Part shown: positions 1 through 64,000 of the stretch, piece after piece | How positions within the stretch are numbered: the first letter of the stretch is position 1 | How the letters are laid out: each line of letters starts with the position of its first letter | From: a bacterium | GTDB lineage: Bacteria > Patescibacteriota > Minisyncoccia > JAHIHE01 | Assembly: GCA_030693205.1 (NCBI GenBank) | Contig: JAUYBG010000010.1 | Location: forward strand, 2,059 to 66,058 | DNA length: 64,000 nt | Direction of reading: 5' to 3' | The notes under the pieces: generated by a model | The model's database searches: none | Told to the model about the DNA's origin: nothing | Seen by the model: the letters and a program-made list of their open reading frames with translations, nothing else | Position numbers and translations under genes: made by a program

Positions 1-1033
1 ACCGATTTTTTCCATAGAGGTGTCTACTGAGGCAGGAACTGGTCACAATGCATTTCAAAGATTCGCAAGATTAGCCGCTTCTGTGGAAAATAATGTACCA
101 GCATTTTATATTTACCCAGAAGCAGCAATAATTACAAGACAAAATACTCCTCCGTCTTGGGATAAAATAAATCCGCTAGTTTTTAAAGCGTTAGATGATG
201 TAATGTCTATTTATAAGATTCCAGCACTTTTGTATTACTTCCCGTCTGATTTTCGAGGAAATATTAACAATGCAGCGACATCGCCAAACTTACGCACAAA
301 GGGATTGAGGTTTGATTTAAACCGTCAATTTGCAGGAAGTCCTGACAGTACAGACTCTGAAATGCAGAAAATGTTTTTAGCTATAAATGAAATTATTGAG
401 GTTGTCGAAGATGACGGAGTTATAAATGGGCGTGAAAAATTGCTCAGCAAAAGAACACTTATAGATAGAAAGAATTTCATGCAAAATGAATATTCTAGTA
501 AGGGTGGTAATACAAATATGTCGCCACTTTCCGCAACAGTCAAAATTCCCACTCAGTACCTGCTGAATTATTTATCAGATTTTGAAAATAGCGATTATCA
601 AATAGGTGAATTATTGCGAAGTCGCCAAGAAACAATTGTTTACAAAATCGATGCCGCCTTTCGAGGCGACCCATATCCAGGTGCATTGGCAGCAATTGAT
701 TATTTGGCTTGTCGAGAAGGCAAATCTTTTGAAGAAAGGAAATATAATCTAGTGTTAGCATGGGGTGAATTTTCTATTGATGAACAAAATCAAACAATCG
801 TACTTGGCGGCACTAAGAGTGATGTAAATGACTTTGTAGATGCTGTAAAAGCTAGTGAAAATAAAAACTTACTAACAAAAAATTACTCGGATTTATTAAG
901 CTCGGAAATCCCTCGCTACTATATGCAAGTTAGATATGGTTCTACTTTTTCTAAAGTGAAACATGTAAGAGTATTCTCCTACTTTGCTGACGCAATCTTA
1001 TTTCCTAATGGATCATTATGGAGAGACGCATAA
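1..1033 (+). CDS. Hypothetical protein of at least 337 aa. The reading frame is open to the window start, so it may be 5'-truncated. It sits 5' of, and overlaps, a small nuclease gene.
   Basis: Long ORF (20..1033 in the track, first codon GTG) with no in-frame stop back to position 2. No recognisable catalytic motif. The region is AT-rich relative to the ribosomal genes. It overlaps the next ORF by 16 nt. Confidence 0.5.
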   Translation, partial: PIFSIEVSTEAGTGHNAFQRFARLAASVENNVPAFYIYPEAAIITRQNTPPSWDKINPLVFKALDDVMSIYKIPALLYYFPSDFRGNINNAATSPNLRTKGLRFDLNRQFAGSPDSTDSEMQKMFLAINEIIEVVEDDGVINGREKLLSKRTLIDRKNFMQNEYSSKGGNTNMSPLSATVKIPTQYLLNYLSDFENSDYQIGELLRSRQETIVYKIDAAFRGDPYPGALAAIDYLACREGKSFEERKYNLVLAWGEFSIDEQNQTIVLGGTKSDVNDFVDAVKASENKNLLTKNYSDLLSSEIPRYYMQVRYGSTFSKVKHVRVFSYFADAILFPNGSLWRDA

Positions 1034-1473
1034 GTGAAGAAAGTGTAACAAAAACAATTATTTCTTGGCTTGAGAAAAATGGCTGGAGCATTATCTGCTT
1101 TGATTTTCCACAAAGCGGAACAGGGAAAGTTTTGCATTCAAATAATCGTGCGGGGTTAAAAAATAAAGATTCAATAATTCCAGATATTGTTGCTATAAAA
1201 AATGGTGTCGTGATTTTTTGCGAAAATAAAGATAGGTTTTCTTTTTCCGACTTTCAGAAGGTAGAAAGTATAAAAAAAGAAAATAATTATTCGGACTCTA
1301 TAAATAAACTCCTTTCGTCTTATCAATACACTTCTATTTACTACGGAATCGGTTTGCCAATTACCCCTCAAAATAGAGAAAAAATAAACGAAAGCAGGAC
1401 ACAAGTTGATTTTGTTATTGAATCTAATGGTGGCAATACAAGAGTTGATTATCAAATTAAAAATATTTTTTAA
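1018..1473 (+). CDS. PD-(D/E)xK nuclease-fold protein resembling archaeal Holliday-junction resolvase Hjc or a restriction-endonuclease-like core
   Basis: The pattern E..V..L...GW.V.......SG......IIPDIVAIKNGVVIFCENK matches the Hjc/Mrr-type helix-strand-PD...ExK architecture (D67, E81, K83). It overlaps the upstream ORF by 16 nt, suggesting translational coupling. Confidence 0.5.
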   Translation: MERRISEESVTKTIISWLEKNGWSIICFDFPQSGTGKVLHSNNRAGLKNKDSIIPDIVAIKNGVVIFCENKDRFSFSDFQKVESIKKENNYSDSINKLLSSYQYTSIYYGIGLPITPQNREKINESRTQVDFVIESNGGNTRVDYQIKNIF

Positions 1474-1698
1474 TTTCCAATTTTTTCCTCCCGCCTCTTG
1501 CCAAAACTTTCCCTTTAGTGTATGATTAAAAAGTTGTTTCAGAAGAATCTGAATGTTTTGTTTTGACTCCGGGAAAAGATTGATTTTGGATGAAATTTTG
1601 AAGTGATTATTTCCTCAAAAACAACACAAAACTAGCCCATTTTTTTTATTTTGTCTGAAGCGAAACTGCGTATTTTTAGCGAAAATCGGGGTAGGGGC

Positions 1699-1725
1699 TT
1701 GACTAATTTCCGATACTGTTATAAT
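1699..1725 (+). promoter_or_regulatory. Sigma70-like promoter upstream of tuf (TTGACT, roughly 15-nt spacer, TATAAT)
   Basis: Near-consensus -35 and -10 hexamers about 55 nt upstream of the tuf start codon. Confidence 0.45.
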
Positions 1726-1778
1726 ATATTTAAATACAATATATAATTCATAATTATAAAACAAAATAATATAATACT

Positions 1779-2978
1779 ATGGCAGAAAAATTTGAAAGAG
1801 TAAAACCGCACGTTAATGTCGGAACTATCGGACATGTTGATCACGGCAAGACCACTTTGACCGCGGCAATTTTAAAAAATTTGACAGCAGCTGGAATGAA
1901 AGCGCAAAACAAAGGCGTGGAAGATTTGGATAAGGCTCCGGAATCAAAAGAGCGCGGCATTACTATTGCCACCGCTCACGTGGAATATGAAACCAATGCC
2001 AGACACTATGCGCACGTGGATTGTCCGGGACACGCAGACTATATTAAAAATATGATTACAGGCGCCGCCCAAATGGACGGAGCGATTTTGGTTGTCAGCG
2101 CGGTTGACGGCCCGATGCCACAAACTCGAGAACACATTTTGTTAGCTTATCAGGTTGGTGTTCCTCAGGTTGTGGTCTTTTTGAATAAAGTTGACCAGGT
2201 GGACGACAAAGAATTGGTTGATCTGGTGGAAGAAGAAGTCCGGGAATTGCTCACAAAATATCATTTTGCCGGCGATAAAGTCCGATTTATCCGCGGATCC
2301 GCTTTGCAAGCTCTGGAACACAGCTGCGGCAAGATAGATTGCCCGAAATGCGGTCCGGTCATGGAATTAATGAAAGCTTTGGACGAATCTATTCCTGAAC
2401 CGGTTCGAGATGTCGATAAGCCGTTATTGATGCCGATCGAAGATGTCTTTTCTATTGAAGGAAGAGGCACGGTCGTTACAGGAAGAATTGAAAGAGGCCG
2501 AGTGCATATTGGCGATGAAATCGAGATCGTTGGCTTGAAACCGACCACCAAGACTGTCGCTACCGGCATTGAAATGTTCAATAAATCCCTTGATGAAGGT
2601 TTGGCTGGCGATAACGCCGGAGTGCTTTTGCGCGGCACCAAAAAAGAAGATGTCGAGCGCGGACAAGTTTTGGCCAAGCCCGGATCGATCACTCCTCACA
2701 CCGAATTTGAAGGCGAAGTTTATATTTTGACCAAAGAAGAAGGCGGACGACATACTCCATTTTTCAACGGCTACAGACCTCAATTCTATATCAGGACCAC
2801 TGACGTCACTGGAGAAGCGACTTTGCCAAAAGGCACTGAAATGGTCATGCCTGGCGATACTGTCACAGTCACGGTGAAATTGATCTCCCCGGTCGCGCTG
2901 GAACAAGGAATGAGATTTGCGATTCGCGAAGGCGGACACACTGTCGGCGCCGGAGTAGTTACTAAAACAATCAAATAA
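1779..2978 (+). CDS. tuf: Elongation factor Tu
   Basis: [11 protein letters not shown]-loop, DCPGHADY and NKVDQVDD motifs, and full-length EF-Tu colinearity. A Cys-rich segment ([10 protein letters not shown]) lies in domain 1/2 linker region. Confidence 0.97.
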
Positions 2979-3082
2979 GAGCTCAGCCCTGCACTAAAAC
3001 TGCAGGGTTTAGAGTGTTTTTACGAGTGAAATCGTAATAATTAATAAAATAAAAAGAAAGTCTAAAAGATTTTTACATTAAA

Positions 3083-3451
3083 ATGACAACGACTGCCAAG
3101 AAAGATTCTGGAATAATCAATTCCTCTACAACTAAAGACGAAGAAGTTAAGCCAAGAATTAGAATTAAAATTAGAGCTTACGACAGTAAGATCATTGATG
3201 AGTCCGCAAAATTGATTGCTGAAACTGCCTTGCGCGGAGGCGCCGAGATCAGAGGACCATTGCCGCTTCCGACCGAAAAGAAGAAATACACTGTCAATAA
3301 ATCAACCTTCGTCCACAAGGATGCCAGAGAGCAGTTTGAGATCAGGGTTCACAAGAGATTGATCGATATTATCAATCCGACCCCGAGAATTATTGATTCA
3401 TTGACGAATTTGTCCTTATCAGCCGGAGTGGATATCGAGATCAAGATGTAA
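3083..3451 (+). CDS. rpsJ: 30S ribosomal protein S10 with a roughly 25-aa N-terminal extension
   Basis: RIRIKIRAYDSKIIDES...GPLPLPT...HKRLIDI consensus. Confidence 0.93.
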   Translation: MTTTAKKDSGIINSSTTKDEEVKPRIRIKIRAYDSKIIDESAKLIAETALRGGAEIRGPLPLPTEKKKYTVNKSTFVHKDAREQFEIRVHKRLIDIINPTPRIIDSLTNLSLSAGVDIEIKM

Positions 3452-3582
3452 TGTTTAGAGAGCGGAGAGTGGAAGGTAGAAAGTAGCAGAGTAAAGAAAT
3501 TTTAAAATTCAGTACGTGATGATTCAAGTCCCAGATTTTAATATAGATAGCGCGGGATACTGAATTGGTCAGAAGTTAAAGA

Positions 3583-3632
3583 AACCGAGATTACGGTTTG
3601 TGCATAACTTACGACTCGGTTTTTGTTTTTGA
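3583..3632 (+). terminator. Intrinsic-terminator-like hairpin plus T-run between rpsJ and rplC. It may be a terminator or an attenuator.
   Basis: AACCGAG...CTCGGTT stem followed by TTTTTGTTTTT, in the 200-nt rpsJ-rplC gap. Confidence 0.4.
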
Positions 3633-3653
3633 AAAAGCATATAATAATAACAT

Positions 3654-4265
3654 ATGGTAAAATTCATTTTAGGAAAAAAACTCGGAATGGCAAGAGTGTT
3701 TGAAAAATCAGGAAAATCTGTTCCAGTGACTGTATTGGAAGCGGGTCCTTGTGTCATTTCGCAAATTAAGACTGAAGCGAAAGACGGATACAATGCCGTG
3801 CAGATCGGATTTGGCAAAGAAAAGAAAGTTTCAAAACCGAAAGCCGGACTTTTAAAAGGTTCGCATCTGGCTAAACATTTGAGAGAATTCGTAACCAAAG
3901 ATGTCGCTTCTTACAAAGTAGGTGATAAGATCGATGTTTCGATCTTTGCCGAGGGAGATATGGTAAAAGCCAGCGGCGTCACCAAAGCGAAAGGTTTTGC
4001 CGGCGTTATGAAAAGACATGGTTTTTCCGGCGGTCCCGCTTCTCACGGACAGAAACACAGCGCCAGAGAAAGAGGCTCAGTCGGTCCGAGGTTTCCGGAA
4101 CACGTCGTCAAGGGAGTCCGAATGCCGGGTCGGATGGGCGGAGTGCGCTCGACAGTCATCAATTTGCCGGTATTATCGATTGACAAAGAAAATAATTTGA
4201 TCGCTCTGAAAGGCGCGATTCCGGGCAACAAAGGAGCTTTGATCGAAGTAGTCAGCATTAAATAG
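3654..4265 (+). CDS. rplC: 50S ribosomal protein L3
   Basis: N-terminal L3 signature MVKFILGKKLGMARVF and conserved synteny. Confidence 0.95.
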   Translation: MVKFILGKKLGMARVFEKSGKSVPVTVLEAGPCVISQIKTEAKDGYNAVQIGFGKEKKVSKPKAGLLKGSHLAKHLREFVTKDVASYKVGDKIDVSIFAEGDMVKASGVTKAKGFAGVMKRHGFSGGPASHGQKHSARERGSVGPRFPEHVVKGVRMPGRMGGVRSTVINLPVLSIDKENNLIALKGAIPGNKGALIEVVSIK

Positions 4266-4282
4266 AACGGATAATTATACAT

Positions 4283-4912
4283 ATGATCAAGACTAATTTA
4301 TATAATCAAGAGGGAAAGGTAGTGGGAGAAATGGATCTGCCTGAGAATATTTTTGGACTGAAACCCAAGAAAGACTTGATGCACGAAGCGGTGGTCGCTC
4401 AAGAGGCGAATAGCCGGATAAAATACGCTCACACCAAGACCCGCGGAGAAGTACGCGGAGGCGGAAAAAAGCCATTTGCCCAGAAACACACGGGACAAGC
4501 CAGACAAGGTTCGATCAGGTCTCCGATTTGGAGGCATGGCGGAATAACTTTCGGTCCTACCGCTGACGCTTCCTATGGGAAAAAGATCAATTTGAAAAAG
4601 AAAAGATTGGCGTTGCATATGGCTCTGGCTTCCAAGCTGAACGATAAAGTCTTGTATATTATTGACGATCTGCGCCTTGCCGATGCCAAGACAAAAACTT
4701 TCGCTAAGATCCTGAAAAATCTCGGCGTAGCCAAGACTGCTTTGATCGCGCTGCCCAAGACGGATAAAAATGTCTATTTGGCCAGCCGCAATATTCCCGG
4801 AATAAAATCTATCCTAATCGGATCTTTGAATATAGTGGACGTATTGCGATACAAGAACTTGATAATGCCGAAAGAATCGATAGCCGCAATCGAGAAAACA
4901 TTTAAGATATAA
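4283..4912 (+). CDS. rplD: 50S ribosomal protein L4
   Basis: L4 motif AHTKTRGEVRGGGKKPFAQKHTGQAR and synteny. Confidence 0.95.
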   Translation: MIKTNLYNQEGKVVGEMDLPENIFGLKPKKDLMHEAVVAQEANSRIKYAHTKTRGEVRGGGKKPFAQKHTGQARQGSIRSPIWRHGGITFGPTADASYGKKINLKKKRLALHMALASKLNDKVLYIIDDLRLADAKTKTFAKILKNLGVAKTALIALPKTDKNVYLASRNIPGIKSILIGSLNIVDVLRYKNLIMPKESIAAIEKTFKI

Positions 4913-4928
4913 AATTCATTAAAAGCAT

Positions 4929-5327
4929 ATGACAATTCTTGATAAAGTTAAAAACATCGCCAAAAAACCGGAAGCGGAAAAGGCTGCAAAAGTTGAAAAG
5001 AAAAACGCCGGAAAGGATTTTAAGAAGAACAAGATATCGAAAGATAAGATCAGCGCGATTATTTTTGAGCCGCTTTTCACGGAAAAAATTTCCAATTTGA
5101 TGCCGTTGAATAAATATGCTTTCAAAGTGGCGAACGGAGCCAATAAGATTGAAGTGAAAAAAGCGATCGAAGGGCTTTATGAAGTGAATGTGACGAGCGT
5201 TAATATGATAAAAACCTCAGCTAAGCCGAAAAGAGTCGGAAGACGGGAAATGGTCAAGCCGGGATTTAAGAAAGCGATCGTGACGCTAAAAGCGGGCGAA
5301 AGCATCGAGCCGGCAAAGACCAAGTAA
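4929..5327 (+). CDS. rplW: 50S ribosomal protein L23 with a Lys-rich N-terminal extension
   Basis: Core sequence IFEPLFTEKISNL...KVANGANKIEVKKAIEGLY. Confidence 0.92.
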   Translation: MTILDKVKNIAKKPEAEKAAKVEKKNAGKDFKKNKISKDKISAIIFEPLFTEKISNLMPLNKYAFKVANGANKIEVKKAIEGLYEVNVTSVNMIKTSAKPKRVGRREMVKPGFKKAIVTLKAGESIEPAKTK

Positions 5328-5360
5328 AAAGTTTTAAAATTTTATTCACAGAGAAAGAAT

Positions 5361-6185
5361 ATGGCAATAATAGAATATAAACCAACAACCGCCGGAAGAA
5401 GAGGCGCGTCAGTGGTAAAAAATGATTTCGTAACGACAGCCAGGCCTGAAAAATCCTTGACGCTTGGTCACGCAAAAAAATCAGGACGGGCCAAAGGCAA
5501 GATCTCGACGCGGCACAAGGGCGGCGGAGCAAAAAGATTGTACAGGATCATTGATTTCGGACAGGATAAGGTCAATATTCCGGCCCGGGTCGCTTCGATC
5601 GAATATGATCCGAACCGCTCGGCTTATATCGCGCTTTTGAATTACAAAGACGGCGAAAAAAGATATATTTTGGCCCCGGAAGGATTGAGAGCGAATGATG
5701 AAGTTATCGCTTCGGCCAATGCTCCGGTAAAAACCGGCAACAGATTGATTTTGAAAAATATTCCGGTTGGCACCAATATACACAACATCGAACTGACTCC
5801 GGGAAAAGGCGGGCAGATCGTCCGCACGGCAGGCGCTTTGGCCATAGTAAGAGCCAAGGAAGGCGGCTATGTGCATCTCGGTTTTCCTTCAGGCGAAATA
5901 AGAATGCTCTCGGAATTATGCTGGGCTTCGGTCGGACAGATAGGCAAGGCGGAATTTCGGATGAGAAATTTGGGAAAGGCCGGAAAATCCCGATGGCTGG
6001 GCAAACGCCCGGGCGTGCGAGGTTCGGCGATGAATCCGGTTGACCATCCGCACGGCGGAGGCGAAGGACGCCAGCCGATCGGTTTGAAGCATCCGAAAAC
6101 TCCCTGGGGAAAGATCGCGATGGGAAAGAAAACTAGAAATAAGAAAAAATTATCAGAAAAATTTATTATTAAACACAGAAGATAA
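5361..6185 (+). CDS. rplB: 50S ribosomal protein L2
   Basis: [14 protein letters not shown] start, and the GRNxxGxITxRHKGGG-like [11 protein letters not shown] and [13 protein letters not shown] motifs. Confidence 0.96.
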
Positions 6186-6195
6186 AATAATTTAT

Positions 6196-6558
6196 ATGTC
6201 AAGAAGCACTAAAAAAGGTCCTTTTGTGGACGAAAAATTGATAAAGAAGATCGAGAAGCTGAAGATCGGCGACAAGACGGTTATTAAGACTTGGAGCAGA
6301 GATTCGACGGTTATTCCTCAAATGATCGGTTTTACGTTTGGCGTGCATAACGGCAAGACGCACATTCCTGTGCTGGTGACGGAAGATATGGTAGGCCACA
6401 AATTGGGCGAATTTTCTCTGACGCGCAAGTTTAGCCGGCACGGCGGAAGAATGCAGAGAGAACTCGAAGCGGCTGCCAAGGCGGCTGAAGCGGCCAAAAC
6501 CGCTCCGGCGGGCGCCGCAGCTCCGGCGGCCAAAGCTGCTGAACCGGTCAAGAAATAA
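6196..6558 (+). CDS. rpsS: 30S ribosomal protein S19 with an Ala/Lys-rich C-terminal tail
   Basis: [10 protein letters not shown]...[13 protein letters not shown] core. The tail reads [29 protein letters not shown]. Confidence 0.94.
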
Positions 6559-6592
6559 TAATTAAAGCAATATAAATTAGAAATTTTAAAAT

Positions 6593-7036
6593 ATGCCAGT
6601 AAAAGTTTACCTAAAAAATTTAAGAACAGCTCCCCGCAAAGTCCGGTTGGTTGCCGATCTCATCAGAGGATTAAGAGTTGATGAAGCGATGGAACAATTG
6701 AAATATATTCCCAAAAGAGCGGCTGTGCCTGTAATGAAACTCCTGGAATCGGCAGTGGCGGCGGCGGAGAATGATTTTAAAATGAAAAAAGAAGATCTGT
6801 TTATTTCAAAAATAACCGTTGATGACGGCGCGACCCTGAAAAGATCCATGCCGCACGCGATGGGCCGGGCTTTCCCGATATTGAAAAGAACGAGCACTGT
6901 CACTATCGAGCTCGATAAAAAAGCCGTAGAGCTGGAAGCGCTGGAAGAAAAAAAATCGGAAGAATCTCGGGAAGTTTTGGCAGGGGAAGCGAAAGAAGAA
7001 GCGCTGAAAAAAAGAAAAAGTAAAAAACAAGAATAA
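6593..7036 (+). CDS. rplV: 50S ribosomal protein L22 with a charged C-terminal extension
   Basis: Sequence LRTAPRKVRLVADLIRG...AMEQLKYIPKRAA. Confidence 0.93.
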   Translation: MPVKVYLKNLRTAPRKVRLVADLIRGLRVDEAMEQLKYIPKRAAVPVMKLLESAVAAAENDFKMKKEDLFISKITVDDGATLKRSMPHAMGRAFPILKRTSTVTIELDKKAVELEALEEKKSEESREVLAGEAKEEALKKRKSKKQE

Positions 7037-7057
7037 TTAATCCATTTTAAACTTGCT

Positions 7058-7750
7058 ATGGGACACAAAGTAAATCCGTTATTATTTAGACTAGGCTACA
7101 CTGTCAATTGGACGAGCCGCTGGTTTGGCGACAAAAACTTTCCGGAACTTCTGAAAGAAGATTTTGGCATTCGAAAGATCCTTATGGAAAATTTGAAAAA
7201 AGCGGCAGTGGAAAAAATTATCATCGACAGGGCGTCTAACGTTGTCACGATCTCCATTCTTTCCGCGAGGCCCGGAGTCATAATCGGACGGGGCGGAACC
7301 GGCATCGAGGATCTGAGAAAAATGCTGAAAACGAAGCTTGGATTGAAAAAAGAAGTTAAACTTGATGTGCTCGAAGTGAAAGATCCGGAATCCAGCGCGG
7401 CGATCATCGGGCAGGAAATTGCCAGTCAGATCGAGCGGAGGATCGGCTGGAAAAGAGCCCTGAAAAGAATGCTGGAAACGGTAATCAGCAAAAAAGGAGT
7501 TCAGGGAATAAAGATCGCGATCTCCGGGCGGCTTGATGGGGCGGAAATGGGCAGGCGAGAATGGCTCGCCAAAGGAAAAATTCCCTTGCACACGCTTCGA
7601 AGCAATATTGATTTTACCAGAGCGACGGCTTTTACGACTTATGGCGCGGTAGGGATAAAAGTTTGGGTGTATAAGGGCGAAGTGTTTGACGAAAAAGCGG
7701 AGGCGAAAAAAAGCAAAAAAATAAATAGTACTTCTACTCCAATTAAATAG
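7058..7750 (+). CDS. rpsC: 30S ribosomal protein S3
   Basis: [23 protein letters not shown] start and KH-domain region. Confidence 0.95.
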
Positions 7751-7776
7751 TTCAGTACAAGCAAATAAAACTAAAT

Positions 7777-8199
7777 ATGTTGATTCCAAAAAAAGTAAAA
7801 CACAGAAAACAGCAAAAAGGCAGACGGAGATTTTCCGGCGTGGCCAGCCGCGGCACTGATCTGAATTTTGGCAGCTACGGAATTAAAGCTCTCGAGACTT
7901 CGTGGGTTTCCGCCAGGCAGCTCGAAGCGGTAAGAAGGGTTTTGACCAGATACACCAAGCGCGGCGGAAAAATATGGATCAGGGTTTTTCCCGATAAGCC
8001 GATAACGGTCAAAGGATCAGAAGTTCCGATGGGCGGAGGAAAAGGCTCTACTGATCATTTTGTGGTCGCTATCAAGCCAGGAAGAGTTTTGTTTGAGATC
8101 GACGGCGTAACCAGAGAGGAAGCCCGGGAATCGATGAGGCTTGCTTCGCACAAACTTCCCATTAAAGTGAAATTTATTGAAAAGCAGCACGCTAACTAA
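7777..8199 (+). CDS. rplP: 50S ribosomal protein L16
   Basis: [18 protein letters not shown] start and synteny. Confidence 0.95.
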
Positions 8200-8218
8200 T
8201 ACTTTATAAACCAAGATC

Positions 8219-8419
8219 ATGAAAGCCAAAGAATTAAAATTAAAAACAATCGAGGAATTAAAAAAGATCATTGCTGAAACGAGAGAAAATACTTTATCTT
8301 TGAATATGGAAAGAGCCAACAGGAAGCTGAAAAAAGTATCGCAGTTCAAGAAAAACAGGCAGTTGATCGCGAGAATTCTAACGATCATCGGAGAAAAAGA
8401 AAAAACAATAAAGCAATAA
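8219..8419 (+). CDS. rpmC: 50S ribosomal protein L29
   Basis: Sequence MKAKELKLKTIEELKK...LSLNMERA, 66 aa. Confidence 0.9.
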   Translation: MKAKELKLKTIEELKKIIAETRENTLSLNMERANRKLKKVSQFKKNRQLIARILTIIGEKEKTIKQ

Positions 8420-8460
8420 TTTAAAAACAAGAGATTTAAAATTTCAATTTAAACAAAATC

Positions 8461-8748
8461 ATGGAAAAAAAAGTCAATAAAACAATTTCTAAAGAAGGAA
8501 ATGAAAAAAAGAAAAGTATCCGCCATTTGGTCGGAACAGTGGTCAGCGCCAAGATGCAGAAAACGGTAGTTGTGGCTGTTGATAAATTGAAATTGCATGA
8601 AAAGTATCGAAAGCAATATAAAGTAACCAAGAAATACAAGGCGCATGACGAGAAAGGCGAATACAAAGCCGGAGACAGGGTGATCATTCAGGAGACGAAG
8701 CCGATGAGCAAAGAAAAACGCTGGATAGTGATAGGTAAAGCAAAGTAA
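8461..8748 (+). CDS. rpsQ: 30S ribosomal protein S17
   Basis: Sequence GTVVSAKMQKTVVVAVD...KYKAHDE..GDRVIIQETKPMSK. Confidence 0.93.
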   Translation: MEKKVNKTISKEGNEKKKSIRHLVGTVVSAKMQKTVVVAVDKLKLHEKYRKQYKVTKKYKAHDEKGEYKAGDRVIIQETKPMSKEKRWIVIGKAK

Positions 8749-8771
8749 TTTATAAATAAGACAATAGAAAT

Positions 8772-9140
8772 ATGATCCAAGTATTAACAAATTTAAAAGT
8801 TGCAGACAATAGCGGAGCCAAGATAATCCGATGTTTTAGGATTTTGGGCGGAACGCGCCACCGCTACGCCAAGATCGGCGATATTGTCGTTGCTTCGGTC
8901 AGGCAGGGAGATCCGAAAGGCGTGGTAAAAGAGCATGAAGTCGTGAAAGCGGTGATTGTCAGGCAGAAAAAAGCTTTGCGCCGGACAGACGGCACTTATA
9001 TCAGATTTGACGACAACGCGGCAGTGATCATCGACGAGAACAAAGAACCCCGGGGATCGAGAATTTTTGGTCCGGTTGGAAGAGAATTGAAAGAAAAAGG
9101 CTTTAGTAAAATTATTTCCTTGGCTTCCGAGGTATTGTAA
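8772..9140 (+). CDS. rplN: 50S ribosomal protein L14
   Basis: [17 protein letters not shown] start. Confidence 0.96.
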
Positions 9141-9162
9141 TAAATTATATCCGAATAAAAAT

Positions 9163-9471
9163 ATGAAGATCAAAAAGAATGACAACGTATTGGTGATAAA
9201 AGGAAAAGACAGGAACAAGACCGGTAAGGTTGTTGGAATTTTGCCTGAAAAAGGAAAAGCTGTCGTCGGCGGATTGAATATGATCAAGCGCCACCAGAAG
9301 CCGAAAAGAAGCGGACAAAAAGGCCAGATTTTAAGCGTTGAAGCTCCTATAAGGATCGAGAATCTTATGGTGATCTGCCCGAAATGCGGCAAGCCGGCCA
9401 GAGTAGGATACAAGAAGCTGGAAAACGGAGAAAAAGTCAGGATTTGCAAAAAATGTAATCAAGAAATTTAA
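9163..9471 (+). CDS. rplX: 50S ribosomal protein L24 with a C-terminal CxxC...CxxC zinc ribbon
   Basis: KOW-like N-terminus KIKKNDNVLVIKGKDRNKTGKV, and a C-terminal CPKCG...CKKC. Confidence 0.93.
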   Translation: MKIKKNDNVLVIKGKDRNKTGKVVGILPEKGKAVVGGLNMIKRHQKPKRSGQKGQILSVEAPIRIENLMVICPKCGKPARVGYKKLENGEKVRICKKCNQEI

Positions 9472-9497
9472 AATAAACCAGTTATCAGTTTAAATAT

Positions 9498-10040
9498 ATG
9501 TCAAGATTAAAAGAAAAATTTATAAAAGAAGTCATCCCGGCTATGAAAAAAGAGTTCGGTTATAAGAACGACATGGCTGTGCCGCGCATGAAAAAAGCGG
9601 TTATTAACGCCGGAGTAGGCAAGTCTTTAGATAATAAGAAGCTTTTGGATCAGATAGTGTTTGATATCGCCGCGATCACCGGACAGAAGCCCGTGTTGAA
9701 GCTGGCCAAAAAATCAATTTCGAGTTTTAAGATCAGAGAAGGAATTCCTGTTGGCGTGGCAGTGACGCTCAGAGGCGAAAAAATGTATGAATTTATCGAC
9801 AAGCTTATCAATATCGCTTTGCCCCGGGTTCGTGATTTTCGCGGATTGCCGGACAATTCTTTTGATGGACGAGGCAATTTTTCCTTGGGAATTCGCGAGC
9901 ATTATGTTTTTCCTGAAATTAACGCCGATGTGACCTCGAGTATTTTTGGATTGCAAGTGACGGTAGTGACCGACGCGAAAAGCGACAAAGAAGCAAAGAG
10001 TTTATTAATTCATTTGGGTTTTCCCATTAAAAAAGAGTAA
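9498..10040 (+). CDS. rplE: 50S ribosomal protein L5
   Basis: [24 protein letters not shown] start and synteny. Confidence 0.95.
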
Positions 10041-10048
10041 AAAATATT

Positions 10049-10234
10049 ATGCCAAGAAAAGCCTTAGTTGTAAAAGCATTAAAAAAACCTAAGTATATGA
10101 CCCGCACGATCAGGCGCTGCTGGAAATGCGGACGCAAGCGCGCTTTTATGCGAGATTTTGGACTTTGCAGGATTTGCTTCAGGGAAATGGCTTCGATCGG
10201 AGAGATACCTGGCGTAAAAAAATCTTCGTGGTAA
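10049..10234 (+). CDS. rpsZ: 30S ribosomal protein S14 type Z (zinc-binding)
   Basis: 61 aa with a [20 protein letters not shown] zinc ribbon. Confidence 0.93.
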
Positions 10235-10276
10235 TTTAAATATTAAGAGAATCAAATTTACATTTAATTATATATT

Positions 10277-10669
10277 ATGACAGATCCAATAGCCGATTTA
10301 TTAACAAGAATTAGAAACGCTCAACGCGCCGGTAAAGAAAAAACCGTAATTGAGCCCGCCTCCAACATAAAACTGGATATTTTAAAGATATTCAAAAAGG
10401 AAGGGTATTTGGAGAAAATCGGCGTAAAGAGCGTTGACAATAAATCTTTTGTTGAGGTTGGCTTGAAATATGTAAACAATAAGCCCGCTTTTTCCGGCGT
10501 GGTGCGAGTGAGCCGGCCCGGGCAAAGAGTTTATGTCAAGAAAGACAAGGTGCCGTATGTGCTTCAGGGATTCGGATTGGCGATCATTTCCACCTCCAAA
10601 GGATTGATGACTGACAAAGAAGCGCGAAAACAAGGACTGGGCGGAGAATTAATTTGTAAAATTTGGTAA
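10277..10669 (+). CDS. rpsH: 30S ribosomal protein S8
   Basis: MTDPIADLLTRIRNAQ start. Confidence 0.95.
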   Translation: MTDPIADLLTRIRNAQRAGKEKTVIEPASNIKLDILKIFKKEGYLEKIGVKSVDNKSFVEVGLKYVNNKPAFSGVVRVSRPGQRVYVKKDKVPYVLQGFGLAIISTSKGLMTDKEARKQGLGGELICKIW

Positions 10670-10687
10670 AAATCTAATTAAAATATT

Positions 10688-11236
10688 ATGTCTAAAATCG
10701 GTAAAAAACCAATTATTATTCCGGATGGCGTCACGGTAAAAGTGACCGGCAAGGAAGTTCACGTAAAGGGTTCGAAAGGCGAGCTGTCTTTGATAGTTGA
10801 TGGCGCTATTAATATTGAAATGAAAGACAAAGAGATGGTTCTTTCCATCGGAGAAAGCACTAAAGAAAATAAATCAATTTGGGGAACTACCAGAATGCTG
10901 ATCGCCAATATGATAAAGGGTGTCACGGAAGGTTTTGAAAAACGCCTCGAGATCCAGGGAATTGGTTTTAAAGCGGCTTTGCAAGGCAAGAACAAGGTAA
11001 TTTTGAGTGTCGGATTTACGCACCCGGTGGAATTTACCGCGCCGGAAGGCGTGGAATTCAAACTTGAAAAGAATTTCATCATAGTTTCCGGCATTGATAA
11101 GCAAAAAGTCGGGCAGATCACGGCGGAGATAAGAGCTTCCAAGCCGCCTGAACCGTATTTGGGAAAAGGGATTCGCTATGTCGGCGAGGTTGTAAAGAGA
11201 AAAGCGGGAAAGAAAGTCGTATCAGCAGCGAAGTAA
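10688..11236 (+). CDS. rplF: 50S ribosomal protein L6
   Basis: [17 protein letters not shown] start with the two-domain L6 pattern. Confidence 0.94.
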
Positions 11237-11270
11237 AATTAAAATTAAAAATTTAGAATTATTTAAGAAT

Positions 11271-11669
11271 ATGTCAAAAGAAAATGTAAGTTTTAAAAAA
11301 TTGAAGAAAGACGCCCGCCATTTGAAAATAAGGGCAAAAATCAAAGGAACAGCCGAAGTTCCGAGATTGGCCGTGTTCAGAAGCAATGCTCATATTTACG
11401 CGCAATTGATCGATGACGAGAGCGGCAAGACTTTATTGAGCGTTTCGGACAAAGAAATAAAAACAGCTCGAGCTAAATCTTCCGGCAAGGACGATAAGGG
11501 TGAAAACGGCAGAAGGATCGCTGTCGCCAAGCAGGTGGGTTTATTGGCGGCCGAGAAAGCAAAAAAGGCCAAGATCGAGAAAGTTGTTTTCGACAGAGGC
11601 GGATTTAAATATCATGGAAGGATAAAATCAATTGCCGAAGGCGCCAGAGAAGGCGGAATGAAGTTCTAG
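11271..11669 (+). CDS. rplR: 50S ribosomal protein L18
   Basis: [18 protein letters not shown] core. Confidence 0.92.
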
Positions 11670-11736
11670 ACGGTAATTTATCAAGTTGGATAAAGTAAAA
11701 TTTTATAAAAAAGTATTATTCATAAAAATTTCAAGA

Positions 11737-11800
11737 ATTATGATTTATGATTAAAGATTTAAGAATAATTCGTAAATCATAAATCTTAAATCGTAAATCA
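11737..11800. repeat. GATTTA/TAAATC inverted-repeat hairpin element, copy 1 of 5, in the rplR-rpsE spacer
   Basis: tgatttatgattaaagatttaag...cgtaaatcataaatcttaaatcgtaaatc. The arms are reverse complements (gatttatgattta / taaatcataaatc). Confidence 0.6.
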
Positions 11801-11806
11801 AACAAT

Positions 11807-12352
11807 ATGGTTTTTAGAGACAAAAGAGAAAAAAGCGAATATGATCAAAAACTTCTGGAAGCTAGCCGCGTGGCTCGCGTGGTTAAAGGCGGAAAGCGCT
11901 TCAGTTTCAGGGCTTTGGTGATCATCGGAAACCGGAAAGGAAAAGTTGCAGTCGGAGTCGCTAAAGGCGCTGATCTTACCGATGCTACCCAGAAATCCGT
12001 GACCAATGCCAAAAAATCGATCATTGTCGTGCCGATTACGAATGGCAGCATTCCTCATGAAGTTTATCAGAAATATGGAGCAAGTATGGTTTTGATAAAA
12101 CCGGCTCCCAAAGGAAGCGGTATTATTGCCGGCGGAGCGGTTCGCACGATTTTGGAATTAGCCGGAGTGGCAAATGCTTCCGGTAAAATACTCGGCTCTA
12201 CTAATAAGCTGAATTGCGCGCGAGCGACAATAATCGCATTGGGAAAATTTAAGTCCAATACTCGCCCTGTCAATATGCAAGCCAAGAAAATCGCGGAAGC
12301 GCCGGCAAAAGAGGCAAAAGGCGTAACGGAAGAAAAAGCTAAAAGCAAATAA
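11807..12352 (+). CDS. rpsE: 30S ribosomal protein S5
   Basis: RVARVVKGGKRFSFRALVIIGN...GAGVIAGG pattern. It is followed directly by rplO, so there is no L30 gene. Confidence 0.94.
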   Translation: MVFRDKREKSEYDQKLLEASRVARVVKGGKRFSFRALVIIGNRKGKVAVGVAKGADLTDATQKSVTNAKKSIIVVPITNGSIPHEVYQKYGASMVLIKPAPKGSGIIAGGAVRTILELAGVANASGKILGSTNKLNCARATIIALGKFKSNTRPVNMQAKKIAEAPAKEAKGVTEEKAKSK

Positions 12353-12398
12353 TAAATAATATTATAGTTAAATTTTTGAGAAAGATAAGTTAAACTTT

Positions 12399-12821
12399 AT
12401 GCAAATTCACGAACTTACATTAAGCAAAAAAAGAAAAAGAGGGCAAAGAGTCGGCCGAGGCGGCAAGCGCGGCATTTATTCAGGCCGCGGCAATAAAGGC
12501 CAAAAAGCCCGAACAAATCACCGATTGAAATTAAAGAGGATCGGCTCCGGTTTGGCGCGCCATGTGCCGAAATTAGGCGGGTTTGTCAGTCTTAGCCCCC
12601 GATCAACCGCAGTTGATATTAAGAGATTAGAGGAAAAATTTTCCAACGGCGAATTGGTCACTCCTGTTTCGCTGAAAGCCAAGGGGATCATTAAGTCCAT
12701 TAAAAACCCCGTGAAAATCGTCGGAAATACCACACTTACTAAAAAATTTACAGTTAAAGATTGTCTGACAACCGTTTCTTCTAAAAAAAGCATAGAAAAA
12801 GCCGGGGGAATAATAAAATAA
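12399..12821 (+). CDS. rplO: 50S ribosomal protein L15
   Basis: MQIHELTLSKKRKRGQRVGRGGKRG start. Confidence 0.94.
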   Translation: MQIHELTLSKKRKRGQRVGRGGKRGIYSGRGNKGQKARTNHRLKLKRIGSGLARHVPKLGGFVSLSPRSTAVDIKRLEEKFSNGELVTPVSLKAKGIIKSIKNPVKIVGNTTLTKKFTVKDCLTTVSSKKSIEKAGGIIK

Positions 12822-12827
12822 TTATCA

Positions 12828-12935
12828 ATTTTCAATTTACAATGAATTTTCAATGAAATAATTTTCAAACAAAAGGTTTAAAAATTAAAGAATTAAAAAT
12901 TTAATAAAAATTAGAAATTAGAAATTGAAAATTTA
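12828..12935. repeat. AT-rich imperfect palindrome in the rplO-secY spacer (aattttcaattt / aaattgaaaatt arms)
   Basis: Arms are reverse complements, as seen in the sequence. Confidence 0.45.
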
Positions 12936-12942
12936 AATCCAT

Positions 12943-14214
12943 ATGTTTGATAAAATTTTAAAGATTTTTCAAATAAAAGAGCTTCGCAATAAGATTCTGT
13001 ATGTCCTGGGGATAATGATCGTTTTTCGGTTGGCTTCGCATTTTCCCGTACCGGGAGTCGATACTGAAAAATTGCGGGCTTTTTTTGAGAATAACCAGCT
13101 TTTTGGCTTGCTTAATTTATTTTCCGGAGGCGGACTTTCAAGCCTTTCAATCGTAATGCTTGGAGTGGGTCCGTATATCACCAGTTCCATTATTATGCAG
13201 CTTTTGACAATGATCTTCCCTTCTTTTAAGGAAATGTATCACGAGGGTGGAGAAGCGGGAAGGCAAAAATTTAATCAATATTCAAGAATTTTGACAGTGC
13301 CGTTGGCTTTGCTCCAGGGATATGGAATGATAAAATTATTTCAGAATCAGGGAGTTCTTGATATTATGAGCAATCAGACGATGATCTATACCTTGGTTGT
13401 GATTACCGCTGGAACAATATTTTTAATGTGGCTGGGAGAATTGATCACTGAACAAGGCATTGGAAATGGCATATCTTTGATAATTTTCGCCGGAATTGTT
13501 TCGCAAATGCCGGAAACAGCGATAGGGAAGCTTACTTTAATGGACGCGAGTCAGATCCCGGGATATATAATATTCTTGGTTTTTTCGGTATTAGTTGTCG
13601 CCAGCGTCGTTTTGGCCAACGAAGCCCAGAGAAATCTTCCCGTTTCTTACGCCAAAAGGGTGCGGGGCGGAAAAATGTACGGCGGGGTGAATACTTATTT
13701 GCCGCTGAAGGTAAATTCTGCCGGAATGATCCCGATAATTTTCGCGATGTCGATAATGCTTTTTCCCGGCATGATCGGTTCTTTTTTGGTTACATCCAAA
13801 TATCCCGCGGTCGCATCCGCCGCCGTTTACATTGTTGCATTGTTTGAAAATCAAACTTTTTATGGAGCGATGTATTTTATCATGGTAGTGTTGTTCACAT
13901 TTTTCTATACGGCGGTAGTTTTCGAACCGCATACGGTCAGCGAGAATTTGCAAAAACAAGGCGGTTTTATCCCGGGGATCAGGCCGGGAAATCCGACCAA
14001 GGAATATTTATCCTACGTGATCAACAGGATCACTTTGGCCGGCGCGGTTTTCTTGGGATTGATAGCGGTTTTGCCGTTTATCGGGCAAGCGTTCACGGGG
14101 GATACCAGCTTAGTATTGGGAGGCGCGGCGGTATTGATCGTCGTTGGCGTGGTGCTTGATACGGTCCGCCAGATCGAAGCGCAGATCGTAACCAAAGATT
14201 ACGAACAGTATTAA
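12943..14214 (+). CDS. secY: Preprotein translocase subunit SecY
   Basis: 423 aa with 10 TM segments, LRNKILYVLGIMIVFRL start and a GIGNG motif region. Confidence 0.95.
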   Translation: MFDKILKIFQIKELRNKILYVLGIMIVFRLASHFPVPGVDTEKLRAFFENNQLFGLLNLFSGGGLSSLSIVMLGVGPYITSSIIMQLLTMIFPSFKEMYHEGGEAGRQKFNQYSRILTVPLALLQGYGMIKLFQNQGVLDIMSNQTMIYTLVVITAGTIFLMWLGELITEQGIGNGISLIIFAGIVSQMPETAIGKLTLMDASQIPGYIIFLVFSVLVVASVVLANEAQRNLPVSYAKRVRGGKMYGGVNTYLPLKVNSAGMIPIIFAMSIMLFPGMIGSFLVTSKYPAVASAAVYIVALFENQTFYGAMYFIMVVLFTFFYTAVVFEPHTVSENLQKQGGFIPGIRPGNPTKEYLSYVINRITLAGAVFLGLIAVLPFIGQAFTGDTSLVLGGAAVLIVVGVVLDTVRQIEAQIVTKDYEQY

Positions 14215-14305
14215 ACGCAAGTTCAATAAAACCGTAAAAATATAAAGTTTTTATCAGGTTATTTAAAATTTTAATTTTATAATCTTAGGGATTTTATAAA
14301 ATCTT

Positions 14306-14977
14306 ATGTCTCCATTTGTTATTACTATTATCGGTCCTCCGGGTTCGGGCAAGGGCACGCAAGGAAAAGTCGTTGCTCAAAAATATAATTTAAATCACAT
14401 CGGTGTTGGAGATCTCGTAAGACAGTTGATCGTTCTTGATACGCCGCTAGGCAAAAAAGCAAAAGATAATTATGATAAAGGAGTTCCCCAGCCGGATGAA
14501 ATTATTATTCAGGCTGTTAAGGAAAAAATAGAAAAAATGTCCGCGAGTCAGCGGAAAAAAGGTTTTCTTTTTGATACCTTTTTGTCTTTTAATCAGGCGA
14601 AAGCGTTCGATGAAGTTTTAAAAAATTATGATTTGCCGGGAAGTTTAGCTATTTATTTGAATATTAGCGCCGATACTGTCATTGAAAGAACCGAGAAACG
14701 GCTCATTTGTTCAAAATGCGGCGCTGTTTTTTTGTCCAAAGATCCGGCTTATAATACTGGGAAGTGTGACAAGTGCGGCGGGGATCTGATGGTCCGAAGC
14801 GATGATAAGCCCGAAGTGGTGCGTCGAAGGATTGAAGAATATAAATCAAGAATGCTGGATCTGAAAAAATATTATCAGGACAGAAAAAGGCTGATCGTCA
14901 TTAATGGCGAGCCTGCAATTGAGGAAATTCACAAGGATATTATTAAAAAGATAAATGAATTTCACAAAACCAAATAA
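14306..14977 (+). CDS. adk: Adenylate kinase with a Zn-lid type LID domain
   Basis: GPPGSGKGTQ P-loop, CSKCG...CDKCGG lid and RRRIEEY. Confidence 0.9.
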   Translation: MSPFVITIIGPPGSGKGTQGKVVAQKYNLNHIGVGDLVRQLIVLDTPLGKKAKDNYDKGVPQPDEIIIQAVKEKIEKMSASQRKKGFLFDTFLSFNQAKAFDEVLKNYDLPGSLAIYLNISADTVIERTEKRLICSKCGAVFLSKDPAYNTGKCDKCGGDLMVRSDDKPEVVRRRIEEYKSRMLDLKKYYQDRKRLIVINGEPAIEEIHKDIIKKINEFHKTK

Positions 14978-15623
14978 TTTGATCATTTTAGGCCCTTCCG
15001 GCTCGGGCAAGGGAACTCAAGCTGAACTTTTAGCGCGGAAATTTGATCTGAAAATGGTGGATGGCGGAGAATATTTAAGAAGCATTCTGGCCTCAAAAAG
15101 CGGTGCTTTTAAAAAATTGGCGGAAAAAATGAACAAAGGCAATCTGGCTCCTACTGATATAATCAGAGATTGGATAAAGAAGCAGGTTTTCGGAAAACCT
15201 ATCAGCCGCGGATTGATCTTTAGCGGACAGCCCAGGATGATCGGCGAGGCAAAACTGACATTGAAATGGTTTCGGGAAAGCAAGCGGGGAGTGCCAGTAG
15301 TGATCTTTTTAAAAGTTTCAGCGCGAGAAGTGCTGAAGCGTCTGGCAAAAAGATATATTTGCGAAAAATGCAAAAAAGTATATACTTTAAATGAATTTCC
15401 CAAGAAGCCTTGCGGAGCTTGCGGAGGAAAAATTATCAAGCGCGCCGACGATACGCCGAAATTGATACGGAACAGATTGGCATATTTTCGCGAACAGGTG
15501 GCGAAAACTTTGGAATTTTTTAAGAAAAAAGGAATTTTGATCGAGATAAACGGCGAGCAAGGAGTAGCTTTAGTAAATCGGGAAATACTAAAGAAAATTA
15601 GCGATCATTTCCGTCGTAATTAA
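14955..15623 (+). CDS. Second adenylate-kinase-family paralogue with a Zn lid, overlapping adk by 23 nt
   Basis: GPSGSGKGTQ P-loop, CEKCKKVY...CGACGG lid, and RADDTPKLIRNRLAYF. Confidence 0.85.
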   Translation: MNFTKPNNLIILGPSGSGKGTQAELLARKFDLKMVDGGEYLRSILASKSGAFKKLAEKMNKGNLAPTDIIRDWIKKQVFGKPISRGLIFSGQPRMIGEAKLTLKWFRESKRGVPVVIFLKVSAREVLKRLAKRYICEKCKKVYTLNEFPKKPCGACGGKIIKRADDTPKLIRNRLAYFREQVAKTLEFFKKKGILIEINGEQGVALVNREILKKISDHFRRN

Positions 15624-15637
15624 TTTGAAAGGTATGC

Positions 15638-15710
15638 AAGATTTATGATTAACGATTTAAGATTTATGAGTAAGGCTCGAACTATAGCCGTATTCTTAAA
15701 TCATAAATCA
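15638..15710. repeat. GATTTA/TAAATC inverted-repeat hairpin element, copy 2, in the adk2-map spacer
   Basis: aagatttatgattaacgatttaagatttatgag ... ttcttaaatcataaatca. Confidence 0.6.
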
Positions 15711-15717
15711 AAATATC

Positions 15718-16491
15718 GTGATTTATATCAAAACTCCCCAAGAGATCGCTTTGATCCGTGAAGGCGGGAAAATCCTCGCGCAAATATTGGAGGATCTGGG
15801 TCAGTCGGTAAAGCCGGGAATGAAAACAATTGAACTGGATAGGCTTGCTGAAAGCCTTGTTTTTAAATATGGCGCGGCGGCGGCTTTTAAAAATTATAAG
15901 CCCGATTTTAATCATGACGGCCAGGGTGGTTTTCCGGCGAGCGTTTGCGTGTCGGTGAATGAAGAAGTGGTGCATGGAATTCCGGGAGAACGGGTGTTGC
16001 AGGAAGGCGATATCGTGAGTTTGGATATGGGAGTTTTGTACAAAGGTTATTTTACGGATGCGGCGATCACGGTTGGCGTGGGAAAAATTTCGCCAGAGGC
16101 CCAGAAATTAATCGCGGTGACAAAAAGATCCCTGGAGCTAGCGATTGAGAAAACCAAGATTGGCAATCATTTGGGCGATATCGGTTTCGCGGTGCAATCT
16201 TACGCGGAAAAAAACGGTTTTTCAATAGTGCGGGATCTGGTGGGGCATGGAGTGGGAAAATTTATCCACGAAGAGCCGGAGATCCCTAATTTTGGCAAGC
16301 CGGGCACGGGGTTAGAAATAAAAGAGGGAATGGTTTTGGCTTTTGAGCCGATGGTAAATGTTGGCGGTTATAAAGTTAAAACTCTGGTTGATGGCTGGAC
16401 TTATACGACTTGCGATAAAAGTCTTTCGGCGCATTTCGAGCATACGGTGGCGGTGACGAAAAACGAAGCGGAAGTGCTGACGAGGCTATAA
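15718..16491 (+). CDS. map: Methionine aminopeptidase type I
   Basis: GTG start, metal-ligand context FTDAAITVGVG...HGVGKFIHEEP...FEPMVN. Confidence 0.93.
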   Translation: MIYIKTPQEIALIREGGKILAQILEDLGQSVKPGMKTIELDRLAESLVFKYGAAAAFKNYKPDFNHDGQGGFPASVCVSVNEEVVHGIPGERVLQEGDIVSLDMGVLYKGYFTDAAITVGVGKISPEAQKLIAVTKRSLELAIEKTKIGNHLGDIGFAVQSYAEKNGFSIVRDLVGHGVGKFIHEEPEIPNFGKPGTGLEIKEGMVLAFEPMVNVGGYKVKTLVDGWTYTTCDKSLSAHFEHTVAVTKNEAEVLTRL

Positions 16492-16544
16492 TTTATTGAC
16501 AAAAAACGCAACAATAGTTAAGCTATGGCTAGGAGGAATGATGA

Positions 16545-16922
16545 ATGGCTGAAAATAATGGGAATTCGGAAAGGTGTTTAGGGCCGATACCCCACACTGA
16601 AAATATTGAAAAATTAAATTCAGCAATTGTCGCGCTTAACGGATGCCGCGGTAAAAAGCTTAAAAACGCGCTTGCCAAGGTCGAGGGATTCAGCGATATT
16701 CGTGTCGCCAAAGATATTGTCGTGTACGGTATCAAGTATTGGCGAACGATTTCTTTTCTAAAAAAAGAAGGAGATTGCGTAAATATTTCGATTCCCTACG
16801 ATAATGGTTCCGGCTTGGAAAGGCCGATCGCTATTTTCAAAGACAGTATCGTCGGCATTGATACTGTTGAAGCGCTTGTCGGAAGAATTTCCGAAGAATT
16901 AACCAAAGAAAATCAAATTTAA
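16545..16922 (+). CDS. Hypothetical protein (125 aa)
   Basis: ORF with reasonable codon usage. No known motif. It lies where infA, rpmJ and rpsM would normally follow map. Confidence 0.55.
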   Translation: MAENNGNSERCLGPIPHTENIEKLNSAIVALNGCRGKKLKNALAKVEGFSDIRVAKDIVVYGIKYWRTISFLKKEGDCVNISIPYDNGSGLERPIAIFKDSIVGIDTVEALVGRISEELTKENQI

Positions 16923-17018
16923 GGGCATAAACCGCCCTTTATTTTTTTGCATTGACTTTTAGCCAAGTTATGTTTAGTATGTATTTAATCGATTGCTCTT
17001 TAAAGCAAGGAGGAAGAA

Positions 17019-17732
17019 ATGAAAAGAATATGCTTAAAGGTAAAAAGTCTGCGGTTAGTTTCCCTTAAAAGCGATTTAGGGGAAGAAAAAACAGTACGGG
17101 CGACGCTAGAACTTGGTAATGCGCTTAATATCGCGGGCGTTCAAGCCGGATACGAAAAGGAAGGCGGATCATTCCATCAAAACTTGTCTATGGCATCGCT
17201 AAGATTGATGGACACCCCCTTTCTACACAGAAAAGAGAAAGAGAAAAACACGCCGTTGCATTTGCTTGAAGAGATCATATGCGAAGCAATTTGGTTTTTC
17301 TTCAAACAAAACGAGGTGCGAATGCGCGATCTATTGGGACAGAAATTAGACGATTTCGATCTCGAAGAGTTTTTTCCGGAATGGAATGATCGCGAATTGG
17401 CAATACCGGTTGAGTTTATCAAGCTGAGTAAGTTTGATTGCCGCCACCAAAACGGAGACGTAAGCGCTGACATTCAGCTCGGGCATCACTTTATCGTTTG
17501 GGGTGTAAAAATATATGACGGAAGGGGCGTTTTTGAACTTTTTGATGAAAACATCAGAAGCAGGGAATTAAGGAAAGTCATCCGTGAAATGATAAAAAGG
17601 AATGCGGAATTGCAAGAGCACGTCAAATATCTTTCCAAGCACGGAATTAGCGATATGGGCGAAGAAGTATTTATTGACAAAACCGAAGGGTGCGATCCCA
17701 AAAGCTTGCCGCCGCCAGTAAGCTTTTGTTGA
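17019..17732 (+). CDS. Hypothetical protein (237 aa)
   Basis: ORF preceded by a GGAGGA SD and its own promoter-like TTGACT..TAGTAT. A terminator lies downstream. Confidence 0.55.
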   Translation: MKRICLKVKSLRLVSLKSDLGEEKTVRATLELGNALNIAGVQAGYEKEGGSFHQNLSMASLRLMDTPFLHRKEKEKNTPLHLLEEIICEAIWFFFKQNEVRMRDLLGQKLDDFDLEEFFPEWNDRELAIPVEFIKLSKFDCRHQNGDVSADIQLGHHFIVWGVKIYDGRGVFELFDENIRSRELRKVIREMIKRNAELQEHVKYLSKHGISDMGEEVFIDKTEGCDPKSLPPPVSFC

Positions 17733-17747
17733 AGAATTAAAATATAA

Positions 17748-17790
17748 AACCAGTTGAGCCTCAAACTCGCTGGTTATTTTTTTGTTTTTT
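17748..17790 (+). terminator. Rho-independent terminator
   Basis: AACCAG ttgagcctcaaactcg CTGGTT followed by a T-run. Confidence 0.6.
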
Positions 17791-17845
17791 TATTCTTGAT
17801 TTAATGCCAAAAATGGCATAGAATCAATTAAAGTAATAGAATTTT

Positions 17846-18049
17846 ATGATTCCTTATCAGACAAAAATTAAAAAACTTCCCGGCACAAGTTATAACGAAC
17901 CAAGTGCAAGGGAAAATCCAAATAAAAGGAATGAGACCTTTTATCGTTTTGCCGGTTTAACCAAAGATAAGGAAATATTTTACGCGCAAGTCAAGGAAGA
18001 TAAAAAGAACGGCAGAAAATATTTTATGTCTTGTTTCTCGCCCGAATAA
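17846..18049 (+). CDS. Small hypothetical ORF (67 aa)
   Basis: ORF only. A promoter-like extended -10 lies upstream. Confidence 0.25.
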   Translation: MIPYQTKIKKLPGTSYNEPSARENPNKRNETFYRFAGLTKDKEIFYAQVKEDKKNGRKYFMSCFSPE

Positions 18050-18187
18050 CCGTAATAAAAAAATCCCCCGCCCATGTGGAGTGTATAAACTCCTGGCCGA
18101 GGATCCTATAGTTAATATACTACTGACTAGGTACCTTGTCAATGGCTTGATAGCTTTCTGTGGATAAAATGCATCTTTTATAGCCCT

Positions 18188-18213
18188 GCCCGCCCTTTGG
18201 CGGGCTTGCTTTT
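18188..18213 (+). terminator. GC-rich hairpin terminator
   Basis: GCCCGCC cttt GGCGGGC followed by ttgctttt. Confidence 0.5.
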
Positions 18214-18396
18214 AGCTTAAAAAGGGCATAGAATTAATTAAAGTGAATTAAAGGATTTTGGGGGTGAGAATTTGGGGTAAATATGCATAAAAGGAGGATA
18301 AAAGCCTCTTTTTTGTATCTTTTACTCTTGCGTAAAATTTATTTTAATATACAATTACTGTAAGCGTAAATCAATAAAACAGCCTGTTCTAAAAAT

Positions 18397-18687
18397 ATGA
18401 GTTTTATAGAAATTAATATAAATAATTCTTTTAATAAAAAAGAAAATCACGAAGTGGGAAAAAGTAGTATTCCTAATAAGTTTCCGATTCTAAATCAAAA
18501 TTTTAACAAAGTGAATACTGAAACTAATTCTCTGAGTGCAGTTTCTGTTACAAACAGTGCTTCGAGCGAATTAGTTAATAATTGGTTGAAGGGTATAAAA
18601 CCATCTATTATGAGAGATGTGCTTGTTGGAGCTACCAGTGCCACAATAGGTGCGATTATTACTTATTTAATTTTAGGTATCAAATAA
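18397..18687 (+). CDS. Hypothetical tail-anchored membrane protein (96 aa), AT-rich
   Basis: C-terminal hydrophobic helix VLVGATSATIGAIITYLILGI. The region is about 28% GC. Confidence 0.45.
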   Translation: MSFIEININNSFNKKENHEVGKSSIPNKFPILNQNFNKVNTETNSLSAVSVTNSASSELVNNWLKGIKPSIMRDVLVGATSATIGAIITYLILGIK

Positions 18688-18695
18688 TTAAAAGT

Positions 18696-19388
18696 ATGAA
18701 AAAAGAAATTAAAAAAATTCAAACAGCTATTTTTTATAAAAATTTCCAACTGGGAAATACCTACGATAAATCAAAAATTCTTCTAGAATTGAGAGAAAAA
18801 GTTGGAAGTATATTTGACGGCGAACCAATAATGTTTCCTATACCATTTGGTACGCCACCAGAAATTCCGAGAATTATTTTAAATAGTAAAGATGGAATTT
18901 ATTCATGCCATGTAGCGTTAGATAGAACCTATGTTTTTTATAACGCAACCGAAAATTTAGAAAACATAGATAGAGTATTAAGTAAACAAAAGGATAATTC
19001 TTTAAAATTATTTGATTTTTTAAAATCTAAAAATTCTATTATAAATAGGGTTGGTTTTATAATAGAATTTGAAATTACGATAGATGATGAAAATGGATCT
19101 GAATATTTAAAGAAAGAATTTTTTTTAGATAGTAAATTTACAGATCCAAAAGAGTTAACATTTAGATATAATAAAGCGGATAAAACTAAAGGTGAGACAG
19201 GAATGAATAATTTAATTACAGTTTTAGGAAAAGCTGATAGAGTGGTAAAAGTACAGTTAGATATTAATAGTATTGCTGAAACAATGGATAACTCTGATTT
19301 TACAAAAGAAAATTTTACGGAAATTATTGATTATGCAATTATTAAAATCCCACCAATATTAGAAAAATTTCCAATTTTTGAATTATAA
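18696..19388 (+). CDS. Hypothetical protein (231 aa; start moved to MKKEIKK)
   Basis: The ORF-track start at 18582 overlaps the previous gene. An ATG at 18696 sits immediately after the upstream stop. Confidence 0.5.
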   Translation: MKKEIKKIQTAIFYKNFQLGNTYDKSKILLELREKVGSIFDGEPIMFPIPFGTPPEIPRIILNSKDGIYSCHVALDRTYVFYNATENLENIDRVLSKQKDNSLKLFDFLKSKNSIINRVGFIIEFEITIDDENGSEYLKKEFFLDSKFTDPKELTFRYNKADKTKGETGMNNLITVLGKADRVVKVQLDINSIAETMDNSDFTKENFTEIIDYAIIKIPPILEKFPIFEL

Positions 19389-19393
19389 ATTTT

Positions 19394-19921
19394 ATGTCTA
19401 GGAATAATAAAAATAAACTTAAGCAAATTAAATCGGTTGAGACTGCGCAGGAAAATTTAGGTTCTTCTGCCGAAACACCAAAATCAGAAATGACTACTGT
19501 ATTAGAATTAGCCTCATCGGTAAATAAACACGAAGAGAGAATTAAAAACTTGGAAAAGGATATAAATAATCCAGAATGGGTACAAAAATTAGTTCATTCA
19601 CAATTATCCCAATCTCATATTATAAAGTTTATATTAATTATTTTTTTGATAATTTTATTATTCTCAACTCTTCTTTTTTATATTTTAATAATTTTTAAAA
19701 TAAATAATTTGATTACCATTTTTGAGTATATTAAAAATGATAAAGTTTTAAATATTGATAGTAAATTAATGGATAGTTTTAATCAATTATTTTATGAAAC
19801 AAAGATAACGGTTAATTTTATTGCTTACATTTTAGGAGGTATTACGACTGTTGGTATTTTGGGAATATTATTAAAAAAATTATTAGAAAAATTTATTGAA
19901 AATCTATCTATTAAAAAGTAA
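19394..19921 (+). CDS. Hypothetical membrane protein (175 aa)
   Basis: Two hydrophobic segments. AT-rich. Confidence 0.5.
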   Translation: MSRNNKNKLKQIKSVETAQENLGSSAETPKSEMTTVLELASSVNKHEERIKNLEKDINNPEWVQKLVHSQLSQSHIIKFILIIFLIILLFSTLLFYILIIFKINNLITIFEYIKNDKVLNIDSKLMDSFNQLFYETKITVNFIAYILGGITTVGILGILLKKLLEKFIENLSIKK

Positions 19922-19942
19922 TAATTAAATAAAACAATTTTT

Positions 19943-20086
19943 ATGCAAACACAAAATCTAATCAAGCAAATTGAAAAAGCAAGAAATTCAAAGGTAATTA
20001 CTTATATCACTAGCGATAGGCAGGGTCCGATTCAAACGCCTCAAGAGCAAGTAATGTGGCGGGTGGTCGGGCAGGGGTGGAAATAA
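19943..20086 (+). pseudogene. Degenerate N+C-terminal remnant (47 codons) of the S49-like protease gene found at 25950..26975
   Basis: The first roughly 28 codons (MQTQNLIKQIEKARNSKVITYITSDRQG) and last roughly 19 codons (PIQTPQEQVMWRVVGQGWK) match the ends of the 341-aa ORF at 25950. By eye, nucleotide identity is about 92% and 82% respectively. Confidence 0.75.
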
Positions 20087-20109
20087 TTCGCGCATAAATA
20101 AATATCACC

Positions 20110-21153
20110 ATGAATCGCCAAAAATCAGAACTTTATTTTTTACTTATTCTCCTTGCGGGAATCTTTATCCTCGCCTTTTTTATTTTCAGTCCTTTTCTCT
20201 ATGCGTTGATCTTGGCAATTGTTTTTGCAATTGTTTTTGAATCACTGCATAAAAAATTACTTACTATGACGCGAGATAGAAAGAGCTTGTCGGCGTTTCT
20301 CGCTACTATCTCTGTTTTTACCGTTGTTGTTGCGCCTCTCGCGCTTTTAGGCATACAGATTTTTCAGGAAGCAACCGGGCTTTACTTTTCTCTCATTGAG
20401 AATGGCGGCGCAACCGATCTTTCTCGCATCGTGAATGACGCCATACAGAACCTTAAAAGATTTTCTCCTGTGCCGATAGAATTTTCCGTTGATGTTAATC
20501 AATATTTAAAGCAGGGATTAAGCTGGCTGCTCCAGCATCTTGGTCCGCTCTTTGCGAATATTGCTAAAGTAATGGTGGGCGTTTTTATATTTCTCATCGC
20601 TCTTTATTACTTGTTTAAAGATGGCTGCAAACTGAAAAGAGCTATCATCGCTTTAAGTCCTTTGCAAGACATTCACGATGAAGCGATTTTTAATAAACTT
20701 GCCTTGGTAATTAATTCCGTCGTCAAAGGGAGTCTCACGGTGGCGCTCGTTCAAGGCATACTGACCGCAGTCGGGTTTGCTATTTTCGGAGTTCCCAATG
20801 CGATTCTATGGGGCAGTGTTGCGGCAATAGCCGCGTTAATGCCCGGCATTGGAACATCGCTGGTGATCCTACCGGCTATTCTCTACTTATACTTTAGCGG
20901 AGAGACGCTTTTTGCGGCCGGTCTTTTTATTTGGGGAATGACAGCGGTGGGGCTTATTGATAATTTTTTAGGTCCTAAGCTGATTGGGCGCGGCACGCAT
21001 TCGCACCCCTTAATTATTTTCCTCTCGGTCATTGGCGGCATTGGATTTTTTGGACCCATTGGTCTCTTGCTGGGACCTCTCACTATAAGCCTGCTTTTTG
21101 CCCTTTTGGATATTTATTCCTCTTTGACAAGGAAAGAAAAATCTATAATGTGA
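20110..21153 (+). CDS. AI-2E family (UPF0118, PerM/YhhT-like) transporter
   Basis: 347 aa with 7-8 TM segments in the characteristic AI-2E arrangement (GSLTVALVQGILTAVGF...PLIIFLSVIGG). Confidence 0.75.
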   Translation: MNRQKSELYFLLILLAGIFILAFFIFSPFLYALILAIVFAIVFESLHKKLLTMTRDRKSLSAFLATISVFTVVVAPLALLGIQIFQEATGLYFSLIENGGATDLSRIVNDAIQNLKRFSPVPIEFSVDVNQYLKQGLSWLLQHLGPLFANIAKVMVGVFIFLIALYYLFKDGCKLKRAIIALSPLQDIHDEAIFNKLALVINSVVKGSLTVALVQGILTAVGFAIFGVPNAILWGSVAAIAALMPGIGTSLVILPAILYLYFSGETLFAAGLFIWGMTAVGLIDNFLGPKLIGRGTHSHPLIIFLSVIGGIGFFGPIGLLLGPLTISLLFALLDIYSSLTRKEKSIM

Positions 21154-21457
21154 ATCTACGATTAAAAAATATGCTTCCCGACAAACAAAGTAAAATTAAA
21201 AGAGTAATCTTTATCAGCATTATTATTTTGCTTCTTCTGTCACTTGTTTTGCCTTTAGCGGTTGGTTATTAAAAATAAGGATGAAAGCTGGAGAGGAAAA
21301 CCGCCGGCGTAATTTTTATTGATTTATTAAAGAAACATTGCTATAATTGGCAGCGAGAGAGAAATGGAAAAAGCTACTGCTTTTACATTTCGAACGAGCG
21401 AACCAATTATATTGTATTCAGTTATATAATTGCTCTATAATTATTTAATATTAACCT

Positions 21458-24193
21458 ATGAATATTTCAAAATACCTTATGCAGTTCTCCTTTGTCGGGA
21501 TTTTTGCCACCTTTATCCTTTTCTCAAGCATTATCGCCTTAGTTACTGATTGGTGGTGGTTTTCTGAAGTGAGCCATACGCAAATTTTTATTAAATCTCT
21601 AACCGCTAAAATAGCGCTGTTTTCGGCAGCGGGGATTTTTACCGCCATTTTTTTGCTTGCCAACTTCTCTTTGGCGCTTCGCTCGAAAATTTCTTGGACA
21701 GCAATGTTGCCGGAGTCGTTGATCGGCCAGCCGGTGAATGTGGATAATCGCATTGTTAAAAGATCAGCCGTTATTTTTAGTTTGGCAATCGCGTTCTTTT
21801 TCGGACTGGTAGCCGCGGCTAATTGGCAGGATGTTTTAAAATTTATTTCCGGCGCGGCTTTTGGCTCGTCAGACCCCATCTTTAATAAAGACATCGGATT
21901 TTATATTTTTTCTCTTCCGGTCTTTCAGACGGGGTTAGGCCTAATAAAATTTCTCGTTTTGTTATCGCTCGCCGGCTGCGCGATCATATATTTTTTGCGG
22001 GGCAGCCTTAATGTTGCAAATTTGCGATTACTTAAGCAATTGCAAATTGAACGCGGGGCTAGAATCCATCTTGGCATCTTGCTTGTAATTTTTCTCGGAA
22101 CCATTGCCGCCGGTGTCTATCTTTCCCGCTTCGAACTGCTCACAAGCCAAAGCGGCTTAGTTTTTGGCGCGATGTATACAGACACAACCGTGAGAATATT
22201 TATGCTTTGGATTTCAATAACTGCGGTGGCGCTTGCGGCAGTTTCGGCCGCCTTTTGGGCATGGAAAGGAAATTTGTCGCTGCTTGTCGGAGCAGTTTCT
22301 TTGTATGTTGTCGTAGGATTCGCCGGAGCGATAATTCCGTCTCTTGTTCAAAAACTGGCAGTTGCTCCCAATGAGCTCGTGAAAGAAACGCCGTTTATTA
22401 AGCATAATATCGCCGCTACCCGTCAGGGGTTTGCGCTTGATAAAATAGAGGAGCGGGAAATCTCGGGAGATAAACCCATCACCGCGGCTGATATCGCGAA
22501 CAATAATCTCACGGTCAAAAATGTGCGGCTTTGGGATAGAAAACCCCTTCTGTCAACTTTTTCCCAGATACAAGAAATCAGAACCTATTACGAGTTTGCC
22601 GAAGTTGATAATGATCGTTATATCATAGACGGAGAAATTCGCCAGATCATGCTTTCTCCGCGCGAGCTCGCTTCAGCCAGTCTGCCGAATAGAAATTGGA
22701 TTAACGAACGGCTCACCTTTACGCATGGATATGGCGTGGCGGCCGGACCGGTGAACCAAGTTACCCCAGAAGGCTTGCCGGTTTTGTTTGTTAAGGACTT
22801 GCCGCCCAAGTCGGATGTGAAAGAGCTTGAAATTACGCGTCCGGAAATCTACTTCGGCGAGCTTTCAAACGATTATGTCATTACCAAAACAAAATCCCGC
22901 GAGTTTGATTATCCCAAGGGCGAAGAAAATGTCTACGCGACATATGAGGGCAAGGGCGGGGTGGAGATAAACTCGTTTTTAAGGCGTGTCTTTTACGCAG
23001 TGAAATTCCAGTCGCTTAAACTGCTTTTGTCCAACGACATAACCAGCGAAAGCCGTATTTTGTATTACCGCACTATTGCCGAGAGGGTTGCCAAAATCGC
23101 CCCGTTTTTAGTATTTGATAGAGACCCCTATATTGTCATTGCCGACGGCAAGGTGTATTGGATCGTCGACGCCTATACCACGAGTGACCGTTATCCTTAC
23201 TCGGAACCTATACGGTTAAATGGCGGAAAGATAAACTATATCAGAAACTCGGTAAAGGCGGTGGTTGACGCGTATAATGGCAGTGTTGTTTTCTATCAGG
23301 CGGATGCAGAGGATCCGATTATAAAAACATATGCCAATATTTTCCCCGGAACATTCAAACCAATGTCAGAAATGCCGGAGAGCTTGGTTTCTCATTTGCG
23401 TTACCCCGAAGATATTTTTACTCTGCAGACTGCCGCGTATTCGGTCTATCACATGGATGATCCGCAGATTTTTTACAACAAGGAAGATCAGTGGGAGATT
23501 CCGGCCATTGCGGCAGAAGGAGAAGGGGCGTCACGCGCAGGTGGAATTCCGCCGATGCAACCGAGGCATATTATCATGAAGTTGCCCGGAGATAAAAAAG
23601 AAGAATATGTTTTGATGTTGCCTTTTACTCCACGGGCAAAAGACAATTTGTCTGCATGGATAGTCGCTAGGAACGACGGAGAAAGCTACGGTAAATTGTT
23701 AGTCTATCGTTTTCCTAAGGACAAGCTCGTGTTCGGACCCAAACAGATCATAGGCCGAATTAATCAAGACTCCGAGATTAGCCAGCAGATCTCGCTTTGG
23801 AGCCAAGGCGGGTCGCAAGTAATCCAAGGTCCGCTTTTGGTCATCCCGATTGAAGAATCGCTTTTGTATGTGCGCCCGCTCTATCTCAAGGCTGAAGCCG
23901 GAAAAATTCCGGAGTTAAAACGAGTGGTGGTGGCGTATGAAAATAAAATTGCCATGGAAGAAACGCTGGAAGAAGGATTAGTGAAAATCTTTGGCAGCGG
24001 AGCGGGAGTACGACCACAGGGAACCGCGACAGCAAAACCATCCGCTTCAAGCAGAATACCATCTCAAGATATTCAGGAGCGCATACAAAGAGCATTGGGA
24101 ACATATGAAGAGGCGCTTCGAGCGCAAAGGGATGGCGATTGGGCGCGCTATGGCGAAGCCATCAGACGATTGGGAGATATTCTTAAGCAATAA
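21458..24193 (+). CDS. UPF0182-family large membrane protein (911 aa)
   Basis: N-terminal multi-TM region with a TDWWWFSEV motif and a large C-terminal soluble region. Size and architecture are typical of UPF0182. Confidence 0.6.
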   Translation: MNISKYLMQFSFVGIFATFILFSSIIALVTDWWWFSEVSHTQIFIKSLTAKIALFSAAGIFTAIFLLANFSLALRSKISWTAMLPESLIGQPVNVDNRIVKRSAVIFSLAIAFFFGLVAAANWQDVLKFISGAAFGSSDPIFNKDIGFYIFSLPVFQTGLGLIKFLVLLSLAGCAIIYFLRGSLNVANLRLLKQLQIERGARIHLGILLVIFLGTIAAGVYLSRFELLTSQSGLVFGAMYTDTTVRIFMLWISITAVALAAVSAAFWAWKGNLSLLVGAVSLYVVVGFAGAIIPSLVQKLAVAPNELVKETPFIKHNIAATRQGFALDKIEEREISGDKPITAADIANNNLTVKNVRLWDRKPLLSTFSQIQEIRTYYEFAEVDNDRYIIDGEIRQIMLSPRELASASLPNRNWINERLTFTHGYGVAAGPVNQVTPEGLPVLFVKDLPPKSDVKELEITRPEIYFGELSNDYVITKTKSREFDYPKGEENVYATYEGKGGVEINSFLRRVFYAVKFQSLKLLLSNDITSESRILYYRTIAERVAKIAPFLVFDRDPYIVIADGKVYWIVDAYTTSDRYPYSEPIRLNGGKINYIRNSVKAVVDAYNGSVVFYQADAEDPIIKTYANIFPGTFKPMSEMPESLVSHLRYPEDIFTLQTAAYSVYHMDDPQIFYNKEDQWEIPAIAAEGEGASRAGGIPPMQPRHIIMKLPGDKKEEYVLMLPFTPRAKDNLSAWIVARNDGESYGKLLVYRFPKDKLVFGPKQIIGRINQDSEISQQISLWSQGGSQVIQGPLLVIPIEESLLYVRPLYLKAEAGKIPELKRVVVAYENKIAMEETLEEGLVKIFGSGAGVRPQGTATAKPSASSRIPSQDIQERIQRALGTYEEALRAQRDGDWARYGEAIRRLGDILKQ

Positions 24194-24255
24194 AAGATTA
24201 TTAAGCCAAAAATGATAAACTAAAGTTATAGGTAATCCAAAAAGAGGGAATTATT

Positions 24256-25722
24256 ATGATTATGCCAAACCTTAAGCAATTACTTAAAACGCTTAATCTA
24301 AAGCAACAAGCTTATGTAAATTTGAATTTGCCCGATTCTAAAAATGGAGAATATCTTCTTGCCGCTTTTCATTTAGTATCCGGGGGAAAGTTAAACATTC
24401 TGCAGGCGGCGGCGGAAATTGCCGCAGAATCTTCCACCGGCACAACTTTCAAAGTAAACACGGAAACTTCCTTTTCCAGAGAAATGAACGCGCTCGTTTA
24501 TCAGCTTGATCTAAAAAGAAACCTTGTTTGGGTTGCCTATCCCTGGAGACTTTTTGACAGAAGAGGAAATGTGCAGAATATCTTAACCTATATTGCTGGA
24601 AATATTCTTGGAATGAAAGAAGTGAGCGCTTTAAAATTATTAGATGTCTGGTTCCCTCCGGCAATGCTTGAACAGTATGATGGTCCAAGCTATACTCTTG
24701 ATGATATGCGAAAATATTTGAATGTCTATGGCAGGCCGATTTTAGGAACAATCATAAAACCCAAAATGGGATTAACCTCGGCGGAATACGCGGAAGCCGC
24801 TTATGATTTTTGGTCCGGTGGCGGAGATTTTGTCAAGAACGATGAGCCTCAGGCGGACCAGGACTTCTGTCCATACGATAAAATGGTAAAGCATGTAAAG
24901 GAAGCGATGGACAAAGCCGTCAAAGAAACCGGAAGGAAAAAAGTCCATTCGTTTAATGTTTCGGCGGCTGATTTTGACACAATGATCAAAAGGTGCGAGA
25001 TGATTAGAAATGCCGGTTTTGAACCGGGAAGTTACGCGTTTTTAATTGATGGCATTACGGCGGGATGGATGGCAGTACAGACATTAAGAAGAAGATATCC
25101 CGATGTATTCATTCATTTTCACCGGGCGGGACACGGCGGTTATACCAGACCGGAAAACCCAATAGGATTTACAGTATTGGTTTTATCTAAATTTGCAAGA
25201 TTGGCGGGAGCTTCAGGAATTCACACAGGAACAGCCGGCGTGGGAAAAATGAAAGGAAGTCCGGAAGAAGATGTTGTTGCCGCGCGCAATATTTTGCGTT
25301 TTAAAAGCAAAGGGCATTTCTTTGAACAAGAATGGGCGACAATACCCGAAACGGACAAAGATGCCATAAATCTTGTTCATAAAGATATTGCTCACAGGGT
25401 TATTTTAGAAGATGATAGCTGGAGAGGCATGAAGAAATGTTGCCCGATTATTTCCGGGGGTTTAGATCCGACATTGCTAAAGCCGTTTATTGATGTGATG
25501 GGAAATATAGATTTTATTACAACAATGGGCGCGGGATGCCACGCGCATCCAAAAGGAACCGCTGCCGGAGCAAAAGCATTAGTTCAAGCGTGCGAGGCCT
25601 ATAAAAAAGGGATTGATATTAAAAAATATGCCAAAAAACACAAGGAACTGGCAGAAGCTATAAGGTTTTTCTCAAAGGGGAGAGAAGAAATAAAACAAGC
25701 AAGGAATACGGAAAGGAGTTAG
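24256..25722 (+). CDS. rbcL: RuBisCO large-subunit-like protein, form II/III type
   Basis: IIKPKMGLT (catalytic Lys region), GGGDFVKNDE, IHFHRAGHG and GTAGVGKMKG motifs. Confidence 0.88.
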   Translation: MIMPNLKQLLKTLNLKQQAYVNLNLPDSKNGEYLLAAFHLVSGGKLNILQAAAEIAAESSTGTTFKVNTETSFSREMNALVYQLDLKRNLVWVAYPWRLFDRRGNVQNILTYIAGNILGMKEVSALKLLDVWFPPAMLEQYDGPSYTLDDMRKYLNVYGRPILGTIIKPKMGLTSAEYAEAAYDFWSGGGDFVKNDEPQADQDFCPYDKMVKHVKEAMDKAVKETGRKKVHSFNVSAADFDTMIKRCEMIRNAGFEPGSYAFLIDGITAGWMAVQTLRRRYPDVFIHFHRAGHGGYTRPENPIGFTVLVLSKFARLAGASGIHTGTAGVGKMKGSPEEDVVAARNILRFKSKGHFFEQEWATIPETDKDAINLVHKDIAHRVILEDDSWRGMKKCCPIISGGLDPTLLKPFIDVMGNIDFITTMGAGCHAHPKGTAAGAKALVQACEAYKKGIDIKKYAKKHKELAEAIRFFSKGREEIKQARNTERS

Positions 25723-25949
25723 TTTGGCAGTTATCCTTCTTCGGCCGATTATATCAAAAGTACCCTCCTAATTTTATAAAAAAATCGTGAAATGCCATCA
25801 GATTTGGCATGGATTATTTACAAATCCAAATACTGCATTATTTAGATTACATTCGTTAGAAGTTTTACCACCTACACTTCTGAGAACAGAAGAAATATTA
25901 AAAAAATAGAACAAAAAAAAATTTTAAAATTAATTCAAAAACAATTCTT

Positions 25950-26975
25950 ATGCAAACACAAAACCTAATCAAGCAAATTGAGAAATCAAGAAATTCAAAA
26001 GTAATTACTTATATCACTAGTGACAGGCAGGGGCCGGTGAATGCCCGGATTGCCATGGATATAATTCCGATTGTCAGCGCGCAATTACGGAAGATCGGAC
26101 GAGTGCCGAAGATAGATCTATTTTTATACAGCTCCGGCGGAGATACGATGGTGCCGTGGCGATTGGTTTCAATGATCCGCGAATATTGCGATACTTTTAG
26201 CGTTTTAATTCCTTATAAATCCCATAGCGCCGCGACAATGATCTCGCTCGGAGCGGATGAAATTGTAATGACGGATCTGGCGGAGCTCTCACCGATTGAT
26301 CCTTCGACAGCCAATGTTTTTAATCCTACTGATCCGGCGAACCCGCAAAGCAAAATTCCCATTTCCGTGGAAGACGTGATGGCATATTTTGACCTCGCGA
26401 AAAGCAAGTTTGGCATCAAAAGCGATGCGGAACTGGCAAAAATATTCAATAAATTCGTGGAAGCCAATCCGCAAATTCATCCTCTCGCGCTTGGCAATGT
26501 CAACCGCATTCATAACTTGATCCGGATGCTGGCCAAAAGTTTATTGAAAAGCCACAAGAAAAGAATGACCGATAATGAGATTGCCACGATCGTGGATTAT
26601 TTCACGGAGAAACTTTATTCCCATCAATATTTTATCGGCCGGCGCGAAGCGAAAGATGACTTGGGTTTGAAAAATGTCGTTAATGCCGACAGCGATCTCG
26701 CGAAATTGATGTCGGAACTTTACGAAGAATACAAAAAAGAAATGGGTTTGGGCGCGAACTGGAACGCCGAAGCGGAGCTGGGCGATGGCAGGGCGATAAA
26801 TACTAAAACCTATAAACTGGCTTGCATTGAAAATACCGATGAATCGAATTATTTTGAGCTTATTTTGGAATACCGGAAAGGCCAGGTAAATATTGTCCAG
26901 CAAACTCCGCAAGGCCCGATCCAAGTGCCGCAAGAGCAGGTGATGTGGCGAGTAGTAGGGCAAGGGTGGAAATAA
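25950..26975 (+). CDS. S49 / SDH-family (ClpP-fold) serine-peptidase-like protein
   Basis: LYSSGGDTMVPWRLVSMIREY...SHSAATMISLGADEIVMTDLAELSPIDP matches the SppA/SDH Ser-protease core. Confidence 0.65.
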   Translation: MQTQNLIKQIEKSRNSKVITYITSDRQGPVNARIAMDIIPIVSAQLRKIGRVPKIDLFLYSSGGDTMVPWRLVSMIREYCDTFSVLIPYKSHSAATMISLGADEIVMTDLAELSPIDPSTANVFNPTDPANPQSKIPISVEDVMAYFDLAKSKFGIKSDAELAKIFNKFVEANPQIHPLALGNVNRIHNLIRMLAKSLLKSHKKRMTDNEIATIVDYFTEKLYSHQYFIGRREAKDDLGLKNVVNADSDLAKLMSELYEEYKKEMGLGANWNAEAELGDGRAINTKTYKLACIENTDESNYFELILEYRKGQVNIVQQTPQGPIQVPQEQVMWRVVGQGWK

Positions 26976-27126
26976 ATTATAAGTTATCAAGTTATAAAGT
27001 AGAAAGTTATAAAGTTAAAAATAAGGTAAAAAATAGCCGGCGGAAAATTAAATTCGTCGGTTATTACGGTTTCTACATAAGGTATTCGGCGGAGCCGAAA
27101 CTTATCGTAAAATACCCACCCTGATA

Positions 27127-27163
27127 CCCCGCAGTAAAGCTGCGGGGTTGGGTTTATTTTTTT
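27127..27163 (+). terminator. Rho-independent terminator
   Basis: CCCCGCAG taaag CTGCGGGG followed by ttgggtttattttttt. Confidence 0.65.
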
Positions 27164-27426
27164 ATAAAAAGAAAAAAGAAGGTTTTAAATTATTTAATTT
27201 AAATTGCCTTCTTTGCGAGTTTTGTTTTTTAATAAGGGTGCAGTGATTATAAATCGTCAGTAGGGATTGGGGAGTGGGGGTTAATGGGCTTCGTTGCCCT
27301 ATAAAAAAAGTTTCTGAATATTCTATCTATGCTTGCCTTAATTGGCTTGCCTTACTGACGACAAATAAAGTATAAATTATTAATTGTTATTTGTCAAGAG
27401 AGGAACATTTATGTTAAGATGTAGTT

Positions 27427-28308
27427 ATGAATAAAGATTGTTACGTGATTTTTGCAAAAACTAATCATAATTTTATGCCTAAAAAAATTTTTATCACCAA
27501 TATTCAGGGCGAGAAAGAATTGTTTTCGCTCGGGAAAGTTTTCAGGAGCGCCAAAAGAGTGGGCGCTTCGGATCAGGAAGCGAAAAAAATTTCTACTGCT
27601 ATCGAGCAAGGGGCGTATTCCGGAATGAAAACCACGGAGATTTTTACGAAAGTGAGAGAAATGCTCGAGAAAAAAGACTTGAAGGCAGTTATGCGGTTTA
27701 ATCTCCGGGAAGCGATGAGAAAACTCGGTCCGACCGGGTATTCGTTTGAAAAATACGCGGGAGAGGTTTTCAAAAGCATGGGCTACAAGGTTAGTCTGAA
27801 TTTATTTATTCCGGGAAAATGCGTGACCTACGAAATTGATTTTTTGGCGGAAAAAGACGATTTTATTTATATCGGCGAATGCAAATACCACAAATTGCCG
27901 GAAGGAAAAGTGGATCTGCAGATAGCTCTTGCCAATTGCGCGCGGTTTCATGATATATTGGCGGCGGGAAAATTCGAAGGCAAAAAAGTAAAATCTATCT
28001 TGGTCACGAATACGAAACTTACCACTGAAGCGATAAAATTTTCCGAATGCAAGGGCATAGATCTTTTGGGCTGGCGGTATCCGGCGGAGCAGGGCCTCGA
28101 GTACTTGATCGAAAGCAGGAATCTCTATCCACTGACCATTTTACCGTCATTTTCCGGAAGATTGTCGGAATCTCTCTCTGCCCAAAAAACAATGCTGGTA
28201 AAAAATATATTGGAAATGAAGGATGCCGATTTTCCAGAGAAAAAAGAATTTTACGCCGAGGGATTCGATGCTTTGGTAAAAGAGGCGGAGATTCTTTTAA
28301 AAAAGTAA
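27427..28308 (+). CDS. ATP-cone domain fused to an Mrr-like PD-(D/E)xK restriction-endonuclease domain
   Basis: The N-terminus has an NrdR-type ATP-cone pattern (KIFITNIQGEKELFSLGKVFRSAKRVG...AKKISTAIEQ). The C-terminus has GYSFEKYAGEVFKSMGY...EIDFLAEKDDFIYIGECKYH (D-x-E-C-K). Confidence 0.65.
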   Translation: MNKDCYVIFAKTNHNFMPKKIFITNIQGEKELFSLGKVFRSAKRVGASDQEAKKISTAIEQGAYSGMKTTEIFTKVREMLEKKDLKAVMRFNLREAMRKLGPTGYSFEKYAGEVFKSMGYKVSLNLFIPGKCVTYEIDFLAEKDDFIYIGECKYHKLPEGKVDLQIALANCARFHDILAAGKFEGKKVKSILVTNTKLTTEAIKFSECKGIDLLGWRYPAEQGLEYLIESRNLYPLTILPSFSGRLSESLSAQKTMLVKNILEMKDADFPEKKEFYAEGFDALVKEAEILLKK

Positions 28309-28323
28309 AAAGAGAAAAAATAT

Positions 28324-29262
28324 ATGATCTTGATTGTCGGAGCGACTGGCTATATTGGCAGGCGCGTTTTGAAAATTTTAGCCGAGAAAAATATTCCTAT
28401 CAGATGTTTGATAAGAAAACCCACTATTCAAAAATTGGATGTTCTTGGGCTTGTAAAAGCGGAAAATAAAAATATCAGTTATGTCACAGGCAACGCGTTG
28501 GATTATGATTCGCTTTTAGCGGCCACGAAAGGCGTGAAAATCGTTTATTATTTTATCCATCATATGGACAGCAGCATTTCCGGCGGAGGGGAGAGATTTG
28601 ACAAACTTGATCGGCTGGCGGCGGAAAATATGGCGCGCGCTTGCCGCGAGAACAAAGTGCAGAGGATCATTTATCTTGGGGCAATATGCGACCCAAAAGA
28701 AAAATTATCTCTGCATCTTAAAAGCAGGAAAGAAGTGGAAGATATTATTTCCAAAAGCGGCGTTGATTATACGATTTTTCGGGCTTCGGTTATTATCGGA
28801 CGCGGAGCGGCCGCATTTGATCTTATTGACAGTATGGTAAAAAAAATTCCCATTATCCCGATCATTGATTCGGATGCGACTAAAGTACAGCCGATATTTT
28901 ATAAAGACGTGATAAAATATTTAGTCGATTGTCTTGATAAAAAAGCCACTATAAACAAGAGTTTTGATATTGGAGGCAAGGATGTTTTGAGTTATGAAGA
29001 AATTGTCAGACAATACGCGAAAGAATTAAAAATTAAAAGATATTATTTCAGAATTAAAGGAAATTGGCGCCGGCTTGTGGCCAAGGGTTTAAGCATTATA
29101 TCTCCGGTTAACGCGAATGTGGTCTATTGGCTAACCGAATCTTTGCGCAACACTATGGTGGCGAATCCGGATGATGCGGAGAAATTAAAAAAGATCTTTG
29201 GTTTTGAGCCGCGGGGGTTCAAGGAAAGCATCGGAAAAATTTTAAATGAAATTTCCACATAA
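28324..29262 (+). CDS. NAD(P)-binding Rossmann-fold protein (NmrA / atypical SDR-like)
   Basis: MILIVGATGYIGRRV glycine-rich start. Confidence 0.7.
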   Translation: MILIVGATGYIGRRVLKILAEKNIPIRCLIRKPTIQKLDVLGLVKAENKNISYVTGNALDYDSLLAATKGVKIVYYFIHHMDSSISGGGERFDKLDRLAAENMARACRENKVQRIIYLGAICDPKEKLSLHLKSRKEVEDIISKSGVDYTIFRASVIIGRGAAAFDLIDSMVKKIPIIPIIDSDATKVQPIFYKDVIKYLVDCLDKKATINKSFDIGGKDVLSYEEIVRQYAKELKIKRYYFRIKGNWRRLVAKGLSIISPVNANVVYWLTESLRNTMVANPDDAEKLKKIFGFEPRGFKESIGKILNEIST

Positions 29263-29272
29263 AAACTAGAAC

Positions 29273-29767
29273 ATGAGAAAATATTATAAATTTTTTATCG
29301 TAATAACATTGTTTTTTGCTGTCGTGATTTTATTTTTTGCGAGCTATAAACCGGCATTGGCTCCGGAAAATCCGGAAAGCGTTTTTAGAGAGCTGAAGAT
29401 CAATGGAAAAATAATCAACGCGGAAATCGCGGATACGCCTGAAAAACAAGTCAGAGGGCTTTCCGGCAGAAAAAATCTTTCCGAAAATCAAGGCATGCTT
29501 TTTATTTTTAATACTTCCGATCATCATTCTTTTTGGATGAAAGATATGAATTTCAGTTTAGATTTTATTTGGATAAGCGGGGATGAAATTATGGAAATAA
29601 CTCGAAATGTAAAACCGGAAGATTATCAGCCCGCTTCGACTTCGGCGAATCGAGGCGAGCCACCCAGATCACTTATTTCGAAAAGCAAAGTTGATAAAGT
29701 TTTAGAGGTTAATGCTGGTGTAGCGGACAGTTTAAGTATTAAAGAAGGGGATAAGATAAAATTTTAA
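29273..29767 (+). CDS. DUF192-family protein with N-terminal signal/TM
   Basis: Sequence MLFIFNTSDHHSFWMKDMNFSLDFIWI, and its size. Confidence 0.6.
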   Translation: MRKYYKFFIVITLFFAVVILFFASYKPALAPENPESVFRELKINGKIINAEIADTPEKQVRGLSGRKNLSENQGMLFIFNTSDHHSFWMKDMNFSLDFIWISGDEIMEITRNVKPEDYQPASTSANRGEPPRSLISKSKVDKVLEVNAGVADSLSIKEGDKIKF

Positions 29768-29838
29768 TTTAGATTTTCTCAGCCATATCATCAAAATTAC
29801 GATTTGTCAAGCGCGGGTTAAAATGCTAAAATGAATTT

Positions 29839-30240
29839 ATGTCTAAGATCCTAGCCATTGATTATGGAGAAAAAAGAGTGGGGCTGGCCACGGCCATTGA
29901 GGAGCTGAAAGTAGCTTTGCCTTTTGGCATTATTGAAAACAAAGGGTATCTTGATCTGGTGCCGGAAATTATGGAAATTTGCCGGAAAGAAATGGTAACT
30001 AGAATTGTAGTGGGTATTCCCGCGGGTTTAAGCGGAAAACCGACCGAGCAAACCATAAAAACCAAAAAATTTATTGAGATATTGAGGGAAAAAACAGGCA
30101 TTCCGGTAGAGGAACAAAGTGAAATTTTCACTTCACACGAAGCGAGAGGCATATTCAAAGATGCCGGAGTCAAAAAGAAGAGAATTGATGAATCTGCGGC
30201 GGTTCTAATCCTGGCGGATTATCTGGAAAGGCGGGGATAA
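29839..30240 (+). CDS. ruvX: Putative pre-16S rRNA nuclease / Holliday-junction-resolvase-like YqgF
   Basis: ILAIDYGEKRVGLA...RIVVGIP. Confidence 0.85.
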   Translation: MSKILAIDYGEKRVGLATAIEELKVALPFGIIENKGYLDLVPEIMEICRKEMVTRIVVGIPAGLSGKPTEQTIKTKKFIEILREKTGIPVEEQSEIFTSHEARGIFKDAGVKKKRIDESAAVLILADYLERRG

Positions 30241-30280
30241 CCCGCCTTTTATAGTTTTGATAAATGTGGTATAATAAGGC

Positions 30281-30345
30281 AGGATTTAAGATTTATGATT
30301 TACGAATATTTTTTTACTTTTTCTTAAATCTTAAATCATAAATCA
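30281..30345. repeat. GATTTA/TAAATC inverted-repeat hairpin element, copy 3
   Basis: ggatttaagatttatgatttacg ... cttaaatcttaaatcataaatc. Confidence 0.6.
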
Positions 30346-30375
30346 AAAACATATTTTAATTAATTAAACCAGCTT

Positions 30376-31125
30376 ATGGATAATGAAACCGATAATTTAA
30401 AAAACAGCGTTTATCTCTCTGTCATTGTTCCCGCCTATAATGAAGAAAGTCGAATTAAAAAAACATTAGAATCAATTGCCGCATTTTTATCGCGGCAAAA
30501 TTATCTGGCAGAGGTTTTAGTGGTTTGCGACGGGTCTATCGATAAGACTGCCGAAATTTCAAAATTATTTTCTGAGAAAATTTATAATCTTAGAGTTATA
30601 GAGAATAAAGAAAATCACGGCAAGGGATATGTAACGAGGCAGGGCATGCTTGAGGCGCGCGGCGCGTTTCGTGTTTTTATGGATGCTGACAATGCCACTT
30701 CGCTGGATCAAGTTGACAGATTTTTACCTTTTTTTAAAGAAGGATACGATGTGGTGATCGGCGACAGAGATCTGAAAGAAAGCAAAATCGCGGTTCATCA
30801 ATCGCGCCTTAAAGAGCTCCTGGGTGATTTTGGAAATTTTTTGATACAAATACTGGCAGTGCCCGGCATAGAGGATACCCAGTGCGGGTTCAAGGTTTTT
30901 AGCAAAAAAGCTTCCGAAGAAATATTTAAGAAGATGACCATCGATAGATGGGGCTTTGATATTGAAGCTTTGGCGCTGGCTCTCAAACTTGGCTATAAAA
31001 TTAAAACTGTGCCGATTGTCTGGGTTAACGATCCTAATTCCAAAGTAAATTTTAGCGGGTATATTAATACTTTTGTGGAATTAGCCAGGATAAAATGGAA
31101 TTTAATGACGGGAAAATATAACTAA
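30376..31125 (+). CDS. Family-2 glycosyltransferase (dolichyl/polyprenyl-phosphate hexosyltransferase-like)
   Basis: LSVIVPAYNEE, DGS.D.T and DAD motifs. Confidence 0.8.
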   Translation: MDNETDNLKNSVYLSVIVPAYNEESRIKKTLESIAAFLSRQNYLAEVLVVCDGSIDKTAEISKLFSEKIYNLRVIENKENHGKGYVTRQGMLEARGAFRVFMDADNATSLDQVDRFLPFFKEGYDVVIGDRDLKESKIAVHQSRLKELLGDFGNFLIQILAVPGIEDTQCGFKVFSKKASEEIFKKMTIDRWGFDIEALALALKLGYKIKTVPIVWVNDPNSKVNFSGYINTFVELARIKWNLMTGKYN

Positions 31126-31130
31126 TTCAA

Positions 31131-31205
31131 GTGATTTAAGATTAAAGATTTACGATTTAAGAATAATCAAAGATTCATAAATCATAAATCATAATTCATA
31201 AATCT
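31131..31205. repeat. GATTTA/TAAATC inverted-repeat hairpin element, copy 4
   Basis: gtgatttaagattaaagatttacgatttaag ... cataaatcataaatcataattcataaatc. Confidence 0.6.
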
Positions 31206-31209
31206 TTTT

Positions 31210-32202
31210 ATGTCTTCTTTATCTGAAATTCGCCAGGATCTAGTTAGCGGCGCGTGGGTTGTGATCGCCACCGGACGCGCTAAACGCCCCGACGATTTTA
31301 AGAACAAAAAAGATCAAAAACCCAACGAAAACGGGGGCGAATGTTTTTTTTGCGATATGTCAAAACAGGCCAAACCGGTTTTGGTTTACGAAAAGTCGAA
31401 AGGGGACTGGACAGTAGCGGTCGTGCCCAATAAATACCCGGCTTTTGATTACTCGAAGAAACTGGATAGGCGGACCGAAGGGCCTTTTTCAGTAGTCAAT
31501 GGCGTCGGATATCACGAAGTTATAATTACGCGAGATCACGCAAAGCACATTGCACTTATGAGCACGGTTCAGGTTATGGAAATAATAAACGCTTATCAGG
31601 AGCGATACTTGAATTTAATGAATAAGAGATTTGTGGATTATATTTCTATTTTTCACAATCATGGCAAAGAAGCGGGAGCGTCGGTCAATCATCCCCATTC
31701 GCAACTGATCGCTATGCCGGTCATTGATCCGGATGTTTACCGGAGCTTGAACGGCTCTGATAATTATTGGCATCAGAACAAAGAATGCGTTCATTGCGTA
31801 ATGATCGATTGGGAAAAAGAAAATAAAAAAAGAGTTATATTTGAAAATAAAGATTTTATCGCGTTTTGTCCTTTTGCCTCGCGGAGCGCTTTTGAAGCGC
31901 GGATCTACCCCAAATTTCACGCGCCGTATTTTGAGAGAATTACTCCGGCCGGCAAGATCCAGCTTGCGGAAGCGCTAAGGATAGTTTTGGCAAAGATCAA
32001 TATAGGGCTGGATAATCCGCCGTATAATTTTTTCTTGCATACCGCGCCTTGCGACGGCAAAGATTATCCTCATTATCATTGGCATTTTGAAATTATGCCG
32101 AAAACTTCCATTTGGGCCGGTTTTGAACTAAGCACCGGAATCGAAATTTCCACTATTGAGCCGGAAAAAGCGGCTGAGTTTTTAAGAGAGCAAAAAGTTT
32201 AG
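31210..32202 (+). CDS. GalT-family (HIT superfamily) nucleotidyltransferase, galactose-1-phosphate uridylyltransferase-like
   Basis: HPHSQLIAMP (HxHxQ), Cys/His zinc site CFFC..., and length. Confidence 0.75.
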   Translation: MSSLSEIRQDLVSGAWVVIATGRAKRPDDFKNKKDQKPNENGGECFFCDMSKQAKPVLVYEKSKGDWTVAVVPNKYPAFDYSKKLDRRTEGPFSVVNGVGYHEVIITRDHAKHIALMSTVQVMEIINAYQERYLNLMNKRFVDYISIFHNHGKEAGASVNHPHSQLIAMPVIDPDVYRSLNGSDNYWHQNKECVHCVMIDWEKENKKRVIFENKDFIAFCPFASRSAFEARIYPKFHAPYFERITPAGKIQLAEALRIVLAKINIGLDNPPYNFFLHTAPCDGKDYPHYHWHFEIMPKTSIWAGFELSTGIEISTIEPEKAAEFLREQKV

Positions 32203-32214
32203 TAGATCAAAATC

Positions 32215-32339
32215 ACTGCATTTGTCATTCCGAACTTGTTTCGGAATCTATAATAGTATCTGTAGCGCTCAATAGAATCAATAAAAATATAAACGAGTAT
32301 TAAAGATCCTGAAATAAATTCAGGATGACAAAATAAATT
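32215..32339 (+). promoter_or_regulatory. Structured 5' leader of tpiA: an outer TTTGTCAT/ATGACAAA stem enclosing two hairpins and ending 7 nt before the ATG
   Basis: The inverted repeats are seen directly in the sequence (cattccgaa/ttcggaatc and cctgaa/ttcagg). Confidence 0.35.
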
Positions 32340-33107
32340 ATGACCGATCGAAAAATCATTATTGCCAATTGGAAAATGAATCCGGAAACTTTTAGCGAAG
32401 CCAGGGAGCTTTTTAATGCTATAAAAAAAGAAACGAGAAAGACGGAAAACGCGGAAGTGATCATTGCTTCTCCCGCGCTTTGGCTTCCGCAATTGAAGAT
32501 CAATGATGGCGATAATATAAGCATTGGAGCGCAAAATATGCATTGGGAGGAAAAAGGCGCTTATACCGGAGAAATTTCCCCGGTAATGCTTAAAGACGCG
32601 ATGGTGAAATACGTAATTGTCGGGCATTCGGAAAGAAGAATGTATTTTGGGGAAACTGACAATACGATAAACGCAAAAATTTTAGCGGCTTTTAAAAATA
32701 AACTGATACCGATCTTGTGCATTGGCGAAAAACTTGAAGAAAAAAACGAAGAAAAGACTCAGGATGTTATTAAAAAACAGATAAATGACGCTTTCGCCAA
32801 TATTACGGAAAACGAAGTTGAGGCGAATAAAATTTTTATTGTTTATGAGCCGATTTGGGCGATAGGAAGCGGCTTAATTCCGACTTTTGATGATATTTTA
32901 AGCTCCAAATTGCTGATCAAAAAAATGCTTGCTGGTTTTTATAGCCGGCAGGTTGCCGATAAGGTTCCAATTTTATATGGAGGAAGCGTCAGCAGCCAGA
33001 ACGCGAAGGATATTATCAATAAAGGCAATATGGATGGTTTGCTGGTAGGAGGATCAAGCATTAAAGCAAATGAGTTCATAAATATAATAAAAGCGGTGTC
33101 AAATTAA
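32340..33107 (+). CDS. tpiA: Triosephosphate isomerase
   Basis: IIANWKMN, VGHSERR, EPIWAIGSG and YGGSV motifs. Confidence 0.95.
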   Translation: MTDRKIIIANWKMNPETFSEARELFNAIKKETRKTENAEVIIASPALWLPQLKINDGDNISIGAQNMHWEEKGAYTGEISPVMLKDAMVKYVIVGHSERRMYFGETDNTINAKILAAFKNKLIPILCIGEKLEEKNEEKTQDVIKKQINDAFANITENEVEANKIFIVYEPIWAIGSGLIPTFDDILSSKLLIKKMLAGFYSRQVADKVPILYGGSVSSQNAKDIINKGNMDGLLVGGSSIKANEFINIIKAVSN

Positions 33108-33108
33108 A

Positions 33109-33210
33109 TAAAAATTAAAAGTGAAAAATTAAAAACGATAGATAAAAATTAAAAATTTTAGATTTTAAATTATCATTTTTAGTTTTTCGTTTTAAATTTT
33201 TCATTTATAT
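33109..33210. repeat. AT-rich imperfect palindrome in the tpiA-fba spacer
   Basis: The left arm gaaaaattaaaaacga is mirrored by tcgttttaaatttttc. Confidence 0.4.
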
Positions 33211-34071
33211 ATGTTTTTTCCCGCAAAAAAATTACTGCTTGATGCCAGGCGGCGCGGTTACGCGATTGGCGCTTTTAATACCGGAAATCTCGAAATAACT
33301 CAGGCAATAATCAATGCCGCAGTGGCGAAAAAATCGCCGATAATTATTAATGTCTCGGAAGCGGCCATTGAATACGCCGGACTCGATGCTATCGTTTCCA
33401 TTATAAGATCTTTGGGCGCTGATAGAGAGGCGAAAAAAATACCGATGGCGATCCAGGTTGATCATGGAAAAAAGATCGAGAGATTTCCCGATTATATTAA
33501 AGCCGGATTTACCGCGCTGATGATGGATGCCTCAAGGCTTTCTTACGAAGAAAATGTTTCTTTGACCGCAAAGACGGTAAAATTGGCGCATAAACATAAA
33601 GTTAGCGCGCAAGGCGAGCTGGGCGCTGTGCCTTATAAAGGCGAAGAAGCGAAATTCAATGTTTGGGAAAAAGCGATGACTGATCCAGAGCAGGCGAAAG
33701 AATTCGTGAAAAAGACGGGAGTGGATTATCTGGCGGTGGCGATCGGCAATGCTCATGGTTTTTACAAAGAGCGGGAAGATCTGGATTTTATTCGTTTGAA
33801 AAAAATATTTCAGCTTGTCAAAATTCCTTTGGTGCTTCATGGCGCATCGGATTTTCCGGATATCAAGATAAAAGACGCAATTCGGAGAGGGGTGGCATTG
33901 TTCCATATCGATACGGATATACGAGTGGCTTTTAGTTTTGCCATAAAAGAATATTTGGGAAAAAATCCGGCCGAATACGATCCCAGGAAGATCTTGGCTT
34001 TTGCCAGGAAAAAAACCCAAGACGCGGTCGAGAAAAAAATGGAAGTTTTCGGCAGCGCGGGAAAAGCGTGA
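33211..34071 (+). CDS. fba: Class II fructose-bisphosphate aldolase
   Basis: GYAIGAFN and metal-ligand His residues in QVDHG and LHGASDF. Confidence 0.9.
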   Translation: MFFPAKKLLLDARRRGYAIGAFNTGNLEITQAIINAAVAKKSPIIINVSEAAIEYAGLDAIVSIIRSLGADREAKKIPMAIQVDHGKKIERFPDYIKAGFTALMMDASRLSYEENVSLTAKTVKLAHKHKVSAQGELGAVPYKGEEAKFNVWEKAMTDPEQAKEFVKKTGVDYLAVAIGNAHGFYKEREDLDFIRLKKIFQLVKIPLVLHGASDFPDIKIKDAIRRGVALFHIDTDIRVAFSFAIKEYLGKNPAEYDPRKILAFARKKTQDAVEKKMEVFGSAGKA

Positions 34072-34105
34072 TCTTTGGCGGATAATTTTATTAATGTAAT
34101 TTTTT

Positions 34106-34543
34106 ATGTTCTTCCTCGATTTTTTCCGCCGCTTGAAAGACAAGCACGGACAAAAAGTTTCATTTCTTATTTTAGTGTCTTTTCTGTTCGCTTTCGTGGT
34201 GGCGAGAGTATATGCTTTGGTTGCTGCGCCAATTTTGGAAATAGGAGGAGTTCATATTCATCATTTGAATTTTGGCATCAGTTTATTGGCCATTTCCGGT
34301 TTGCTTGGATTTTATTTCTCCAATTCCAGATGGCGGAATAAAATAATCACTTTATATGGTATTGGCCTGGGGCTCACATTCGATGAGTTTGGCATGTGGC
34401 TTCATCTGGAAGATCACTACTGGACGCGCGTCAGCTATGATGCGATTATAATTATTTCTCTTATTTTATTGAATGCCATATTTTTTGGCGAACGCTGGTT
34501 ACGGATTTTGAAATATATTTTTTCCGGAGCAAAAAATAAATAA
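34106..34543 (+). CDS. Hypothetical membrane protein (4 TM)
   Basis: Hydrophobic segments only. No motif. Confidence 0.45.
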   Translation: MFFLDFFRRLKDKHGQKVSFLILVSFLFAFVVARVYALVAAPILEIGGVHIHHLNFGISLLAISGLLGFYFSNSRWRNKIITLYGIGLGLTFDEFGMWLHLEDHYWTRVSYDAIIIISLILLNAIFFGERWLRILKYIFSGAKNK

Positions 34544-34567
34544 TTTTATAAAAAAATTTGAGAGGGG

Positions 34568-35248
34568 GTGACGATAATGTTGGCTTATGAAAATATAAAT
34601 ATCGAAGTGGCAACCGCAATTTGGGATAAAATGGTCGCTTTTTTTCTTAATTTGGCGCTGGTTTTCGGAATAATAATTTTTGGTTGGATTATTGCGGTGA
34701 TCGTCGGAAGAATTGTCCGTCAAATTCTAAAAGCTATCAACATTGACAGTCTTTTGGTTGCAAGCGGATTGAAAGAAAGGTTTGAAAAATCCGGCATAAA
34801 AATGAGCTTGGTCAGGATTGGCGAAGATGCGGCCAAATGGATAATAATTTTGCTGACCGTTACTATCGCGACTGAATCCGTTGGATTGGGACAGGTTTCA
34901 AGTTTTTTGAACAATATCCTGAATTATATTCCGAATATAATAATTGCGGTAATAATTTTGGGTATTGGCATTTTGATAGCGGAGTTTTCTTACCGAATTG
35001 TCAGCGGCAGCTTCAAGACCGCGGCGTTCGGTTCGCCGAAAATTTTTGGCGAAATGGCCAAATGGGCGATAATAATCTTTGCGCTTCTAATCGCGCTTGA
35101 CCAATTGGGTTTGCAGCTGGAGTTTGTTAAGATCTTGTTTACCGGAATGGTGGCGATGATCGCTATTGCCGGAGGCATTGCTTTCGGTTTAGGCGGAAGA
35201 GATATGGCTAAGGGAATTTTAGAAAAAACCAGAGAGAGAATGAAGTAA
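34568..35248 (+). CDS. Membrane protein with repeated conserved-TM-helix units, resembling the N-terminal module of MscS-like proteins
   Basis: Internal repeats of a roughly 55-aa hydrophobic unit. Confidence 0.45.
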   Translation: MTIMLAYENINIEVATAIWDKMVAFFLNLALVFGIIIFGWIIAVIVGRIVRQILKAINIDSLLVASGLKERFEKSGIKMSLVRIGEDAAKWIIILLTVTIATESVGLGQVSSFLNNILNYIPNIIIAVIILGIGILIAEFSYRIVSGSFKTAAFGSPKIFGEMAKWAIIIFALLIALDQLGLQLEFVKILFTGMVAMIAIAGGIAFGLGGRDMAKGILEKTRERMK

Positions 35249-35478
35249 GATTATCATAGCTTGTGTTGCGCGTTAAATTATGCCTGATAATAAAGGCGGA
35301 GTATTTTGTATTTTTTAGGTTATATTTTTAATGTGGATAACACGCGTAAAAATATTTTCTTAAACATTGTCTTGTAATATTAAGCAATTTCAATTCTTAA
35401 CTATGTTTGGCAATCTATTGCGTTAGATAACCTCTTTTTAAAGATAGATACGCAAAATGCTTCTGCCTGCCAAAGGTC

Positions 35479-35544
35479 TTGACAAGGTTATTGGATATGC
35501 TAGTATATATGGGACTTGACAAGATAATTTGATGTGGTAATATA
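35479..35544 (+). promoter_or_regulatory. Tandem sigma70-like promoters upstream of the 23S rRNA
   Basis: TTGACA-N16-TAGTAT (35479..35506) and TTGACA-N16-TAATAT (35516..35543). Confidence 0.55.
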
Positions 35545-36349
35545 AATAGGCATTTAGAGAGAAAAACCATCATTAAACTAATTATTAGGGACAGAGACGG
35601 AAACTTTTATTTTATAAATTATTTTATGGAATATTTAACGACAACCTACCAGGAAAGGAAGCGCAAAAGTTAAACGTCATTATTTTAGTTTTATTAATTG
35701 CCCGCTTCCAAGAGAAAGACGGGTTTTTTAGTTAAAAAAAATAAATTTGTGTGAAAATTGCAGTACATTAAAAATAATGTATCGCAATTTCTACACAACA
35801 GTTTGGGTAGAAAGTTCGCTTACAATTTATATTTATTATAGTCTTAAATCGTCAAGAGGATATTTATTTGCTCTGATCTGCCAATTTGGCGGAACAATGC
35901 GGGTAAGATATTCTAAAGTAAACAACCCCGAACCAATCTGCCAGCGAGCAGATGCTACGGGGTAAAAATCTTCAAAACTAGTAATCGCTGATTGCTAGTT
36001 AAAGTAAAAATGAAAAACTCATACTAAGAGTATATGGTGGATGCCTTGACATAAAAAGTCGATGAAGGACGTGGTGTAACTACGAAAAGCCTCGGTGAGC
36101 CGTTAACAGGCCGTGACCCGGGGGTATCCGAATGGGGAAACCCTTCTGAGTAAACCTCAGAAATTATTATCTGAATTAAGTAGGGTAATAAAGAGAACCT
36201 AGGGAAGTGAAACATCTCAGTACCTAGAGGAAAAGAAAAAAATGTTAATATTGATAACGGTGGCAGACATTATTTATTTAATGCCTACATCGGTATCGGT
36301 ATTATTTATTCCCTGAGTAGTGGCGAGCGAAATGGGAAAAGCCTAAACC

Positions 36350-36592
36350 TCTCGATGCGTGACATCGGAATTTTCAAGCACCAATTTTCAAGCACCAAAC
36401 AAAATTTAAATAACCAAAATTCAAAACTCCAAACAAATTGGAATTTAGAAAATTGGGATTTGGAATTTGATTGGGATTTGGAATTTGGGATTTGGAGCTT
36501 CCGCTGTTGCGCAGCGGGTGGTGTTGCAAGGTGGGTGCGTTATCGGAGTAATCCGGTACAGAGCTAACTAAATGTAATTTGATTAGTCAAAT
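36350..36592 (+). repeat. Roughly 220-nt expansion segment with tandem repeats inside the 23S 5' domain
   Basis: It lies between the conserved GAGCCTAAACC and TTCCTGGAAAGGACG. It contains ttttcaagcacca repeated twice and gggatttggaattt-like units repeated three times. Confidence 0.7.
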
Positions 36593-36762
36593 GTTCCTGG
36601 AAAGGACGACCAAAGAGGGTGATAGTCCCGTAGATGAAAATCATTACATGCTCTGAGTATCTATTCTTAAGTACCATAGGGCCAGAGAAACCCTATGGGA
36701 ATCCGGCAGTACTACTAACTTTGTCGCAAGACAAACTGCCAAGGCTAAATACTTTTTATGAT

Positions 36763-36799
<37 letters not shown>

Positions 36800-38252
36800 T
36801 AGCCCGTTTAGGGCAGTGAAATAGAAACTGAAATCATATACTTACAACGAGTGGGAGCCTTGCTTCGGCAGGGTGACCGCGTGCTTTTTGCAGAACGAAC
36901 CAACGAGTTTGCTAGGTATTGCAAGTCTAAGCTCTTCGGAGCGGAGGCGTAGTGAAAGCGAGGGTTAAATACCCGTTTAGCAATACTTACAAGACCCGAA
37001 ACCAGGTGAGCTAGCCATGAGCAGGATGAACCTCAACGAAAGTTGAGGGGAGGTCCGAACCCATTAGCCGTGCAATACTATGGGATGACTTGTGGTTAGG
37101 GATGAAATTTCAATCGAACTTGGTAATAGCTGGTTCTCTCCGAAATAGCTATAGGGCTAGCGTCCTTTGTTCCACTTTGGGGGTAGAGCACTGAATGGAC
37201 ACGGCTGGACTTTTGTCTACCTTGTCCAAACAAACTCCGAATACCAAAGTGCCAGAGAAGGGCAGTCAGAACGTGAGGGCTAAGCTTCACGCTCAAAAGG
37301 GGAACAGCCCAGATCGTCGTCTAAGGTCCCTAAATCTATGCTAAGTGATTTTAAGGAAGTGAGGTTTCTTAAACAGCTAGGAAGTTGGCTTAGAAGCAGC
37401 CATCTTTTAAAGAGTGCGTAACAGCTCACTAGTCTACTGAAATCTTGCGCCGAAAATGTCCGGGGCTAAGCATAGTACCGAAGACACGGGTTGTCATGTC
37501 CTCCGGGATGTGGCAGCGGTAGGAGAGCGTTCCATACGCAGTGAAGTCTGAGCGCGAGTAAAGATGGAGTGTATGGAAGTGAGAATGTTGGTATGAGTAA
37601 CATGAATTATGGTGAGAAACCATAACACCGAAAGCTTAAGGTTTCCTGGGCAACGAAAATCAACCCAGGGTTAGTCGGTCCTAAGGCGAGGTCGAAAGAC
37701 GTAGTCGATGGATAGCTGGTTAATATTCCAGCACTACTATATGTCATGATATGGAAGGACGCAATGTGGGAGGTTGGGCACATTATTGGATTTGTGTCAA
37801 TATCTTGTAGGCTGATTCGCGAGGCAAATCCCGTGGATCTTTGAAAGCAATTTCATAAAAGCCGAGAGATGTTGGAACTTCTGCCTAAGGGCGGGAGAAC
37901 CTAACTGGGGTCATGTTGCCAAGAAAATTTTCTAATTTATCATATAGTAACCGTACCGCAATCCGACACAGGTGAGCAGGCATCAGCGTGCCAAGGTGTA
38001 CGGGAGAACTCTTGTTAAGGAATTCGGCAAAACAACGGCCGTAACTTCGGGATAAGGCCTGCCTATCGCAAGATAGGCTGCAATAAAAGAAATCAGGGCG
38101 ACTGTTTAACAAAAACACAGGTCTATGCTAACCCGCAAGGGGATGTATATGGGCCGACGCTTGTCCAGTGTCAGAACGTTAAGGTTGGAAGTGAAAGCTT
38201 TCGGCTGAAGCGCTGATGAACGACAGCGGTAACTATAACCGTTCTAAGGTAG

Positions 38253-38630
38253 TGGATTTACTTAAGGAAGTGAATTCACTAGGATTGGAACGGCTATAGG
38301 GAGAACAGTCAAGGAAAAAAAGTAGCTGCCCATTTCTGTAAAAAGAAATGTCCATTTGGCCATATGCTGGAAACTCTGGTGAATCTGATGTTACTATGGT
38401 ATAATACGCACATAGACAATATGAGAAAATATTATGCCGAGTAAAAATACATTCAGTGCAGACAATCAGCAGGAAAGGCCAGAAATATTATAATATTTCT
38501 GGAATCCTCAGAGATCAAACGCCAAAACCATTGATAGAAAGATGGTAAGATATGACCCTATCTCTATGGCGACATAGAGGGATATCAACAAATATCCATT
38601 TCGTTTAATGACGGAATAAAAACAAATGAG
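38253..38630 (+). other. Roughly 378-nt insertion in 23S rRNA at the conserved GGUAG|CGAAAUUCC site. It is a candidate ORF-less group I intron or an intervening sequence.
   Basis: The conserved flanks are contiguous in typical 23S rRNAs. The insert is AT-rich with no long ORF. Confidence 0.6.
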
Positions 38631-39191
38631 CGAAATTCCTTGTCACTTAATTAGTGACGTGCATGAATAGCGGAACGACCCTGGTACTGTCTCAACAAGT
38701 GACCCGGTGAAATCGCATTAACAGTGAAGATGCTGTTTACCTGCAGCTAGACGAAAAGACCCTATGAAGCTTTACTATAACTTGGTATTGAGCCAAATTT
38801 TGAAATGCTTAGAATAGGTGGGAGACTTCGATCCTTAATCTCCGGATTAAGGGGAGTCGCAATATGAAATACCACTCTTTTTACAATTTTGTTCTAACCT
38901 CATACCGTAATCCGGTATAGGAACAGTGCCTGGCGGGTAGTTTGACTGGGGCGGTTGCCTCCTAAAAAGTAACGGAGGCGTTTAAAGGTCGGCTAGGCGC
39001 GGATGGAAATCGCGCTGATAGCGCAAAAGCATAAGCCGGCTTTACTGTGAGACTGACGGGTCGAACAGTTGCGAAAGCAGAATTTAGTGATCCGATGTGT
39101 CCATGTAGGTGGCACAAAGCTCAACGGATAAAAGCTACTCTAGGGATAACAGGCTAGTCCAGTCCAAGCGTCCATAGCGACGACTGGGTTC

Positions 39192-39227
<36 letters not shown>

Positions 39228-39775
39228 AAGAAGCTCCCAAGGGTTTGGCTGTTCGCCAACTAAAGCGGTACGTGAGCTGGGTTCAAACCGTCGTGAGACA
39301 GGTTGGACTCCTATCTACTGCAGGCGTAGATACTTGCGAGAACTCTTTTCTAGTACGAGAGGACCGAAAAGAACGAACCTCTGGTGCACCAATTGTCATG
39401 CCAATGGCATAGTTGGGTAGCTAAGTTCGGACGAGATAAACGCTGAAAGCATATAAGCGTGAAACTCATCTCAAGATTAGGTATCATAGATTCCAGAGAG
39501 ATGATCTGGTAAAATTCTGTCGCAAGACAGAACTGATAGGGTGCAGGTGTAAGTGTAGCAATACATTCAGCCGAGCACTACTAATGAATCATTGGAGTTT
39601 TTCATAACTTACTTTAACCGGCAATTAGCGGGTGTTATGAGAAGATAATGTTTATGATTGATTTGAATACTATATAAATATAAATTTAAGGGAATACGAA
39701 TTTTAGGTATTTACCCCGTTAAATAAAATTTTAATAAATTTTGGATTGTTTTTTTTACAATTCATTTAATAGGGG

Positions 39776-39804
39776 TTGACATTTTATAAAATTAGTGATA
39801 TTGT
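39776..39804 (+). promoter_or_regulatory. Promoter (TTGACA-N17-TATTGT) inside the 23S-5S spacer
   Basis: Consensus -35 and a reasonable -10 about 35 nt upstream of an ATG. Confidence 0.45.
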
Positions 39805-39839
39805 TATTCAGTAAATCATTAATATATAAAAATAAAATC

Positions 39840-40181
39840 ATGGATTCAGAAAAATTTGTTCCAGAAGAAGCAAAAGAGGAATATAGAACAATTAAAATTG
39901 GTGGAAAAGAAGTTAAAATTAAAAAACCAAAAAGACCAGAAGTTGTAGAAGCGGAAGAAAAAGAACAAGGTGAGCCTTCAGAAACAGAGGTTATACCGGA
40001 GCCAGGTTGGGAAAACTATGGAAAAGATACAGCGAAGCGATTGAGTGATGAAGTTTCAGATTCGGCAGGAGAGCGTCTTATTGATTTTGATAAGTTGGAT
40101 GATAACAAAGATAACGAAAAAACTCCTAAGACGGCAAAAGAAGCGATTGAATTATTAAAGAAAAGCAAAGAAGCAAAATAA
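39840..40181 (+). CDS. Small acidic/Lys-rich protein (113 aa) encoded between the 23S and 5S rRNA genes
   Basis: ORF with a low-complexity E/K-rich sequence and its own promoter. The ORF-track start at 39795 was trimmed to MDSEKF. Confidence 0.45.
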   Translation: MDSEKFVPEEAKEEYRTIKIGGKEVKIKKPKRPEVVEAEEKEQGEPSETEVIPEPGWENYGKDTAKRLSDEVSDSAGERLIDFDKLDDNKDNEKTPKTAKEAIELLKKSKEAK

Positions 40182-40303
40182 GATTTGTTTTAAAATTATT
40201 TCATTGAAAATTGATTGTAAATTGAAAATTGAGATTTGTCTGGCTATGCCAGATCCCGCGTAGCGGGAAAAATTAACAACCTCAGTCCTAAAGGACTGGA
40301 ATT

Positions 40304-40421
40304 TGCCCCGGTGCTATAATGGCGGTAATGTACCACCTCTTCCCATTCCGAACAGAGTCGTGAAAGTTACCAGCGCCGATGGTAGTTGGTTTACCAGCGA
40401 GAGTAGGCCAGTGCCGGGGCA
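40304..40421 (+). rRNA. rrf: 5S rRNA
   Basis: TGCCCCGGTG...CCATTCCGAAC...GCGCCGATGGTAG...GAGAGTAGG...CCGGGGCA. Confidence 0.9.
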
Positions 40422-40431
40422 TTATCACTAA

Positions 40432-40457
40432 ACCCCACCGAAAGGTGGGGTTTTTGC
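40432..40457 (+). terminator. Rho-independent terminator after the 5S rRNA
   Basis: CCCCACC gaaa GGTGGGG followed by ttttt. Confidence 0.7.
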
Positions 40458-40671
40458 TTGCCCCACACCAATTCTTTAGTTAAAATTCACATAAAAAAAT
40501 AAAGCAAGCCGGAGGCGATTCCGCGAGAACATTTTTTGTTTATAAATAAACTCTATTCGGAATTTGGTGCAGGGTGCATGGAGCTTGACTTTTTTCTATA
40601 ATAAGATAAGATTATTAAACGATTGAAAAATCGTCAGGAGGAATAAAAATGAACAATAAGGAGGTGTTGTT

Positions 40672-41190
40672 TTGAGCTGTTCTTCTTCACACGCAAGAGA
40701 TGTGAAACAAAAGCTAGATCTGGATTTACCTTTTCCAATAGGCGCACATTGGCAATCATACAAAAAAGATCAAGCGAAAAAGGATGAAGATGTCAACAAT
40801 AGGATATTTGTCGTTTACTCTATAAGTACAGAACGATTATCCGATATTAAAGACTTGACTAGAAAGCGAGATGGTAAATATGGGCGAAAAGCGCATTTAA
40901 TAGTTGTTCTAAAAATAAACAAAATTGGTTTAGGAAATATTTTGCAAGCAATTATTTTTGTGAAATCAGTTATTTTAGTCAAAGACATTGAATGGGTTGA
41001 TGTTGGTGAAAAGATATTGAGATGTCTCGCTGATACTTTAAATAGCGCAGAAAAATCCGATTATGGCATTAAAAAATGGCATTTCAACAAGGATAATATA
41101 ATCCTTGTTGCCCCATCAAAACTTATTCAGCATAATATTACTGAAAAAATAAAAGAATGTATGCAAAAAATCGCGTCGAATGGTAAATAA
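40672..41190 (+). CDS. Hypothetical protein (172 aa), TTG start with a strong AAGGAGG SD
   Basis: ORF plus SD. No recognisable motif. Confidence 0.5.
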   Translation: MSCSSSHARDVKQKLDLDLPFPIGAHWQSYKKDQAKKDEDVNNRIFVVYSISTERLSDIKDLTRKRDGKYGRKAHLIVVLKINKIGLGNILQAIIFVKSVILVKDIEWVDVGEKILRCLADTLNSAEKSDYGIKKWHFNKDNIILVAPSKLIQHNITEKIKECMQKIASNGK

Positions 41191-41361
41191 TATTTAGAAG
41201 GGAAAAATCCCTTTTTTTTTGCTCAAGAAGAAAGAAATCGCCCCATTTTTTTATAGATCAATATTTCAGCGTTTTTCTTTGACAAATTTTTATATATCGA
41301 GTAATATAAAATCAATGGAGGAATGAACCCTTCAATTTTTTAAAAAAAGAGGTGAAAGAAA

Positions 41362-41997
41362 TTGAGGAAGGACGAAAATTTTGTGGACTACGGAAAGTAT
41401 CTTAAGTGCAGTATACCCAGATTTTGGAGAATACTTCAGGAGGAAAGAGTTAAGGGAACGATAAAGACTTGGCATCATGTATTTACCGGAAAATTAAAAA
41501 AAGGGGCATGGACGAAAAGAAACTGGAGTAAAAATCGGCTTGAGGAAGAGTTTAAAGATCACGGACTGGATATGGATGAGGGCGCGTATTTAGCCGCTTC
41601 AATACACTGTGTTCTTAATCAATTGCTTCGTAATAGTTCTCCGCCGGCAATTTTTGCAAACTTAAATTGTATTTTTGACAGTACATTTATTGATCGGAGT
41701 ACGAAGGAATATTTTACGAAACTTGTATTGTATGTTGTGGAAGAGAAATTAGAACGGCGGATTCTGAATAGAGAATACCTCAGTCTGGAAAAAATAAATG
41801 AATTTGTTGAAAGCGTAAGCCGAAAATCTCTTGTGATCCATATGGATGTTAACGATGGTAACAAAAGAAATACTGAATATATAATGTCTTTATTCAACGT
41901 AACAAGAGAAGATATTGTCCATTTTCTTAATAGGAACTTTCTTCCAAAAGACTGGCCAAAATACCCCGAAGAATTATGGGACTTATATTTGCGATAA
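41362..41997 (+). CDS. Hypothetical protein (211 aa)
   Basis: ORF with no known motif. Confidence 0.5.
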   Translation: MRKDENFVDYGKYLKCSIPRFWRILQEERVKGTIKTWHHVFTGKLKKGAWTKRNWSKNRLEEEFKDHGLDMDEGAYLAASIHCVLNQLLRNSSPPAIFANLNCIFDSTFIDRSTKEYFTKLVLYVVEEKLERRILNREYLSLEKINEFVESVSRKSLVIHMDVNDGNKRNTEYIMSLFNVTREDIVHFLNRNFLPKDWPKYPEELWDLYLR

Positions 41998-42014
41998 GTC
42001 CTTTTTTTATTCAC

Positions 42015-42045
42015 CCCTTGACAAAATCCTATAGTGTGCTATACT
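42015..42045 (+). promoter_or_regulatory. Promoter TTGACA-N16-TATACT
   Basis: Consensus hexamers, followed by a roughly 370-nt untranslated region. Confidence 0.45.
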
Positions 42046-42421
42046 GGATAGTCATGAATTAACTATGCAAAAGGCGTACATTTCAACAGCAGTTGATCCG
42101 CCGCAGGGGCGGAAAAACTCATATAAGAGGAGAGACATTAATTTTGGCTTACCCTTCGATAAAACTCAGGGCAAGTTTAAAGCAAAATTAGGCTGTTAAC
42201 TAAAGGCGTACAGTCTGATATTCAGTAATTAATGAGTAAAATCGCTTTTAAGCGTATTAGGCATATATTATATTGATGGGCAGTTAAGAGATTTCCTCAA
42301 AATTGTAATTATTTATGAGATTGGGGTTATCTTTCAACTGCCTATTATTTTTTTCAAGTCTATATTTTTTGTAGATTTGGAAAAGCTTCTGAATCAAAGA
42401 TTCGGAGGTGGAAAATAAAAG

Positions 42422-42682
42422 GTGATCAAAATGGACATAATAGAATGGGTTCTTGGAGCCGGACCAAAATGGAATATGCTTTTTGGCATAATTGTGGCTC
42501 TGCTCGGAGCATATGTGGCGATAAATGCCACAACAAGCTCGGTGAATTTATTCACCAAGGGGATAGATCAAGTGATAGGGTTGGCTATCGTAGGGCTCGG
42601 TTGCGCATATGCCGTAATATGGCATTACGAACAGCGCGAACAGCGCCAAGCTGCCAGACCAATAACGTCAAGCAGCCGCTAA
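42422..42682 (+). CDS. Small two-TM membrane protein (86 aa)
   Basis: Two hydrophobic helices. Confidence 0.45.
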   Translation: MIKMDIIEWVLGAGPKWNMLFGIIVALLGAYVAINATTSSVNLFTKGIDQVIGLAIVGLGCAYAVIWHYEQREQRQAARPITSSSR

Positions 42683-42769
42683 TCCCGCCAATCATTGATC
42701 CATTTCTTCTTTTTTTCTAAACCGTAACAGCAGTTATGCAGAATCTTGCCGTAGAGCAGAGATAAAAAG

Positions 42770-43798
42770 TTGGGGTTTAGAAAAAGGAAGAAAAATATTT
42801 CGGATAAAAATTTTTTAATCATCAAAACCTTTAGAAAAAACAATTATTTAAAGGTTTTTTTGATGTTCGATAATTTTTTGCTTTATGGAAGTATATTTGC
42901 TATAATTCAAACAAAGATATTTTTTATCATTAACCTTTTATATATGACCTTTTTTGGCAGAATTTTTCGCAAATTATTGTTTGGAGGAGTTTTTTTGTTT
43001 TTTATCGCCGGATCTTCGTACTATATTTATCAGGTATATTTTCCTACTTTGCCAAGCTGTAGCGATAATATTCAAAACCAGGATGAGGCCGGTGTTGATT
43101 GCGGCGGAATATGCGAAAACGAATGCCCTCCGTCTCCTCCGCCAGCCGATACCAAACCGATCGATGTGGCTTGGACCAGAGTGATCAATAGCGATGTCGG
43201 CGCGTATGACTTAGTGGCGAAAATAATCAATCCCAATTTATATTGGGGTGTTGCCGAGTTTAAGTATGATTTTATCGCGCGAGACAGCAATGGTACTGTG
43301 GTAATTGAACGAAGCGGAACGTCGTATCTTCTTCCCAATGGTTACGATTATTTAATCATTCCTTCCGTAAAAACAGATAAAATTCCCGTAAATCCGGCGG
43401 AATTGAATATTATAAAAGAAGGCCAGAAATGGGCCAGTGTCAGTTCGGTCTATAATAATTTATCGCTGTCGCTTCCTTTCAGGGGAAAAACATATACCGC
43501 CAAAGGCGAGAATGGTCTTCCTGTGGTTTCCGCAATTTTGACCAACGCCACCACTTTTGATTTTGATAAAATTGATATTAAGGTCGTTCTTTTTGACGAA
43601 AACAATGAACCGATGGGGGTGAATGTTTCGGATCGCCGAACAATGCGTTCCGGGGAAGAACAGAGTTTACGTTTATTTTGGAATACCGCGTTTCAAAAAG
43701 AAGTTTTTAATCAGGATTTTAAAGCCACGACAAACGTATTTGATTCGCAGAATTTCATGAGCCGTTTTGGCACCGGCGAAAAAATTCGCGAGTATTGA
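42770..43798 (+). CDS. Hypothetical membrane-anchored extracytoplasmic protein. The true start may be 42944 (MTFFGRIF).
   Basis: N-terminal TM then a roughly 280-aa domain. Located upstream of ftsW/rodA. Confidence 0.5.
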   Translation: MGFRKRKKNISDKNFLIIKTFRKNNYLKVFLMFDNFLLYGSIFAIIQTKIFFIINLLYMTFFGRIFRKLLFGGVFLFFIAGSSYYIYQVYFPTLPSCSDNIQNQDEAGVDCGGICENECPPSPPPADTKPIDVAWTRVINSDVGAYDLVAKIINPNLYWGVAEFKYDFIARDSNGTVVIERSGTSYLLPNGYDYLIIPSVKTDKIPVNPAELNIIKEGQKWASVSSVYNNLSLSLPFRGKTYTAKGENGLPVVSAILTNATTFDFDKIDIKVVLFDENNEPMGVNVSDRRTMRSGEEQSLRLFWNTAFQKEVFNQDFKATTNVFDSQNFMSRFGTGEKIREY

Positions 43799-43810
43799 TA
43801 ATTCAAGGCT

Positions 43811-44950
43811 TTGAAAAATTTATTTAATATGAACATAGGATCTATAAAAAACATAGACTGGTTTTTGTGCGCTCTGGTGATTATATTGGTTGTTTTCGGG
43901 CTGGCGGCTATTTATTCTACCTCTTTTGACAGCGCGAAAATCGTAAATTTCGAAAAGCAGGCAATTTTTTCCGTTATCGGCTTTATTTTAATGGCGGCAA
44001 TTATTTTAACGGTGGATTACCGGATGCTGAGGATCTATAGCGGAATTCTGTATTTGGGAGCGGTGTTATTCTTAATTTTAATAATCGCGACCGCTTCCAG
44101 TATCAGGGGAGTTTATAGCTGGTTTGATTTTGGAAGTTTTAGCCTTCAGCCGACGGAATTCATTAAAATAATTTTAGTGGTAAGTCTGGCTAAATATTTT
44201 TCAACCAGGGATATCGGCGATTTCAAACACGTGATCATTTCCAGCATTTACGCCGGGATTTTTATAATACTTATTGTCTTGCAGCCTGACGTAGGAATGG
44301 CGGCGATTTTTGTGATCATATGGGTTTCAATGAGTGTGGCTGCCGGATTAAAATTCAGGCATTTTGTTATTTTGGCACTGGCATTGATAATTTCGGGAGC
44401 TTTTTCCTGGGGTTACGTTTTTAAGGATTATCAAAAAGACCGCATCTTTATTTTTATAGATCCTTACAAAGATCCCCAGAAGAGAGGATACAATATTATC
44501 CAGTCAAAGATCGCGATCGGATCCGGAGGCTTATTGGGAAAAGGATTCGGCCGCGGCACTCAGAGCCAGCTTAATTTTTTGCCGGAAAAATATTCTGATT
44601 TTATTTTTGCGGCCTTGGCCGAGGAATCCGGATTTTTGGGAGTGACAATGCTTTTTATAATTTTTGCTTTTATTTTCCGGCAAATATTTTCCGTGATCAA
44701 AAAGATCAACGACTCTTTCGGCAAGTTATTGATCTTCGGCAGCGGGGTGATGATCTTCAGCGGTTTTTTCATAAACATAGCTTCAAACCTCGGCCTTTTG
44801 CCCGTGACGGGGATTCCTTTGCCTTTCATAAGCTACGGAGGAAGCTCTCTAGTCGCCACTTTGATGACCATAGGGCTGATCCAGAGCGTGATTGTCAGAA
44901 ATGAAGAATCATACAAAATCAAAGACGATATAATTGACAGCTATCACTAA
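43811..44950 (+). CDS. ftsW: SEDS-family peptidoglycan glycosyltransferase (FtsW/RodA)
   Basis: 10 TM segments and GSGGLLGKGFGRGTQSQLNFLPEKYSDFIFAALAEESGFLG. Confidence 0.9.
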   Translation: MKNLFNMNIGSIKNIDWFLCALVIILVVFGLAAIYSTSFDSAKIVNFEKQAIFSVIGFILMAAIILTVDYRMLRIYSGILYLGAVLFLILIIATASSIRGVYSWFDFGSFSLQPTEFIKIILVVSLAKYFSTRDIGDFKHVIISSIYAGIFIILIVLQPDVGMAAIFVIIWVSMSVAAGLKFRHFVILALALIISGAFSWGYVFKDYQKDRIFIFIDPYKDPQKRGYNIIQSKIAIGSGGLLGKGFGRGTQSQLNFLPEKYSDFIFAALAEESGFLGVTMLFIIFAFIFRQIFSVIKKINDSFGKLLIFGSGVMIFSGFFINIASNLGLLPVTGIPLPFISYGGSSLVATLMTIGLIQSVIVRNEESYKIKDDIIDSYH

Positions 44951-45163
44951 AAGTGTTAACATATTAATTACAAGCCGTCTAAAGATTGATTAAAGGGTTT
45001 TTAAAGCGGCTTTTCGTGATTTTAGCTATTTAGGTCTATTTTACCCCAGTCGCCAATTACCCGATATTTAAGCGAGTTAATCGGAACAATCATTTTGAAA
45101 AATACGTTTGAATGTCTTGAATATTGAATTATGGCAACGGGGTAAACGTAATACAAAAATATT

Positions 45164-45493
45164 ATGGAAAGATTTTATCCTAATTTAGATTTAAAATTTT
45201 TCGCCAATTGTCCTCTTTGCAATAAGCAGTATAATCCCAAGGAAATAAGGATTATAGACAAAAAAGAAGGGCTAATCGTCCTATATTTTATTTGCTCGCA
45301 CTGTAAAAGCGCTGTTATATCTTCCATTAGCGCCGGAGCTTTGGGAATAATGGCGGTTAGCATGATCACGGATCTAAGCGCGGCGGAAGTCGACATGATC
45401 AAGAGCGAAGAGACAATATCGTCAGATGATATTCTGGCCATTTATAATTCTTTTAAAAATCGATCAGTCAAGCAAAATTCACAGAAATTATAA
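45164..45493 (+). CDS. Hypothetical zinc-ribbon protein (CxxC...CxxC) with a hydrophobic segment
   Basis: CPLCNK...CSHCKS. Confidence 0.45.
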   Translation: MERFYPNLDLKFFANCPLCNKQYNPKEIRIIDKKEGLIVLYFICSHCKSAVISSISAGALGIMAVSMITDLSAAEVDMIKSEETISSDDILAIYNSFKNRSVKQNSQKL

Positions 45494-45535
45494 AAACCCC
45501 GATCAATATTGATTAATAATAATTAAAAACATCAT

Positions 45536-46246
45536 ATGGAAAATTTTGTCCTGGAGGCGACATCAAGGGATGTCAAAAGTAAAAGCAAGAAATCAGCGAA
45601 CAAGGAAAAAGTAATACCGGCGGTTGTTTATGGGCATGGTTTGAAAACCCAGTCAATAACGATTCCTCTCGTTAGTTTTGAAAAGATCTTTAAGAAAGCC
45701 GGAACTAATACCATTGTTTCGCTTAAACTGGATTCTGATAAAAAACAGGTTTTGATTTATGATTATCAGCAAGACCCGGTCAGCGATCAATTTATCCATG
45801 TGGATTTTTATGCCATCAAGATGGATGAAAAGATCGAAGCGACTATTCCATTGAAGTTTATCGGAATATCTCTCGCGGTTAAAGATAAAGGCGGAGTGCT
45901 GGTCAAGAACATGGAAGATGTCAAGGTCAAATGTTTGCCCGCGGATCTGCCTCACGAAATAGAAGTGGATCTGTCCGTTTTGAATTCATTTGAAGACAGG
46001 ATCAGGATTTCAGACCTGAAGATCGGAGCCGGAGTGGAAATCCTGGTTGATGACAAGAAGCAGGTTGTGGCCAACGCGATTTTACCCAAAGAAGAAAAAG
46101 AAGAAGAAGTGGCAGGCAAGCCCGAGGAAAACGTCCAGGCGGTGGAAGGGATCAAGCCCAAGGAAGGTGAAGTCGTCGCGGAAGGCAGCAAGAAAGAGAA
46201 GAAGGAAGGGCAAAGAGAGGTCAAAAAAGAGCCAAAGAAGAAATAA
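45536..46246 (+). CDS. rplY: 50S ribosomal protein L25 / general stress protein Ctc with a K/E-rich C-terminal tail
   Basis: Sequence KVIPAVVYGHG...IHVDFYAI... with a two-domain Ctc-form length. Confidence 0.85.
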   Translation: MENFVLEATSRDVKSKSKKSANKEKVIPAVVYGHGLKTQSITIPLVSFEKIFKKAGTNTIVSLKLDSDKKQVLIYDYQQDPVSDQFIHVDFYAIKMDEKIEATIPLKFIGISLAVKDKGGVLVKNMEDVKVKCLPADLPHEIEVDLSVLNSFEDRIRISDLKIGAGVEILVDDKKQVVANAILPKEEKEEEVAGKPEENVQAVEGIKPKEGEVVAEGSKKEKKEGQREVKKEPKKK

Positions 46247-46259
46247 ATTAGCGAGTTTT

Positions 46260-47615
46260 ATGTTAAAAAAATATTTTTTTTATATATTTTTTAGCAGATT
46301 AAACAAAAAAGTAATTGCAAGCGCCGCAATCGCTTTTTTGTTTTTGTTTTTTTCGGTTTCAGCGCCAGCAGCAAAAGGCGCGACCACTGCCGAGCAGCAA
46401 GCCGCGCTTGATGATAAGAAAGCCCAGCTCGAAGAGCAAATTGCCAACTTAAGAAAAGAAATAGAAAATTACAAGGTGGATATCGGCCAGAAAGAAAGCG
46501 AGAAAAAAACCATTACCAAAGAAGTAAATCTATTGACCAAAAAAATTAACGCTTTAAAGCTGGAGATCAACAGCACGGAAATCGAGATCGAGAAGATCGG
46601 CTATGACATCAAATCAACGGAAGAAAAAATATCAGCTAACGAGCAAAATCTGGCCAAACAAAAAGAATTTTTAAAAGAATTAATACGTTCGATCTATATG
46701 TCGCAAGATAAATCGCTGGTGGAAGTTTTATTGGGATATAGCCAGCTGTCTGATTTTTTAAGCGAGTTTCACAGGCTGGAAAAGATCAATGGTAATGTCA
46801 AAAATACGATCGAAAGCATTAAGCTTGCCAAGCAAGAATTGGAAAAAGACAAAGGAGAACTGCTTGACGTGCAGGAAGAGAAAAATAATTTATTGGTTTT
46901 GAGGGAGAATCAAAAACAGGATGTGCAAGTTAATAAAAACGAGAGGCAGCAGATTTTAAATTTGACGGTTAAGGAACAAAAAGCGCTTCAAGAGCAGCTT
47001 TCCAAAGGCGAAAAATTATTACCGGCGATGATCGCTCAATTAAGGTCTTTGCAAATTGCCGGGCAGGTGATCAACGCTGATACGGCTATTGCGGTGGCAA
47101 AATTTATTTCAAGCGTTACAGGAGTAAGAGCGGCTTTTGTTCTTGGCGTTTTAAAAGTTGAGACGAATTTGGGATCCAATCTAGGCAGCGGTTATTATAA
47201 GACGGATATGAGCCCGAAGCAGCATCCGACTTTTTTGGAAATAATAAATGAACTTGGTTTGCCGGATAACGTGCCGGTAAGCAGGAAGCCGGTAGGTTAT
47301 ACGGGCTGGGGAGGAGCCATGGGGCCGGCGCAAATGATGCCGACGACCTGGCTTGGCTATAAGTCGGGAGTTACGGCCATTACAGGGAATAACCCTCCTA
47401 ATCCCTGGAATATTAGCGATGCGGTAGCTGCTATGGCTTTATATGTTTTAAAAACTCCGGGAGTCATTAATCACGATTATAATGCCGAATATGAAGCGGC
47501 GGCGAGATATTTTGCCGGAAGCAACTGGAAAAAGTATACTTGGTATGCTCAGAATTCCAGCGGAACGGGAGTTATGGATTGGGCGGCAAGATACGAGGAA
47601 TTGCTGAAAGGATAA
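46260..47615 (+). CDS. Secreted coiled-coil protein with a C-terminal lytic-transglycosylase-like (MltB/Slt family) domain
   Basis: N-terminal signal/TM, a roughly 250-aa heptad-rich region and GWGGAMGPAQMMPTTW in the C-terminal domain. The ORF-track start at 46047 is a spurious upstream extension. Confidence 0.6.
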   Translation: MLKKYFFYIFFSRLNKKVIASAAIAFLFLFFSVSAPAAKGATTAEQQAALDDKKAQLEEQIANLRKEIENYKVDIGQKESEKKTITKEVNLLTKKINALKLEINSTEIEIEKIGYDIKSTEEKISANEQNLAKQKEFLKELIRSIYMSQDKSLVEVLLGYSQLSDFLSEFHRLEKINGNVKNTIESIKLAKQELEKDKGELLDVQEEKNNLLVLRENQKQDVQVNKNERQQILNLTVKEQKALQEQLSKGEKLLPAMIAQLRSLQIAGQVINADTAIAVAKFISSVTGVRAAFVLGVLKVETNLGSNLGSGYYKTDMSPKQHPTFLEIINELGLPDNVPVSRKPVGYTGWGGAMGPAQMMPTTWLGYKSGVTAITGNNPPNPWNISDAVAAMALYVLKTPGVINHDYNAEYEAAARYFAGSNWKKYTWYAQNSSGTGVMDWAARYEELLKG

Positions 47616-47732
47616 AATATAGATTAAAATATTTACAATCTAAAAGCCCTGCTTTTTTGCAGGGCTTTTAGATTGTTTTTTCCTCCATAAAGTTTTATTT
47701 TTAGAGAGTGCGTTGCATATTTAAATTTTATT

Positions 47733-48311
47733 TTAATTTAAATTTTTTACCAAGGGAACATATTTTGACAAATTTTCAATTTGTTTTTGATTCAATCCTT
47801 TCGCTTTTTCAATGCCTTGTTTGATCAAGTCGTTGCTGAATTCCACTTTTTCGCCTACCGCCAATACCTTGCTTCCAATTTTCTTTTTTAGATAATCTTC
47901 GGCGTAAATTTTTTGTTCGGCGCTTAAATTTTCTTGAGTGCTTCCCAAATATTCTTTAACCGCTCTTCTGGCCAAATGGGTGACTCCTTCTGATTTTGCC
48001 GCGATTTGCACGCTGGCGTTTTCATTTGTGCTGGCAATTGTTGCATCCGATTTTTTAGCTTGCGCCGTATTATCCGCGTTCTTTTCGGTGGTTTGAGTTT
48101 TTTCTTCCGGTTTATTTTGTTCGGATTCTTTGGATTGTTCCGCCTGCGGAGTCGGGGTTGGGGTTGCTTTGTTTTCCGTGGAAGATTTGTTGTCGGACCA
48201 TGAAGAGTTCAGGGCGATAGCCAGGATTATTACCCCGACTATCAGTAAGCGCCAGTTTTGTTCGATAGTTTTAGTCAGAGTTGCAATTATTCCTTCTTTT
48301 TCTTCGCTCAT
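47733..48311 (-). CDS. Hypothetical membrane-anchored protein with a Thr/Pro/Gln-rich linker
   Basis: ORF with N-terminal TM. Confidence 0.5.
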   Translation of the reverse strand: MSEEKEGIIATLTKTIEQNWRLLIVGVIILAIALNSSWSDNKSSTENKATPTPTPQAEQSKESEQNKPEEKTQTTEKNADNTAQAKKSDATIASTNENASVQIAAKSEGVTHLARRAVKEYLGSTQENLSAEQKIYAEDYLKKKIGSKVLAVGEKVEFSNDLIKQGIEKAKGLNQKQIENLSKYVPLVKNLN

Positions 48312-48350
48312 TTATTTTCACCGCCTTTCTGTTTAGTTTTTTTAATTATT

Positions 48351-49301
48351 TCAAGCATCAATTTTAATTTTAGCGATTCTGTTTAATCCGCGCAAATCTT
48401 TTATAACAGTAATTTTATGTTTTGGCAAGTATTTTTTAGCTGAATTTTTTATTGCCGGAATTTGCCGCGGGTCGGATTCTAGGTAAATTTTGGCGTTTTT
48501 CGCCAGATATTCAGGTGATTGGCGGAAAAAATCTGTAAAACATTTTAATCCATCAGCGCCGGCCAGCAAAGCATTTTTTGGTTCATACTTGATTGTGTAA
48601 AATTCCGGCGATTGCCCGCTGTTTTTAAGACGCTTGTAATAATCTTTTCTTACATAGGGTAAATTAGCCAGTAAAAAATCTATTTTTGTGTTTTTCGGCA
48701 GCGCCTTCAGTAGATTGCCTTTTTTAAAAATAATATTTTTTTCACAATTATGATTTTTGGCGTTTTTTCTGGCTATGCGTAAAGCAGAAGAGGAAATATC
48801 AGTGGCGTAAATTTTTGCGTTTTCGATCTGTCCCGCATTTTTTAGGCTTTTTGCGATTGCGATAGCGATCGCGCCGGATCCGGTGCCAATATCCACGATT
48901 GTGGTCTTTTTCATTTTGGCGGTTTCAACGAGAATTTCTTTCAGGCTTTCTTCGACCATTATTTCGGTTTCTGGCCGGGGGATAAGGACGTTTTTATCGA
49001 CATGAAATTCCAAGCCAAAAAATTCCTTTTTTCCGATTATATAAGCGATAGGTTCAAATTTTCCGCGGCGCTTGATAAAGCTATTAAATTTAATTTCTTG
49101 CGGTTTAGAAAGAGCGTAGTCGTTGTGTGCATAGAGCCAAGTCCGGTCGTTTCTGAATGATTTTGGCTTATTTTTGGATTTATTTAAGGTATATAACAGC
49201 AGTATTTCCGCATCAAGAGAGGATAATGTGACATTTTTATCGTTCAGTATTTTGGTGCCGATTTGGAGTGATTCTTTGATGGTCATTTTTAAATTTTTCA
49301 A
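48351..49301 (-). CDS. prmC: Release-factor glutamine N5-methyltransferase
   Basis: IVDIGTGSGAIAIA SAM motif, NLPYV (NPPY-type) and a position directly downstream of prfA. Confidence 0.88.
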   Translation of the reverse strand: MKNLKMTIKESLQIGTKILNDKNVTLSSLDAEILLLYTLNKSKNKPKSFRNDRTWLYAHNDYALSKPQEIKFNSFIKRRGKFEPIAYIIGKKEFFGLEFHVDKNVLIPRPETEIMVEESLKEILVETAKMKKTTIVDIGTGSGAIAIAIAKSLKNAGQIENAKIYATDISSSALRIARKNAKNHNCEKNIIFKKGNLLKALPKNTKIDFLLANLPYVRKDYYKRLKNSGQSPEFYTIKYEPKNALLAGADGLKCFTDFFRQSPEYLAKNAKIYLESDPRQIPAIKNSAKKYLPKHKITVIKDLRGLNRIAKIKIDA

Positions 49302-49488
49302 TATTCAACAATAATCTAACTTTTTAAAAATCAACCCGCAGGCAACTAACAAAGCATTCTTTATTATAAAATGTTTAAGTCGCTGAGGACTGAGTGAGGT
49401 TAGTAATAACAAACAACTTGAATAAAAGTAACTTCCGAACGTATTTTTAAGAAGTTAGATTATTGTTATTTCCTTCGGCGATTTAATC

Positions 49489-50553
49489 TTACTTTTTCTT
49501 TTCCAGTTCTTTTCTCAAAGCATCAACAATATTTTCAATATGCCCTTCCAGGATTTTGTCGAGATCTTGCCAGCTTTGCTTGATGCGGTGATCGGTGACT
49601 CGATTTTGGGCGAAATTGTAGGTTCGGATCTTTTCACTGCGGTCGGCCGTGCCGATCTGCTCTTTTCTCATCGCCCGATCCTCAATTTCTTTTTTTTCTA
49701 TTTCCGCGGCAAGCAGACGGCTTCGCAAAACATTCAGAGCTTTTTCTTTGTTCTTGTGCTGGGATTTCTCGTCCTGGCATTTCACTACCAGTCCGGTGGG
49801 CAAGTGAGTAACTCTAATGGCGGATTCGGTTTTATTGACGTTTTGTCCGCCCGGACCGCCGGAACGGAATACGTCGAATTTCAAATCTTGAGGCCGGATG
49901 ACGACATCGGCTTCTTCGGCGTGCGGCAAAACCGCCACCGAAGCGGTGGAAGTATGGATTCGACCGGCTTTTTCAGTGGTGGGAATGCGCTGAACGCGAT
50001 GAACTCCGCTTTCGTATTTCATATAGCGATAGACATTTTCGCCGTTGATTTCAAAAGTGACGTCTTTGAATCCACCGCTGGCCGAAGCGCTGGAATCGAT
50101 CAATATCGGCTGCCAGCCGTTTTTTTCGGCATATTTGGTGTACATTCGGAATAAGTCAGCGGCAAAAAGCGCCGCTTCTTCGCCGCCGGTACCGGCTCGG
50201 ATCTCGACGATGGTGTCTCGGCTGTCGCGTGGGTCAGGCGGATTGATTTCGTCGGTCACTTCCGGTTCTAATTTATTTAGTTCTTTTTGAAGTTTTTTCA
50301 ACTCGTCTTCGGTCATTTTGATCAGGTCGTTGTCTTTTTCGGTTTTCAGGATTTCTTCGTTTTCTCGGATTTCGGTTTTGACTTTGGCCAATCGTTCCAT
50401 TTTTTTGATAGTTTCAGTGAGTTTTTTTTGTTTTTTCATCAGTTTCTGGGTTCTCTGGATATCAGAAAAAATCTCAGGGTTGCTGAGTTCAACGGTTAAT
50501 TTCTCGTATTCTGTTTTGAAGTTTTTTAAGACTTCGTCGTATTGAACTTCCAT
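49489..50553 (-). CDS. prfA: Peptide chain release factor 1
   Basis: GGQNVNKTESAIR (GGQ) and RIPTTEKAGRIHTS (PxT-type codon-recognition region, here PTT). Confidence 0.93.
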   Translation of the reverse strand: MEVQYDEVLKNFKTEYEKLTVELSNPEIFSDIQRTQKLMKKQKKLTETIKKMERLAKVKTEIRENEEILKTEKDNDLIKMTEDELKKLQKELNKLEPEVTDEINPPDPRDSRDTIVEIRAGTGGEEAALFAADLFRMYTKYAEKNGWQPILIDSSASASGGFKDVTFEINGENVYRYMKYESGVHRVQRIPTTEKAGRIHTSTASVAVLPHAEEADVVIRPQDLKFDVFRSGGPGGQNVNKTESAIRVTHLPTGLVVKCQDEKSQHKNKEKALNVLRSRLLAAEIEKKEIEDRAMRKEQIGTADRSEKIRTYNFAQNRVTDHRIKQSWQDLDKILEGHIENIVDALRKELEKKK

Positions 50554-50565
50554 GGTATTTTTGAT

Positions 50566-50670
50566 TTGTGCGATACTTGTTTGTCATTGCGAGGAGCCGA
50601 AGCGACGAAGCAATCTAAATTTAAGATTTGAGATTGCCACGCTCCTTTTAGTCGCTCGCAATGACAGACG
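50566..50670 (-). promoter_or_regulatory. Long nested hairpin in the prfA 5' leader
   Basis: 12-bp perfect arms TTGTCATTGCGAG / CTCGCAATGACA enclosing nested GCGAC/GTCGC and GCAATCT/AGATTGC stems. Confidence 0.4.
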
Positions 50671-50865
50671 AGGGCTTTTTAGCGCAAAAAATAGCATTGA
50701 ATATTTCGTTGTTCTATGCTATGTTTAATAGCGACAAGTAGTATTGTTATATCATAATTTGGCGAGGAAGACAAGTTTAAATGATATATAAAGATATTTT
50801 CGCATAATGACGAGTTAGGCGAAATTCATTTTTGGCCTAAACAAAATAATAAATAACTAAACACT

Positions 50866-51309
50866 ATGATTATCATTCACATCCTAATATCAATAGTATT
50901 CTACTTTATTTTAATGTATCTAAGCATAAATCTGTTAGGGCTGCTCGCGAGAGGATTCTTTACCAATCCAGAAATCGATAAATTAAAAACTGAAACTAAA
51001 CATGATTTTATTAAAGAGGAAATTAAAAAATCTGAACGTGCCGATAAATTGCTTAATGTAATCGCGTTTTTGGCAATTATTGGTTATCTTTATGCCACAT
51101 TTCATTTTTGGAATATAGGAGTTACTGCTGTTGCATTAGTATTGATGTTAGTAAGACTCCCTGCTTTGCTTTGGGAAATAAAAACAGGGCAACATCTTAA
51201 TCGTGTTGCTTCAGCTTTATCGATGCCCAAAAACGCTTTATATTACATCACCACTTTTTTAACTTTCGCAGCCCTACCAGCTTTATATTATTCCTTGTAT
51301 CGTTTTTAA
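50866..51309 (+). CDS. Hypothetical membrane protein (147 aa, 4 TM), AT-rich
   Basis: Hydrophobic helices. Low GC. Confidence 0.5.
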   Translation: MIIIHILISIVFYFILMYLSINLLGLLARGFFTNPEIDKLKTETKHDFIKEEIKKSERADKLLNVIAFLAIIGYLYATFHFWNIGVTAVALVLMLVRLPALLWEIKTGQHLNRVASALSMPKNALYYITTFLTFAALPALYYSLYRF

Positions 51310-51315
51310 AATAAA

Positions 51316-51909
51316 ATGATAATTTATTACAATAGTAAAGAAGAAAAATTACTTAAACAGCTCGAAAAAATGCACAGCAGTTCACAAAAAATTAACCTTA
51401 ACAATTCTATTGGTGAACTTAAATGTATTTTACTAGATAAGCCACATTATTTAACGAGTGTTCAAGTGAACAGGGACGGACTGCTCGGTTCATTAAGAAG
51501 GATTGAATGCGCTTATCGTTGGTGTGAAAAAGCGCCGTTAAATTACGAAGGATCTGACAAAAGAGAAGCGTTAACATTAGTTTTTTTTCATAATTCAAAA
51601 TGTTTCATAGAAATTTTAAAAAAGTGTTTTATAAAATTTAGTTCAAATAAAAAAAATAAAAAAGTATTTCATGAAATTACAACAATAAGAGATCTTTTTG
51701 CTCATTCATACGAAAAAGATTTTTTTGGAAAGAAAACTTTTATAAGAATTAATATTAATCATCAGTTTAACAAAGGTCTTTTTGAGTTAGAAGTTTTTAA
51801 TTTTGATACTTCAAAAAAAATATATGGGATATTTTTTTCTCTTTCAGTTTTTTTATCAGAGATAGAGGAATTAGTTAAAGAATTAATTAATCATATAAAG
51901 AAAAATTAG
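51316..51909 (+). CDS. Hypothetical protein (197 aa), AT-rich
   Basis: ORF only. Confidence 0.45.
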   Translation: MIIYYNSKEEKLLKQLEKMHSSSQKINLNNSIGELKCILLDKPHYLTSVQVNRDGLLGSLRRIECAYRWCEKAPLNYEGSDKREALTLVFFHNSKCFIEILKKCFIKFSSNKKNKKVFHEITTIRDLFAHSYEKDFFGKKTFIRININHQFNKGLFELEVFNFDTSKKIYGIFFSLSVFLSEIEELVKELINHIKKN

Positions 51910-51929
51910 ATGAGTTAATAAAGTCTATT

Positions 51930-52763
51930 ATGAACATAAAAACCCAAACCGCAAAAATCGCGATTTTTCAAAAAAAAGAAATTCGTAAAGTTATTTATAA
52001 AAACGAATGGTGGTTTGTAATTACTGATATTATTGTAGCGTTGACTGATTCTATTCAGCCGGAAGGATATATAAAAGATATGCGCCGCCGAGACGAAGAA
52101 CTTTCCAAAGGGTGGGGGCAAATTGCCACCCCCCTTAAGATACTTACAAAAGGCGGTTTGCAAAATATGAATTGCGCCAATACTGAAGGTATTTTCCGCA
52201 TAATTCAATCAATTCCTTCCCCTAAAGCCGAGCCATTCAAGCGTTGGCTGGCCAGAGTCGGTTATGAACGGGTAAAAGAAATCGAAGATCCGGAACTGGC
52301 CACCAAAAGAACCCGCGCGCTTTATAAAGCCAAAGGATATTCCAATGCATGGATCGAGAAAAGAATGCGCGGCATCGAAGTCCGCGAAACTTTGACCGAT
52401 GAATGGAACAAGCGGGGCGTAAAAGAAGGGCAGGAATACGCGATTTTAACCGCTGAAATTTCCCAAGCGGCTTTTGGAATGACGCCAAGCGAATACCAGA
52501 AATTCAAAGGCTTAAAAAGAGAGAATTTGCGGGATCATATGGATGATTTGGAATTGATATTTACCATGCTTGGCGAAGCTTCAACCACTGAAATCGCCAA
52601 GAATAAAAACGCTCAAGGTTTTGTCGAAAATAAAGTTGCCGCCATAAAAGGTGGAAGCGTGGCTGGCAAAGCGCGAAAAGATTTGGAGAAAAAAAGCGGC
52701 AAAAAAGTTTCAACTAAAGAAAATTATTTATTAAAAGCGGAAGATAAAAAAAGATTAAAATAA
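51930..52763 (+). CDS. Bro-N domain protein (phage antirepressor-like) with a KilA-C/DinD-like C-terminal region
   Basis: Matches Bro-N: NEWWFVITDIIVAL... resembles the PWFVAKDVAEAL-type segment, and KAEPFKRWLARV resembles EAKAFKRWV... Confidence 0.65.
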   Translation: MNIKTQTAKIAIFQKKEIRKVIYKNEWWFVITDIIVALTDSIQPEGYIKDMRRRDEELSKGWGQIATPLKILTKGGLQNMNCANTEGIFRIIQSIPSPKAEPFKRWLARVGYERVKEIEDPELATKRTRALYKAKGYSNAWIEKRMRGIEVRETLTDEWNKRGVKEGQEYAILTAEISQAAFGMTPSEYQKFKGLKRENLRDHMDDLELIFTMLGEASTTEIAKNKNAQGFVENKVAAIKGGSVAGKARKDLEKKSGKKVSTKENYLLKAEDKKRLK

Positions 52764-52824
52764 ACCAAAACAAAAATCGAGGTTTAACCCTCGATTTTAA
52801 AATATCTATATAAATTTTATGCGG

Positions 52825-53142
52825 TTAGACTTTCGCTTCAGTAACCGGTTCGGTTTTAGCTTTCGCAACTTCCGGTTTTTTAGCTTCAACTTTTTCAGCT
52901 TTCTTGCCGGTTTTTGCTTTTTTGGCTTTCGCTACTTTTGGTTTTTTCTTAGCCATTAATTTCTGGAATCTTTCAACTCGTCCGGTAGTATCAATGAGTT
53001 TCTTCTTGCCGGTATAGAACGGATGGCAAGATGAGCAAATTTCCACCAAAAGTTCCGGTTTGGTCGACATGGTTTCGAAGCTCGCTCCGCAAGCGCATTT
53101 TGCTATTGATTTGATATACTTAGGATGAATTTTCGGTTTCAT
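52825..53142 (-). CDS. rpmE: 50S ribosomal protein L31 (zinc-binding form) with a Lys/Ala-rich C-terminal tail
   Basis: MKPKIHPKY...CACG...[11 protein letters not shown]. Start trimmed from the ORF-track 53193 to the MKPKIHP ATG. Confidence 0.88.
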
Positions 53143-53341
53143 AGAAATAGGTCTTAATTTAAATAGATTATAACAATAAAAGCATTCTAGCACGGAATAA
53201 GATTCTTGACAAGAGGGAGGTGATAAGCTATTATATGTATATTGTAAATTATTAATTTTTAACGATTAACCCATAGCTTAGATACGATATAGCTATTTTC
53301 ATATACTATATGTACTATCCTGAAATACAGCGATAGAAAGG

Positions 53342-54034
53342 GTGGGTAGAAAGAAAAAACTTATGGAAATGTTAAAAGCGGGAGTTCATTTTGGACACAA
53401 GACTACGAAATGGAGTCCGAAAATGGCGCCTTTTATTTTTGGCGTGAGAAACGATACTCATATTATCGATTTGGAAAAAACCATTATTAAGCTCAATGAA
53501 GCTCTGGTTTTTGTCAAAAAACTTGCAAAAAACAACGGCGTAATTATTTTTGTGGGAACAAAAAAGCAGGCAAAAGCCTATATCAAAGAAGTTGCCATAA
53601 AGGCGAATATGCCTTATGTTGCTGACCGCTGGATCGGCGGCTTGTTGACCAATTTTTCGATAATTTCCAAACAGATCAGGCTAATGGAGCAATTGGAAGC
53701 GGATATGAAAAGCGGCGCTTTGGATAAATATACCAAGAAAGAAAGAGTGATGATAGAAAAGAAAATAAAAAAATTAAACCAGAAATTCGGCGGATTGAGA
53801 TTGCTCAAGAAATTGCCGGACGCGGTATTTGTGACCGATATCAACGAAGACAGGATTGCGGTCAATGAAGCGAGGGATAAAAATATTCCGATCATTGCCT
53901 TGGCTGATACAAACGTGGATCCCGGTTTAGTAACTTATCCGATCCCGGCCAATGACGACGCGCTGAGTTCGATCAAAGTGATCGTGAATAAGATCGTGGA
54001 AGAATATGAAGCCAACAAGCCGGCAAAAAAGTAA
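53342..54034 (+). CDS. rpsB: 30S ribosomal protein S2. The true start may be the downstream MEMLKAG.
   Basis: MLKAGVHFGHKTTKWSPKM...ADRWIGGLLTNF. Confidence 0.93.
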   Translation: MGRKKKLMEMLKAGVHFGHKTTKWSPKMAPFIFGVRNDTHIIDLEKTIIKLNEALVFVKKLAKNNGVIIFVGTKKQAKAYIKEVAIKANMPYVADRWIGGLLTNFSIISKQIRLMEQLEADMKSGALDKYTKKERVMIEKKIKKLNQKFGGLRLLKKLPDAVFVTDINEDRIAVNEARDKNIPIIALADTNVDPGLVTYPIPANDDALSSIKVIVNKIVEEYEANKPAKK

Positions 54035-54054
54035 AATAAATTTTACGGATATTT

Positions 54055-54140
54055 TTTGATTTAAGATTTACGATTTAAGATTTACGAATGAATGAATTAA
54101 TTATATTCATAAATTATAAATCATATTTCATAAATCGTTT
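54055..54140. repeat. GATTTA/TAAATC inverted-repeat hairpin element, copy 5, in the rpsB-tsf spacer
   Basis: tgatttaagatttacgatttaagatttacgaatg ... cataaattataaatcatatttcataaatcg. Confidence 0.6.
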
Positions 54141-54146
54141 ACAATC

Positions 54147-54737
54147 ATGGAAGACGCAAAAAAATTAAAAGAATTAAGAGCGGAGACGGGCGCGAGCATT
54201 TTGGATTGCCGAAACGTGCTCTCGGAAATGAAAGGCGATATGGAAAAAGCGAAAAAGATCCTGGCTGAAAAAGGAAAGAGCAAGATCGGCAAAAAAGCCG
54301 GACGCGCGACGGGAGAAGGCGTGATCACTTCGTATATTCACAGCAACAAAAAGATCGGGGCTCTGGTGGAGCTTAGTTGTGAGACCGATTTTGTGGCTAA
54401 CAATGAACAGTTCTTGCAATTGGCTCATGATATCGCGATGCATATTGCCGCGTCCGAACCTCTGTGCGTGGATAATCCGGAAGCGGATCCCGCGATCGCC
54501 AAGATGATCGAGGAAGAAAGAAAAAAAGCCATGGAAGAATTCAAAAGCAAGCCTAAGGCAATGATCGAGAATATTGTCGCCGGAAAGATCAAGAAATTTT
54601 CTGACAGCATAACCTTGGTCAAGCAACCATATATCAAAGATCCGGAAAAAACGATCGGCGATCTTCTCGGAGAAGCGATAGCGAAATTGGGAGAGAATGT
54701 CAAAGTCAAAAGATTTTGCAAATTCAAAATTGATTAA
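54147..54737 (+). CDS. tsf: Elongation factor Ts (short form)
   Basis: LRAETGASILDCRNVL UBA-like N-terminus, and ALVELSCETDFVA. Confidence 0.92.
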   Translation: MEDAKKLKELRAETGASILDCRNVLSEMKGDMEKAKKILAEKGKSKIGKKAGRATGEGVITSYIHSNKKIGALVELSCETDFVANNEQFLQLAHDIAMHIAASEPLCVDNPEADPAIAKMIEEERKKAMEEFKSKPKAMIENIVAGKIKKFSDSITLVKQPYIKDPEKTIGDLLGEAIAKLGENVKVKRFCKFKID

Positions 54738-54784
54738 ATAGATTTAATGATTTCGAGAAAGGCGATTACCCTTTATCGGGTTAT

Positions 54785-55609
54785 TTGTTTTTTATGATCG
54801 GACGAATTAAAATATATCCTTGGGAAAAAGAGATCGAGATCGATTTGGGCAATTGCAATCTGAAAAAAGGCGATTACGTGATCATTAAGAACGCTGAAAC
54901 GGAAGATGAAATGGAGGCGGTGCAGATCTTGGACGCGAAAGAAAGCGCGGATAGCGCTTCGAGACTGTCGAAATCAGCCGTTATGGTTAAAATTGCGGCC
55001 GCCAGCGATATTAGCGCGGTGAACAATTATAATTCAAAAAAAGAGGAAGCGCTGAACTTTGCCAAAAAACAAGCGAAAAAAAATGATCTGGACATCAAAT
55101 TTATCGATGTTCAGTATAATTATGACGGTTCGCGGATCACGTTCGGATTTGTCGCTTCGCAAAGAATTGATTTCAGGGAGCTGGTGAAATCTCTCTCAAG
55201 GCATTTTCAGAAATCGATCAAGATGGTGCAGGTCGGATCTCGCGACGAAGCCAGGAATTTCGGAGGAGTGGGCGGATGCGGAAGGCGATTATGCTGCGCG
55301 AGTTTTTTGAAAAAAATAGAAAGTGTCACTCTGAATGACGCGAAAATTCAGCGCATGGATCAGCGCGGCTCGGCTCGGCTCAGCGGGATTTGTGGAAGGT
55401 TGAAGTGCTGTCTGGCCTTTGAATCGAAAACCTACGAAGAGCTGAACGCGAGTATGCCTTTTATGAACAAAGAAGTGGAAACGAGAAAAGGCAAAGGAAA
55501 AGTGGTCGATATCTATGTTCTTGAGAAGAGAGTAAAAGTTCTACATGCCGACGGCACTTATGATTTTTTTGAAATCGACGAGGTCAAATTAATTGAAAAA
55601 AAGAAGTAA
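54785..55609 (+). CDS. PSP1-domain protein (RicT/YaaT-like)
   Basis: C-terminal Cys motifs GGCGRRLCCASF and CGRLKCCLAFE typical of the PSP1 C-terminal domain. Confidence 0.75.
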   Translation: MFFMIGRIKIYPWEKEIEIDLGNCNLKKGDYVIIKNAETEDEMEAVQILDAKESADSASRLSKSAVMVKIAAASDISAVNNYNSKKEEALNFAKKQAKKNDLDIKFIDVQYNYDGSRITFGFVASQRIDFRELVKSLSRHFQKSIKMVQVGSRDEARNFGGVGGCGRRLCCASFLKKIESVTLNDAKIQRMDQRGSARLSGICGRLKCCLAFESKTYEELNASMPFMNKEVETRKGKGKVVDIYVLEKRVKVLHADGTYDFFEIDEVKLIEKKK

Positions 55610-55617
55610 TTTAGCTT

Positions 55618-56346
55618 ATGATCTACGATGTTTTTTTGCCATTTATAATAATTTTTTCTATTTTCAGCATCATCATAATTTTGGCGCGGAAAATACCGGA
55701 TATTTCTCTGGAGACCGAACCGAAAAAAGACTGGCTTAGCGAGAAAGCGAAAAAGCAGCACAGAACGACGGTTATATTCTGCCGGGCGCTGTCGATCTCA
55801 GAAAAAACTTTGAGGCAATTGAGAATACATATTCTGAAGCTGGACGCTAAAATTTTCAGCTTGATCCAGTATTTGCGAAAAAAATCCGCGAAAAAACTGG
55901 AAGACCTCAATACGCTGTCCTATAAAACTTTCACTCCTGCGGTTGAGAAGAAGGCGGATAAGCCTCAATTTTCGCCGAAGCCGGCAGTTCAAGTCGTCGA
56001 AAGGGATATTTTGCCGGTAGCTCCGGCGCAGGCAGCACCTCTTGTCGTTAAAACTTCAGTTCCGCCGAAAAATACGTCGAAAACCGATAAGGCGCTCGGA
56101 TACGCTAATAAGATCTCAGCAAAACTTCAGTATAAAATAGAGGAAAGAAAGCTGTTGCATATTATCGCCAAGAGCCCTAAAAATGCCGAAAACTATAAAA
56201 AACTGGGGATGCTTTATTATAAGAATGAAAATTATCTAGATACTGAAGCGGCTTTTATCGAATATTTAAAATTAAATCCTTCCGATGGTGAAATCAGGAA
56301 AATAATGGAAAAAGTTGCTCATAAAAATAGGGAAAAAAAATCTTGA
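55618..56346 (+). CDS. Membrane-anchored protein with a C-terminal TPR-like repeat
   Basis: N-terminal TM. NYKKLGMLYYKNENYLDTEAAFIEYLKLNPSD resembles a TPR unit. Confidence 0.5.
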   Translation: MIYDVFLPFIIIFSIFSIIIILARKIPDISLETEPKKDWLSEKAKKQHRTTVIFCRALSISEKTLRQLRIHILKLDAKIFSLIQYLRKKSAKKLEDLNTLSYKTFTPAVEKKADKPQFSPKPAVQVVERDILPVAPAQAAPLVVKTSVPPKNTSKTDKALGYANKISAKLQYKIEERKLLHIIAKSPKNAENYKKLGMLYYKNENYLDTEAAFIEYLKLNPSDGEIRKIMEKVAHKNREKKS

Positions 56347-56486
56347 TCTCGGTTTGAATGTTTGTGTTTATGCCGATGTAGCTTCCTCCTTCGCTTGGAT
56401 ATTAATCCGAGCTTCGGAAGGATAAGCAGTGAAATTAATAAAATTATTAGCACTTCGTAGCTCTGGTTATTACCAGAGAGAAGTAG

Positions 56487-56558
56487 TGCCGATGTAGCTC
56501 AGTGGTAGAGCAACTGTTTTGTAAACAGTAGGTCGTCGGTTCAAATCCGACCATCGGC
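56487..56558 (+). tRNA. tRNA-Thr (anticodon TGT)
   Basis: Cloverleaf folded by hand. GCCGATG acceptor, GCTC/GAGC D-stem, ACTGT/ACAGT anticodon stem with loop TTTGTAA, and GTCGG-TTCAAAT-CCGAC T-arm. No encoded CCA. Confidence 0.85.
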
Positions 56559-56560
56559 TC

Positions 56561-56643
56561 CGGGCGGATACCGAAGTAGTCAAACGGGGCAGACTGTAAA
56601 TCTGCTGACCTAGGTCTTCGATGGTGCAAATCCATCTCCGCCC
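56561..56643 (+). tRNA. tRNA-Tyr (anticodon GTA) with a long variable arm
   Basis: GGGCGGA acceptor, anticodon loop CTGTAAA, long variable arm, and GATGG-TGCAAAT-CCATC T-arm. Confidence 0.85.
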
Positions 56644-56676
56644 ACAGATAGATTTTGGTTATTGAAAGCATAGTAG

Positions 56677-56749
56677 TGCCGTTGTAGCTCAGTTGGCAGA
56701 GCAATTCCTTGGTAAGGAGTAGGTCTCGGGTTCGAGTCCCGACAACGGC
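56677..56749 (+). tRNA. tRNA-Thr (anticodon GGT)
   Basis: GCCGTTG acceptor, anticodon loop TTGGTAA, and TCGGG-TTCGAGT-CCCGA T-arm. Confidence 0.85.
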
Positions 56750-56937
56750 TCAAGAAAATACTGCCTTCCGGGGCAGTATTTAAAATTTATGGCAATCTTT
56801 AAAACGGACGAAAAGTCATTGATGAATTCGAAATAAGCTAAGATAAGGGAAAATATGGAATTTGCCGCGTAACCCTTGATAAAATATTTAGTTTGTGGTA
56901 AAGTTAAGATAATAATAGCTATTGAACAAAACTCTTA

Positions 56938-57543
56938 ATGGGCGGCGCCAAAGAGGGTTTTCTGTTTTGGCATAGAAAATTTAAAAAAGGAAAATGCACA
57001 CCGCGAATCGTTCCAAATAATTTAATGAAGAACTTTTTAATAAAAATTATCGCAGTTTCAATTATTGGATCTTTGGCGGGAGGGTCGCTGTTTTATCTTT
57101 GGAAAAATAAATACGCATTTTCCAAAGATCAGATCATAATCGAAGAAGACCTGAGCAATAAAATTGAAAAAAAAGATTCGCAAAAAATGGAAGACGACAA
57201 GAAAATTTCCGACGGAATAGCCGCGATAATCAATTATGTGGAAAAGAATATTAACAAGATTTCTCCTGAAAAGCCGGCCAGCGGATTAACTTGGCGTTCC
57301 GTGAAAATTTGGTTTATCGATGATAAGAATTTTTATGTGGATTACAATGATGAAGTACTGAATGCCAGAAGAGTCTTGATGTCCCAATCAGTTTCGGGAC
57401 CGGCGGCGGAGTATAAGGTTCTGGGATTTTTTATTCCGGGGGAAAATGGCTGGATATTGAAATCAGGCAAAGATATCGGAGGGGCGACATCTCTTAAATT
57501 ATACGAGAAGAACGAGACAAGCAGCGAATGGATAATTAAATAA
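56938..57543 (+). CDS. Hypothetical membrane-anchored protein. The likely start is 57025 (MKNFLIK).
   Basis: ORF with an N-terminal TM after the internal Met. Confidence 0.45.
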   Translation: MGGAKEGFLFWHRKFKKGKCTPRIVPNNLMKNFLIKIIAVSIIGSLAGGSLFYLWKNKYAFSKDQIIIEEDLSNKIEKKDSQKMEDDKKISDGIAAIINYVEKNINKISPEKPASGLTWRSVKIWFIDDKNFYVDYNDEVLNARRVLMSQSVSGPAAEYKVLGFFIPGENGWILKSGKDIGGATSLKLYEKNETSSEWIIK

Positions 57544-57559
57544 TTATTAAATAAAGATT

Positions 57560-57715
57560 ATGTCACAAGAAAGACTAACAAAGATGAAATGCACGGTTTG
57601 CAAAAAAATCGGATATTTTACTTTTAAAAGCAAAGAAGCGGCGAAAGAAAAATTAGAATTGAACAAGTTCTGCAAATTTTGCCGAAAACATACTCCGCAC
57701 AAAGAATCCAAGTAA
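57560..57715 (+). CDS. rpmG: 50S ribosomal protein L33 (51 aa, zinc ribbon). It is absent from the ORF track because it is shorter than 60 aa.
   Basis: Translation MSQERLTKMKCTVCKKIGYFTFKSKEAAKEKLELNKFCKFCRKHTPHKESK has the CxxC...CxxC motif and sits in the classic rpmG-tRNA-Trp-secE-nusG context. Confidence 0.8.
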   Translation: MSQERLTKMKCTVCKKIGYFTFKSKEAAKEKLELNKFCKFCRKHTPHKESK

Positions 57716-57752
57716 TTTCGTTTGGCGCTAAAAAGGTTTACGCAACCTTTTT

Positions 57753-57823
57753 AGGAGTGTAATTCAGTGGCAGAATGCCGGTCTCCAAAACCGGATACGG
57801 GGGTTCGATTCCCTCCACTCCTG
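57753..57823 (+). tRNA. tRNA-Trp (anticodon CCA)
   Basis: AGGAGTG acceptor, CCGGT-CTCCAAA-ACCGG anticodon arm, and GGGGG-TTCGATT-CCCTC T-arm. Confidence 0.85.
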
Positions 57824-57925
57824 CTAGAAAAAAAAGGGGGGGGGTGAGGGAGAGAACTGGGAAAGGGATCGGCAAACCAAGAAGATAATTTTTTATCAAC
57901 TAAATAGCGCGGTCTAATTAAATAT

Positions 57926-58645
57926 ATGGCAGAGAAATTAAAAAATATTCCAAACCATATTGCTTTTATACCTGATGGCAACCGCCGATGGGCCGCGAAT
58001 CATATGATGGAAGTTTGGAAAGGGCACGATAAAGGAACTTCAGTCGTTAAAGAGATGATCAAAGAAGCGGTCAGGATGAAAATTCCACATTTTTCTTTTT
58101 GGGGTTCTTCTCTGGACAATATTGCCAAGCGCTCAAAAGAAGAAGTTTCATATTTGTTTAAAATATTTAAAAATAATTTTACAGACCTGGCAAAAGACAA
58201 AGACATCCATCAGAACAAGATCAGGGTGAATGTTTTCGGCCGATGGCGTGAATTGTTTCCCGAAGATGTTAAGAAAGCGATTGAACACGCGATAGAGGTG
58301 ACCAAAGAATACAATGAACATTTTTTTAATGTTTTTCTGGCATATAGCGGAATTGATGAAATGGAAGAGGCGGTCAGAAAAATATCGGAAGAAGCGATAA
58401 AAAATCCGAAAATAAAAATTACGGTTGAAACGATTAAAAACTATCTTTTTACCAGGCAATTGCCGAAGGTTGATTATTTGATACGAACCGGAGGAGATCC
58501 TCATTTGTCGGGGGGGTTTATGATGTGGGAAACTGCGGACACTCAGTTGTATTTTTTGGATAAATATTGGCCGGATTTTACGGTGGAAGATTTTCGCACG
58601 GCGATTGAGGAATATGGCAGGCGGCAAAGAAAATTTGGCGCATAA
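57926..58645 (+). CDS. uppS: Undecaprenyl-diphosphate synthase (cis-prenyltransferase)
   Basis: HIAFIPDGNRRWA and the conserved cis-IPPS regions. Confidence 0.9.
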   Translation: MAEKLKNIPNHIAFIPDGNRRWAANHMMEVWKGHDKGTSVVKEMIKEAVRMKIPHFSFWGSSLDNIAKRSKEEVSYLFKIFKNNFTDLAKDKDIHQNKIRVNVFGRWRELFPEDVKKAIEHAIEVTKEYNEHFFNVFLAYSGIDEMEEAVRKISEEAIKNPKIKITVETIKNYLFTRQLPKVDYLIRTGGDPHLSGGFMMWETADTQLYFLDKYWPDFTVEDFRTAIEEYGRRQRKFGA

Positions 58646-58661
58646 ATATTTTAACGACCAT

Positions 58662-59288
58662 ATGAACTCATCAAAACAATTAATTGATGATCTGATCAAT
58701 GAAGGGTATCTTATGACCCCGCGCATCATTGATGCGTTTAGAAAAATAGATCGCGCGGATTTCGTGCCGGAAGAATCAAAGTCGGAAGCTTATGTTAATG
58801 CCCCTTTGCCTATCGGATACGGACAGACGATCTCTCAGCCACTGACAGTGGCTTTTATGTTGGAATTGTTAAAACCGGAAAAAGGGGATAAAATACTGGA
58901 TATCGGTTCGGGATCCGGCTGGCAGACCGCGCTTTTGGCCGAGATTGTGGGCGCAAGCGGCCAGGTATTCGGACTTGAGATCATCAAAGCGCTTAAAGAA
59001 TTCGGGAAAAAAAACGTTGCCAAGTATGGTTTTATCGAAAAAGGAATCGCAAAGATCATTCCCGTTAATGGCTCCATAGGATTCGAAAAAGAAGCGCCTT
59101 TTGACAAGATCATCGTCGGAGCTATGTCATCCATCGCGCCCAAAACTTTTTTGGGGCAACTGAAGATCGGAGGCCGTCTCGTGATACCATACGCGGGGAG
59201 CGTGTGGCTTCTCGTAAAAAAATCGGAAAAAGAATTTGAAGAATATGAATATCCGGGATTCGTTTTTGTGCCGCTAGTTGCTAAGTAA
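58662..59288 (+). CDS. pcm: Protein-L-isoaspartate O-methyltransferase
   Basis: ISQPLTVAFMLELL, ILDIGSGSGWQTA and VGA motifs. Start moved to the first ATG after the uppS stop. Confidence 0.85.
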   Translation: MNSSKQLIDDLINEGYLMTPRIIDAFRKIDRADFVPEESKSEAYVNAPLPIGYGQTISQPLTVAFMLELLKPEKGDKILDIGSGSGWQTALLAEIVGASGQVFGLEIIKALKEFGKKNVAKYGFIEKGIAKIIPVNGSIGFEKEAPFDKIIVGAMSSIAPKTFLGQLKIGGRLVIPYAGSVWLLVKKSEKEFEEYEYPGFVFVPLVAK

Positions 59289-59315
59289 TTTAAGGATTTT
59301 GCTTTATTATTCATT

Positions 59316-60347
59316 ATGTCTATACAGAAAATTAATTTTATTATAATAATTTTATTATTTGCTTCGGCGGCAATAACTGCCGGCATGTATTTTTATGTCG
59401 CGGATCAAGTTGAAAAGCCCGTCGAGAAAATAGGTTTTTACAGGAATTTTATAATTTCAACAGGCGAAAGCGCCAGGCAAATCGGCGAGAATTTAGCCAA
59501 GGAAGGCCTTATCAAAGATTCTTTTTATTTTAAATTCTATCTTTGGAAATCGGGACTGAAAAGTTCGATCAAGGCCGGCGAGTATAATTTGTCTTCGGCG
59601 ATGAACATTCCCGGAATCGTGGATATCATTTCAAAAGGAAAAATTGTCGAGAAGGAAGCCACCGTTTTTATCCCTGAAGGGCTTACCAGCGCGGAAATAG
59701 AAGAAATTTTTGTTGAAAATGATTTATTAAAAAAAGGCCAGCTTGAAGAGGCTGTACAGGAAAAAAATTTAAAAAGGTATTATAAATATGATTTTTTGCT
59801 TGATAAGCCGAAAGGCGCGAGCTTGGAAGGATATCTTTTTCCCGATACTTACATTTTTTACAAAAAAACGACTTCGGAGGAAATTATCGAAAAAATCCTT
59901 AATAATTTTGACAAGAAAGTTGATTTGGAAATGCGAGCCGAAATAGCCAGGCAGGGCAAAACAATTTTTGAAGTCTTGACTCTCGCTTCGATCGTACAGG
60001 AAGAGGCCAACGGCGCCAGCGATATGAAGATTGTCGCGGGGATTTTTCAAAATCGCCTGGCTATGGGGAAAGCCCTGGAAGCCGATTCAACAATAAACTT
60101 TATTACCAAAAAGAATATGTCTCAGGCGCTTTATTCGGATCTGGAAATTTCTTCGCCGTATAATACTTACAAAAATATCGGATTGCCTCCGGGACCCATA
60201 GATAATCCCGGACTTGATGCGGTAAGAGCCGTAATTTGGCCGAAAAAGACTTCTTATCTGTATTTTTTGCACGCTCCGGACGGAAAGGCTTATTATGGCA
60301 ATACTTATGAGGAACATTTAAAAAATCGGGCAAAATATCTTAATTAA
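59316..60347 (+). CDS. mltG: Endolytic murein transglycosylase MltG (YceG-like)
   Basis: N-terminal TM, LASIVQEEA and GLPPGPI signature motifs. Confidence 0.88.
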   Translation: MSIQKINFIIIILLFASAAITAGMYFYVADQVEKPVEKIGFYRNFIISTGESARQIGENLAKEGLIKDSFYFKFYLWKSGLKSSIKAGEYNLSSAMNIPGIVDIISKGKIVEKEATVFIPEGLTSAEIEEIFVENDLLKKGQLEEAVQEKNLKRYYKYDFLLDKPKGASLEGYLFPDTYIFYKKTTSEEIIEKILNNFDKKVDLEMRAEIARQGKTIFEVLTLASIVQEEANGASDMKIVAGIFQNRLAMGKALEADSTINFITKKNMSQALYSDLEISSPYNTYKNIGLPPGPIDNPGLDAVRAVIWPKKTSYLYFLHAPDGKAYYGNTYEEHLKNRAKYLN

Positions 60348-60361
60348 AATAACGCGGAAAA

Positions 60362-61003
60362 ATGCTTAAGTCGGTAAATAAAATTATTAAAGTTTTAGTG
60401 CTCGGAGACGCTTTTTTGAATAGCGGCTGGGGTTTGATAGCGCCTGTTTTTGCGATTTATATAATTCAAAATATCAAGGGAGGGGATATAATGGTGGCAG
60501 GTTTTGCCGCAGCGGTTTATTGGATCGTGAAAAGCATTATTCAGATGCCATTCGCGAAATATCTCGACAGGAACCATGGAGAAAAGGATGATTTTTATGC
60601 GGTATTTTTTGGCTTATTGCTGGTCAGCTTGGTTCCTTTGGGCTATATGGTTTCGACGCTGCCATGGCACATATACGCGTTTCAAATTTTGTACGCGATC
60701 GGGATGGCATTGGTGGTTCCTGCCTGGTTCGGGCTTTATACCAGGCATATTGATAAAGGGAAAGAAGCGTATGAATGGAGCGTTTATAGCACTTCTTTTG
60801 GTTTTATAGCGGGGATTTCCGGCGCTATTGGCGGAGTGATCGCGGCGGCGATCGGATTCAAGATTATTTTTTTACTGATCAGCTTTTTTACGATTATGGC
60901 GGCGACCATTTTTTATTCCCTTCGCGACGAGATCACAGCGGTTCATATTCATAATACCAGTGTAAAAGCGGTCGATGTGCCAGCTGAAAAATTGCGTTTT
61001 TAG
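60362..61003 (+). CDS. Hypothetical six-TM membrane protein (MFS-half-like)
   Basis: Six hydrophobic helices. Confidence 0.45.
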   Translation: MLKSVNKIIKVLVLGDAFLNSGWGLIAPVFAIYIIQNIKGGDIMVAGFAAAVYWIVKSIIQMPFAKYLDRNHGEKDDFYAVFFGLLLVSLVPLGYMVSTLPWHIYAFQILYAIGMALVVPAWFGLYTRHIDKGKEAYEWSVYSTSFGFIAGISGAIGGVIAAAIGFKIIFLLISFFTIMAATIFYSLRDEITAVHIHNTSVKAVDVPAEKLRF

Positions 61004-61175
61004 GCTCTTAATTTATCATAAAACTCTTTATATTAAAGGTTGTTTGACAGGGTTGACATTAAATTGGCAATGAAGTATAATGGATTTAGATATAAAGTAA
61101 AACCCAAGCGAGGGTTTTTTAAAATCCCCCAGCTTTATAGTGGTTAGTTTGAGTCAGTAATGTAAAAAGAAACAT

Positions 61176-61373
61176 ATGAATATTATAGAAAAACCGATTA
61201 ATTTTTTTAAGGAAGTAAAAATAGAGCTTACTAAAGTAACCTTTCTTTCAAGAGAGGACCTGATCAAGAATACCATGTCCGTTATTTTGGTCAGTATCGC
61301 ATTTTCTATTTTTTTAGGCGGAGTGGATTATATTTTTATGTATTTAATCAAGACGTTTTTATTGAAAATTTAA
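61176..61373 (+). CDS. secE: Preprotein translocase subunit SecE
   Basis: 65 aa with a single C-terminal TM, located immediately upstream of nusG. Confidence 0.85.
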   Translation: MNIIEKPINFFKEVKIELTKVTFLSREDLIKNTMSVILVSIAFSIFLGGVDYIFMYLIKTFLLKI

Positions 61374-61374
61374 T

Positions 61375-61917
61375 ATGTCAAAACAAGTACAACAAGGCAA
61401 GAATTGGTACGCGATCCATACTTATTCGGGTTATGAAGACAACGTGACGCGAAATTTAATGCAGCGCATTGAATCTATGGGTATGGAGGATAAGATCCTC
61501 AATGTATTAGTGCCAAAAGAAAAGAAGATAAAGATCAAAGCGGGAAAAAGAAAGATCATCGAAGAAAGAATTTTCCCCGGTTATGTTTTGGTGGAAATGA
61601 TCGTCACCGATGATTCTTGGTACGTGGTTAGGAACACGCCGAATGTTACCGGATTTGTCGGTTCGGGCACGACTCCTACCGCGGTTTCGCCGGAAGAAAT
61701 TGAAGTTATAAAAAAGAGAATGGGCGTTTCGGAACCTAAATACAAGATCGATGTGGCAAAAGACGATGCGGTAAAAATTGTCGATGGTCCTTTCAAGGGA
61801 TTTGACGGCAAGGTAAGCGAAGTGGACGAAGAAAAAGGAAAGATAAAAGTTTTGGTTTCTATGTTTGGCAGAGAAACACCGATCGAATTAGACTTTTTAC
61901 AAATTAAGAAAATATAA
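61375..61917 (+). CDS. nusG: Transcription termination/antitermination factor NusG
   Basis: NWYAIHTYSGYE NGN domain and a C-terminal KOW (VKIVDGPFKGFDGKV). Confidence 0.93.
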   Translation: MSKQVQQGKNWYAIHTYSGYEDNVTRNLMQRIESMGMEDKILNVLVPKEKKIKIKAGKRKIIEERIFPGYVLVEMIVTDDSWYVVRNTPNVTGFVGSGTTPTAVSPEEIEVIKKRMGVSEPKYKIDVAKDDAVKIVDGPFKGFDGKVSEVDEEKGKIKVLVSMFGRETPIELDFLQIKKI

Positions 61918-61926
61918 AATAAAAAT

Positions 61927-62355
61927 ATGGCAAAAGAAATAAAAACAAAAATCAAGCTTCAAATTCCGGCGATGAAAGCGACTCCGGCTCCTCCGGTTGG
62001 TCCGGCGCTCGGACAGCACGGGCTTAATATCCAGGATTTTTGCACGAAATTCAACGCCGCGACCAAAGCGATGGCCGGTGATATCGTTCCTGTTGAAATA
62101 ACCGTTTTTGTCGACAAAACTTATACTTTTATTCTTAAAACCCCTCCGGCCGCCGAATTGCTCAAAAAAGCCGCGGGAATAGAAAAAGGTTCCGGCGAGC
62201 CTAATAAGAAAAAAGTCGGGAAAGTGACAAACGAACAGATCAGAGAAATAGCGGAGAAAAAAATGAAAGATCTGAATGCCAATGATATTGAAGCCGCGAT
62301 GAAGATAATCAAAGGTACGGCGCGAAATATGGGAATAACAATTGCAGAAAAATAA
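61927..62355 (+). CDS. rplK: 50S ribosomal protein L11
   Basis: [24 protein letters not shown]. Confidence 0.95.
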
Positions 62356-62420
62356 ATAATATATTAATTTAATTTGTGGGAGTTTTTTTAAAAAACGTTC
62401 GTACCACGAAAGGAAAAAAT

Positions 62421-63113
62421 ATGGCTCGATCAAAAAGATACAAAAAACTAGAGAGTAAAGTCGATAAAACGAAAATTTACGATATTGATGAAGCTTTCAA
62501 GGCTTTAAAAGATTTAGCCAGCGCTAAATTCGATGAAGCGGTTGAAGTTCATGTTAAATTGGGAATTGACGCTTCGAAAGCCGATCAAGCGATCAGAGGA
62601 ATGGTCAGTTTGCCGAATGGAACGGGCAAGACAAAAAAAATCGCCGTATTCGCGGAAAGCGCGAAAGGCGAAGAGGCAAAAAAAGCCGGCGCTGATATAG
62701 TCGGCGGGGAAGATCTGATCGCGAAAATAAAACAAACGGGAAAGATCGAATTTGATATCGCGGTGGCCACTCCCGATATGATGAAAAAACTGGCTCCGAT
62801 CGCCAAAATTTTGGGTCCCAAAGGCTTGATGCCTTCGCCGAAAACGGAAACCGTGACTATGGATATCGCGAAAGTTGTCGGCGAGCTTAAAAAAGGCAAA
62901 GCCGAATTTCGTTCCGATGATTCGGGAAACGTGCATATTTCTATCGGGAAGATATCTTTTGATCCGGCAAAACTCAGGGAAAATTTCATTGAATTCTTGA
63001 GTACTTTGAAAAATACCCGGCCTGCCGCCACCAAAGGCGAATTTATCAAGGGAGCGGCGATCTCGACCACTATGGGTCCGTCTTTAAAAGTTAATTTTTC
63101 AGTAAAAAAATAA
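62421..63113 (+). CDS. rplA: 50S ribosomal protein L1 (start at MARSKRY)
   Basis: Sequence KRYKKLESKVDKTKIYDIDEAFKALKD...PDMMKKLAPIAKILGPKGLMPSPK. The ORF-track start at 62376 was trimmed. Confidence 0.92.
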   Translation: MARSKRYKKLESKVDKTKIYDIDEAFKALKDLASAKFDEAVEVHVKLGIDASKADQAIRGMVSLPNGTGKTKKIAVFAESAKGEEAKKAGADIVGGEDLIAKIKQTGKIEFDIAVATPDMMKKLAPIAKILGPKGLMPSPKTETVTMDIAKVVGELKKGKAEFRSDDSGNVHISIGKISFDPAKLRENFIEFLSTLKNTRPAATKGEFIKGAAISTTMGPSLKVNFSVKK

Positions 63114-63131
63114 ACTTAAAATAAACCCATT

Positions 63132-63527
63132 ATGTTTAAAATCAATTTAAAAAATGTTTTAAGGATTATATTGATAGGTTTGGGAATATTGCTGGTGATC
63201 ATTGCTCTTGGAGTTATCAGCTCGAGAGTCGCAAGTAAGGATAGCAATATAAAAATTGAATACACGATTAGTGATACAAGCAGCACGACGGTTTTTGAAG
63301 CTTTAAAAAGCCATACTGAAAAGAATAAAATTGAATTAACATATAATTATAACTTTCCGAAGCTTGGCGTTCTGGTTGATAGTATTGTCGGAATAAAAAG
63401 CGGTACGGATAATAAATATTGGCAGTATTATGTCAATGATAAACTGGGCGAGGTGGCGGCGGATAAGAAGGAAATAAAAGCGGGCGATAAGGTGGAATGG
63501 AAATTTGAAAAAGTGCCGGAATTCTAA
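63132..63527 (+). CDS. Hypothetical membrane-anchored small protein (131 aa)
   Basis: N-terminal TM plus a roughly 100-aa domain. It sits where rplJ/rplL would be expected. Confidence 0.45.
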   Translation: MFKINLKNVLRIILIGLGILLVIIALGVISSRVASKDSNIKIEYTISDTSSTTVFEALKSHTEKNKIELTYNYNFPKLGVLVDSIVGIKSGTDNKYWQYYVNDKLGEVAADKKEIKAGDKVEWKFEKVPEF

Positions 63528-63599
63528 TTTTGTTTAAAAATAGCTCTTAGGCAAATTTATTAAAACTAAATTTGTTTTTAAGCTGTTCTTAAATCGAGG

Positions 63600-63795
63600 C
63601 AAGGATAGCCGTGAATTGAGATATTGAGCGAGGAGAATCCAAATAAATGAGATTCGTTATCTTAATTTATGAATAGACTACAGATACTCGCATCTGAGGA
63701 AAATTTGAACCTTGAAAGGAAAGCGGTTGGATAATTATGCAATCAGGGAAAGCCATGAAACTGTGAGATAACAATATCCAACCGCCCATCTAATC
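63600..63795 (+). ncRNA. Candidate cis-regulatory structured RNA (riboswitch-like leader with partial TPP-aptamer-like motifs)
   Basis: CAGAT/ATCTG hairpin followed by CTGAGG, then GAACCTTGA, GGATAAT and AGGGAA in TPP-aptamer order. An 11-bp perfect stem GCGGTTGGATA / TATCCAACCGCC ends 10 nt before the downstream ATG. Confidence 0.3.
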
Positions 63796-64000
63796 TTATG
63801 AATAAATTAAACATAAAATATAGTTTAATCATTGGTTTGGGAATAATTATTTTTGGCGTGATTGCCAGATTTTTTTTGCTAAAATTCGTCGGTATTCCTA
63901 ATTTTGAGATCATTACCGCGCTTACTTTGGTCAGCGCTGTTTTTTTGGGCCGGGCGTGGGGAATTGTCGTGCCGCTTTCGATCATTGCCATAACTGATGT
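63796..64000 (+). CDS. 5' part of a polytopic membrane protein, possibly an ECF-type S component or vitamin transporter, truncated by the window end
   Basis: ATG at 63796. The translation MNKLNIKYSLIIGLGIIIFGVIARFFLLKFVGIPNFEIITALTLVSAVFLGRAWGIVVPLSIIAITD stays open to the window end. Confidence 0.4.

Follow-up and report, generated by a model that had tools for sequence, protein, structure and literature searches.

The 47-codon open reading frame (ORF) at 19943..20086 (+ strand) of the window, the whole 64,000-nucleotide stretch of patescibacterial DNA that we analysed, is a genuine recombination scar of a fairly ordinary kind, and related genomes have used its site repeatedly. The scar was probably made by recombination anchored on a protease gene, here called P, followed by a deletion between two repeats encoding Gln-Gly-Pro. 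It places the intake of extra genes by a patescibacterial genome to within a few bases, and indicates roughly how it came about. Gene acquisition by small-genome Patescibacteria is poorly understood, and this locus yielded neither an integrase nor a transposase.

Structure of the remnant and its junction

The intact copy of P (25950..26975, + strand) encodes a 341-aa protein, probably an SDH-type ClpP-fold protease. It matched Pfam PF01972 with 51.6 bits (cut-off 31.3) in an alignment limited to residues 3-124, and scored 62 bits with NCBIfam NF047768, for which the cut-off is 250. Since PF01972 is the SDH-type ClpP-like protease family, the 'S49-like' label of the original prediction is acceptable. 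P is highly conserved in Patescibacteria (70-93% identical), and the conservation spans the whole length of the gene.

The short ORF had been described as the head and the tail of this gene fused in frame, which a repeat search and BLASTN bore out. Its product is 47 aa long (MQTQNLIKQIEKARNSKVITYITSDRQGPIQTPQEQVMWRVVGQGWK). The head part (19931..20029, + strand) consists of a 12-nt leader and codons 1-29 and forms a 99-nt repeat, 92% identical to 25938-26036; the tail part (20020..20086, + strand) comprises codons 321-341 with the stop codon and forms a 67-nt repeat, 82% identical to 26909-26975. The repeat search returned exactly the coordinates and the identities (~92% and ~82%) of the original prediction, and the homology said to reach slightly upstream of the ATG amounts to 12 nt. 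When the intact gene was aligned by BLASTN with the remainder of the window, a check close to one that had been proposed, both parts matched significantly (head, E = 5e-28; tail, E = 9e-14). Both are collinear with the parent gene, on the same strand and in the same order. The right limit of the homology is the stop codon; the left limit is solid to -12, and farther out the similarity is doubtful and the sequence AT-rich.

The head and tail parts overlap by 10 nt at the deletion junction (20020..20029, + strand; GCAGGGTCCG), which encodes Gln-Gly-Pro and holds the single GGNCC site of the remnant. The intact gene has the consensus of the overlap, GCARGGNCCG, at each of the deletion endpoints: the left endpoint is the first Gln-Gly-Pro repeat (26027..26036, + strand; GCAGGGGCCG, codons 27-29) and the right endpoint the second (26909..26918, + strand; GCAAGGCCCG, codons 321-323), each with one of the two GGNCC sites of the gene. 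The two are near-identical, imperfect 10-mers (8/10) that both read Gln-Gly-Pro in the same frame, so the fusion in the remnant is automatically in-frame, and the junction retains one copy of the repeat. In an AlphaFold2 model of P, the head was predicted as a helix and a strand and the tail as the last strand, with high local confidence in both, and the second Gln-Gly-Pro repeat as the turn of the C-terminal beta hairpin. Codons 30-320 are absent from the remnant, and most of the matched protease domain is gone with them. The reading frame is intact, with no stop codon or frameshift inside it, and the remnant is probably a pseudogene.

Organization of the locus

The remnant is preceded by an AT-rich module of three genes (18397..19921, + strand; 96, 229/230 and 175 aa), which stops 21 nt before it and whose homologues directly adjoin the protease gene in many Patescibacteria. 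Between the remnant and the intact copy lie genes for an AI-2E family transporter (20110..21153, + strand, starting 23 nt past the stop codon of the remnant), a UPF0182 membrane protein (21458..24193, + strand) and the RuBisCO large subunit (24256..25722, + strand); no feature was recognised in the spacer (25723..25937) between the RuBisCO gene and the leader of intact P. A gene with an Mrr-like nuclease domain (27427..28308, + strand) is the conserved downstream flank of intact P in relatives. The GC3 of the three enclosed genes (0.38-0.49) is typical for the genome; atypical composition marks instead the AT-rich genes that directly precede the remnant (GC3 0.13-0.21). Immediately before the remnant, 19896-19925 resembles a promoter, and another in-frame deletion, of 69 codons, was found in the same island (17846-18049). 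With Pfam and NCBIfam profiles, the ORFs tested in 17019-29262 matched AI-2E, UPF0182, RuBisCO, protease, Mrr-like or NmrA families or nothing, and neither these nor 20 further ORFs of the window contained a recombinase domain.

Comparison with related loci

In relatives (loci with L numbers), P stands right after Map or is separated from it by a few small variable genes. L179 represents the empty site, with Map, ~100 nt and P, and in L002-L008, L176 and L177 from 1 to ~12 small variable genes lie between Map and P. None of ~170 related loci had AI-2E, UPF0182 and RuBisCO at this site. The junction upstream of the remnant matches the p175-to-P junction of L005, and the sequence past the intact copy matches L002 and L009. 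The synteny comparison, which had been suggested with the original prediction, thus showed that the remnant keeps the upstream flank and the intact copy the downstream flank; by the same comparison, 20087-25937 is extra DNA at this site, as had been proposed.

Cassettes are exchanged at this locus at the strain level, with crossovers at the heads of P. L004 and L005 encode an identical P protein and have different genes upstream of it. L176 and L177 differ by a 3-kb indel; their identity is ~100% until a head remnant begins and drops to 86-92% immediately beyond it. Head remnants serve as crossover points. The cargo beside P in relatives includes PIN, weak HEPN-like, TIGR04255, NYN and DUF3800 proteins, and the same cassette families were found on either side of P. 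Two full copies of P in tandem were present in none of 169 loci.

Remnants of P recur in these relatives, as heads upstream of P (L010/L094, L009, L177 and, twice, L176) and as tails downstream of it (L018/L123, L025/L154, L053, L080 and L117). They run into unrelated sequence or have no start codons. A fragment resembling the C-terminus of a putative methyltransferase follows the head remnants in L009, L010 and L176, and the L010 and L176 junctions are related by a secondary deletion bounded by CGGC. Neither ~170 loci nor 1.84 billion representative proteins yielded a second head-plus-tail ORF; the only full-length match to the 47-aa ORF was the ORF itself. Short head-containing ORFs in this 1.8-billion-protein library end variously, from residue 26 to ~50.

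Clustering of breakpoints at two GGNCC sites

GGNCC occurs in the P gene of the window only at nt 82 and 964, and at the same positions in nearly all of 159 orthologues. Most remnants in relatives break at the two Gln-Gly-Pro motifs of P: in two other independent lineages the head remnant stops at +82 and ~+71, respectively, three of the five independent tail remnants other than that of the window start within 958-969, and the homology in L025 begins exactly at G|GNCC. The breaks in L080 (nt 940), L117 (nt 990) and L053 (whole site included) are not at the cut position. Under a conservative null, and with a small sample of independent events, the probability of such clustering is ~0.01 for tails, ~0.04 for heads and ~4e-4 combined. 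A one-off microhomology deletion does not explain clustering at both motifs with unrelated partner sequence. In the window, GGNCC is found at 0.48 of expectation and CCNGG at 1.12; many other palindromes are equally depleted, and the three inserted genes hold 10 GGNCC sites. The two sites in P have only 8-9 nt in common and no extended inverted-repeat architecture. If the clustering is true, it would suggest that bacteria of the Candidate Phyla Radiation (CPR) capture genes by a specific mechanism that can be tested.

Divergence of the two copies

The remnant and the intact copy differ at 17 coding positions, 14 of them third positions, with two amino-acid changes. In 100,000 simulations of random mutation, the number of amino-acid changes never fell to two or below, and a premature stop arose in 74.5%. 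Because so few of the changes alter the protein, the copies diverged as functional genes before they were joined, most simply in different lineages. This speaks against a simple duplication within the genome, one of the two origins originally offered. The remnant has Thr at the equivalent of residue 326, where none of 147 orthologues does (V, I, L or M there), which hints at relaxed constraint since the deletion. The remnant head shares 72/78 positions with the intact head of the window and at most 69/78 with any orthologue; the tail shares 48/58 with the intact tail, 51/58 with L009 and 47/58 with L002.

Origins of the RuBisCO and UPF0182 genes

The RuBisCO gene, whose nearest proteins carry the Form II/III label of their sources, is 90-91% identical in protein and 82-86% in nucleotide sequence to genes on contigs of DPANN archaea; a nucleotide identity of 86% is unusually close. 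The homology to archaea is restricted to the RuBisCO coding sequence. The UPF0182 protein is 86-88% identical to proteins of other Patescibacteria, its closest relatives, which are encoded at unrelated loci without AI-2E or RuBisCO. On this basis the RuBisCO gene was very probably acquired laterally, with archaea as the probable source. Since the RuBisCO is near-archaeal and UPF0182 ordinary patescibacterial, the segment is a mosaic and not one acquired unit. The original suggestion of a rearranged and probably laterally acquired segment thus holds for the RuBisCO gene and fails for the segment as a unit, and the transfer of the three genes as one cassette, its other proposed origin, is contradicted by the same data.

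Lateral transfer of RuBisCO from archaea to CPR bacteria has been described (Jaffe et al. 2018, PMC6389311; Nielsen & Lui 2026, bioRxiv 10.64898/2026.05.13.725050), and in the six-sample data of the latter study the sole cluster with both archaeal and bacterial members appeared at 80-84% identity. As in these transfers, a patescibacterial RuBisCO falls here among DPANN sequences and the gene moved alone; unlike in them, the identity is 90-91% in protein and at most 86% in nucleotide sequence, and the insertion site is also defined.

Formation of the scar and alternative explanations

In the explanation that we favour, P, which adjoins a variable stretch downstream of a ribosomal-protein/SecY/Adk/Map block, would act as a homologous anchor for DNA exchange between related lineages. 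One event would have placed AI-2E, UPF0182 and RuBisCO between two copies of P of different ancestry, the left copy retaining its old upstream neighbourhood and the right copy its old downstream neighbourhood. The left copy would then have lost codons 30-320 through the 10-nt direct repeats (GCARGGNCCG), leaving an in-frame head and tail. The existence, at least briefly, of two complete copies, the order of events and which side was incoming are what we infer. The repeats that are left, one of 99 nt (92%) and one of 67 nt (82%), contain no exact run longer than 20 nt; they are probably too short and diverged to recombine efficiently by homology, so that the three genes would now be stably fixed. 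The two-part homology, the junction repeat, the synteny, the substitution pattern and the separate origins of RuBisCO and UPF0182 are shown by the data above. In favour of this explanation are also the hint of relaxed constraint, the recurrence of such scars and of microhomology deletions at the locus, the crossovers at head remnants, the lack of a recombinase domain in the ORFs tested and the precedent of displacement arrays at other anchor genes. Several observations count against it: tandem full copies, the expected intermediate, were seen in none of the 169 loci; the atypical composition lies in the upstream AT-rich module and not in the three genes; the open frame of the remnant would allow selection on the short ORF; and other lineages have their breakpoints grouped at the two Gln-Gly-Pro motifs as well.

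This last point is the basis of an alternative that we consider rather unlikely, in which CARGGNCC sites are hot spots of recombination or breakage, for example by GGNCC-specific restriction, and replacement head or tail cassettes are inserted by a recombinase acting in trans or by break repair, so that the ORF would be site 1 joined to site 2 within one gene. The conservation of the only two GGNCC sites of P, the clustering of independent breakpoints there with the exact start in L025, the depletion of GGNCC but not of CCNGG, the cassette families common to either side of P, the Mrr-like nuclease gene flanking P and the methyltransferase-like fragment in L009, L010 and L176 all agree with it. 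However, no recombinase turned up in the vicinity of these loci, the sites share only a short stretch without extended inverted repeats, three breaks are off the cut position, head-containing ORFs of the library end at many residues, other palindromes are as depleted, the inserted genes carry the site 10 times, and independent events are few. Old paralogues, with both tandem copies arising within the lineage and long functional, one recently deleted and no foreign copy, are improbable: the remnant head is slightly closer to its own intact head than to orthologues, both copies share the 12-nt leader and the substitutions would fit two functional copies, but the tail is no closer to the intact tail than to L009 or L002, no relative has two full tandem copies, and the locus undergoes strain-level exchange with crossovers at P heads.

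We regard it as very improbable that the ORF encodes a functional small protein under selection, such as a helix-strand-turn-strand fragment modulating the protease. Its intact frame, the ratio of two amino-acid to 17 nucleotide changes, the promoter-like match upstream and the confidently modelled secondary structure would suit such a protein; yet the repeats force an in-frame fusion, divergence before the deletion predicts the substitution pattern equally well, no second head-plus-tail ORF was found in the loci or the protein library, Thr326 is absent from orthologues, and the remnants of relatives continue into unrelated sequence or have no start codon. An assembly chimera, whether of the remnant or of the two-copy arrangement, has hardly any probability. 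The window comes from a metagenome-assembled genome and was judged from assemblies, but the 16.3 kb fetched from contig 3605 (30.5 kb) of the Logan assembly of SRR13727537, which span both copies and all junctions, are identical to the window; the longest stretch of exact identity between the copies is 20 bases, so a repeat-induced chimera is unlikely; and comparable remnants occur in several unrelated assemblies.

Comparison with known systems

Prophages e14 and 21 integrate at the 3' end of Escherichia coli icd, where the element brings a replacement end and the displaced end stays as a remnant. Here, too, the target gene is intact through a substitute end and the insert has a short, diverged second copy of the gene end beside it; unlike at icd, the analysis found neither integrase nor phage genes, each end of the gene is used, and the inserts range from 142 nt to ~5.9 kb and carry unrelated cellular genes. 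The window's deletion itself fits fully with deletion between short direct repeats (replication slippage, RecA-independent illegitimate recombination), with a 10-nt repeat (8/10) at the endpoints and one copy left, and further cases at the locus are the in-frame deletion at 17846-18049 and the CGGC-bounded deletion in L176; the same-motif breaks of other lineages are not explained by this process alone.

Arrays of displaced fragments of an anchor gene (Rhs, orphan CdiA-CT/CdiI, effector-immunity modules of the Vibrio cholerae T6SS) have been attributed to homology-facilitated illegitimate recombination (Kirchberger et al. 2017, PMC5361080). As in these arrays, a conserved anchor gene lies beside variable cargo that differs between close relatives, no integrase was found in the ORFs tested, and arrays, once formed, are transferred between strains by homologous recombination (compare L176 with L177). 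In contrast to them, the anchor is a patescibacterial ClpP-fold protease where they have the constant region of a polymorphic toxin, both gene ends have left remnants, with a head-plus-tail fusion in the window, the cargo of the window consists of membrane and metabolic genes and not toxin-immunity pairs, and the mechanism is one that we infer. We tentatively suggest that P may be a recombinase-free dock for cassettes, which, bounded by heads or tails, would be added at either end, stack and be passed on by homologous recombination, with junctions preferring the two GGNCC sites, possibly via site-specific breakage; the archaeal RuBisCO could have been captured by this route. The use of a conserved gene as a recombination anchor is a pattern repeated in several lineages: as in the displacement arrays, fragments of the anchor are retained beside displaced cargo, here in the window, L009, L010, L177, L018, L025, L053, L080, L117 and L176, where two heads are stacked.

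Structure of the remnant

The original prediction described the 47-codon open reading frame (ORF) at 19943..20086 as the 5′ end (head) of the 341-aa protease gene P (25950..26975) fused to the 3′ end (tail) of the same gene, and repeat search and BLASTN bore this out with exact coordinates and percentages. The repeat finder returned two direct repeats, one of 99 nt joining 19931-20029 to 25938-26036 (head, 92% identity) and one of 67 nt joining 20020-20086 to 26909-26975 (tail, 82% identity). A BLASTN comparison of intact P with the rest of the window recovered the same two segments with E values of 5e-28 and 9e-14, respectively. Homology upstream of the ATG, also claimed from the sequence, was found to start 12 nt before the ATG of the remnant; farther upstream the sequence is AT-rich and any similarity is unconvincing. 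The right limit of the homology is the stop codon.

The head and tail parts of the remnant overlap by 10 nt (GCAGGGTCCG, 20020-20029). Near-copies of this junction 10-mer occur twice in intact P, as GCAGGGGCCG at 26027 (codons 27-29) and GCAAGGCCCG at 26909 (codons 321-323), where both encode Gln-Gly-Pro. The two 10-mers are in the same reading frame, so a deletion between them automatically yields an in-frame head-plus-tail fusion. A second head-plus-tail mini-gene lies in the same island: the 67-aa ORF at 17846-18049 corresponds to a 136-aa gene of the P-bearing loci L009 and L010 that has lost 207 nt (69 codons) in frame from its interior, and the lost stretch is bounded by the imperfect repeat CAAGTTAT / CAAGAAAT. 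Locus L177 may have this 136-aa gene too, judging from the size and place of one of its genes.

Residues 3-124 of the protein encoded by P match PF01972 (SDH-type ClpP-like serine protease family), and the protein has thousands of relatives of 340-345 aa in Patescibacteria, with 70-93% identity. A protease with 94% identity, from a close relative of the window lineage, is encoded on a 1.7-kb Logan contig (P0002). An AlphaFold2 model had a mean pLDDT of 70.5, with values of about 90 at both ends; it places the first Gln-Gly-Pro motif in the loop that follows strand one, and the second motif forms the turn of the C-terminal hairpin. The viral contigs scanned contained no match to P, and thus there is no sign that P belongs to a phage. 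PADLOC found no defence system among P and the neighbouring cassette genes, only weak matches to Mrr-like and HEPN-like proteins, and an Rfam search of 17-28 kb of the window found no RNA element.

Extra DNA at the P site

In related loci carrying P, the gene order is ribosomal-protein operon, SecY, Adk, Adk, Map, variable small genes, P, Mrr-like, NmrA, DUF192 and RuvX. The content between Map and P varies from about 100 nt in L179, which represents an empty site, to about a dozen small genes in L176, and L004 and L005 encode an identical P protein preceded by different genes. The remnant starts 21 nt after a 175-aa gene. The same junction precedes intact P in L005, where the two genes upstream share 76% and 69% protein identity with their homologues in the window. 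The sequence 3′ of the intact window P matches that 3′ of P in L002. Since the remnant keeps the ancestral upstream flank and intact P the ancestral downstream flank, the region 20087-25937 is extra DNA. The three genes between the copies encode an AI-2E transporter, UPF0182 and a RuBisCO large subunit. In the synteny comparison, which had been suggested along with the original prediction, none of about 170 related loci has an AI-2E transporter, UPF0182 or RuBisCO gene near P.

Divergence of the two copies

Remnant and intact P differ at 17 coding positions, 14 of which are third codon positions, with two residue changes. Among 100,000 random-mutation simulations, none gave two or fewer amino-acid changes and 74.5% gained a stop codon. 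The divergence therefore built up while both copies were still functional. The remnant head is identical to the intact P of the window at 72 of 78 positions, compared with 69 for L002 and 68 for L009, and the tail at 48 of 58, with 51 for L009 and 47 for L002. The distance between the remnant and intact P is about equal to that of orthologues from other lineages. Assignment of a donor lineage from these identities was dropped because the segments are too short. At position 326 of P the remnant has Thr, which none of 147 orthologues has (V, I, L or M at this place), and this weakly indicates that constraint has relaxed since the deletion. A reading as a silent cassette or as antigenic variation was rejected, as the remnant residues are almost the same as those of intact P.

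Origin of the three genes

DPANN and other archaea account for the overwhelming majority of the proteins closest to the window RuBisCO (82-91% identity), and two of these proteins carry the source label Form II/III. Contigs with the 90-91% relatives (L089-L092) encode archaeal ribosomal proteins (S28e and L7Ae) as well as a D-Tyr-tRNA deacylase of archaeal type; AI-2E and UPF0182 genes are absent from them. At the nucleotide level the RuBisCO gene (24256-25722) is 82-86% identical to genes on DPANN-type archaeal contigs, with similarity ending near the limits of the coding sequence. It is established that RuBisCO has moved laterally between archaea and CPR bacteria (PMC6389311), and the sole cluster with both bacterial and archaeal members in the six-sample data of a 2026 preprint (bioRxiv 10.64898/2026.05.13.725050) is at 80-84% identity. 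The window RuBisCO is closer to archaeal genes than this, so its transfer is comparatively recent.

UPF0182 shares 86-88% identity with proteins that other Patescibacteria encode at unrelated loci, and the patescibacterial contigs of its closest relatives have neither AI-2E nor RuBisCO. GC3 in the three genes is 0.43, 0.49 and 0.38, as is typical of the window. With an archaeal-like RuBisCO and a patescibacterial UPF0182, the inserted segment is a mosaic. A single-cassette origin was rejected because the closest RuBisCO and UPF0182 genes are each found without the other two. The proposal of a laterally acquired RuBisCO unit thus stands for the archaeal-like RuBisCO gene and fails for the segment as one unit.

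The compositional outliers are instead three genes that immediately precede the remnant (GC3 0.13-0.21). They form a strongly AT-rich module (18397-19921, GC 22-29%), for which Pfam, NCBIfam and PADLOC gave no match. In many Patescibacteria a homologue of its 229/230-aa gene adjoins P, usually downstream, a placement that suggests a functional or recombinational link to P.

Similar scars in other lineages

Head remnants upstream of intact P were found in L010/L094 (homology from -5 to +82), L009 (to +78), L177 (to about +71) and L176, which has two. The junctions of L010, L009 and the second remnant of L176 differ only by a CGGC-bounded secondary deletion and a small indel, and descend from one founding event, in which the partner joined to the P head was a putative methyltransferase C-terminal end. 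In these three loci, the final 25-49 codons of another gene come after the head remnant (L009 7351-7450, L010 5273-5422, L176 7055-7150). This gene tail, …IEELLSGKKPDLPQGLVKNYYKEAK…, recurs 1.4-2.2 kb downstream of P in L015 (2534-2680) and L021 (11351-11491), and looks like a DNA methyltransferase C-terminus.

On the downstream side of intact P, tail remnants were seen in L018/L123, L025/L154, L053, L080 and L117, starting at about nt 966, 965, 958, 940 and 990 of the gene, respectively. Some have gained a start codon and can be called as 27-29-aa ORFs (L080 12573-12659 and protein P0367; MVQQTPQGPIQVPQEKVAFRIVKQGWK and MTQPTTQGPIQIPQERVMWRVVGQGWKNN).

Cargo families recur on both sides of P. 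A TIGR04255 protein with two partners is upstream in L009 and downstream in L080, L152, L156 and L143, and the 203-aa, 95-aa and PIN proteins are upstream in L009, L010, L176, L177 and L093 and downstream in L118, L030, L036, L020 and L168. Homologues of the 229/230-aa and 175-aa genes are upstream in the window and L005, and the former also in L165; the 229/230-aa homologue is directly downstream of P in 14 loci, accompanied by the 175-aa homologue in L045 only. The first genes of the three cassette families showed no pairwise BLASTP homology, and among them only the 245-aa protein is TIGR04255.

Loci L176 and L177 have the same P protein and aligned flanks of about 99-100% nucleotide identity, and differ by a roughly 3-kb block (L176 5288-8378 versus L177 6565-6663) that contains a 203/81/182-aa cassette, the second head remnant and 229/113-aa genes. 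Their identity is about 100% as far as the base where the head remnant begins and 86-92% just after it. With the drop falling exactly at the head remnant, P-derived repeats are real crossover points.

Mechanism and alternative explanations

We consider it likely that P-anchored recombination was followed by collapse of the left copy between in-frame repeats. Recombination would have placed two P copies of different ancestry around the three genes, either by a single crossover with a circular fragment or through one homologous end and one illegitimate join. The latter route resembles that proposed for Rhs and T6SS arrays, with homology at one end and an illegitimate join at the other (PMC5361080). 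The left copy would then have collapsed by deletion between the two 10-nt repeats. Removal of the insert by recombination between the leftover P repeats is probably prevented by their shortness and divergence. Tandem full-length P copies, the intermediate predicted here, were found in none of 169 loci. The original prediction offered duplication followed by deletion, or insertion of a cassette at P; internal deletion and P-anchored insertion are retained, and the single cassette is not, given the separate origins of the genes. Overall, the earlier observation was correct and its interpretation largely so.

A genuine hot spot at CARGGNCC, or a process specific to that site, is a rival explanation that we regard as doubtful. 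Window P contains exactly two GGNCC sites, at nt 82 and 964, which coincide with both motifs and are kept in nearly all of 159 orthologues. Three of the five other tail remnants start within 958-969 (p about 0.01) and both other head lineages end within 71-93 (p about 0.04), both values coming from a conservative null that already assumes short remnants. The clustering of breakpoints near GGNCC sites is real within the loci sampled. Among 1.84 billion library proteins, short ORFs that include the head terminate at residues from 26 to about 50. The motifs have only 8-9 nt in common, with no larger architecture of an extended recombination site, and conservation around them shows no local drop. 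GGNCC is depleted window-wide (0.48 of expectation; CCNGG, 1.12), as are several other palindromes to an equal degree.

The remaining explanations carry little weight. Old in-genome paralogy would account for two diverged P copies, and we judge it improbable. Even less credible is a functional micro-protein. No called gene in public assemblies corresponds exactly to the 47-aa ORF, and its sole match in a representative protein library was itself. Across the 16.3 kb fetched, all junctions included, the window and a Logan assembly of SRR13727537 are identical, and the longest exact run common to the remnant and intact P is 20 bases, making a chimeric assembly an unlikely source of the remnant; we give practically no credence to an artefact.

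Taken alone, the remnant is a recombination scar of an ordinary kind, and it was already known that CPR bacteria have received RuBisCO by transfer. What is added is the insertion site of the extra genes, resolved to a few bases, the closeness of the window RuBisCO to archaeal genes, and the reuse of both ends of conserved P as cassette junctions across Patescibacteria.

Other features of the window

The window derives from an NCBI metagenome-assembled genome labelled 'bacterium' (locus tag Q8N37, proteins MDP3057272-75). Its upstream block contains S10/spc ribosomal-protein genes, SecY, two Adk genes and Map, and the window is bacterial and CPR-like. Slightly overlapping ORFs of 223 and 222 aa (14306-15623) occupy the tandem adenylate kinase position of L003, L004, L176 and L179. 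The 23S rRNA match (36012-39605) spans 3,594 nt compared with 2,925 nt for the model, and therefore has about 670 nt of insertions; a 5S gene (40307-40419) follows this bacterial 23S, with no adjacent 16S. Over the whole window, CCGG (1.81) and GATC (1.64) are strongly over-represented and TCGA, TGCA, CTAG, ACGT and CATG are depleted, biases that may be traces of restriction-modification pressure. A second low-GC patch at 50866-52763 (27.6% over 51-52 kb) encodes a Bro-N domain protein and two ORFs without a family match, and may be another small acquired island.

Follow-up and report, generated by a model that had tools for sequence, protein, structure and literature searches.

Why would a nuclease carry a nucleotide sensor? 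The question is raised by a gene within a 64,000-nt stretch of Patescibacteria DNA (hereafter the window). An earlier, sequence-only reading saw there an ATP-cone, the domain of NrdR and of the allosteric sites of ribonucleotide reductases (RNRs), fused to a restriction-endonuclease core, and proposed a defence or DNA-repair effector gated by ATP or dATP. To our knowledge, experimental work on ATP-cones has been confined to their regulation of RNRs and NrdR. Our best reading, to which we give a little less than an even chance, is that the gene encodes a nuclease gated by adenine nucleotides and serving the regulated turnover of nucleic acids.

The gene itself is real. The ORF list gives an uninterrupted 293-codon frame on the + strand at 27427-28308; this frame and the motifs quoted from it earlier are both present (YEIDFLAEKDDFIYIGECKYH), and homologues match down to E = 2e-157. 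The ATG at 27427 defines the maximal ORF, and judging from the sequence the true start is most likely the ATG at 27475. We prefer the latter because most homologues are 277 aa long and because the upstream ATG is missing from two close relatives (L006 and L001), conservation starting at 27475. Moreover, a promoter-like site, which is also kept in L006, would place the start of the transcript near 27427, again favouring the downstream ATG. A terminator-like hairpin closes the SDH-protease unit that precedes the gene and suggests that the nuclease gene opens a new transcript. We looked for a DSPc pseudogene in the gap upstream of the nuclease gene, and for paralogues within the window, and found neither.

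Table 1. Features of the nuclease locus (positions in the window)
Feature	Position	Strand	Basis or remark
Form II/III-like RuBisCO, two genes upstream of the nuclease gene	24256..25722	+	Pfam RuBisCO_large; NCBIfam NF010002, 643 bits
Terminator-like hairpin, 10-bp stem with 7 GC pairs, T-rich tail	27126..27148	+	Consensus match only
Promoter-like site, TTGTCA-18-TAAGAT with TG, upstream of the nuclease gene	27391..27420	+	Consensus scan; weak
CDS of the ATP-cone/AF1548-type nuclease, most likely extent	27475..28308	+	277 aa plus stop
ATP-cone, aa 1-81, β-hairpin plus helices	27475..27717	+	Fold search with N-terminal model; Pfam in homologues
Linker L84-G-P-T-G-Y-S-F-E92, last cone helix to first catalytic helix	27724..27750	+	Family conservation
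PD-(D/E)xK nuclease core, aa 84-204, AF1548 type	27724..28086	+	Mrr_cat; 1Y88 homology
Predicted catalytic Asp122 (D of EID), equivalent to AF1548 D38	27838..27840	+	259/259; 1Y88 alignment
Predicted catalytic Glu135-Cys136-Lys137 (ExK), equivalent to AF1548 E51 and K53	27877..27885	+	E135 and K137 259/259; 1Y88 alignment
AF1548-like C-terminal helical domain, aa 205-277	28087..28305	+	Profile match to 1Y88

The full-length predicted structure is confident (pLDDT 88.5, pTM 0.79). The fusion of cone and nuclease proposed earlier is indeed there, and a third domain, the AF1548-like C-terminal one, had been overlooked. At the level of Pfam the two named domains differ: Mrr_cat passes in the window protein (24.3 bits against a 21-bit cutoff), whereas the ATP-cone family PF03477 scores 18.5 bits (E = 0.003), under its 25.8-bit gathering score, and is above threshold only in homologues (P0039, 27.0; P0079, 27.9; Pontibacter, 28.3; Criblamydia, 36.2 bits).

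It is structure that settles the identity of the cone, since profile matches of this region against the PDB are weak (NrdA and NrdR, E = 0.4-1.0, in register with E. coli NrdA numbering). We modelled the N-terminal 82 aa alone with AlphaFold (AF2; pLDDT 83). All top 50 PDB matches of this model are NrdR/RNR ATP-cones (TMq 0.60-0.77, rmsd 2.1-3.9 Å), so the N-terminal ~90 aa do carry the cone fold that the sequence-only reading had staked its case on, and ATP-cones are also among the PDB matches of the full-length model. The likeness to the cones of NrdR and of RNRs (classes Ia and III, and NrdB) extends from the fold to some of the nucleotide contacts: I7, E15 and K21 are the equivalents of NrdR V48, E56 and K62, mutation of which lowers nucleotide binding. 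Of the four contacts that mutation has validated in NrdR (ScoNrdR V48, K50, E56 and K62), three are thus conserved in the nuclease family. Unlike these regulators, the window protein has a nuclease as its output rather than a reductase or Zn-ribbon; and, unlike in NrdR, the cone is at the extreme N terminus, with no Zn-ribbon or Cys4 motif.

The remaining contact is the one that departs from the canon. In the pattern V-x-K-R-D-G-x-x-E-x-F...K, the K-R-D-G stretch is N-I-Q-G in the window protein, which has Asn9 where canonical cones have the lysine (NrdR K50/K53) that bridges nucleotide phosphates. Across 259 family members position 9 is Lys in 134 and Asn in 124, and the canonical Arg at position 10 occurs in none. 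Together with the sub-threshold Pfam score, Asn9 and the missing Arg imply that nucleotide binding could be weak, altered or lost. Some RNRs do carry degenerate, non-binding ATP-cones, and the cone here could likewise be a structural or oligomerization module attached to a constitutive nuclease. We consider this distinctly unlikely. G12, E15, F17, K21, T53 and K/R78 are strongly conserved in the family (n = 259), unlike in a decayed site, and a position that is Lys or Asn in 258 of the 259 members is constrained rather than drifting. We infer that ATP or dATP may gate the nuclease; the chief reservation is that the Lys-Arg pair with which canonical cones bind phosphate is here Asn-Ile.

The catalytic core is intact, and it is the restriction-endonuclease core that had been recognized from the sequence. 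E92, the first acidic catalytic residue, is present in 258 of 259 members and, with D122, E135 and K137, essentially invariant; the same residues are invariant in a sister subfamily described below. The complete E-D-ExK metal site predicts an active nuclease. The label 'Mrr-like' is too loose: AF1548 is the nearest relative, and the Mrr N-terminal domain is absent. The Mrr_cat match does ally the protein with the Mrr type IV restriction endonuclease, but there is no Pfam match to the Mrr_N winged helix and no mobile or defence context, and AF1548 is far closer (phmmer, E = 3.3e-24; profile, E = 1.5e-40 over positions 94-273; Foldseek, E = 4e-14 with TM 0.80 on the target). AF1548, from Archaeoglobus fulgidus (PDB 1Y88), is a structural-genomics 'protein of unknown function' and a predicted restriction-endonuclease-fold nuclease. 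Homology with the window protein covers both its nuclease core and its C-terminal domain, and its D38, E51 and K53, predicted to be catalytic (PMC1821046), align with D122, E135 and K137. It differs in that the solved chain lacks an ATP-cone, as only ~22 residues precede its nuclease core. A literature search for a nuclease assay of any family member, AF1548 included, returned none.

Two further elements complete the protein. The linker between cone and core is essentially invariant (all 259 members keep G85, G88 and F91, and 256 of them keep P86), and may act as the allosteric relay between the two domains. The C-terminal domain forms five helices in the predicted model, carries a conserved GLExxI...LYPxTxLP motif, and matches by profile only 1Y88, at residues 128-193 (E = 4e-7). 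Its Pfam family, AF1548-like_C (PF22357), passes in homologues and gives no match at E ≤ 1 in the window protein itself. This domain is probably a nucleic-acid-binding module that holds the substrate; following SCOP, it may be HhH-like in character.

These parts suggest how the enzyme might work. The 277-aa protein combines an ATP-cone, an AF1548-type endonuclease core and a C-terminal domain that probably holds the substrate. Occupation of the cone by an adenine nucleotide (ATP, ADP or dATP) would shift its oligomeric state or the position of its last helix; the shifted helix would act through the invariant LGPxGxxFE linker on the helix carrying the catalytic Glu92, and nuclease activity would thereby be switched by the adenylate or dNTP status of the cell. 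Such a switch would be in keeping with known ATP-cones, which work by nucleotide-dependent oligomerization and, when energy is low, sense ADP as well. Regulated cleavage of RNA or DNA would then be the entry step of nucleic-acid turnover, and the released nucleotides would be salvaged or catabolized (from NMP to ribose bisphosphate/PRPP).

How widespread is this architecture? The Patescibacteria type, with a fixed architecture of ~277-285 aa, falls into at least 514 clusters when grouped at 50% identity. The sister subfamily, in Bacteroidota, Chlamydiota and others, still forms at least 7,500 clusters from several phyla after grouping at 90% identity; it is ~30% identical to the Patescibacteria type and shares all three domains. 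Databases name members 'ATP cone domain-containing protein', 'restriction endonuclease' or 'ATPase', with JGI labelling some 'Holliday junction resolvase', and we found no literature on the ATP-cone/AF1548 family or its gene module. The earlier description of an architecture that is seen in genomes but functionally uncharacterized is therefore apt. The nuclease is 52-56% identical in pairwise comparisons, much like its neighbours YchF, ClpB and the tRNA-binding protein, and its divergence correlates with that of these housekeeping neighbours (Spearman 0.5-0.8). From these comparisons its inheritance appears vertical and housekeeping-like.

In the sister subfamily the nuclease gene heads a conserved operon with genes for an RNase-like β-CASP hydrolase and for AMP-phosphorylase-like and Prs-like enzymes. 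Among 54 sister loci with at least 4 kb of downstream sequence, 36 encode one or more of a β-CASP/RMMBL hydrolase, an AMP-phosphorylase-like protein of the TP family (NF003338) and a Prs-like protein, nearly always just downstream of the nuclease; β-CASP is the very next gene in 20 of these 36. The gap between nuclease and β-CASP genes is ≤50 bp in 22 of 38 pairs, with 4-bp overlaps in some. The stress islands around the cassette carry tandem USP, PPK2 and dNK-like kinase genes, and RuBisCO or R15P isomerase occurs in 0 of 84 non-Patescibacteria loci. The operon favours a role in nucleic-acid turnover and nucleotide salvage, which the sequence-only reading had not considered. Applied to the window protein, this reading leans on a subfamily ~30% identical to it and assumes that function is orthologous. 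In Bradyrhizobium a trio of MBL, Prs and TP genes is induced by microoxia (PMC6515984); neither the paper nor its supplements place an ATP-cone gene beside that trio (bll3115-3117). The Burkholderia lxa low-oxygen locus was considered as another home of the cassette and set aside, the main text of the paper on it containing nothing to that effect.

First in an operon is also the usual position of a regulator, and NrdR itself joins an ATP-cone to a DNA-binding domain. The protein could accordingly be imagined as an NrdR-like nucleotide-responsive regulator, its nuclease fold and C-terminal domain binding operators of the salvage operon without bulk cleavage. This seems to us highly improbable. 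The near-invariance of four catalytic residues in the 259 members and the sister subfamily implies selection for catalysis; the tight gaps and overlaps with the β-CASP gene suggest stoichiometric co-production; and Patescibacteria have no such operon to control.

Could the enzyme instead serve DNA repair, the second role suggested from the sequence? A housekeeping repair or recombination endonuclease (structure-specific, NucS/EndoMS- or Hjc-like) might be tuned by its cone to the dNTP/ATP pool, which would match its cleavage to what repair synthesis can deliver. NucS/EndoMS (2vld, E = 1.4e-4; 5gke) is indeed among the solved structures that come nearest after AF1548, and it shares the PD-(D/E)xK core (2vld: 118 aligned columns, rmsd 3.1 Å, 23% identity) and a housekeeping-type inheritance. 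But the window protein lacks the N-terminal domain of NucS, has other partner genes, and gives no Pfam or NCBIfam match to NucS and no Pfam match to Hjc. Its C-terminal helical domain is similar to the tails by which repair nucleases bind DNA. In the window the third gene downstream encodes RuvX, genes for YbaB and a Cas4-like PDDEXK_1 protein recur nearby in some loci, and the JGI label points the same way; yet RecA, RuvABC, MutS/L and ligase are never conserved neighbours, and the sister subfamily has as its conserved partners enzymes of nucleotide catabolism and of RNA type. On balance we regard a repair role as unlikely.

The proposal of a defence role fares worse against the genomic evidence. 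An anti-phage or type IV restriction-like effector might be kept inactive as long as nucleotide levels are normal and set free once infection upsets the ATP/dNTP pools, by analogy with the nucleotide-sensing GajA and the CARF-nuclease effectors Card1 and Can2. The Mrr_cat match is in keeping with such a role, and Card1, Can2, Cdn1, MspJI and LmuA are indeed among the structural neighbours. Card1, Can2 and Cdn1 are cyclic-oligoadenylate-activated PD-(D/E)xK nucleases and, like the window protein, fuse a small-nucleotide sensor to the nuclease; their sensor, however, is a CARF domain, whereas here it is an ATP-cone, with no CRISPR or defence context. The best PADLOC-DB matches of the nuclease have E = 7e-4 and 3e-3, and all its matches, the weak ones to CARF_PDDEXK and ZorD nuclease domains included, are sub-threshold and cover the generic nuclease core only; PHROGs returned only sub-threshold partial matches, and the cassette partners have no PADLOC match. 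No phage copy was found by tblastn, and viral structures resemble single domains of the nuclease only. There is no methyltransferase near the nuclease in the window and no conserved methyltransferase cluster in the 85 + 84 loci compared, the sole adjacent one (L004) being of the HemK/tRNA type; nor do the loci show a defence island or other defence-gene partners, the neighbours being of housekeeping or metabolic kinds. Two copies are plasmid-borne, as a defence gene might be, but they lie within metabolic operons. The GC content is unremarkable, and the ~50% identity kept across Patescibacteria classes, in step with housekeeping genes, would be unusual for a defence gene. We therefore rejected a restriction-modification or defence role, and hold that an anti-phage effector is very unlikely.

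Regulated turnover, our preferred reading, would have consequences beyond this locus. The nuclease family would carry the ATP-cone allosteric switch beyond ribonucleotide reduction and, if the operon association holds, a four-gene module would make the breakdown of nucleic acids depend on energy or nucleotide status. A function would also be given to AF1548, whose structure was solved in 2004 and is still labelled 'unknown function'. Nor is the family a curiosity, with its thousands of sequence clusters (at least 7,500) of the same 280-aa architecture. The most far-reaching version is one that we think doubtful as a whole: that these are the first nucleases known to be under ATP-cone control, and the first such enzymes beyond ribonucleotide reduction; that they gate the entry to programmed catabolism of the cell's own nucleic acids (probably RNA or ribosomes) by adenylate charge; that they belong to a four-gene stress or dormancy module; and that in Patescibacteria they feed the AMP pathway. 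If it were true, a stress/dormancy module with a β-CASP exonuclease and AMP-phosphorylase-like and Prs-like enzymes would be new in Bacteroidota, Chlamydiota and others, and the Patescibacteria nuclease would be the missing upstream step feeding the RuBisCO-dependent AMP pathway.

Does the window itself speak for such a link? Patescibacteria probably do not make nucleotides de novo, and the RuBisCO of such bacteria is an enzyme of a nucleotide (AMP) catabolic pathway; a nuclease would suggest a source of substrate for this RuBisCO-based catabolism in ultra-small cells. The window contains no β-CASP, TP-family or Prs gene, and β-CASP never adjoins the nuclease in 85 Patescibacteria loci. These 85 loci have no conserved operon partner, no neighbour exceeding 20%; the commonest (HD protein, 17; DUF167, 16; tRNA-binding protein, 15; ClpB, 13; YbaB, 12) reflect loose synteny. 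RuBisCO or TP-family genes lie near the nuclease in 3 of 86 Patescibacteria loci, from two lineages, which is close to a rough estimate of what chance would give, and the linkage of RuBisCO and nuclease in the window is suggestive only. At one locus (L081), genes for an R15P-isomerase-like protein, type III RuBisCO, an AMP-phosphorylase-like protein, a PIN protein and YbaB follow one another on one strand, and then comes the nuclease.

The nuclease gene is real, because 362 database proteins match its product at E ≤ 1e-3, the best with E = 2e-157 and 88% identity. The sequence-only reading had placed a 293-codon ORF on the + strand at 27427–28308; that ORF is present, the motifs quoted from it occur in the window DNA, and its start needs correcting. 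Most homologues are 277 aa long and begin MP(K/R)KI. In an upstream-DNA alignment of the window with two close relatives, L006 and L001 (87% and 84% protein identity), the ATG at 27427 reads ATA and ATT, and conservation starts at the ATG at 27475. Given homologue length, start conservation, and promoter-like and terminator-like sites upstream (Table), we take the gene to start at 27475, and residue numbers count from this Met. Both sites lie in a non-coding gap of about 500 bp. The same gap in L001 contains a dual-specificity phosphatase (DSPc) gene of 137 aa, of which no remnant is detectable in the window gap.

The encoded protein belongs to the AF1548-like nuclease family, as judged by sequence, structure, catalytic residues and C-terminal domain. 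It scores above the Pfam Mrr_cat threshold (24.3 versus 21 bits); no NCBIfam model covers the family. Homology to Archaeoglobus AF1548 (PDB 1Y88; E = 3.3e-24 from the single sequence) extends over the C-terminal two-thirds, and a 21-sequence profile matches 1Y88 over positions 94–273 with E = 1.5e-40. AF1548 is a predicted restriction-endonuclease-fold protein with catalytic residues D38, E51 and K53 (Yooseph et al. 2007, PMC1821046), and these align with D122, E135 and K137 of the window protein. A profile of residues 205–277 alone has a single match, AF1548 residues 128–193 (E = 4e-7), and Pfam PF22357 (AF1548-like_C) is present in homologues. The two-domain fusion first proposed, ATP-cone plus nuclease, holds for both its parts and overlooked a third, AF1548-like C-terminal domain.

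A confident AlphaFold2 full-length model built from the family alignment (pLDDT 88.5, pTM 0.79) finds 1Y88 as its best PDB match (E = 4e-14), followed by NucS/EndoMS, Card1/Can2/Cdn1 and MspJI; NrdR and RNR alpha subunits are also among the matches. A repair or recombination nuclease is the leading alternative reading, though an unlikely one. Strong selection on the active site makes it very probable that the protein works as an enzyme and is no decayed fold: D122, E135 and K137 are conserved in all 259 full-length relatives and E92 in 258, and the linker L84-G-P-x-G-x-x-F-E92 is nearly invariant.

Several known identities fall away. The protein lacks the Mrr_N domain of Mrr and is not Mrr. 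There is no methyltransferase to make it a restriction-modification enzyme, no Zn-ribbon to make it NrdR and no NucS N-terminal domain to make it NucS; a CARF nuclease was likewise rejected. By analogy it may work as Card1/Can2 do, where a nucleotide sensor gates a PD-(D/E)xK nuclease. It may also resemble GajA, which is nucleotide-inhibited.

The sequence-only reading was to be refuted if no ATP-cone fold was predicted for the N-terminal 90 aa. We modelled residues 1–82 separately (pLDDT 83) so that the nuclease could not dominate the fold search, and the top 50 PDB matches were ATP-cones without exception (NrdR, class Ia and III RNRs, NrdB; TMq 0.60–0.77, rmsd about 2–3 Å). The Pfam ATP-cone score of the window protein is below threshold (18.5 versus 25.8 bits), and several homologues pass. 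An N-terminal profile gives weak matches, in exact register, to S. coelicolor NrdR residues 46–72 and to E. coli NrdA starting at residue 1. On this evidence the protein, as modelled, carries a bona fide ATP-cone fold, and the sequence-only reading passes its own refutation test.

Nucleotide sensing by this cone is plausible from its residues. Across the 259 relatives, conservation is high at G12 (249), E15 (235), F17 (235), K21 (256), T53 (242) and K/R78 (258); position 9 is Lys in 134 and Asn, as in the window protein, in 124; Arg occurs at position 10 in none of them. Aligned without gaps to S. coelicolor NrdR (offset +41), positions 7, 9, 15 and 21 correspond to V48, K50, E56 and K62. Alanine substitution at each of these lowers nucleotide binding, and K53, the equivalent lysine of E. 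coli NrdR, forms a bridge between the phosphates of the two bound nucleotides; the NrdR cone also reads ADP when energy charge is low (PMC12176259). By this comparison the window protein keeps three of the four validated contacts and alters the fourth. A degenerate cone, and hence a constitutive nuclease, seems to us distinctly unlikely; an NrdR-like regulator is the most improbable reading of a protein with so conserved an active site. The sister subfamily, which has the same three domains, retains the lysine at position 9 and has Val at the E15 position.

An exhaustive profile search over 1.84 billion cluster representatives returned 1,444 proteins when the cutoff was E ≤ 1e-3 and 514 when it was E ≤ 1e-30; the best 150 of the 1,444 are nearly all full length (263–295 aa). 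A relative is encoded in 387 species-representative genomes, the best 80 of which are almost all Patescibacteria. Searched by tblastn, phages gave no match and plasmids gave two full-length homologues, one in Pontibacter (Bacteroidota) and one in Criblamydia (Chlamydiota). Each is about 30% identical and has the three domains and the invariant catalytic residues. Seeding with the Pontibacter protein recovered at least 7,522 clusters at E ≤ 1e-10, mostly of about 283–288 aa; among the matches listed, named sources are Bacteroidota and names are generic ('ATP cone domain-containing protein', 'restriction endonuclease', 'ATPase'). Within a large family already visible in databases, the window gene is unexceptional. 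We found no experimental work on the family in the literature.

In the window, genes for UPF0182, RuBisCO, an SDH-type protease, the nuclease, an NmrA-like protein, DUF192, RuvX, GT2 and a GalT/HIT-like protein follow one another on one strand. This synteny is kept in the relative at 84% identity and lost in distant ones. ORF clustering across 85 Patescibacteria loci gave as commonest neighbours an HD protein (17), DUF167 (16), a tRNA-binding protein (15), ClpB (13) and YbaB (12); none recurs in more than 20% of the loci, and the recurrent neighbours include no DNA methyltransferase or known defence gene. In loci drawn from the 80 best matches, median pairwise identity is 52–56% for the nuclease versus 52% for co-located YchF, 56% for the tRNA-binding protein and 64% for ClpB. 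Over the same genome pairs, nuclease identity correlates with that of neighbours (Spearman 0.53–0.83 for five of eight neighbour families tested). Divergence that resembles and tracks that of housekeeping neighbours points to vertical descent under strong constraint, in contrast to restriction or defence genes. A defence effector, as the sequence-only reading had suggested, is therefore improbable; its idea of a nucleotide-gated nuclease remains plausible, and we prefer a role in nucleic-acid turnover. The gene's GC content is unremarkable, and the 64-kb window holds no paralogue.

The sister subfamily keeps more telling company. Both plasmids have a four-gene run headed by the nuclease gene; next come an MBL/beta-CASP/RMMBL hydrolase (closest NCBIfam models, sub-cutoff, aCPSF1 and Cas14-type beta-CASP RNases), a TP-family protein of about 500 aa (passing NF003338 and TIGR02645, the sister of AMP phosphorylase TIGR03327) and a Prs-subfamily protein (NF005537). 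A Cyclobacterium contig has the same run. We surveyed 84 sister-subfamily loci (plasmids, contigs and 80 metagenome loci). Where at least 4 kb of downstream sequence was available, at least one of the three partners occurs in 36 of 54, with beta-CASP as the next gene in 20; among the 44 loci that span 10 kb or more, 31 have beta-CASP, 20 TP-family and 16 Prs-like genes. Over 38 pairs the nuclease-to-beta-CASP gap has a median of 15.5 bp and is at most 50 bp in 22, with a 4-bp overlap in some. No cassette protein matched a defence model, and we found no paper that joins the components. A Bradyrhizobium MBL/Prs/TP-family trio (bll3115–3117) is induced by microoxia at protein and transcript level (PMC6515984). 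So conserved a cassette makes the role of the nuclease directly testable.

The cassette sits in islands with tandem USP, a GAPDH-like protein, PPK2, an AAA_28/dNK-like kinase, and P-type ATPase or Cus efflux genes; next to the Criblamydia copy are genes for phosphoketolase, GlgP and acetate kinase. In two phyla this plasmid-borne island looks like an energy-stress or fermentation island. L087 (Criblamydia plasmid), L089 and L091, all outside Patescibacteria, combine P-type cation ATPase, RND/Cus efflux, PPK2, tandem USP, GAPDH-like and SDF transporter genes. Also outside Patescibacteria, 8 loci have, between the nuclease and beta-CASP genes, one for an acidic protein of about 84 aa that ends in a Cys-rich tail, and in 19 the Prs-like gene is followed by one for a DUF3108-like protein of about 227 aa.

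Within Patescibacteria the link to salvage genes is visible only weakly. Of 86 loci (the 85 and the window), none has beta-CASP near the nuclease gene, two have a TP-family gene and two a RuBisCO, one being the window, where it directly follows the UPF0182 membrane protein gene. The 64-kb window has no AMP phosphorylase/TP-family, Prs or beta-CASP gene, so the remaining AMP pathway, if present, would lie elsewhere. The arrangement in L081 is striking: the order on one strand is R15P-isomerase-like, type III RuBisCO (519 bits, above cutoff), AMP-phosphorylase-like, PIN toxin-like, YbaB, nuclease. L044 belongs to the L081 lineage (nuclease 83% identical) and the window to an independent one (48%). 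Two lineages in about 85 are near a rough chance expectation, and the association is thus suggestive only. A TP-family/AMP-phosphorylase-type enzyme is the element common to both phylum-level contexts.

With fold, active site and associations observed, our best current reading, held tentatively, is nucleotide-status-gated nucleic-acid turnover. The cone would bind adenine nucleotides and, like the cones of RNR and NrdR, respond by a change either in oligomeric state or in how its last helix is placed. From that helix the invariant LGPxGxxFE linker to the Glu92-bearing helix could form a direct allosteric path. Because PD-(D/E)xK enzymes are usually dimeric, control of oligomerisation would switch activity effectively. 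The nuclease would then cut RNA or DNA endonucleolytically, exonucleases (beta-CASP in the cassette) would turn the fragments into NMPs, and AMP-phosphorylase-type and Prs-like enzymes would convert these into ribose bisphosphate or PRPP and bases. If true, the ATP-cone switch gains a new output, a nuclease.

Coordinates of features in the window and in related loci
Feature	Position	Remarks
Nuclease gene	27475-28308	+ strand, 277 aa
Non-coding gap	26976-27474	5' of nuclease gene
Promoter-like site TTGTCA-18-TAAGAT	27391-27420	upstream of nuclease gene
Terminator-like hairpin (strong)	27126-27148	ends preceding gene
Form II/III-like RuBisCO	24256-25722	NF010002, 643 bits; type III model below its cutoff
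GalT/HIT-superfamily gene	31210-32202	DUF4921 match, weak Ap4A-phosphorylase-N match
109-bp copy	19923-20029	90% identical to 25928-26036, 5' end of SDH-type ClpP-like protease gene
Cas4-like nuclease examples	L011:5195-6013, L010:7215-7904	Pfam PDDEXK_1; one also Cas_Cas4
L081 run	L081:42-6846	
L087 island	NZ_LK031773.1, 5755-20489	Criblamydia plasmid
Recurrent unannotated cassette proteins, example loci	L170 gene 8, L107 gene 13	

About 16 of the 85 Patescibacteria loci have a Cas4-like PD-(D/E)XK nuclease gene adjacent or close to that of the ATP-cone nuclease; in certain lineages its product may be a second partner nuclease. The L081 run is preceded by a 497-aa family-B DNA polymerase C-terminal ORF that begins 42 bp from the locus edge. 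The window GalT/HIT gene is another nucleotide-handling enzyme, four genes downstream of the nuclease in the same co-directional run. The 109-bp copy takes in about 22 bp upstream of the protease gene and occupies the gap between ORFs 19394–19921 and 20110–21153, a location that marks it as a short dispersed duplicate or gene fragment.

Follow-up and report, generated by a model that had tools for sequence, protein, structure and literature searches.

The 23S rRNA gene in the window contains a 378-nt insert

The window (the whole 64,000-nt stretch of DNA that we analysed) contains a gene for 23S rRNA, and this was the sole 23S gene found in the 64 kb in an Rfam scan. The gene matched the model for bacterial LSU rRNA (RF02541) from model position 1 to 2925 with a score of 2380.9 bits (Table 1). 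It spans 3594 nt, compared to 2925 positions in the model, a surplus of ~670 nt. Alignment to E. coli rrlH with MAFFT revealed a single 378-nt insertion directly 3' of the position equivalent to E. coli U1931. The insertion site, the well-known intron hot-spot L1931, is between U1931 and A1932, in a single-stranded stretch after helix 69. This helix 69-71 region is at the interface of the ribosomal subunits. Domain I of the same gene has additional hairpins.

The boundary of the insert can slide by 0-2 nt because the dinucleotide AG is present at both junctions. The flanks are ...CUAAGGU / AG...378 nt...AUG / AGCGAAAUUCC, and the letters at the junctions are ...AACCGUUCUAAGGU / AGUGGAUUU ... 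AAACAAAUG / AGCGAAAUUCCUUGUC.... That is, 38253-38630 (right-justified) and 38251-38628 (left-justified) describe the same insert. A 5' exon ending in U together with an insert ending in G is found only in the left-justified version, and intron positions are given below with window position 38251 as nt 1. The initial annotation had reported an insert of this length splitting the 23S rRNA near the intron hot-spot at E. coli position 1930, and had pointed out that a shift of 2 nt would give the U-final exon and the G-final insert. The alignment confirmed the split and placed it exactly after U1931, and the shifted boundaries are those of 38251-38628. The minimum free energy (MFE) of the insert was -104.2 kcal/mol, compared to -72.8 +/- 5.7 kcal/mol for shuffled sequences (z = -5.55).

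With the insert removed, the 23S rRNA gene was closest to the 23S genes that carry the inserts L098, L123, L126 and L128 (Moranbacteria-type), to that of L046 (Kerfeldbacteria), and to those of a few doubtfully labelled bins. (Inserts found at the same site elsewhere are designated by L and a three-digit number.) The identity to these closest genes was only 74-79%. The host is likely a CPR bacterium. The neighbourhood of the gene encodes a homologue of the RuBisCO large subunit, UPF0182, a class II aldolase and FtsW/RodA.

Table 1. Features of the interrupted 23S rRNA gene and its insert, in window coordinates. Intron elements are predicted from the evidence in the last column.
Feature	Position	Strand	Evidence
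23S rRNA host gene, interrupted by the intron	36012..39605	+	Rfam RF02541; alignment to E. coli rrlH
End of 5' exon, GGU (E. coli G1929-U1931), exon strand of P1	38248..38250	+	Alignment; homology with relatives
Group I intron, 378 nt	38251..38628	+	Rfam, alignment, homology, covariation, profile match
P1a extension hairpin, 13 bp, AAGG loop	38251..38280	+	MFE; hairpin of different sequence in all six distinct members
Conserved single-stranded linker AGGAUUGGAAC, consensus AGGAYUGGRAC	38281..38291	+	Shared by the window, L098 and L122-L128
P1b (GGCUAU 38292-38297 with GUAGCU 38322-38327), 24-nt loop	38292..38327	+	Pair count in six members
Internal guide sequence GCC, G38328 opposite the splice-site U	38328..38330	+	...CU/GCC C-P2, as in L004, L056, L058, L017 and others
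P2 hairpin (CAUUUCU/AGAAAUG, loop GUAAAA)	38331..38350	+	MFE; place kept in subfamily and class B relatives
P3 5' strand, UUUGGC	38355..38360	+	Pairs with 38521-38526; 6 pairs, 5 with double changes
P4-P5 domain: P4 (GCUGG/UCAGC), J4/5 AAA, P5, extended P5a-c arm	38366..38470	+	93-100% paired
HEG 5' remnant, ADNQQER, frame 1, over P4'/P6	38458..38478	+	Same peptide in ORFs of L056, L098, L100, L111
P6 and P6a, 4-nt loop at 38489-38492	38471..38508	+	Alignment of L098 and L111; covariation
HEG 3' remnant, FLESSEIKR, frame 3, over P6'/J6-7/P7/P3'	38496..38522	+	Relatives end ...RFLESSETKR
J6/7 and P7 5' strand (CAGAGAUCA)	38509..38517	+	G38513 in G-binding G-C pair
P3 3' strand, GCCAAA	38521..38526	+	RNAalifold; pair counts
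P8 hairpin (ACCAUU/GAUGGU)	38527..38546	+	RNAalifold; pair counts
J8/7 (AAGAUA) and P7 3' strand (UGACCC)	38547..38558	+	Family block AAGAUAUAGUCC; pair counts
P9 hairpin, GCGA (GNRA) loop	38562..38579	+	97.7% paired; 6/6 pairs with double changes; GGCGAC loop conserved
P9.1 (GGAUAU/AUAUCC) and P9.2 (AUUUCGUU/GACGGAAU) hairpins	38580..38617	+	MFE only; analogous hairpins in relatives
3' tail AAAAACAAAUG, terminal omega-G 38628, then 3' splice site	38618..38628	+	Family end ...AACAAnnnG conserved
Start of 3' exon, AGC (E. coli A1932-C1934), possible 3-bp P10	38629..38631	+	Read from sequence

Homology places the insert among the group I introns at L1931

No intron was reported in a gathering-mode Rfam scan of the window. 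A permissive scan of 38200-38680 gave a full-length match to the group I intron model (Intron_gpI, RF00028; model positions 1-253) at 38326-38579. The score was 32.8 bits (E = 1.1e-6 in the 481-nt search), and the gathering threshold is 50 bits. Thus, the Rfam/Infernal check that the initial annotation had proposed for a candidate group I intron fell short of the curated threshold. In the Rfam alignment the insert has an extra ~75 nt in the P5 arm, and the P1/P2 region is unmatched to the model; the low score fits with both. Because the score is below the Rfam cut-off, assignment to group I rests on relatives that pass the threshold and on covariation.

We searched for relatives, with one genome per species, using a pattern in which G replaces U1931: G followed by AGCGAAATTCCTTGTC...TAAKT...GAC.TGCA. 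The pattern demands a G and then the conserved 3' exon because any group I intron at this position must end in G. There were matches at a minimum of 120 loci, in as many species-level genomes from many bacterial phyla. The phyla among the matches listed included Acidobacteriota, Actinomycetota, Proteobacteria, Chlamydiae, Nitrospirota, Eremiobacterota, several CPR groups, and others. Inserts (198-865 nt) were excised from the 98 loci that had an identifiable 5' exon. Nucleotides 104-370 of the window intron were homologous to many of these 98 inserts, with nhmmer E values down to 8.8e-16.

We also built a sequence profile from 17 ORF-less L1931 introns of other phyla, excluding that of the window. 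Compared to the whole 64-kb window, this profile gave a single match, at 38334-38610 (105 bits, E = 2.9e-32). One of these 17 relatives, the 251-nt intron L038, itself scored 78 bits with Intron_gpI, which exceeds the gathering threshold of 50 bits.

The core from P3 to P9 is conserved and covaries

The 17 ORF-less relatives and the window intron (18 sequences) were aligned using MAFFT, which was blind to structure. The alignment contains invariant blocks that correspond to J3/4-P4 (AUAUGCUGGAA), P4'-P6 (CAGCAGGAAAG), P6'-J6/7-P7 (AUCCUCAGAGA), J8/7 (AAGAUAU) and L9 (GGCGAC). RNAalifold recovered P3, P4, P5/P5a, P6/P6a, P8 and P9 in the canonical order, with compensatory changes in 35 of its 47 pairs. 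When P7 was included as a pseudoknot, 89.0% of cells were paired, compared to 71.8% in shuffled alignments (none of 500 reached the observed value) and 34-40% when the registers were slid. The covariation score was 0.480, compared to 0.183 in the shuffles and at most 0.116 in the slid registers.

In the 18 sequences, P3, P4 and P6 were 100% paired, and P5, P5a, P6a and P9 were 90.6-98.1% paired. P8 was paired in 82.2% of cells family-wide and had double changes at all five of its pairs. The window intron itself pairs at every position of these eight helices. In P7, 95.4% of cells were paired, and both G-C pairs, including the equivalent of the guanosine-binding pair, were invariant in 18/18 sequences. 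In the window these pairs are G38513-C38557 and G38511-C38558. Two other P7 pairs of the window are kept through double changes, C-G to U-A (found only in the window) and U-A to C-G. Beside the guanosine-binding pair the window has an A.C mismatch (A38514/C38556), where 16 of the 18 sequences have A-U.

Toward the 3' end, the P9.1 pairs (intron nt 330-335 with 342-347) come from thermodynamic folding only. The last nucleotide, G38628, directly precedes the conserved 3' exon. The 98 inserts are uninformative about this terminal G because the pattern used to retrieve them required a G there. The initial annotation had called for modelling of P1-P9. This yielded P3-P9 supported by compensatory changes, apart from P9.1 and P9.2, which come from folding; the P1 pairing is a proposal, as described below. 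Judging from homology and from structure, we conclude that the insert is a group I intron, which supports its earlier designation as a candidate.

The 5' region belongs to a subfamily with an extra domain in P1

The aligned 5' regions of the L1931 introns fall into two architectures. In class A (...CGCUA-GCCUUAG-UAAAA-P3), the guide GCCUUAG pairs with the exon CUAAGGU, and P2 is absent. In class B, a hairpin begins at intron nt 1 and is followed by ...CU/GCC, by P2 (a hairpin whose loop is GNRA-like), and by P3; only GGU of the exon and GCC of the guide pair. The window intron is in class B. U38250 precedes the 5' splice site, and the exon GGU is complementary to G78-C79-C80 of the internal guide sequence, with a putative U.G wobble at the splice site. 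This proposed exon-guide pairing is 3 bp only and, because the exon is invariant, it is beyond the reach of covariation. The pre-tRNA-Ile intron of Azoarcus, although in a different host gene and of a different subgroup, is a compact bacterial group I ribozyme in which a 3-bp pairing between 5' exon and guide works. P2 was checked by folding each member of the subfamily described below; it is present in about half of the 18 aligned sequences, where MAFFT did not align it structurally.

We found that a block of ~47 nt (38281-38327, the linker and P1b) sits between the P1a hairpin and the guide, which directly adjoin each other in introns of the L056 type. Among the matches listed from the search of genomes (at least 120 loci), this pattern was present only in L098 (Candidatus Moranbacteria). 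It was also present in seven metagenome contigs (L122-L128), and there are six distinct sequences, including the window. In all six, the hairpin that starts at nt 1 ends at the base before AGGAYUGGRAC, and P2 is present with differing sequences. In P1b, 35 of 36 cells in the six members were standard pairs, with changes between G-C and A-U and between C-G and U-A. P1 of this subfamily is predicted to form a three-way junction in place of a simple hairpin, because the linker and P1b interrupt its 3' strand before the guide.

The start of the 3' exon (AGC) could form a short P10 with G75-C76-U77 (38325-38327), a position at which relatives have CGCU/AGCU. The 3' strand of P1b abuts the guide and overlaps these P10-capable nucleotides. 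The exact geometry of P1 and P10 is uncertain because P1b covers the proposed P10 nucleotides and P1a uses intron nt 1-3.

Three other pairings at the 5' splice site were considered and rejected. First, the exon UCUAAGGU could pair with intron nt 10-17 (ACUUAAGG) at 7/8 positions. This would put an A-U pair at the splice site instead of U.G, and nt 10-17 are inside the P1a hairpin, which covaries in all members of the subfamily. Second, nt 43-51 (GCUAUAGGG) could pair with the exon at 8/9 positions with a U.G at the splice site. As the main model this was set aside: relatives have A at the position of the G, and nt 43 and 44 covary with nt 76 and 75 (in P1b), a pattern that pairing with an invariant exon does not account for. 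It is possible that nt 43-51 make an alternative or extra contact with the exon. Third, continuing P1a into the exon through AGGAUUGG would need tandem G.G/A.G mismatches.

The intron appears to have lost a homing-endonuclease gene

The insert contains no plus-strand ORF of more than 30 aa, in agreement with the initial annotation, which had noted that an ORF for a homing endonuclease was absent. Several relatives (L098, L111, L056, L100 and others) have a frame of 178-226 aa with the motifs ...ADNQQER...FVDGEG...RFLESSE.... In L098 and L111, which also have the P5 extension of the window intron, an ORF block of ~480 nt is inside the P6a loop. The window lacks this block; a loop of 4 nt caps its P6a stem (CCAGAAAU.../...AUUUCUGG).

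The two ends of the LAGLIDADG ORF survive in the window intron where they overlap the ribozyme core (Table 1), so the absence of the homing-endonuclease gene (HEG) is best read as loss. No protein can arise from these remnants because their frames differ. We conclude from these sequence comparisons that the window intron is an ORF-less derivative of the L1931 lineage, whose members normally have a single-motif LAGLIDADG HEG in the P6 loop. Such a state is as expected from the cycle of HEG gain, degeneration and loss. In our sample, 21 of 98 inserts were 240-340 nt and therefore have no room for an ORF of 160-200 aa. The core helices were kept after loss of the ORF, partly through double compensatory changes, and this indicates selection on the ribozyme.

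Proposed splicing and alternative interpretations

The insert is very probably a resident group I intron at L1931, without an endonuclease, that is removed from pre-23S rRNA by guanosine-initiated splicing. In the proposed pathway, the primary 23S transcript would fold P1-P9. The guide GCC would pair with the exon GGU, with U38250 in the U.G wobble. An external guanosine bound at the G-C pair of P7 would then attack after U38250. The terminal G38628 would subsequently occupy the same pocket, with the short P10 (AGC with GCU) holding the 3' exon. Ligation of the exons would restore ...CUAAGGUAGCGAAAUUCC... and release the intron. We infer both the splicing and the P1/P10 pairing from the features described above. 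Without an endonuclease, homing would be lost, and the intron would be expected to persist only while splicing spares the ribosome from harm.

It is also conceivable, although improbable, that the insert descends from group I introns but is not spliced, and is kept in mature 23S rRNA between helix 69 and helix 71, or that it splices only with the help of a protein. The L1931 group I intron in the 23S rRNA of Simkania negevensis is reportedly unspliced, according to the title of Everett et al. 1999 ('An unspliced group I intron in 23S rRNA...'). The A.C mismatch in P7 and the exon-guide pairing of only 3 bp are consistent with either version. Dependence on a protein is also suggested by the lack of a maturase-type ORF in the window intron, given that the LAGLIDADG endonuclease of a related L1931 intron from Thermotoga is described as acting as a maturase. 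Several findings argue against an unspliced intron. Every helix of the core has been kept, including two P7 pairs that were kept by double compensatory changes, and the guanosine-binding pair, J8/7 and the terminal G are intact. In addition, helices 69-71 are at the subunit interface, where keeping another 378 nt would carry a high cost, and this is the sole 23S gene seen within the 64-kb window. We therefore favor an intron that is spliced.

Even less probable, in our view, is an intervening sequence of the type processed by RNase III, or an expansion segment, with no ribozyme chemistry, that is either excised without religation or kept. The 23S genes of CPR bacteria hold many short insertions other than introns, according to the survey in PMC11270868, and the extra hairpins in domain I of the gene studied here could be taken in the same sense. 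The homology to group I introns (E = 2.9e-32) and the covariation in the core argue against this interpretation.

Intervening sequences processed by RNase III replace the tip of a helix (known sites are in helices 9, 25 and 45) and have ends that are paired in a long stem. In contrast, the ends of the insert are not paired with each other: in the MFE structure nt 1-30 fold locally into a hairpin, and the 11 nt at the 3' end stay single-stranded. The insertion site, in the single-stranded stretch after helix 69, is also not the tip of a helix. These features, too, argue against an intervening sequence of this type.

Finally, a chimera in which foreign intron-bearing reads were joined into the 23S gene during assembly can be dismissed with near certainty: rRNA genes do assemble poorly, and an independent Logan assembly of the same organism (SRR13727537) breaks at the start of the 23S gene, but the insert is at a canonical intron site with exon sequence perfectly restored on both sides, it is in the middle of a contig (64 kb), and its closest intron relatives are in the closest 23S relatives of the window (L098, L123, L126, L128), a sharing of intron and 23S relatives that is the pattern expected of a resident element.

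Relation to known L1931 introns

Introns at L1931 are known from Simkania negevensis, Thermotoga spp., Synechococcus sp. C9 and S. lividus C1, and also from plastids of chlamydomonads and mitochondria of Acanthamoeba, as summarized in PMC1995217. The published introns are described there as 654-700 nt long with an intact HEG, and the one from Synechococcus as lacking P2 (PMC1995217). By these descriptions, the window intron has in common with them the site after U1931, the ribozyme core, and a single-motif LAGLIDADG frame running into the core (in the window, as remnants). It differs in being 378 nt long, in having no HEG, in having P2, and in having an extra domain in the 3' strand of P1.

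The initial annotation had called rRNA introns characteristic of CPR lineages. They are indeed described as frequent in CPR bacteria (Tsurumaki et al. 2024, PMC11270868). The L1931 introns, at least, are not specific to CPR, as they occur in at least 120 species of many phyla. In the description by Tsurumaki et al., insertion site 23IS7 in CPR 23S genes is position 1931, and one intron there encodes the characterised endonuclease I-ShaI. ORF-less insertions are reported at 23IS6-14, and versions with and without the ORF are highly similar outside of the ORF. Insertions are sorted by Rfam hits, and the account given of them has no secondary structures (PMC11270868). The window intron and the CPR insertions at 23IS7 thus share, as far as the published account goes, the site, probably the host group, and the pattern of ORF-containing and ORF-less versions. 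In that account, as available to us, we found no mention of a three-way-junction domain in P1 for the insertions at 23IS7 (PMC11270868).

The closest structural counterparts of the window intron are L098 (from the Candidatus Moranbacteria MAG CAITOC010000046.1) and L122-L128, which have the same P1a, AGGAYUGGRAC linker, P1b, internal guide sequence and P2. Members of the L098 type also share the P5 extension, and they include the closest 23S relatives of the window. L125 was left out of the comparison of intron length and ORF, as its sequence ends 88 nt in. The seven complete introns in this set are 729-807 nt long, compared to 378 nt in the window. An ORF of the LAGLIDADG type, 178-197 aa, is present in L098 (L123 and L128 are identical to it or nearly so), L124, L126 and L127. 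L122 has an ORF of 124 aa without the ADNQQER, FVDGEG or FLESSE motifs. Members of the L098 type are also without P9.1 and P9.2, and their J8/7-P7 is more divergent than that of the window intron.

The kind of element found here is thus already known, both as L1931 introns and as ORF-less versions in CPR bacteria, and the window intron is a further member. For annotation, the 23S rRNA gene should be described as two exons and a 378-nt L1931 group I intron, rather than as a gene with an expansion segment or a misassembly. The intron appears to be one more case of the cycle of HEG gain, degeneration and loss, one in which the core was kept, including stretches that were once coding, after clean loss of the ORF. 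The occurrence of L1931 introns in at least 120 species-level genomes is far wider than would be gathered from older publications, which cover a handful of cultured examples. Beyond the correct annotation, the window intron itself is of little importance.

The domain in P1 of the subfamily is a modest variant, and we found no description of it in the literature that we looked at, as far as the available parts of those sources go. It is a speculative and rather unlikely reading that the ~47-nt domain opposite the 5' splice site is an undescribed peripheral element, belonging to an L1931 lineage found mostly in CPR-like 23S genes, that alters the construction or the control of the splice-site helix. 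In one version of this idea, P1b could keep the P10 nucleotides unavailable until completion of the first step. It is also possible that the invariant UAGG (38297-38300) beside P1b binds CCUA/UCUA in the exon, making a second exon-binding site through a pseudoknot. Related L1931 inserts of ~200 nt from other CPR genomes (L096, L051, L077 and L019) have kept the domain, and P4-P6 are apparently absent from them. If P4-P6 are truly absent from these inserts, then the P1 domain would be the most persistent part of the element.

Inserts at L1931 in other genomes

At least 120 species-level genomes, spread over many phyla, have inserts ending in G at L1931, the site after E. coli U1931 of 23S rRNA (loci L002-L121 of the genome-contig scan). 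One of these loci, L011, is on a contig of 3.3 kb that was assigned to a bin named Candidatus Woesearchaeota archaeon. This is probably a mis-binned bacterial contig. Three other loci (L111, L050 and L054) carry the label Gammaproteobacteria, yet their 23S sequences are among the closest matches to that of the window and are CPR-like.

In four CPR MAGs (Nomurabacteria, Parcubacteria and Patescibacteria), the inserts at L1931 were only 198-223 nt. They retain a 5' domain of the type found in the window intron, that is, a hairpin starting at nucleotide 1 followed by AGGACUNGGAC. They also retain the J6/7-P7-P3' and J8/7-P7' strands (CGAGAGACCAACGCC and GAAGAUAGAGUCC, respectively), with only ~4 nt in the place of P4-P6. 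A guide-like ACC would give an A-U pair, and not U.G, at the splice site. Judged from these sequence features, the four inserts may be mini or degenerate derivatives of group I introns.

Short inserts at L1931 in CPR MAGs
Locus	Positions	Strand
L096	1888-2085	-
L051	2764-2962	+
L077	5436-5644	+
L019	5852-6074	+

The insert extracted at L1931 from a Thermoleophilia MAG (L007, ~4800-5672, forward strand) was 865 nt. Because it starts with AGCGAAATTCCTTGTCGGG, which is 3' exon sequence itself, its sequence suggests either duplication of an exon segment or an intron located a short distance downstream of 1931, rather than a simple L1931 intron.

The exon-intron junction in the window

TRF identified a direct repeat at 38245-38280, in which the junction UAAGGU/AGUGGAUUUACU recurs as UAAGGAAGUGAAUUCACU (15 of 18 positions identical). 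The P1a hairpin begins at the first nucleotide of the intron, and the second copy makes up its loop and 3' half. The repeat was not seen among the other members of the subfamily that shares the 5' domain of this intron. It may have arisen by chance, given that the stem is palindromic, or through a small duplication.

The rRNA genes and their neighbours

Domain I of the window 23S (36248-36592) has ~280 extra nucleotides, located after E. coli positions 232, 268, 282 and 300. This sequence forms long, imperfect hairpins when folded, and two short motifs (AATTTTCAAGCACC and ATTGGGATTTGGAATTTG) are each present in it as two tandem copies. It had no match in Rfam and looks like an expansion or an IVS-type insertion and not an intron.

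Both 23S and 5S rRNA genes were found, but no 16S rRNA gene was found across the 64-kb window (1-64000). Thus, the rRNA genes are not in a standard 16S-23S-5S operon. The 23S-5S spacer (39606-40306) is unusually long (~700 nt) and AT-rich, with GC content as low as 0.2. It contains a K/E-rich ORF of 128 amino acids (39795-40181) that had no match in Pfam.

RuBisCO-like genes are on record in CPR genomes. The window encodes a RuBisCO large-subunit homologue of 488 amino acids (24256-25722; Pfam RuBisCO_large, E = 1.1e-93), adjoined by a UPF0182 protein of 911 amino acids.

Follow-up and report, generated by a model that had tools for sequence, protein, structure and literature searches.

The 64-kb window analysed here, a stretch of 64,000 nucleotides from a Patescibacteria contig, contains a 23S rRNA gene at 36012–39605 (Rfam RF02541, 2380.9 bits, model positions 1–2925) and a 5S rRNA gene at 40307–40419 (Rfam RF00001, 65.9 bits), which are separated by a spacer of 701 nt. 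One long forward open reading frame (ORF) lies inside this spacer. It comprises 113 codons, begins 235 nt past the 23S 3' end with an ATG at 39840 and ends with a TAA at 40179–40181; the two rRNA genes, the ORF and the promoters and RNA elements described around them are all read on the + strand. In GenBank, the ORF is already annotated as a hypothetical protein (Q8N37_02055, an exact match) from the MAG of an uncultured 'bacterium', and it was independently assembled from SRR13727537. An earlier note on this DNA had described a 113-aa ORF between the 23S and 5S genes, preceded by a TTGACA-N17-TATTGT promoter; both features are where they were said to be, with position 39776 being the first base of the −35 element and not the start of the ORF.

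No 16S rRNA gene was detected with Rfam in the 64-kb window, so the 16S gene is unlinked from the 23S–5S pair. The spacer between the two genes holds no tRNA genes and gave no Rfam match, be it to an intron or to any further RNA family. Four clustered tRNA genes are located at 56488–57823 of the window. The 23S gene itself has a length of 3594 nt, which exceeds the 2925-position model by about 670 nt, and it includes AT-rich stretches at approximately 36150–36500 and 38300–38850. There is no ORF of at least 80 aa within it, and no intron family in Rfam reaches the gathering score; the extra sequence looks like the ORF-less insertions or expansions that have been reported for CPR bacteria.

Related loci were identified in two ways. 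A scan with the nearby FtsW gene yielded L002, a syntenic Patescibacteria MAG contig with a 91% identical FtsW, and otherwise only non-syntenic or short contigs. An exhaustive search of 1.84 billion representatives added a 58-aa protein (P0003), which is encoded on four further syntenic contigs (L007–L010, the L007 type); a 4321-aa match in the same search was taken as a low-complexity match and set aside. The window, L002 and L007–L010 share a common gene order, in which the 23S gene is followed by the spacer, the 5S gene and an orphan of 172–194 aa, and onward by the genes leading to FtsW and L25. Downstream of the 5S gene, L002 and the L007 type are 99–99.7% identical and are therefore strains of one species, whereas the window is 83–86% identical to both in its coding flanks and thus represents a sister species. 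Searches by other routes remained within this circle: a single-sequence search of 5.8 billion protein clusters returned only the query itself, and a profile built from the three ORF variants recovered from these clusters only those three alleles. A scan of metagenome contigs with a 28-nt exact 5S pattern found nothing beyond an already known contig, and a scan of genome contigs with back-translated ORF peptide patterns found none, missing L002 by one residue. Looking up the L002 allele yielded no sequence that reaches further upstream. Among the contigs with homologues of the downstream 172-aa orphan, L012 starts inside the 5S gene, and L013–L015 carry the homologue away from rRNA genes. All comparisons of the reading frame accordingly rest on three alleles, two of them from one sister species; the NCBI pipeline annotates all three as genes, and the alleles recur in separate samples.

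The first part of the spacer appears to belong to the 23S gene rather than to the ORF. The 5' leader strand (35814–36007) and the 3' trailer strand (39609–39695) of the 23S gene form a long helix, in which 35986–36007 pairs with 39609–39630. A cofold of leader and trailer contains 71 intermolecular pairs and extends to 39695, including a near-perfect AU-rich duplex of 35824–35842 with 39669–39686. All three haplotypes keep the paired trailer blocks (approximately 39609–39637 and 39669–39695), L007 as far as the edge of a deletion. The most plausible reading of this pairing is a processing helix of the 23S rRNA, and since the helix closes at about 39695, the sequence downstream of this point would lie outside the 23S precursor stem. 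In the same region, L002 (positions 1500–1545 of the contig) and also L007–L010 carry four direct CGCGGA repeats in the 23S trailer, spaced approximately 10–12 nt apart, which are absent from the window.

The promoter ahead of the ORF (39776–39804) is of the sigma-70 type. Its −35 element, TTGACA, matches the consensus in all six positions and is separated by 17 nt from an extended −10 element (TGaTATTGT), in which the TG is present and the hexamer TATTGT matches in four of six positions. A stricter pattern, TTGACA-N13-15-TGnTAnnnT, has five matches in the 64-kb window, all of them on the + strand, where shuffled sequences lead one to expect 0.03; this amounts to an approximately 170-fold enrichment. 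Two tandem promoters of the same class (35479–35506 and 35516–35543, TTGACA-N16-TGnTAnnAT) lie upstream of the 23S gene. As the class is enriched and two of its copies are found where rRNA promoters are expected, the spacer promoter belongs, by its sequence, to what is evidently the strong-promoter class of this organism. The region from the −10 element to the ATG (39805–39839) holds what is probably an AT-rich 5' UTR of approximately 27–30 nt.

In the relatives, this promoter region has two different fates. Between 39669 and 39805, a segment that includes the promoter, the window and L002 differ in only a handful of positions and a 3-nt indel, which is far closer than the 83–86% identity of their coding flanks; the −35 element, the spacing and the TG of L002 are unchanged, and its −10 hexamer reads TACTAT. 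The L007 type, by contrast, has a deletion of approximately 82 nt that removes the −35 element together with a small branched stem-loop abutting it, and keeps the extended −10 element and the leader. This stem-loop (39713–39775, MFE −16.6 kcal/mol, z = −1.94) is present in the window and L002, which differ in it by only three substitutions. These are one-sided and all of them keep the pairing, with two changes from G·U to G-C and one from U-A to U·G, and they constitute weak evidence in favor of the structure.

Downstream of the ORF, a conserved block (GTTTTAAAATTATTTCATT, 40186–40205) is found just past the stop codon, and AT-rich repeats as well as three hairpins (40239–40253, 40255–40267 and 40283–40298) also lie between the stop and the 5S gene. 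Hairpins in this interval had been pointed out before; all three are present, but the first two are specific to the window and only the third is kept in the relatives. None of the three is followed by a T-run, and no other terminator-like site was found between the ORF and the 5S gene. The first such site is an intrinsic terminator after the 5S gene (40433–40455), which reads CCCCACC-GAAA-GGTGGGG-TTTTT and which L002 retains as a hairpin with a T-run despite altered stem bases. Given that the two are on the same strand and that no terminator precedes the 5S gene, the ORF and the 5S rRNA probably share one transcript.

Several lines of evidence suggest that the ORF is protein-coding. In dinucleotide shuffles of the spacer, the longest ORF on either strand reached at least 113 codons in 0.6% of cases (P = 0.006), and when the purine-rich ORF segment was shuffled, it stayed free of in-frame stops in 0.03–0.04% of the trials (P = 3e-4). 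The corresponding probabilities of a stop-free frame, given the composition, are 3e-4 for the window, 5e-3 for L002 and 8e-3 for L007, and in the window ORF the remaining forward frames contain 3 and 15 stops. Codon statistics point in the same direction. A second-order, 3-periodic Markov model of coding sequence was trained with 40 long window ORFs. Its in-frame scores are 0.154 nats per codon for the window ORF, 0.177 for L002 and 0.131 for L007, compared with 0.128 on average and a median of 0.142 for real genes (leave-one-out, 342-nt windows). The frame of the window ORF scores best of all six, the other five being negative; for the L002 and L007 alleles, it is the only positive one among the three forward frames that were scored. 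Competing frames could be set aside. Two minus-strand ORFs (39846–39968 and 40016–40168) were rejected because the coding score is negative in all three minus frames across the ORF region, and a GTG start at 39795 from a mechanical ORF list because it falls within the −10 region and is not conserved.

Signals of selection and of translation initiation are less clear. The Nei-Gojobori dN/dS ratio is 0.30–0.47 in protein-guided alignments, which bias it downwards, and mismatches in nucleotide-level alignments are distributed over the three codon positions as 9/9/13 and 11/9/8, i.e. with no third-position excess; by these values, any purifying selection on the amino-acid sequence would be weak. 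A Shine-Dalgarno motif was not found upstream of the ORF. The same applies to approximately 25 of the 54 genes of the window, which have similar AT-rich leaders, so that its absence is uninformative here. In sum, we regard the ORF as probably protein-coding, a conclusion that is supported but unproven.

The predicted product of 113 residues (12.9 kDa) contains 31 aspartates and glutamates and 24 lysines and arginines, in line with its earlier description as charge-rich, and has a net charge of −7, a pI of 4.9 and a GRAVY value of −1.35. All three variants are net acidic (net charges of −7, −5 and −2, pI 4.9–5.2) and hydrophilic (GRAVY −1.2 to −1.5), and charged residues account for 49% of the window product and for 49–54% across the variants, while they do not exceed 36% in the other long ORFs of the window. 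An AlphaFold model has a mean pLDDT of 59 and a pTM of 0.17. It features a possible β-hairpin (residues 15–28) and two helices (60–76 and 99–111), of which only the C-terminal one nears confidence, and by this model the product would be mostly disordered. Searches of Pfam, NCBIfam, PHROGs, PADLOC and PDB sequences with the product returned nothing meaningful. The earlier note had further likened the product to a ribosome-associated or nucleic-acid-binding tail. This comparison is not supported, given the low pI of all variants and the lack of a detectable homologue or domain.

The two short alleles differ from the window, and from each other, in what they retain. The L002 allele (61 aa) starts at the same ATG and agrees with the window in 14 of the residues encoded by its first 15 codons; thereafter the sequence diverges, and the C-terminal part, including the C-terminal helix, is missing. 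At the position of the window stop codon it has GAA, and the frame closes four codons later, at what is the next in-frame TAA of the window (40191–40193). The L007-type allele (58 aa) has a diverged N-terminus and is missing the middle of the protein, including the predicted β-hairpin. Over its last 17 residues (an M followed by TAKEAIELLKKSKEVK), it shows one difference from the window, and it ends at the same stop. Strains of a single species thus differ in the parts that they lack, so that each part of the protein, taken singly, is dispensable. The frame, by contrast, is kept throughout, in spite of 165–168 nt of difference in length. Measured from the ATG or a 5'-UTR motif to the TAA of the stop region, L002 and L007 are each 168 nt off the window, a multiple of three, and all three alleles are open from the ATG to the stop region. 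Conservation of the frame in relatives was the check that the earlier note had suggested, and neither a frameshift nor a premature stop was encountered.

The spacer is a mosaic, in which the window shares the promoter and the N-terminus with L002 and the C-terminus with L007. The ends of the ORF are nearly identical, and this conservation includes synonymous sites; it could reflect a constraint on DNA or RNA, or recent recombination, instead of a constraint on the protein. The idea that the two conserved ends of the ORF (5' and 3') pair with each other was judged by eye and rejected, because each short allele is without one of the partners.

We favor the interpretation, with a probability of roughly 0.55, that the ORF is a real, clade-restricted and fast-evolving small orphan gene with a host promoter, carried on the 5S transcript. 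The description as a promoter-equipped, protein-coding ORF is upheld in part, as far as the open frame and the gene-like codons are concerned; it is tempered by the weak selection and by the loss of different parts in the short alleles. From the sequence, we infer a transcription start, co-transcription with the 5S rRNA, translation and a cellular role as follows. The gene would constitute a self-contained transcription unit nested in the 23S–5S operon, composed of the promoter, an AT-rich leader of approximately 30 nt, the ORF, a 125-nt hairpin linker, the 5S gene and the terminator. Transcription from the internal promoter would most likely generate a hybrid RNA, a messenger in its 5' part and a 5S precursor in its 3' part, and read-through transcripts from the 23S promoters may carry the ORF too. 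Translation would then yield a small, acidic and largely disordered polyampholyte protein. Selection would keep the reading frame and constrain the sequence only loosely, such that only the openness of the frame and the charged, disordered character of the product appear to be maintained, in a genus-restricted orphan that would evolve through in-frame deletions, with recombination between the conserved flanks of rRNA as a possible further route. As to its role, our best guess is an accessory protein that the cell can do without and whose expression is coupled to the synthesis of rRNA.

The main alternative, which is possible but less likely, is that the promoter matters as a secondary promoter for the 5S gene, and that the ORF is merely a frame without selection on it, situated in the 5S precursor's leader, which is rich in purines and unstructured; such a frame would be open in three close alleles owing to shared ancestry and composition. 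Such a scenario would account for the observation that the promoter block is far better conserved than the body of the ORF, whose middle diverges approximately like unconstrained sequence and without a third-position bias, and for the deletion of different ORF halves in two strains of one species. The retention of the frame does not contradict it strongly either: in substitution-only simulations of neutral drift, the chance that no stop is gained is 9–34% per lineage, so that the retained frame amounts to modest evidence only. The lack of a Shine-Dalgarno motif and a family of only three members also fit. On the other hand, this scenario has to explain why a stop-free stretch of improbable length is found in each of the three alleles, next to forward frames with 3–15 stops, why gene-like codon statistics are seen in all three and in that frame only, and why both large length differences are in frame, with the ATG and the stop region kept. 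Moreover, the L007 type has lost the −35 element and kept the ORF, which is the opposite of what would be expected if the promoter alone mattered.

An improbable explanation is that the ORF segment, by analogy with the insertion sequences of CPR rRNA genes, is what is left of a mobile insertion in decay, or else a recombination cassette; it would have entered between the conserved 23S and 5S flanks and would have no function for the host. This explanation draws on the dynamics of the rRNA operon in this group, where the window 23S gene has its approximately 670 extra nt, L002 a LAGLIDADG_1 ORF and L007 a 130-nt expansion, as well as on the mosaic spacer, given that strains with 99.7% identical flanks hold unrelated-looking alleles. 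Degenerate ORFs with large deletions have also been described for CPR rRNA insertions (PMC11270868). Against this, the product resembles neither homing endonucleases nor the IVS protein nor any phage or defence family. More specifically, no homing endonuclease domain (LAGLIDADG, GIY-YIG) and no intron family was found, the protein of 23S rRNA intervening sequences (PF05635) gave no profile match, and the ORF lies beyond the 23S 3' end and not within a 23S IVS. Nor does the window contain terminal repeats or second copies of the ORF or its hairpins, and the promoter is of the host type, in the same class as those of the 23S gene.

A more specific variant of our preferred reading, in which the ORF is a translated leader of the 5S precursor, so that an acidic disordered protein is tied one-to-one to 5S rRNA and acts on the ribosome or on the assembly of the 5S RNP, seems quite doubtful to us. 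Examples would be an acidic factor that associates with the ribosome and is particular to this lineage, or, in a phylum whose ribosomes are reduced, a protein that chaperones or mimics basic ribosomal proteins. Finally, it is very unlikely that the region is a structured non-coding RNA, for instance an element for processing or assembly or a small RNA, and that the ORF in it is incidental: the whole spacer with the 5S gene does fold better than shuffled sequences (z = −4.2), and its trailer pairs with the 23S leader up to 39695, but the 5S, together with the hairpins and the trailer, accounts for this signal, whereas the ORF transcript alone folds no better than its shuffles (z = +0.68), has no Rfam match and is unconserved in its body at the nucleotide level, all of which argues against a structured RNA.

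The small orphan gene that we favor can be compared to several known systems. In CPR/Patescibacteria, ORFs within rRNA genes are well documented; they reside in introns or insertion sequences, and almost all of them encode homing endonucleases (LAGLIDADG, GIY-YIG) or the IVS protein (23S_rRNA_IVP) (PMC11270868; PMC11809585). Like these, the spacer ORF is embedded in an rRNA transcription unit and shows presence, absence and truncation at the strain level; unlike these, it lies beyond the 23S processing helix, comes with neither an endonuclease or IVP domain nor an intron RNA, and has its own promoter. The rarity that the earlier note had claimed for protein genes in such places is thus a fair statement for the spacer position, but ORFs inside rRNA genes are well known in this phylum.

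Passenger genes, among them tRNA genes, occur in the spacers of bacterial rRNA operons, and Brewer and colleagues reportedly described, in the ISME J in 2020, unlinked rRNA genes with ordinary genes between them. The present case resembles both in that a gene rides in an rRNA operon, here with an unlinked 16S gene. It differs from the known passengers in that a protein-coding orphan sits directly upstream of the 5S gene with no terminator in between, for which a single molecule of mRNA and 5S precursor is predicted. Dual-function bacterial RNAs, such as SgrS/SgrT and RNAIII/hld, combine a small protein with a non-coding function, and the predicted transcript would likewise join the mRNA of a small protein and a functional RNA. 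In this instance, however, the RNA part would be an rRNA released by processing and not a base-pairing regulator. Highly charged, intrinsically disordered small proteins are also found in bacteria in the form of hydrophilin- or LEA-like polyampholytes. The product has in common with them the high proportion of charged residues (49–54%), a low-confidence model with short helices and a rapid evolution by indels, but it has no sequence relationship to any described family.

A literature search of incomplete coverage returned no description of a protein gene in a 23S–5S spacer that is co-transcribed with the 5S gene. If the ORF is translated, one RNA would be both an mRNA and an rRNA precursor, and it would provide a concrete case for the coexistence of translation and rRNA processing on one transcript in minimal genomes. 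The case also indicates that, in Patescibacteria, the spacer is, besides the rRNA genes, a hot spot for the gain, truncation and exchange of small orphans. With three alleles in one genus-level clade, fast evolution and no inferable function, its wider importance is limited unless it is abundantly expressed, and the spacer ORF is a curiosity rather than a major surprise.

The 23S genes of the relatives have peculiarities of their own. The 23S gene of L002 includes a partial ORF (positions 6–293) that is truncated where the contig ends and that gives a LAGLIDADG_1 match above the curated threshold (E = 1.6e-5), and the insertion ends at a position that corresponds to approximately 38495 in the window. 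The window is without this ORF, and only the last 12 codons align. In L007, an AT-rich expansion of approximately 130 nt near the 3' end of the 23S gene (positions 400–545) is made of repeats resembling GAAATTGAAAATT; at this site, the window shows no more than a short hairpin, and similar repeats are found at 40200–40235, just downstream of the spacer ORF.

The remaining matches of the strong-promoter class lie further downstream. The fourth (42018–42045) is followed by approximately 300 nt without an ORF of at least 80 aa, a stretch that closes in a long hairpin with a T-run at approximately 42272–42356. Promoter and hairpin are conserved in L002 (82% and 92%, respectively), and the middle is not; an Rfam search of 42018–42360 gave no match. 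This segment may be a small RNA or the long leader of an 86-aa, membrane-like ORF that starts at 42422. The fifth match (44934–44962) overlaps the end of the FtsW/RodA ORF and is located approximately 200 nt upstream of a 109-aa ORF at 45164.

There is no Pfam domain in any of the genes directly after the 5S gene (40672–43798), which encode proteins of 172, 211, 86 and 342 aa. The 172-aa protein is 51% identical to its counterpart in L002, compared to 91% for FtsW next door, which indicates a fast-evolving stretch of orphans after the 5S gene. The 211-aa protein shows a weak match to a CARF profile in PADLOC (E = 0.0035).
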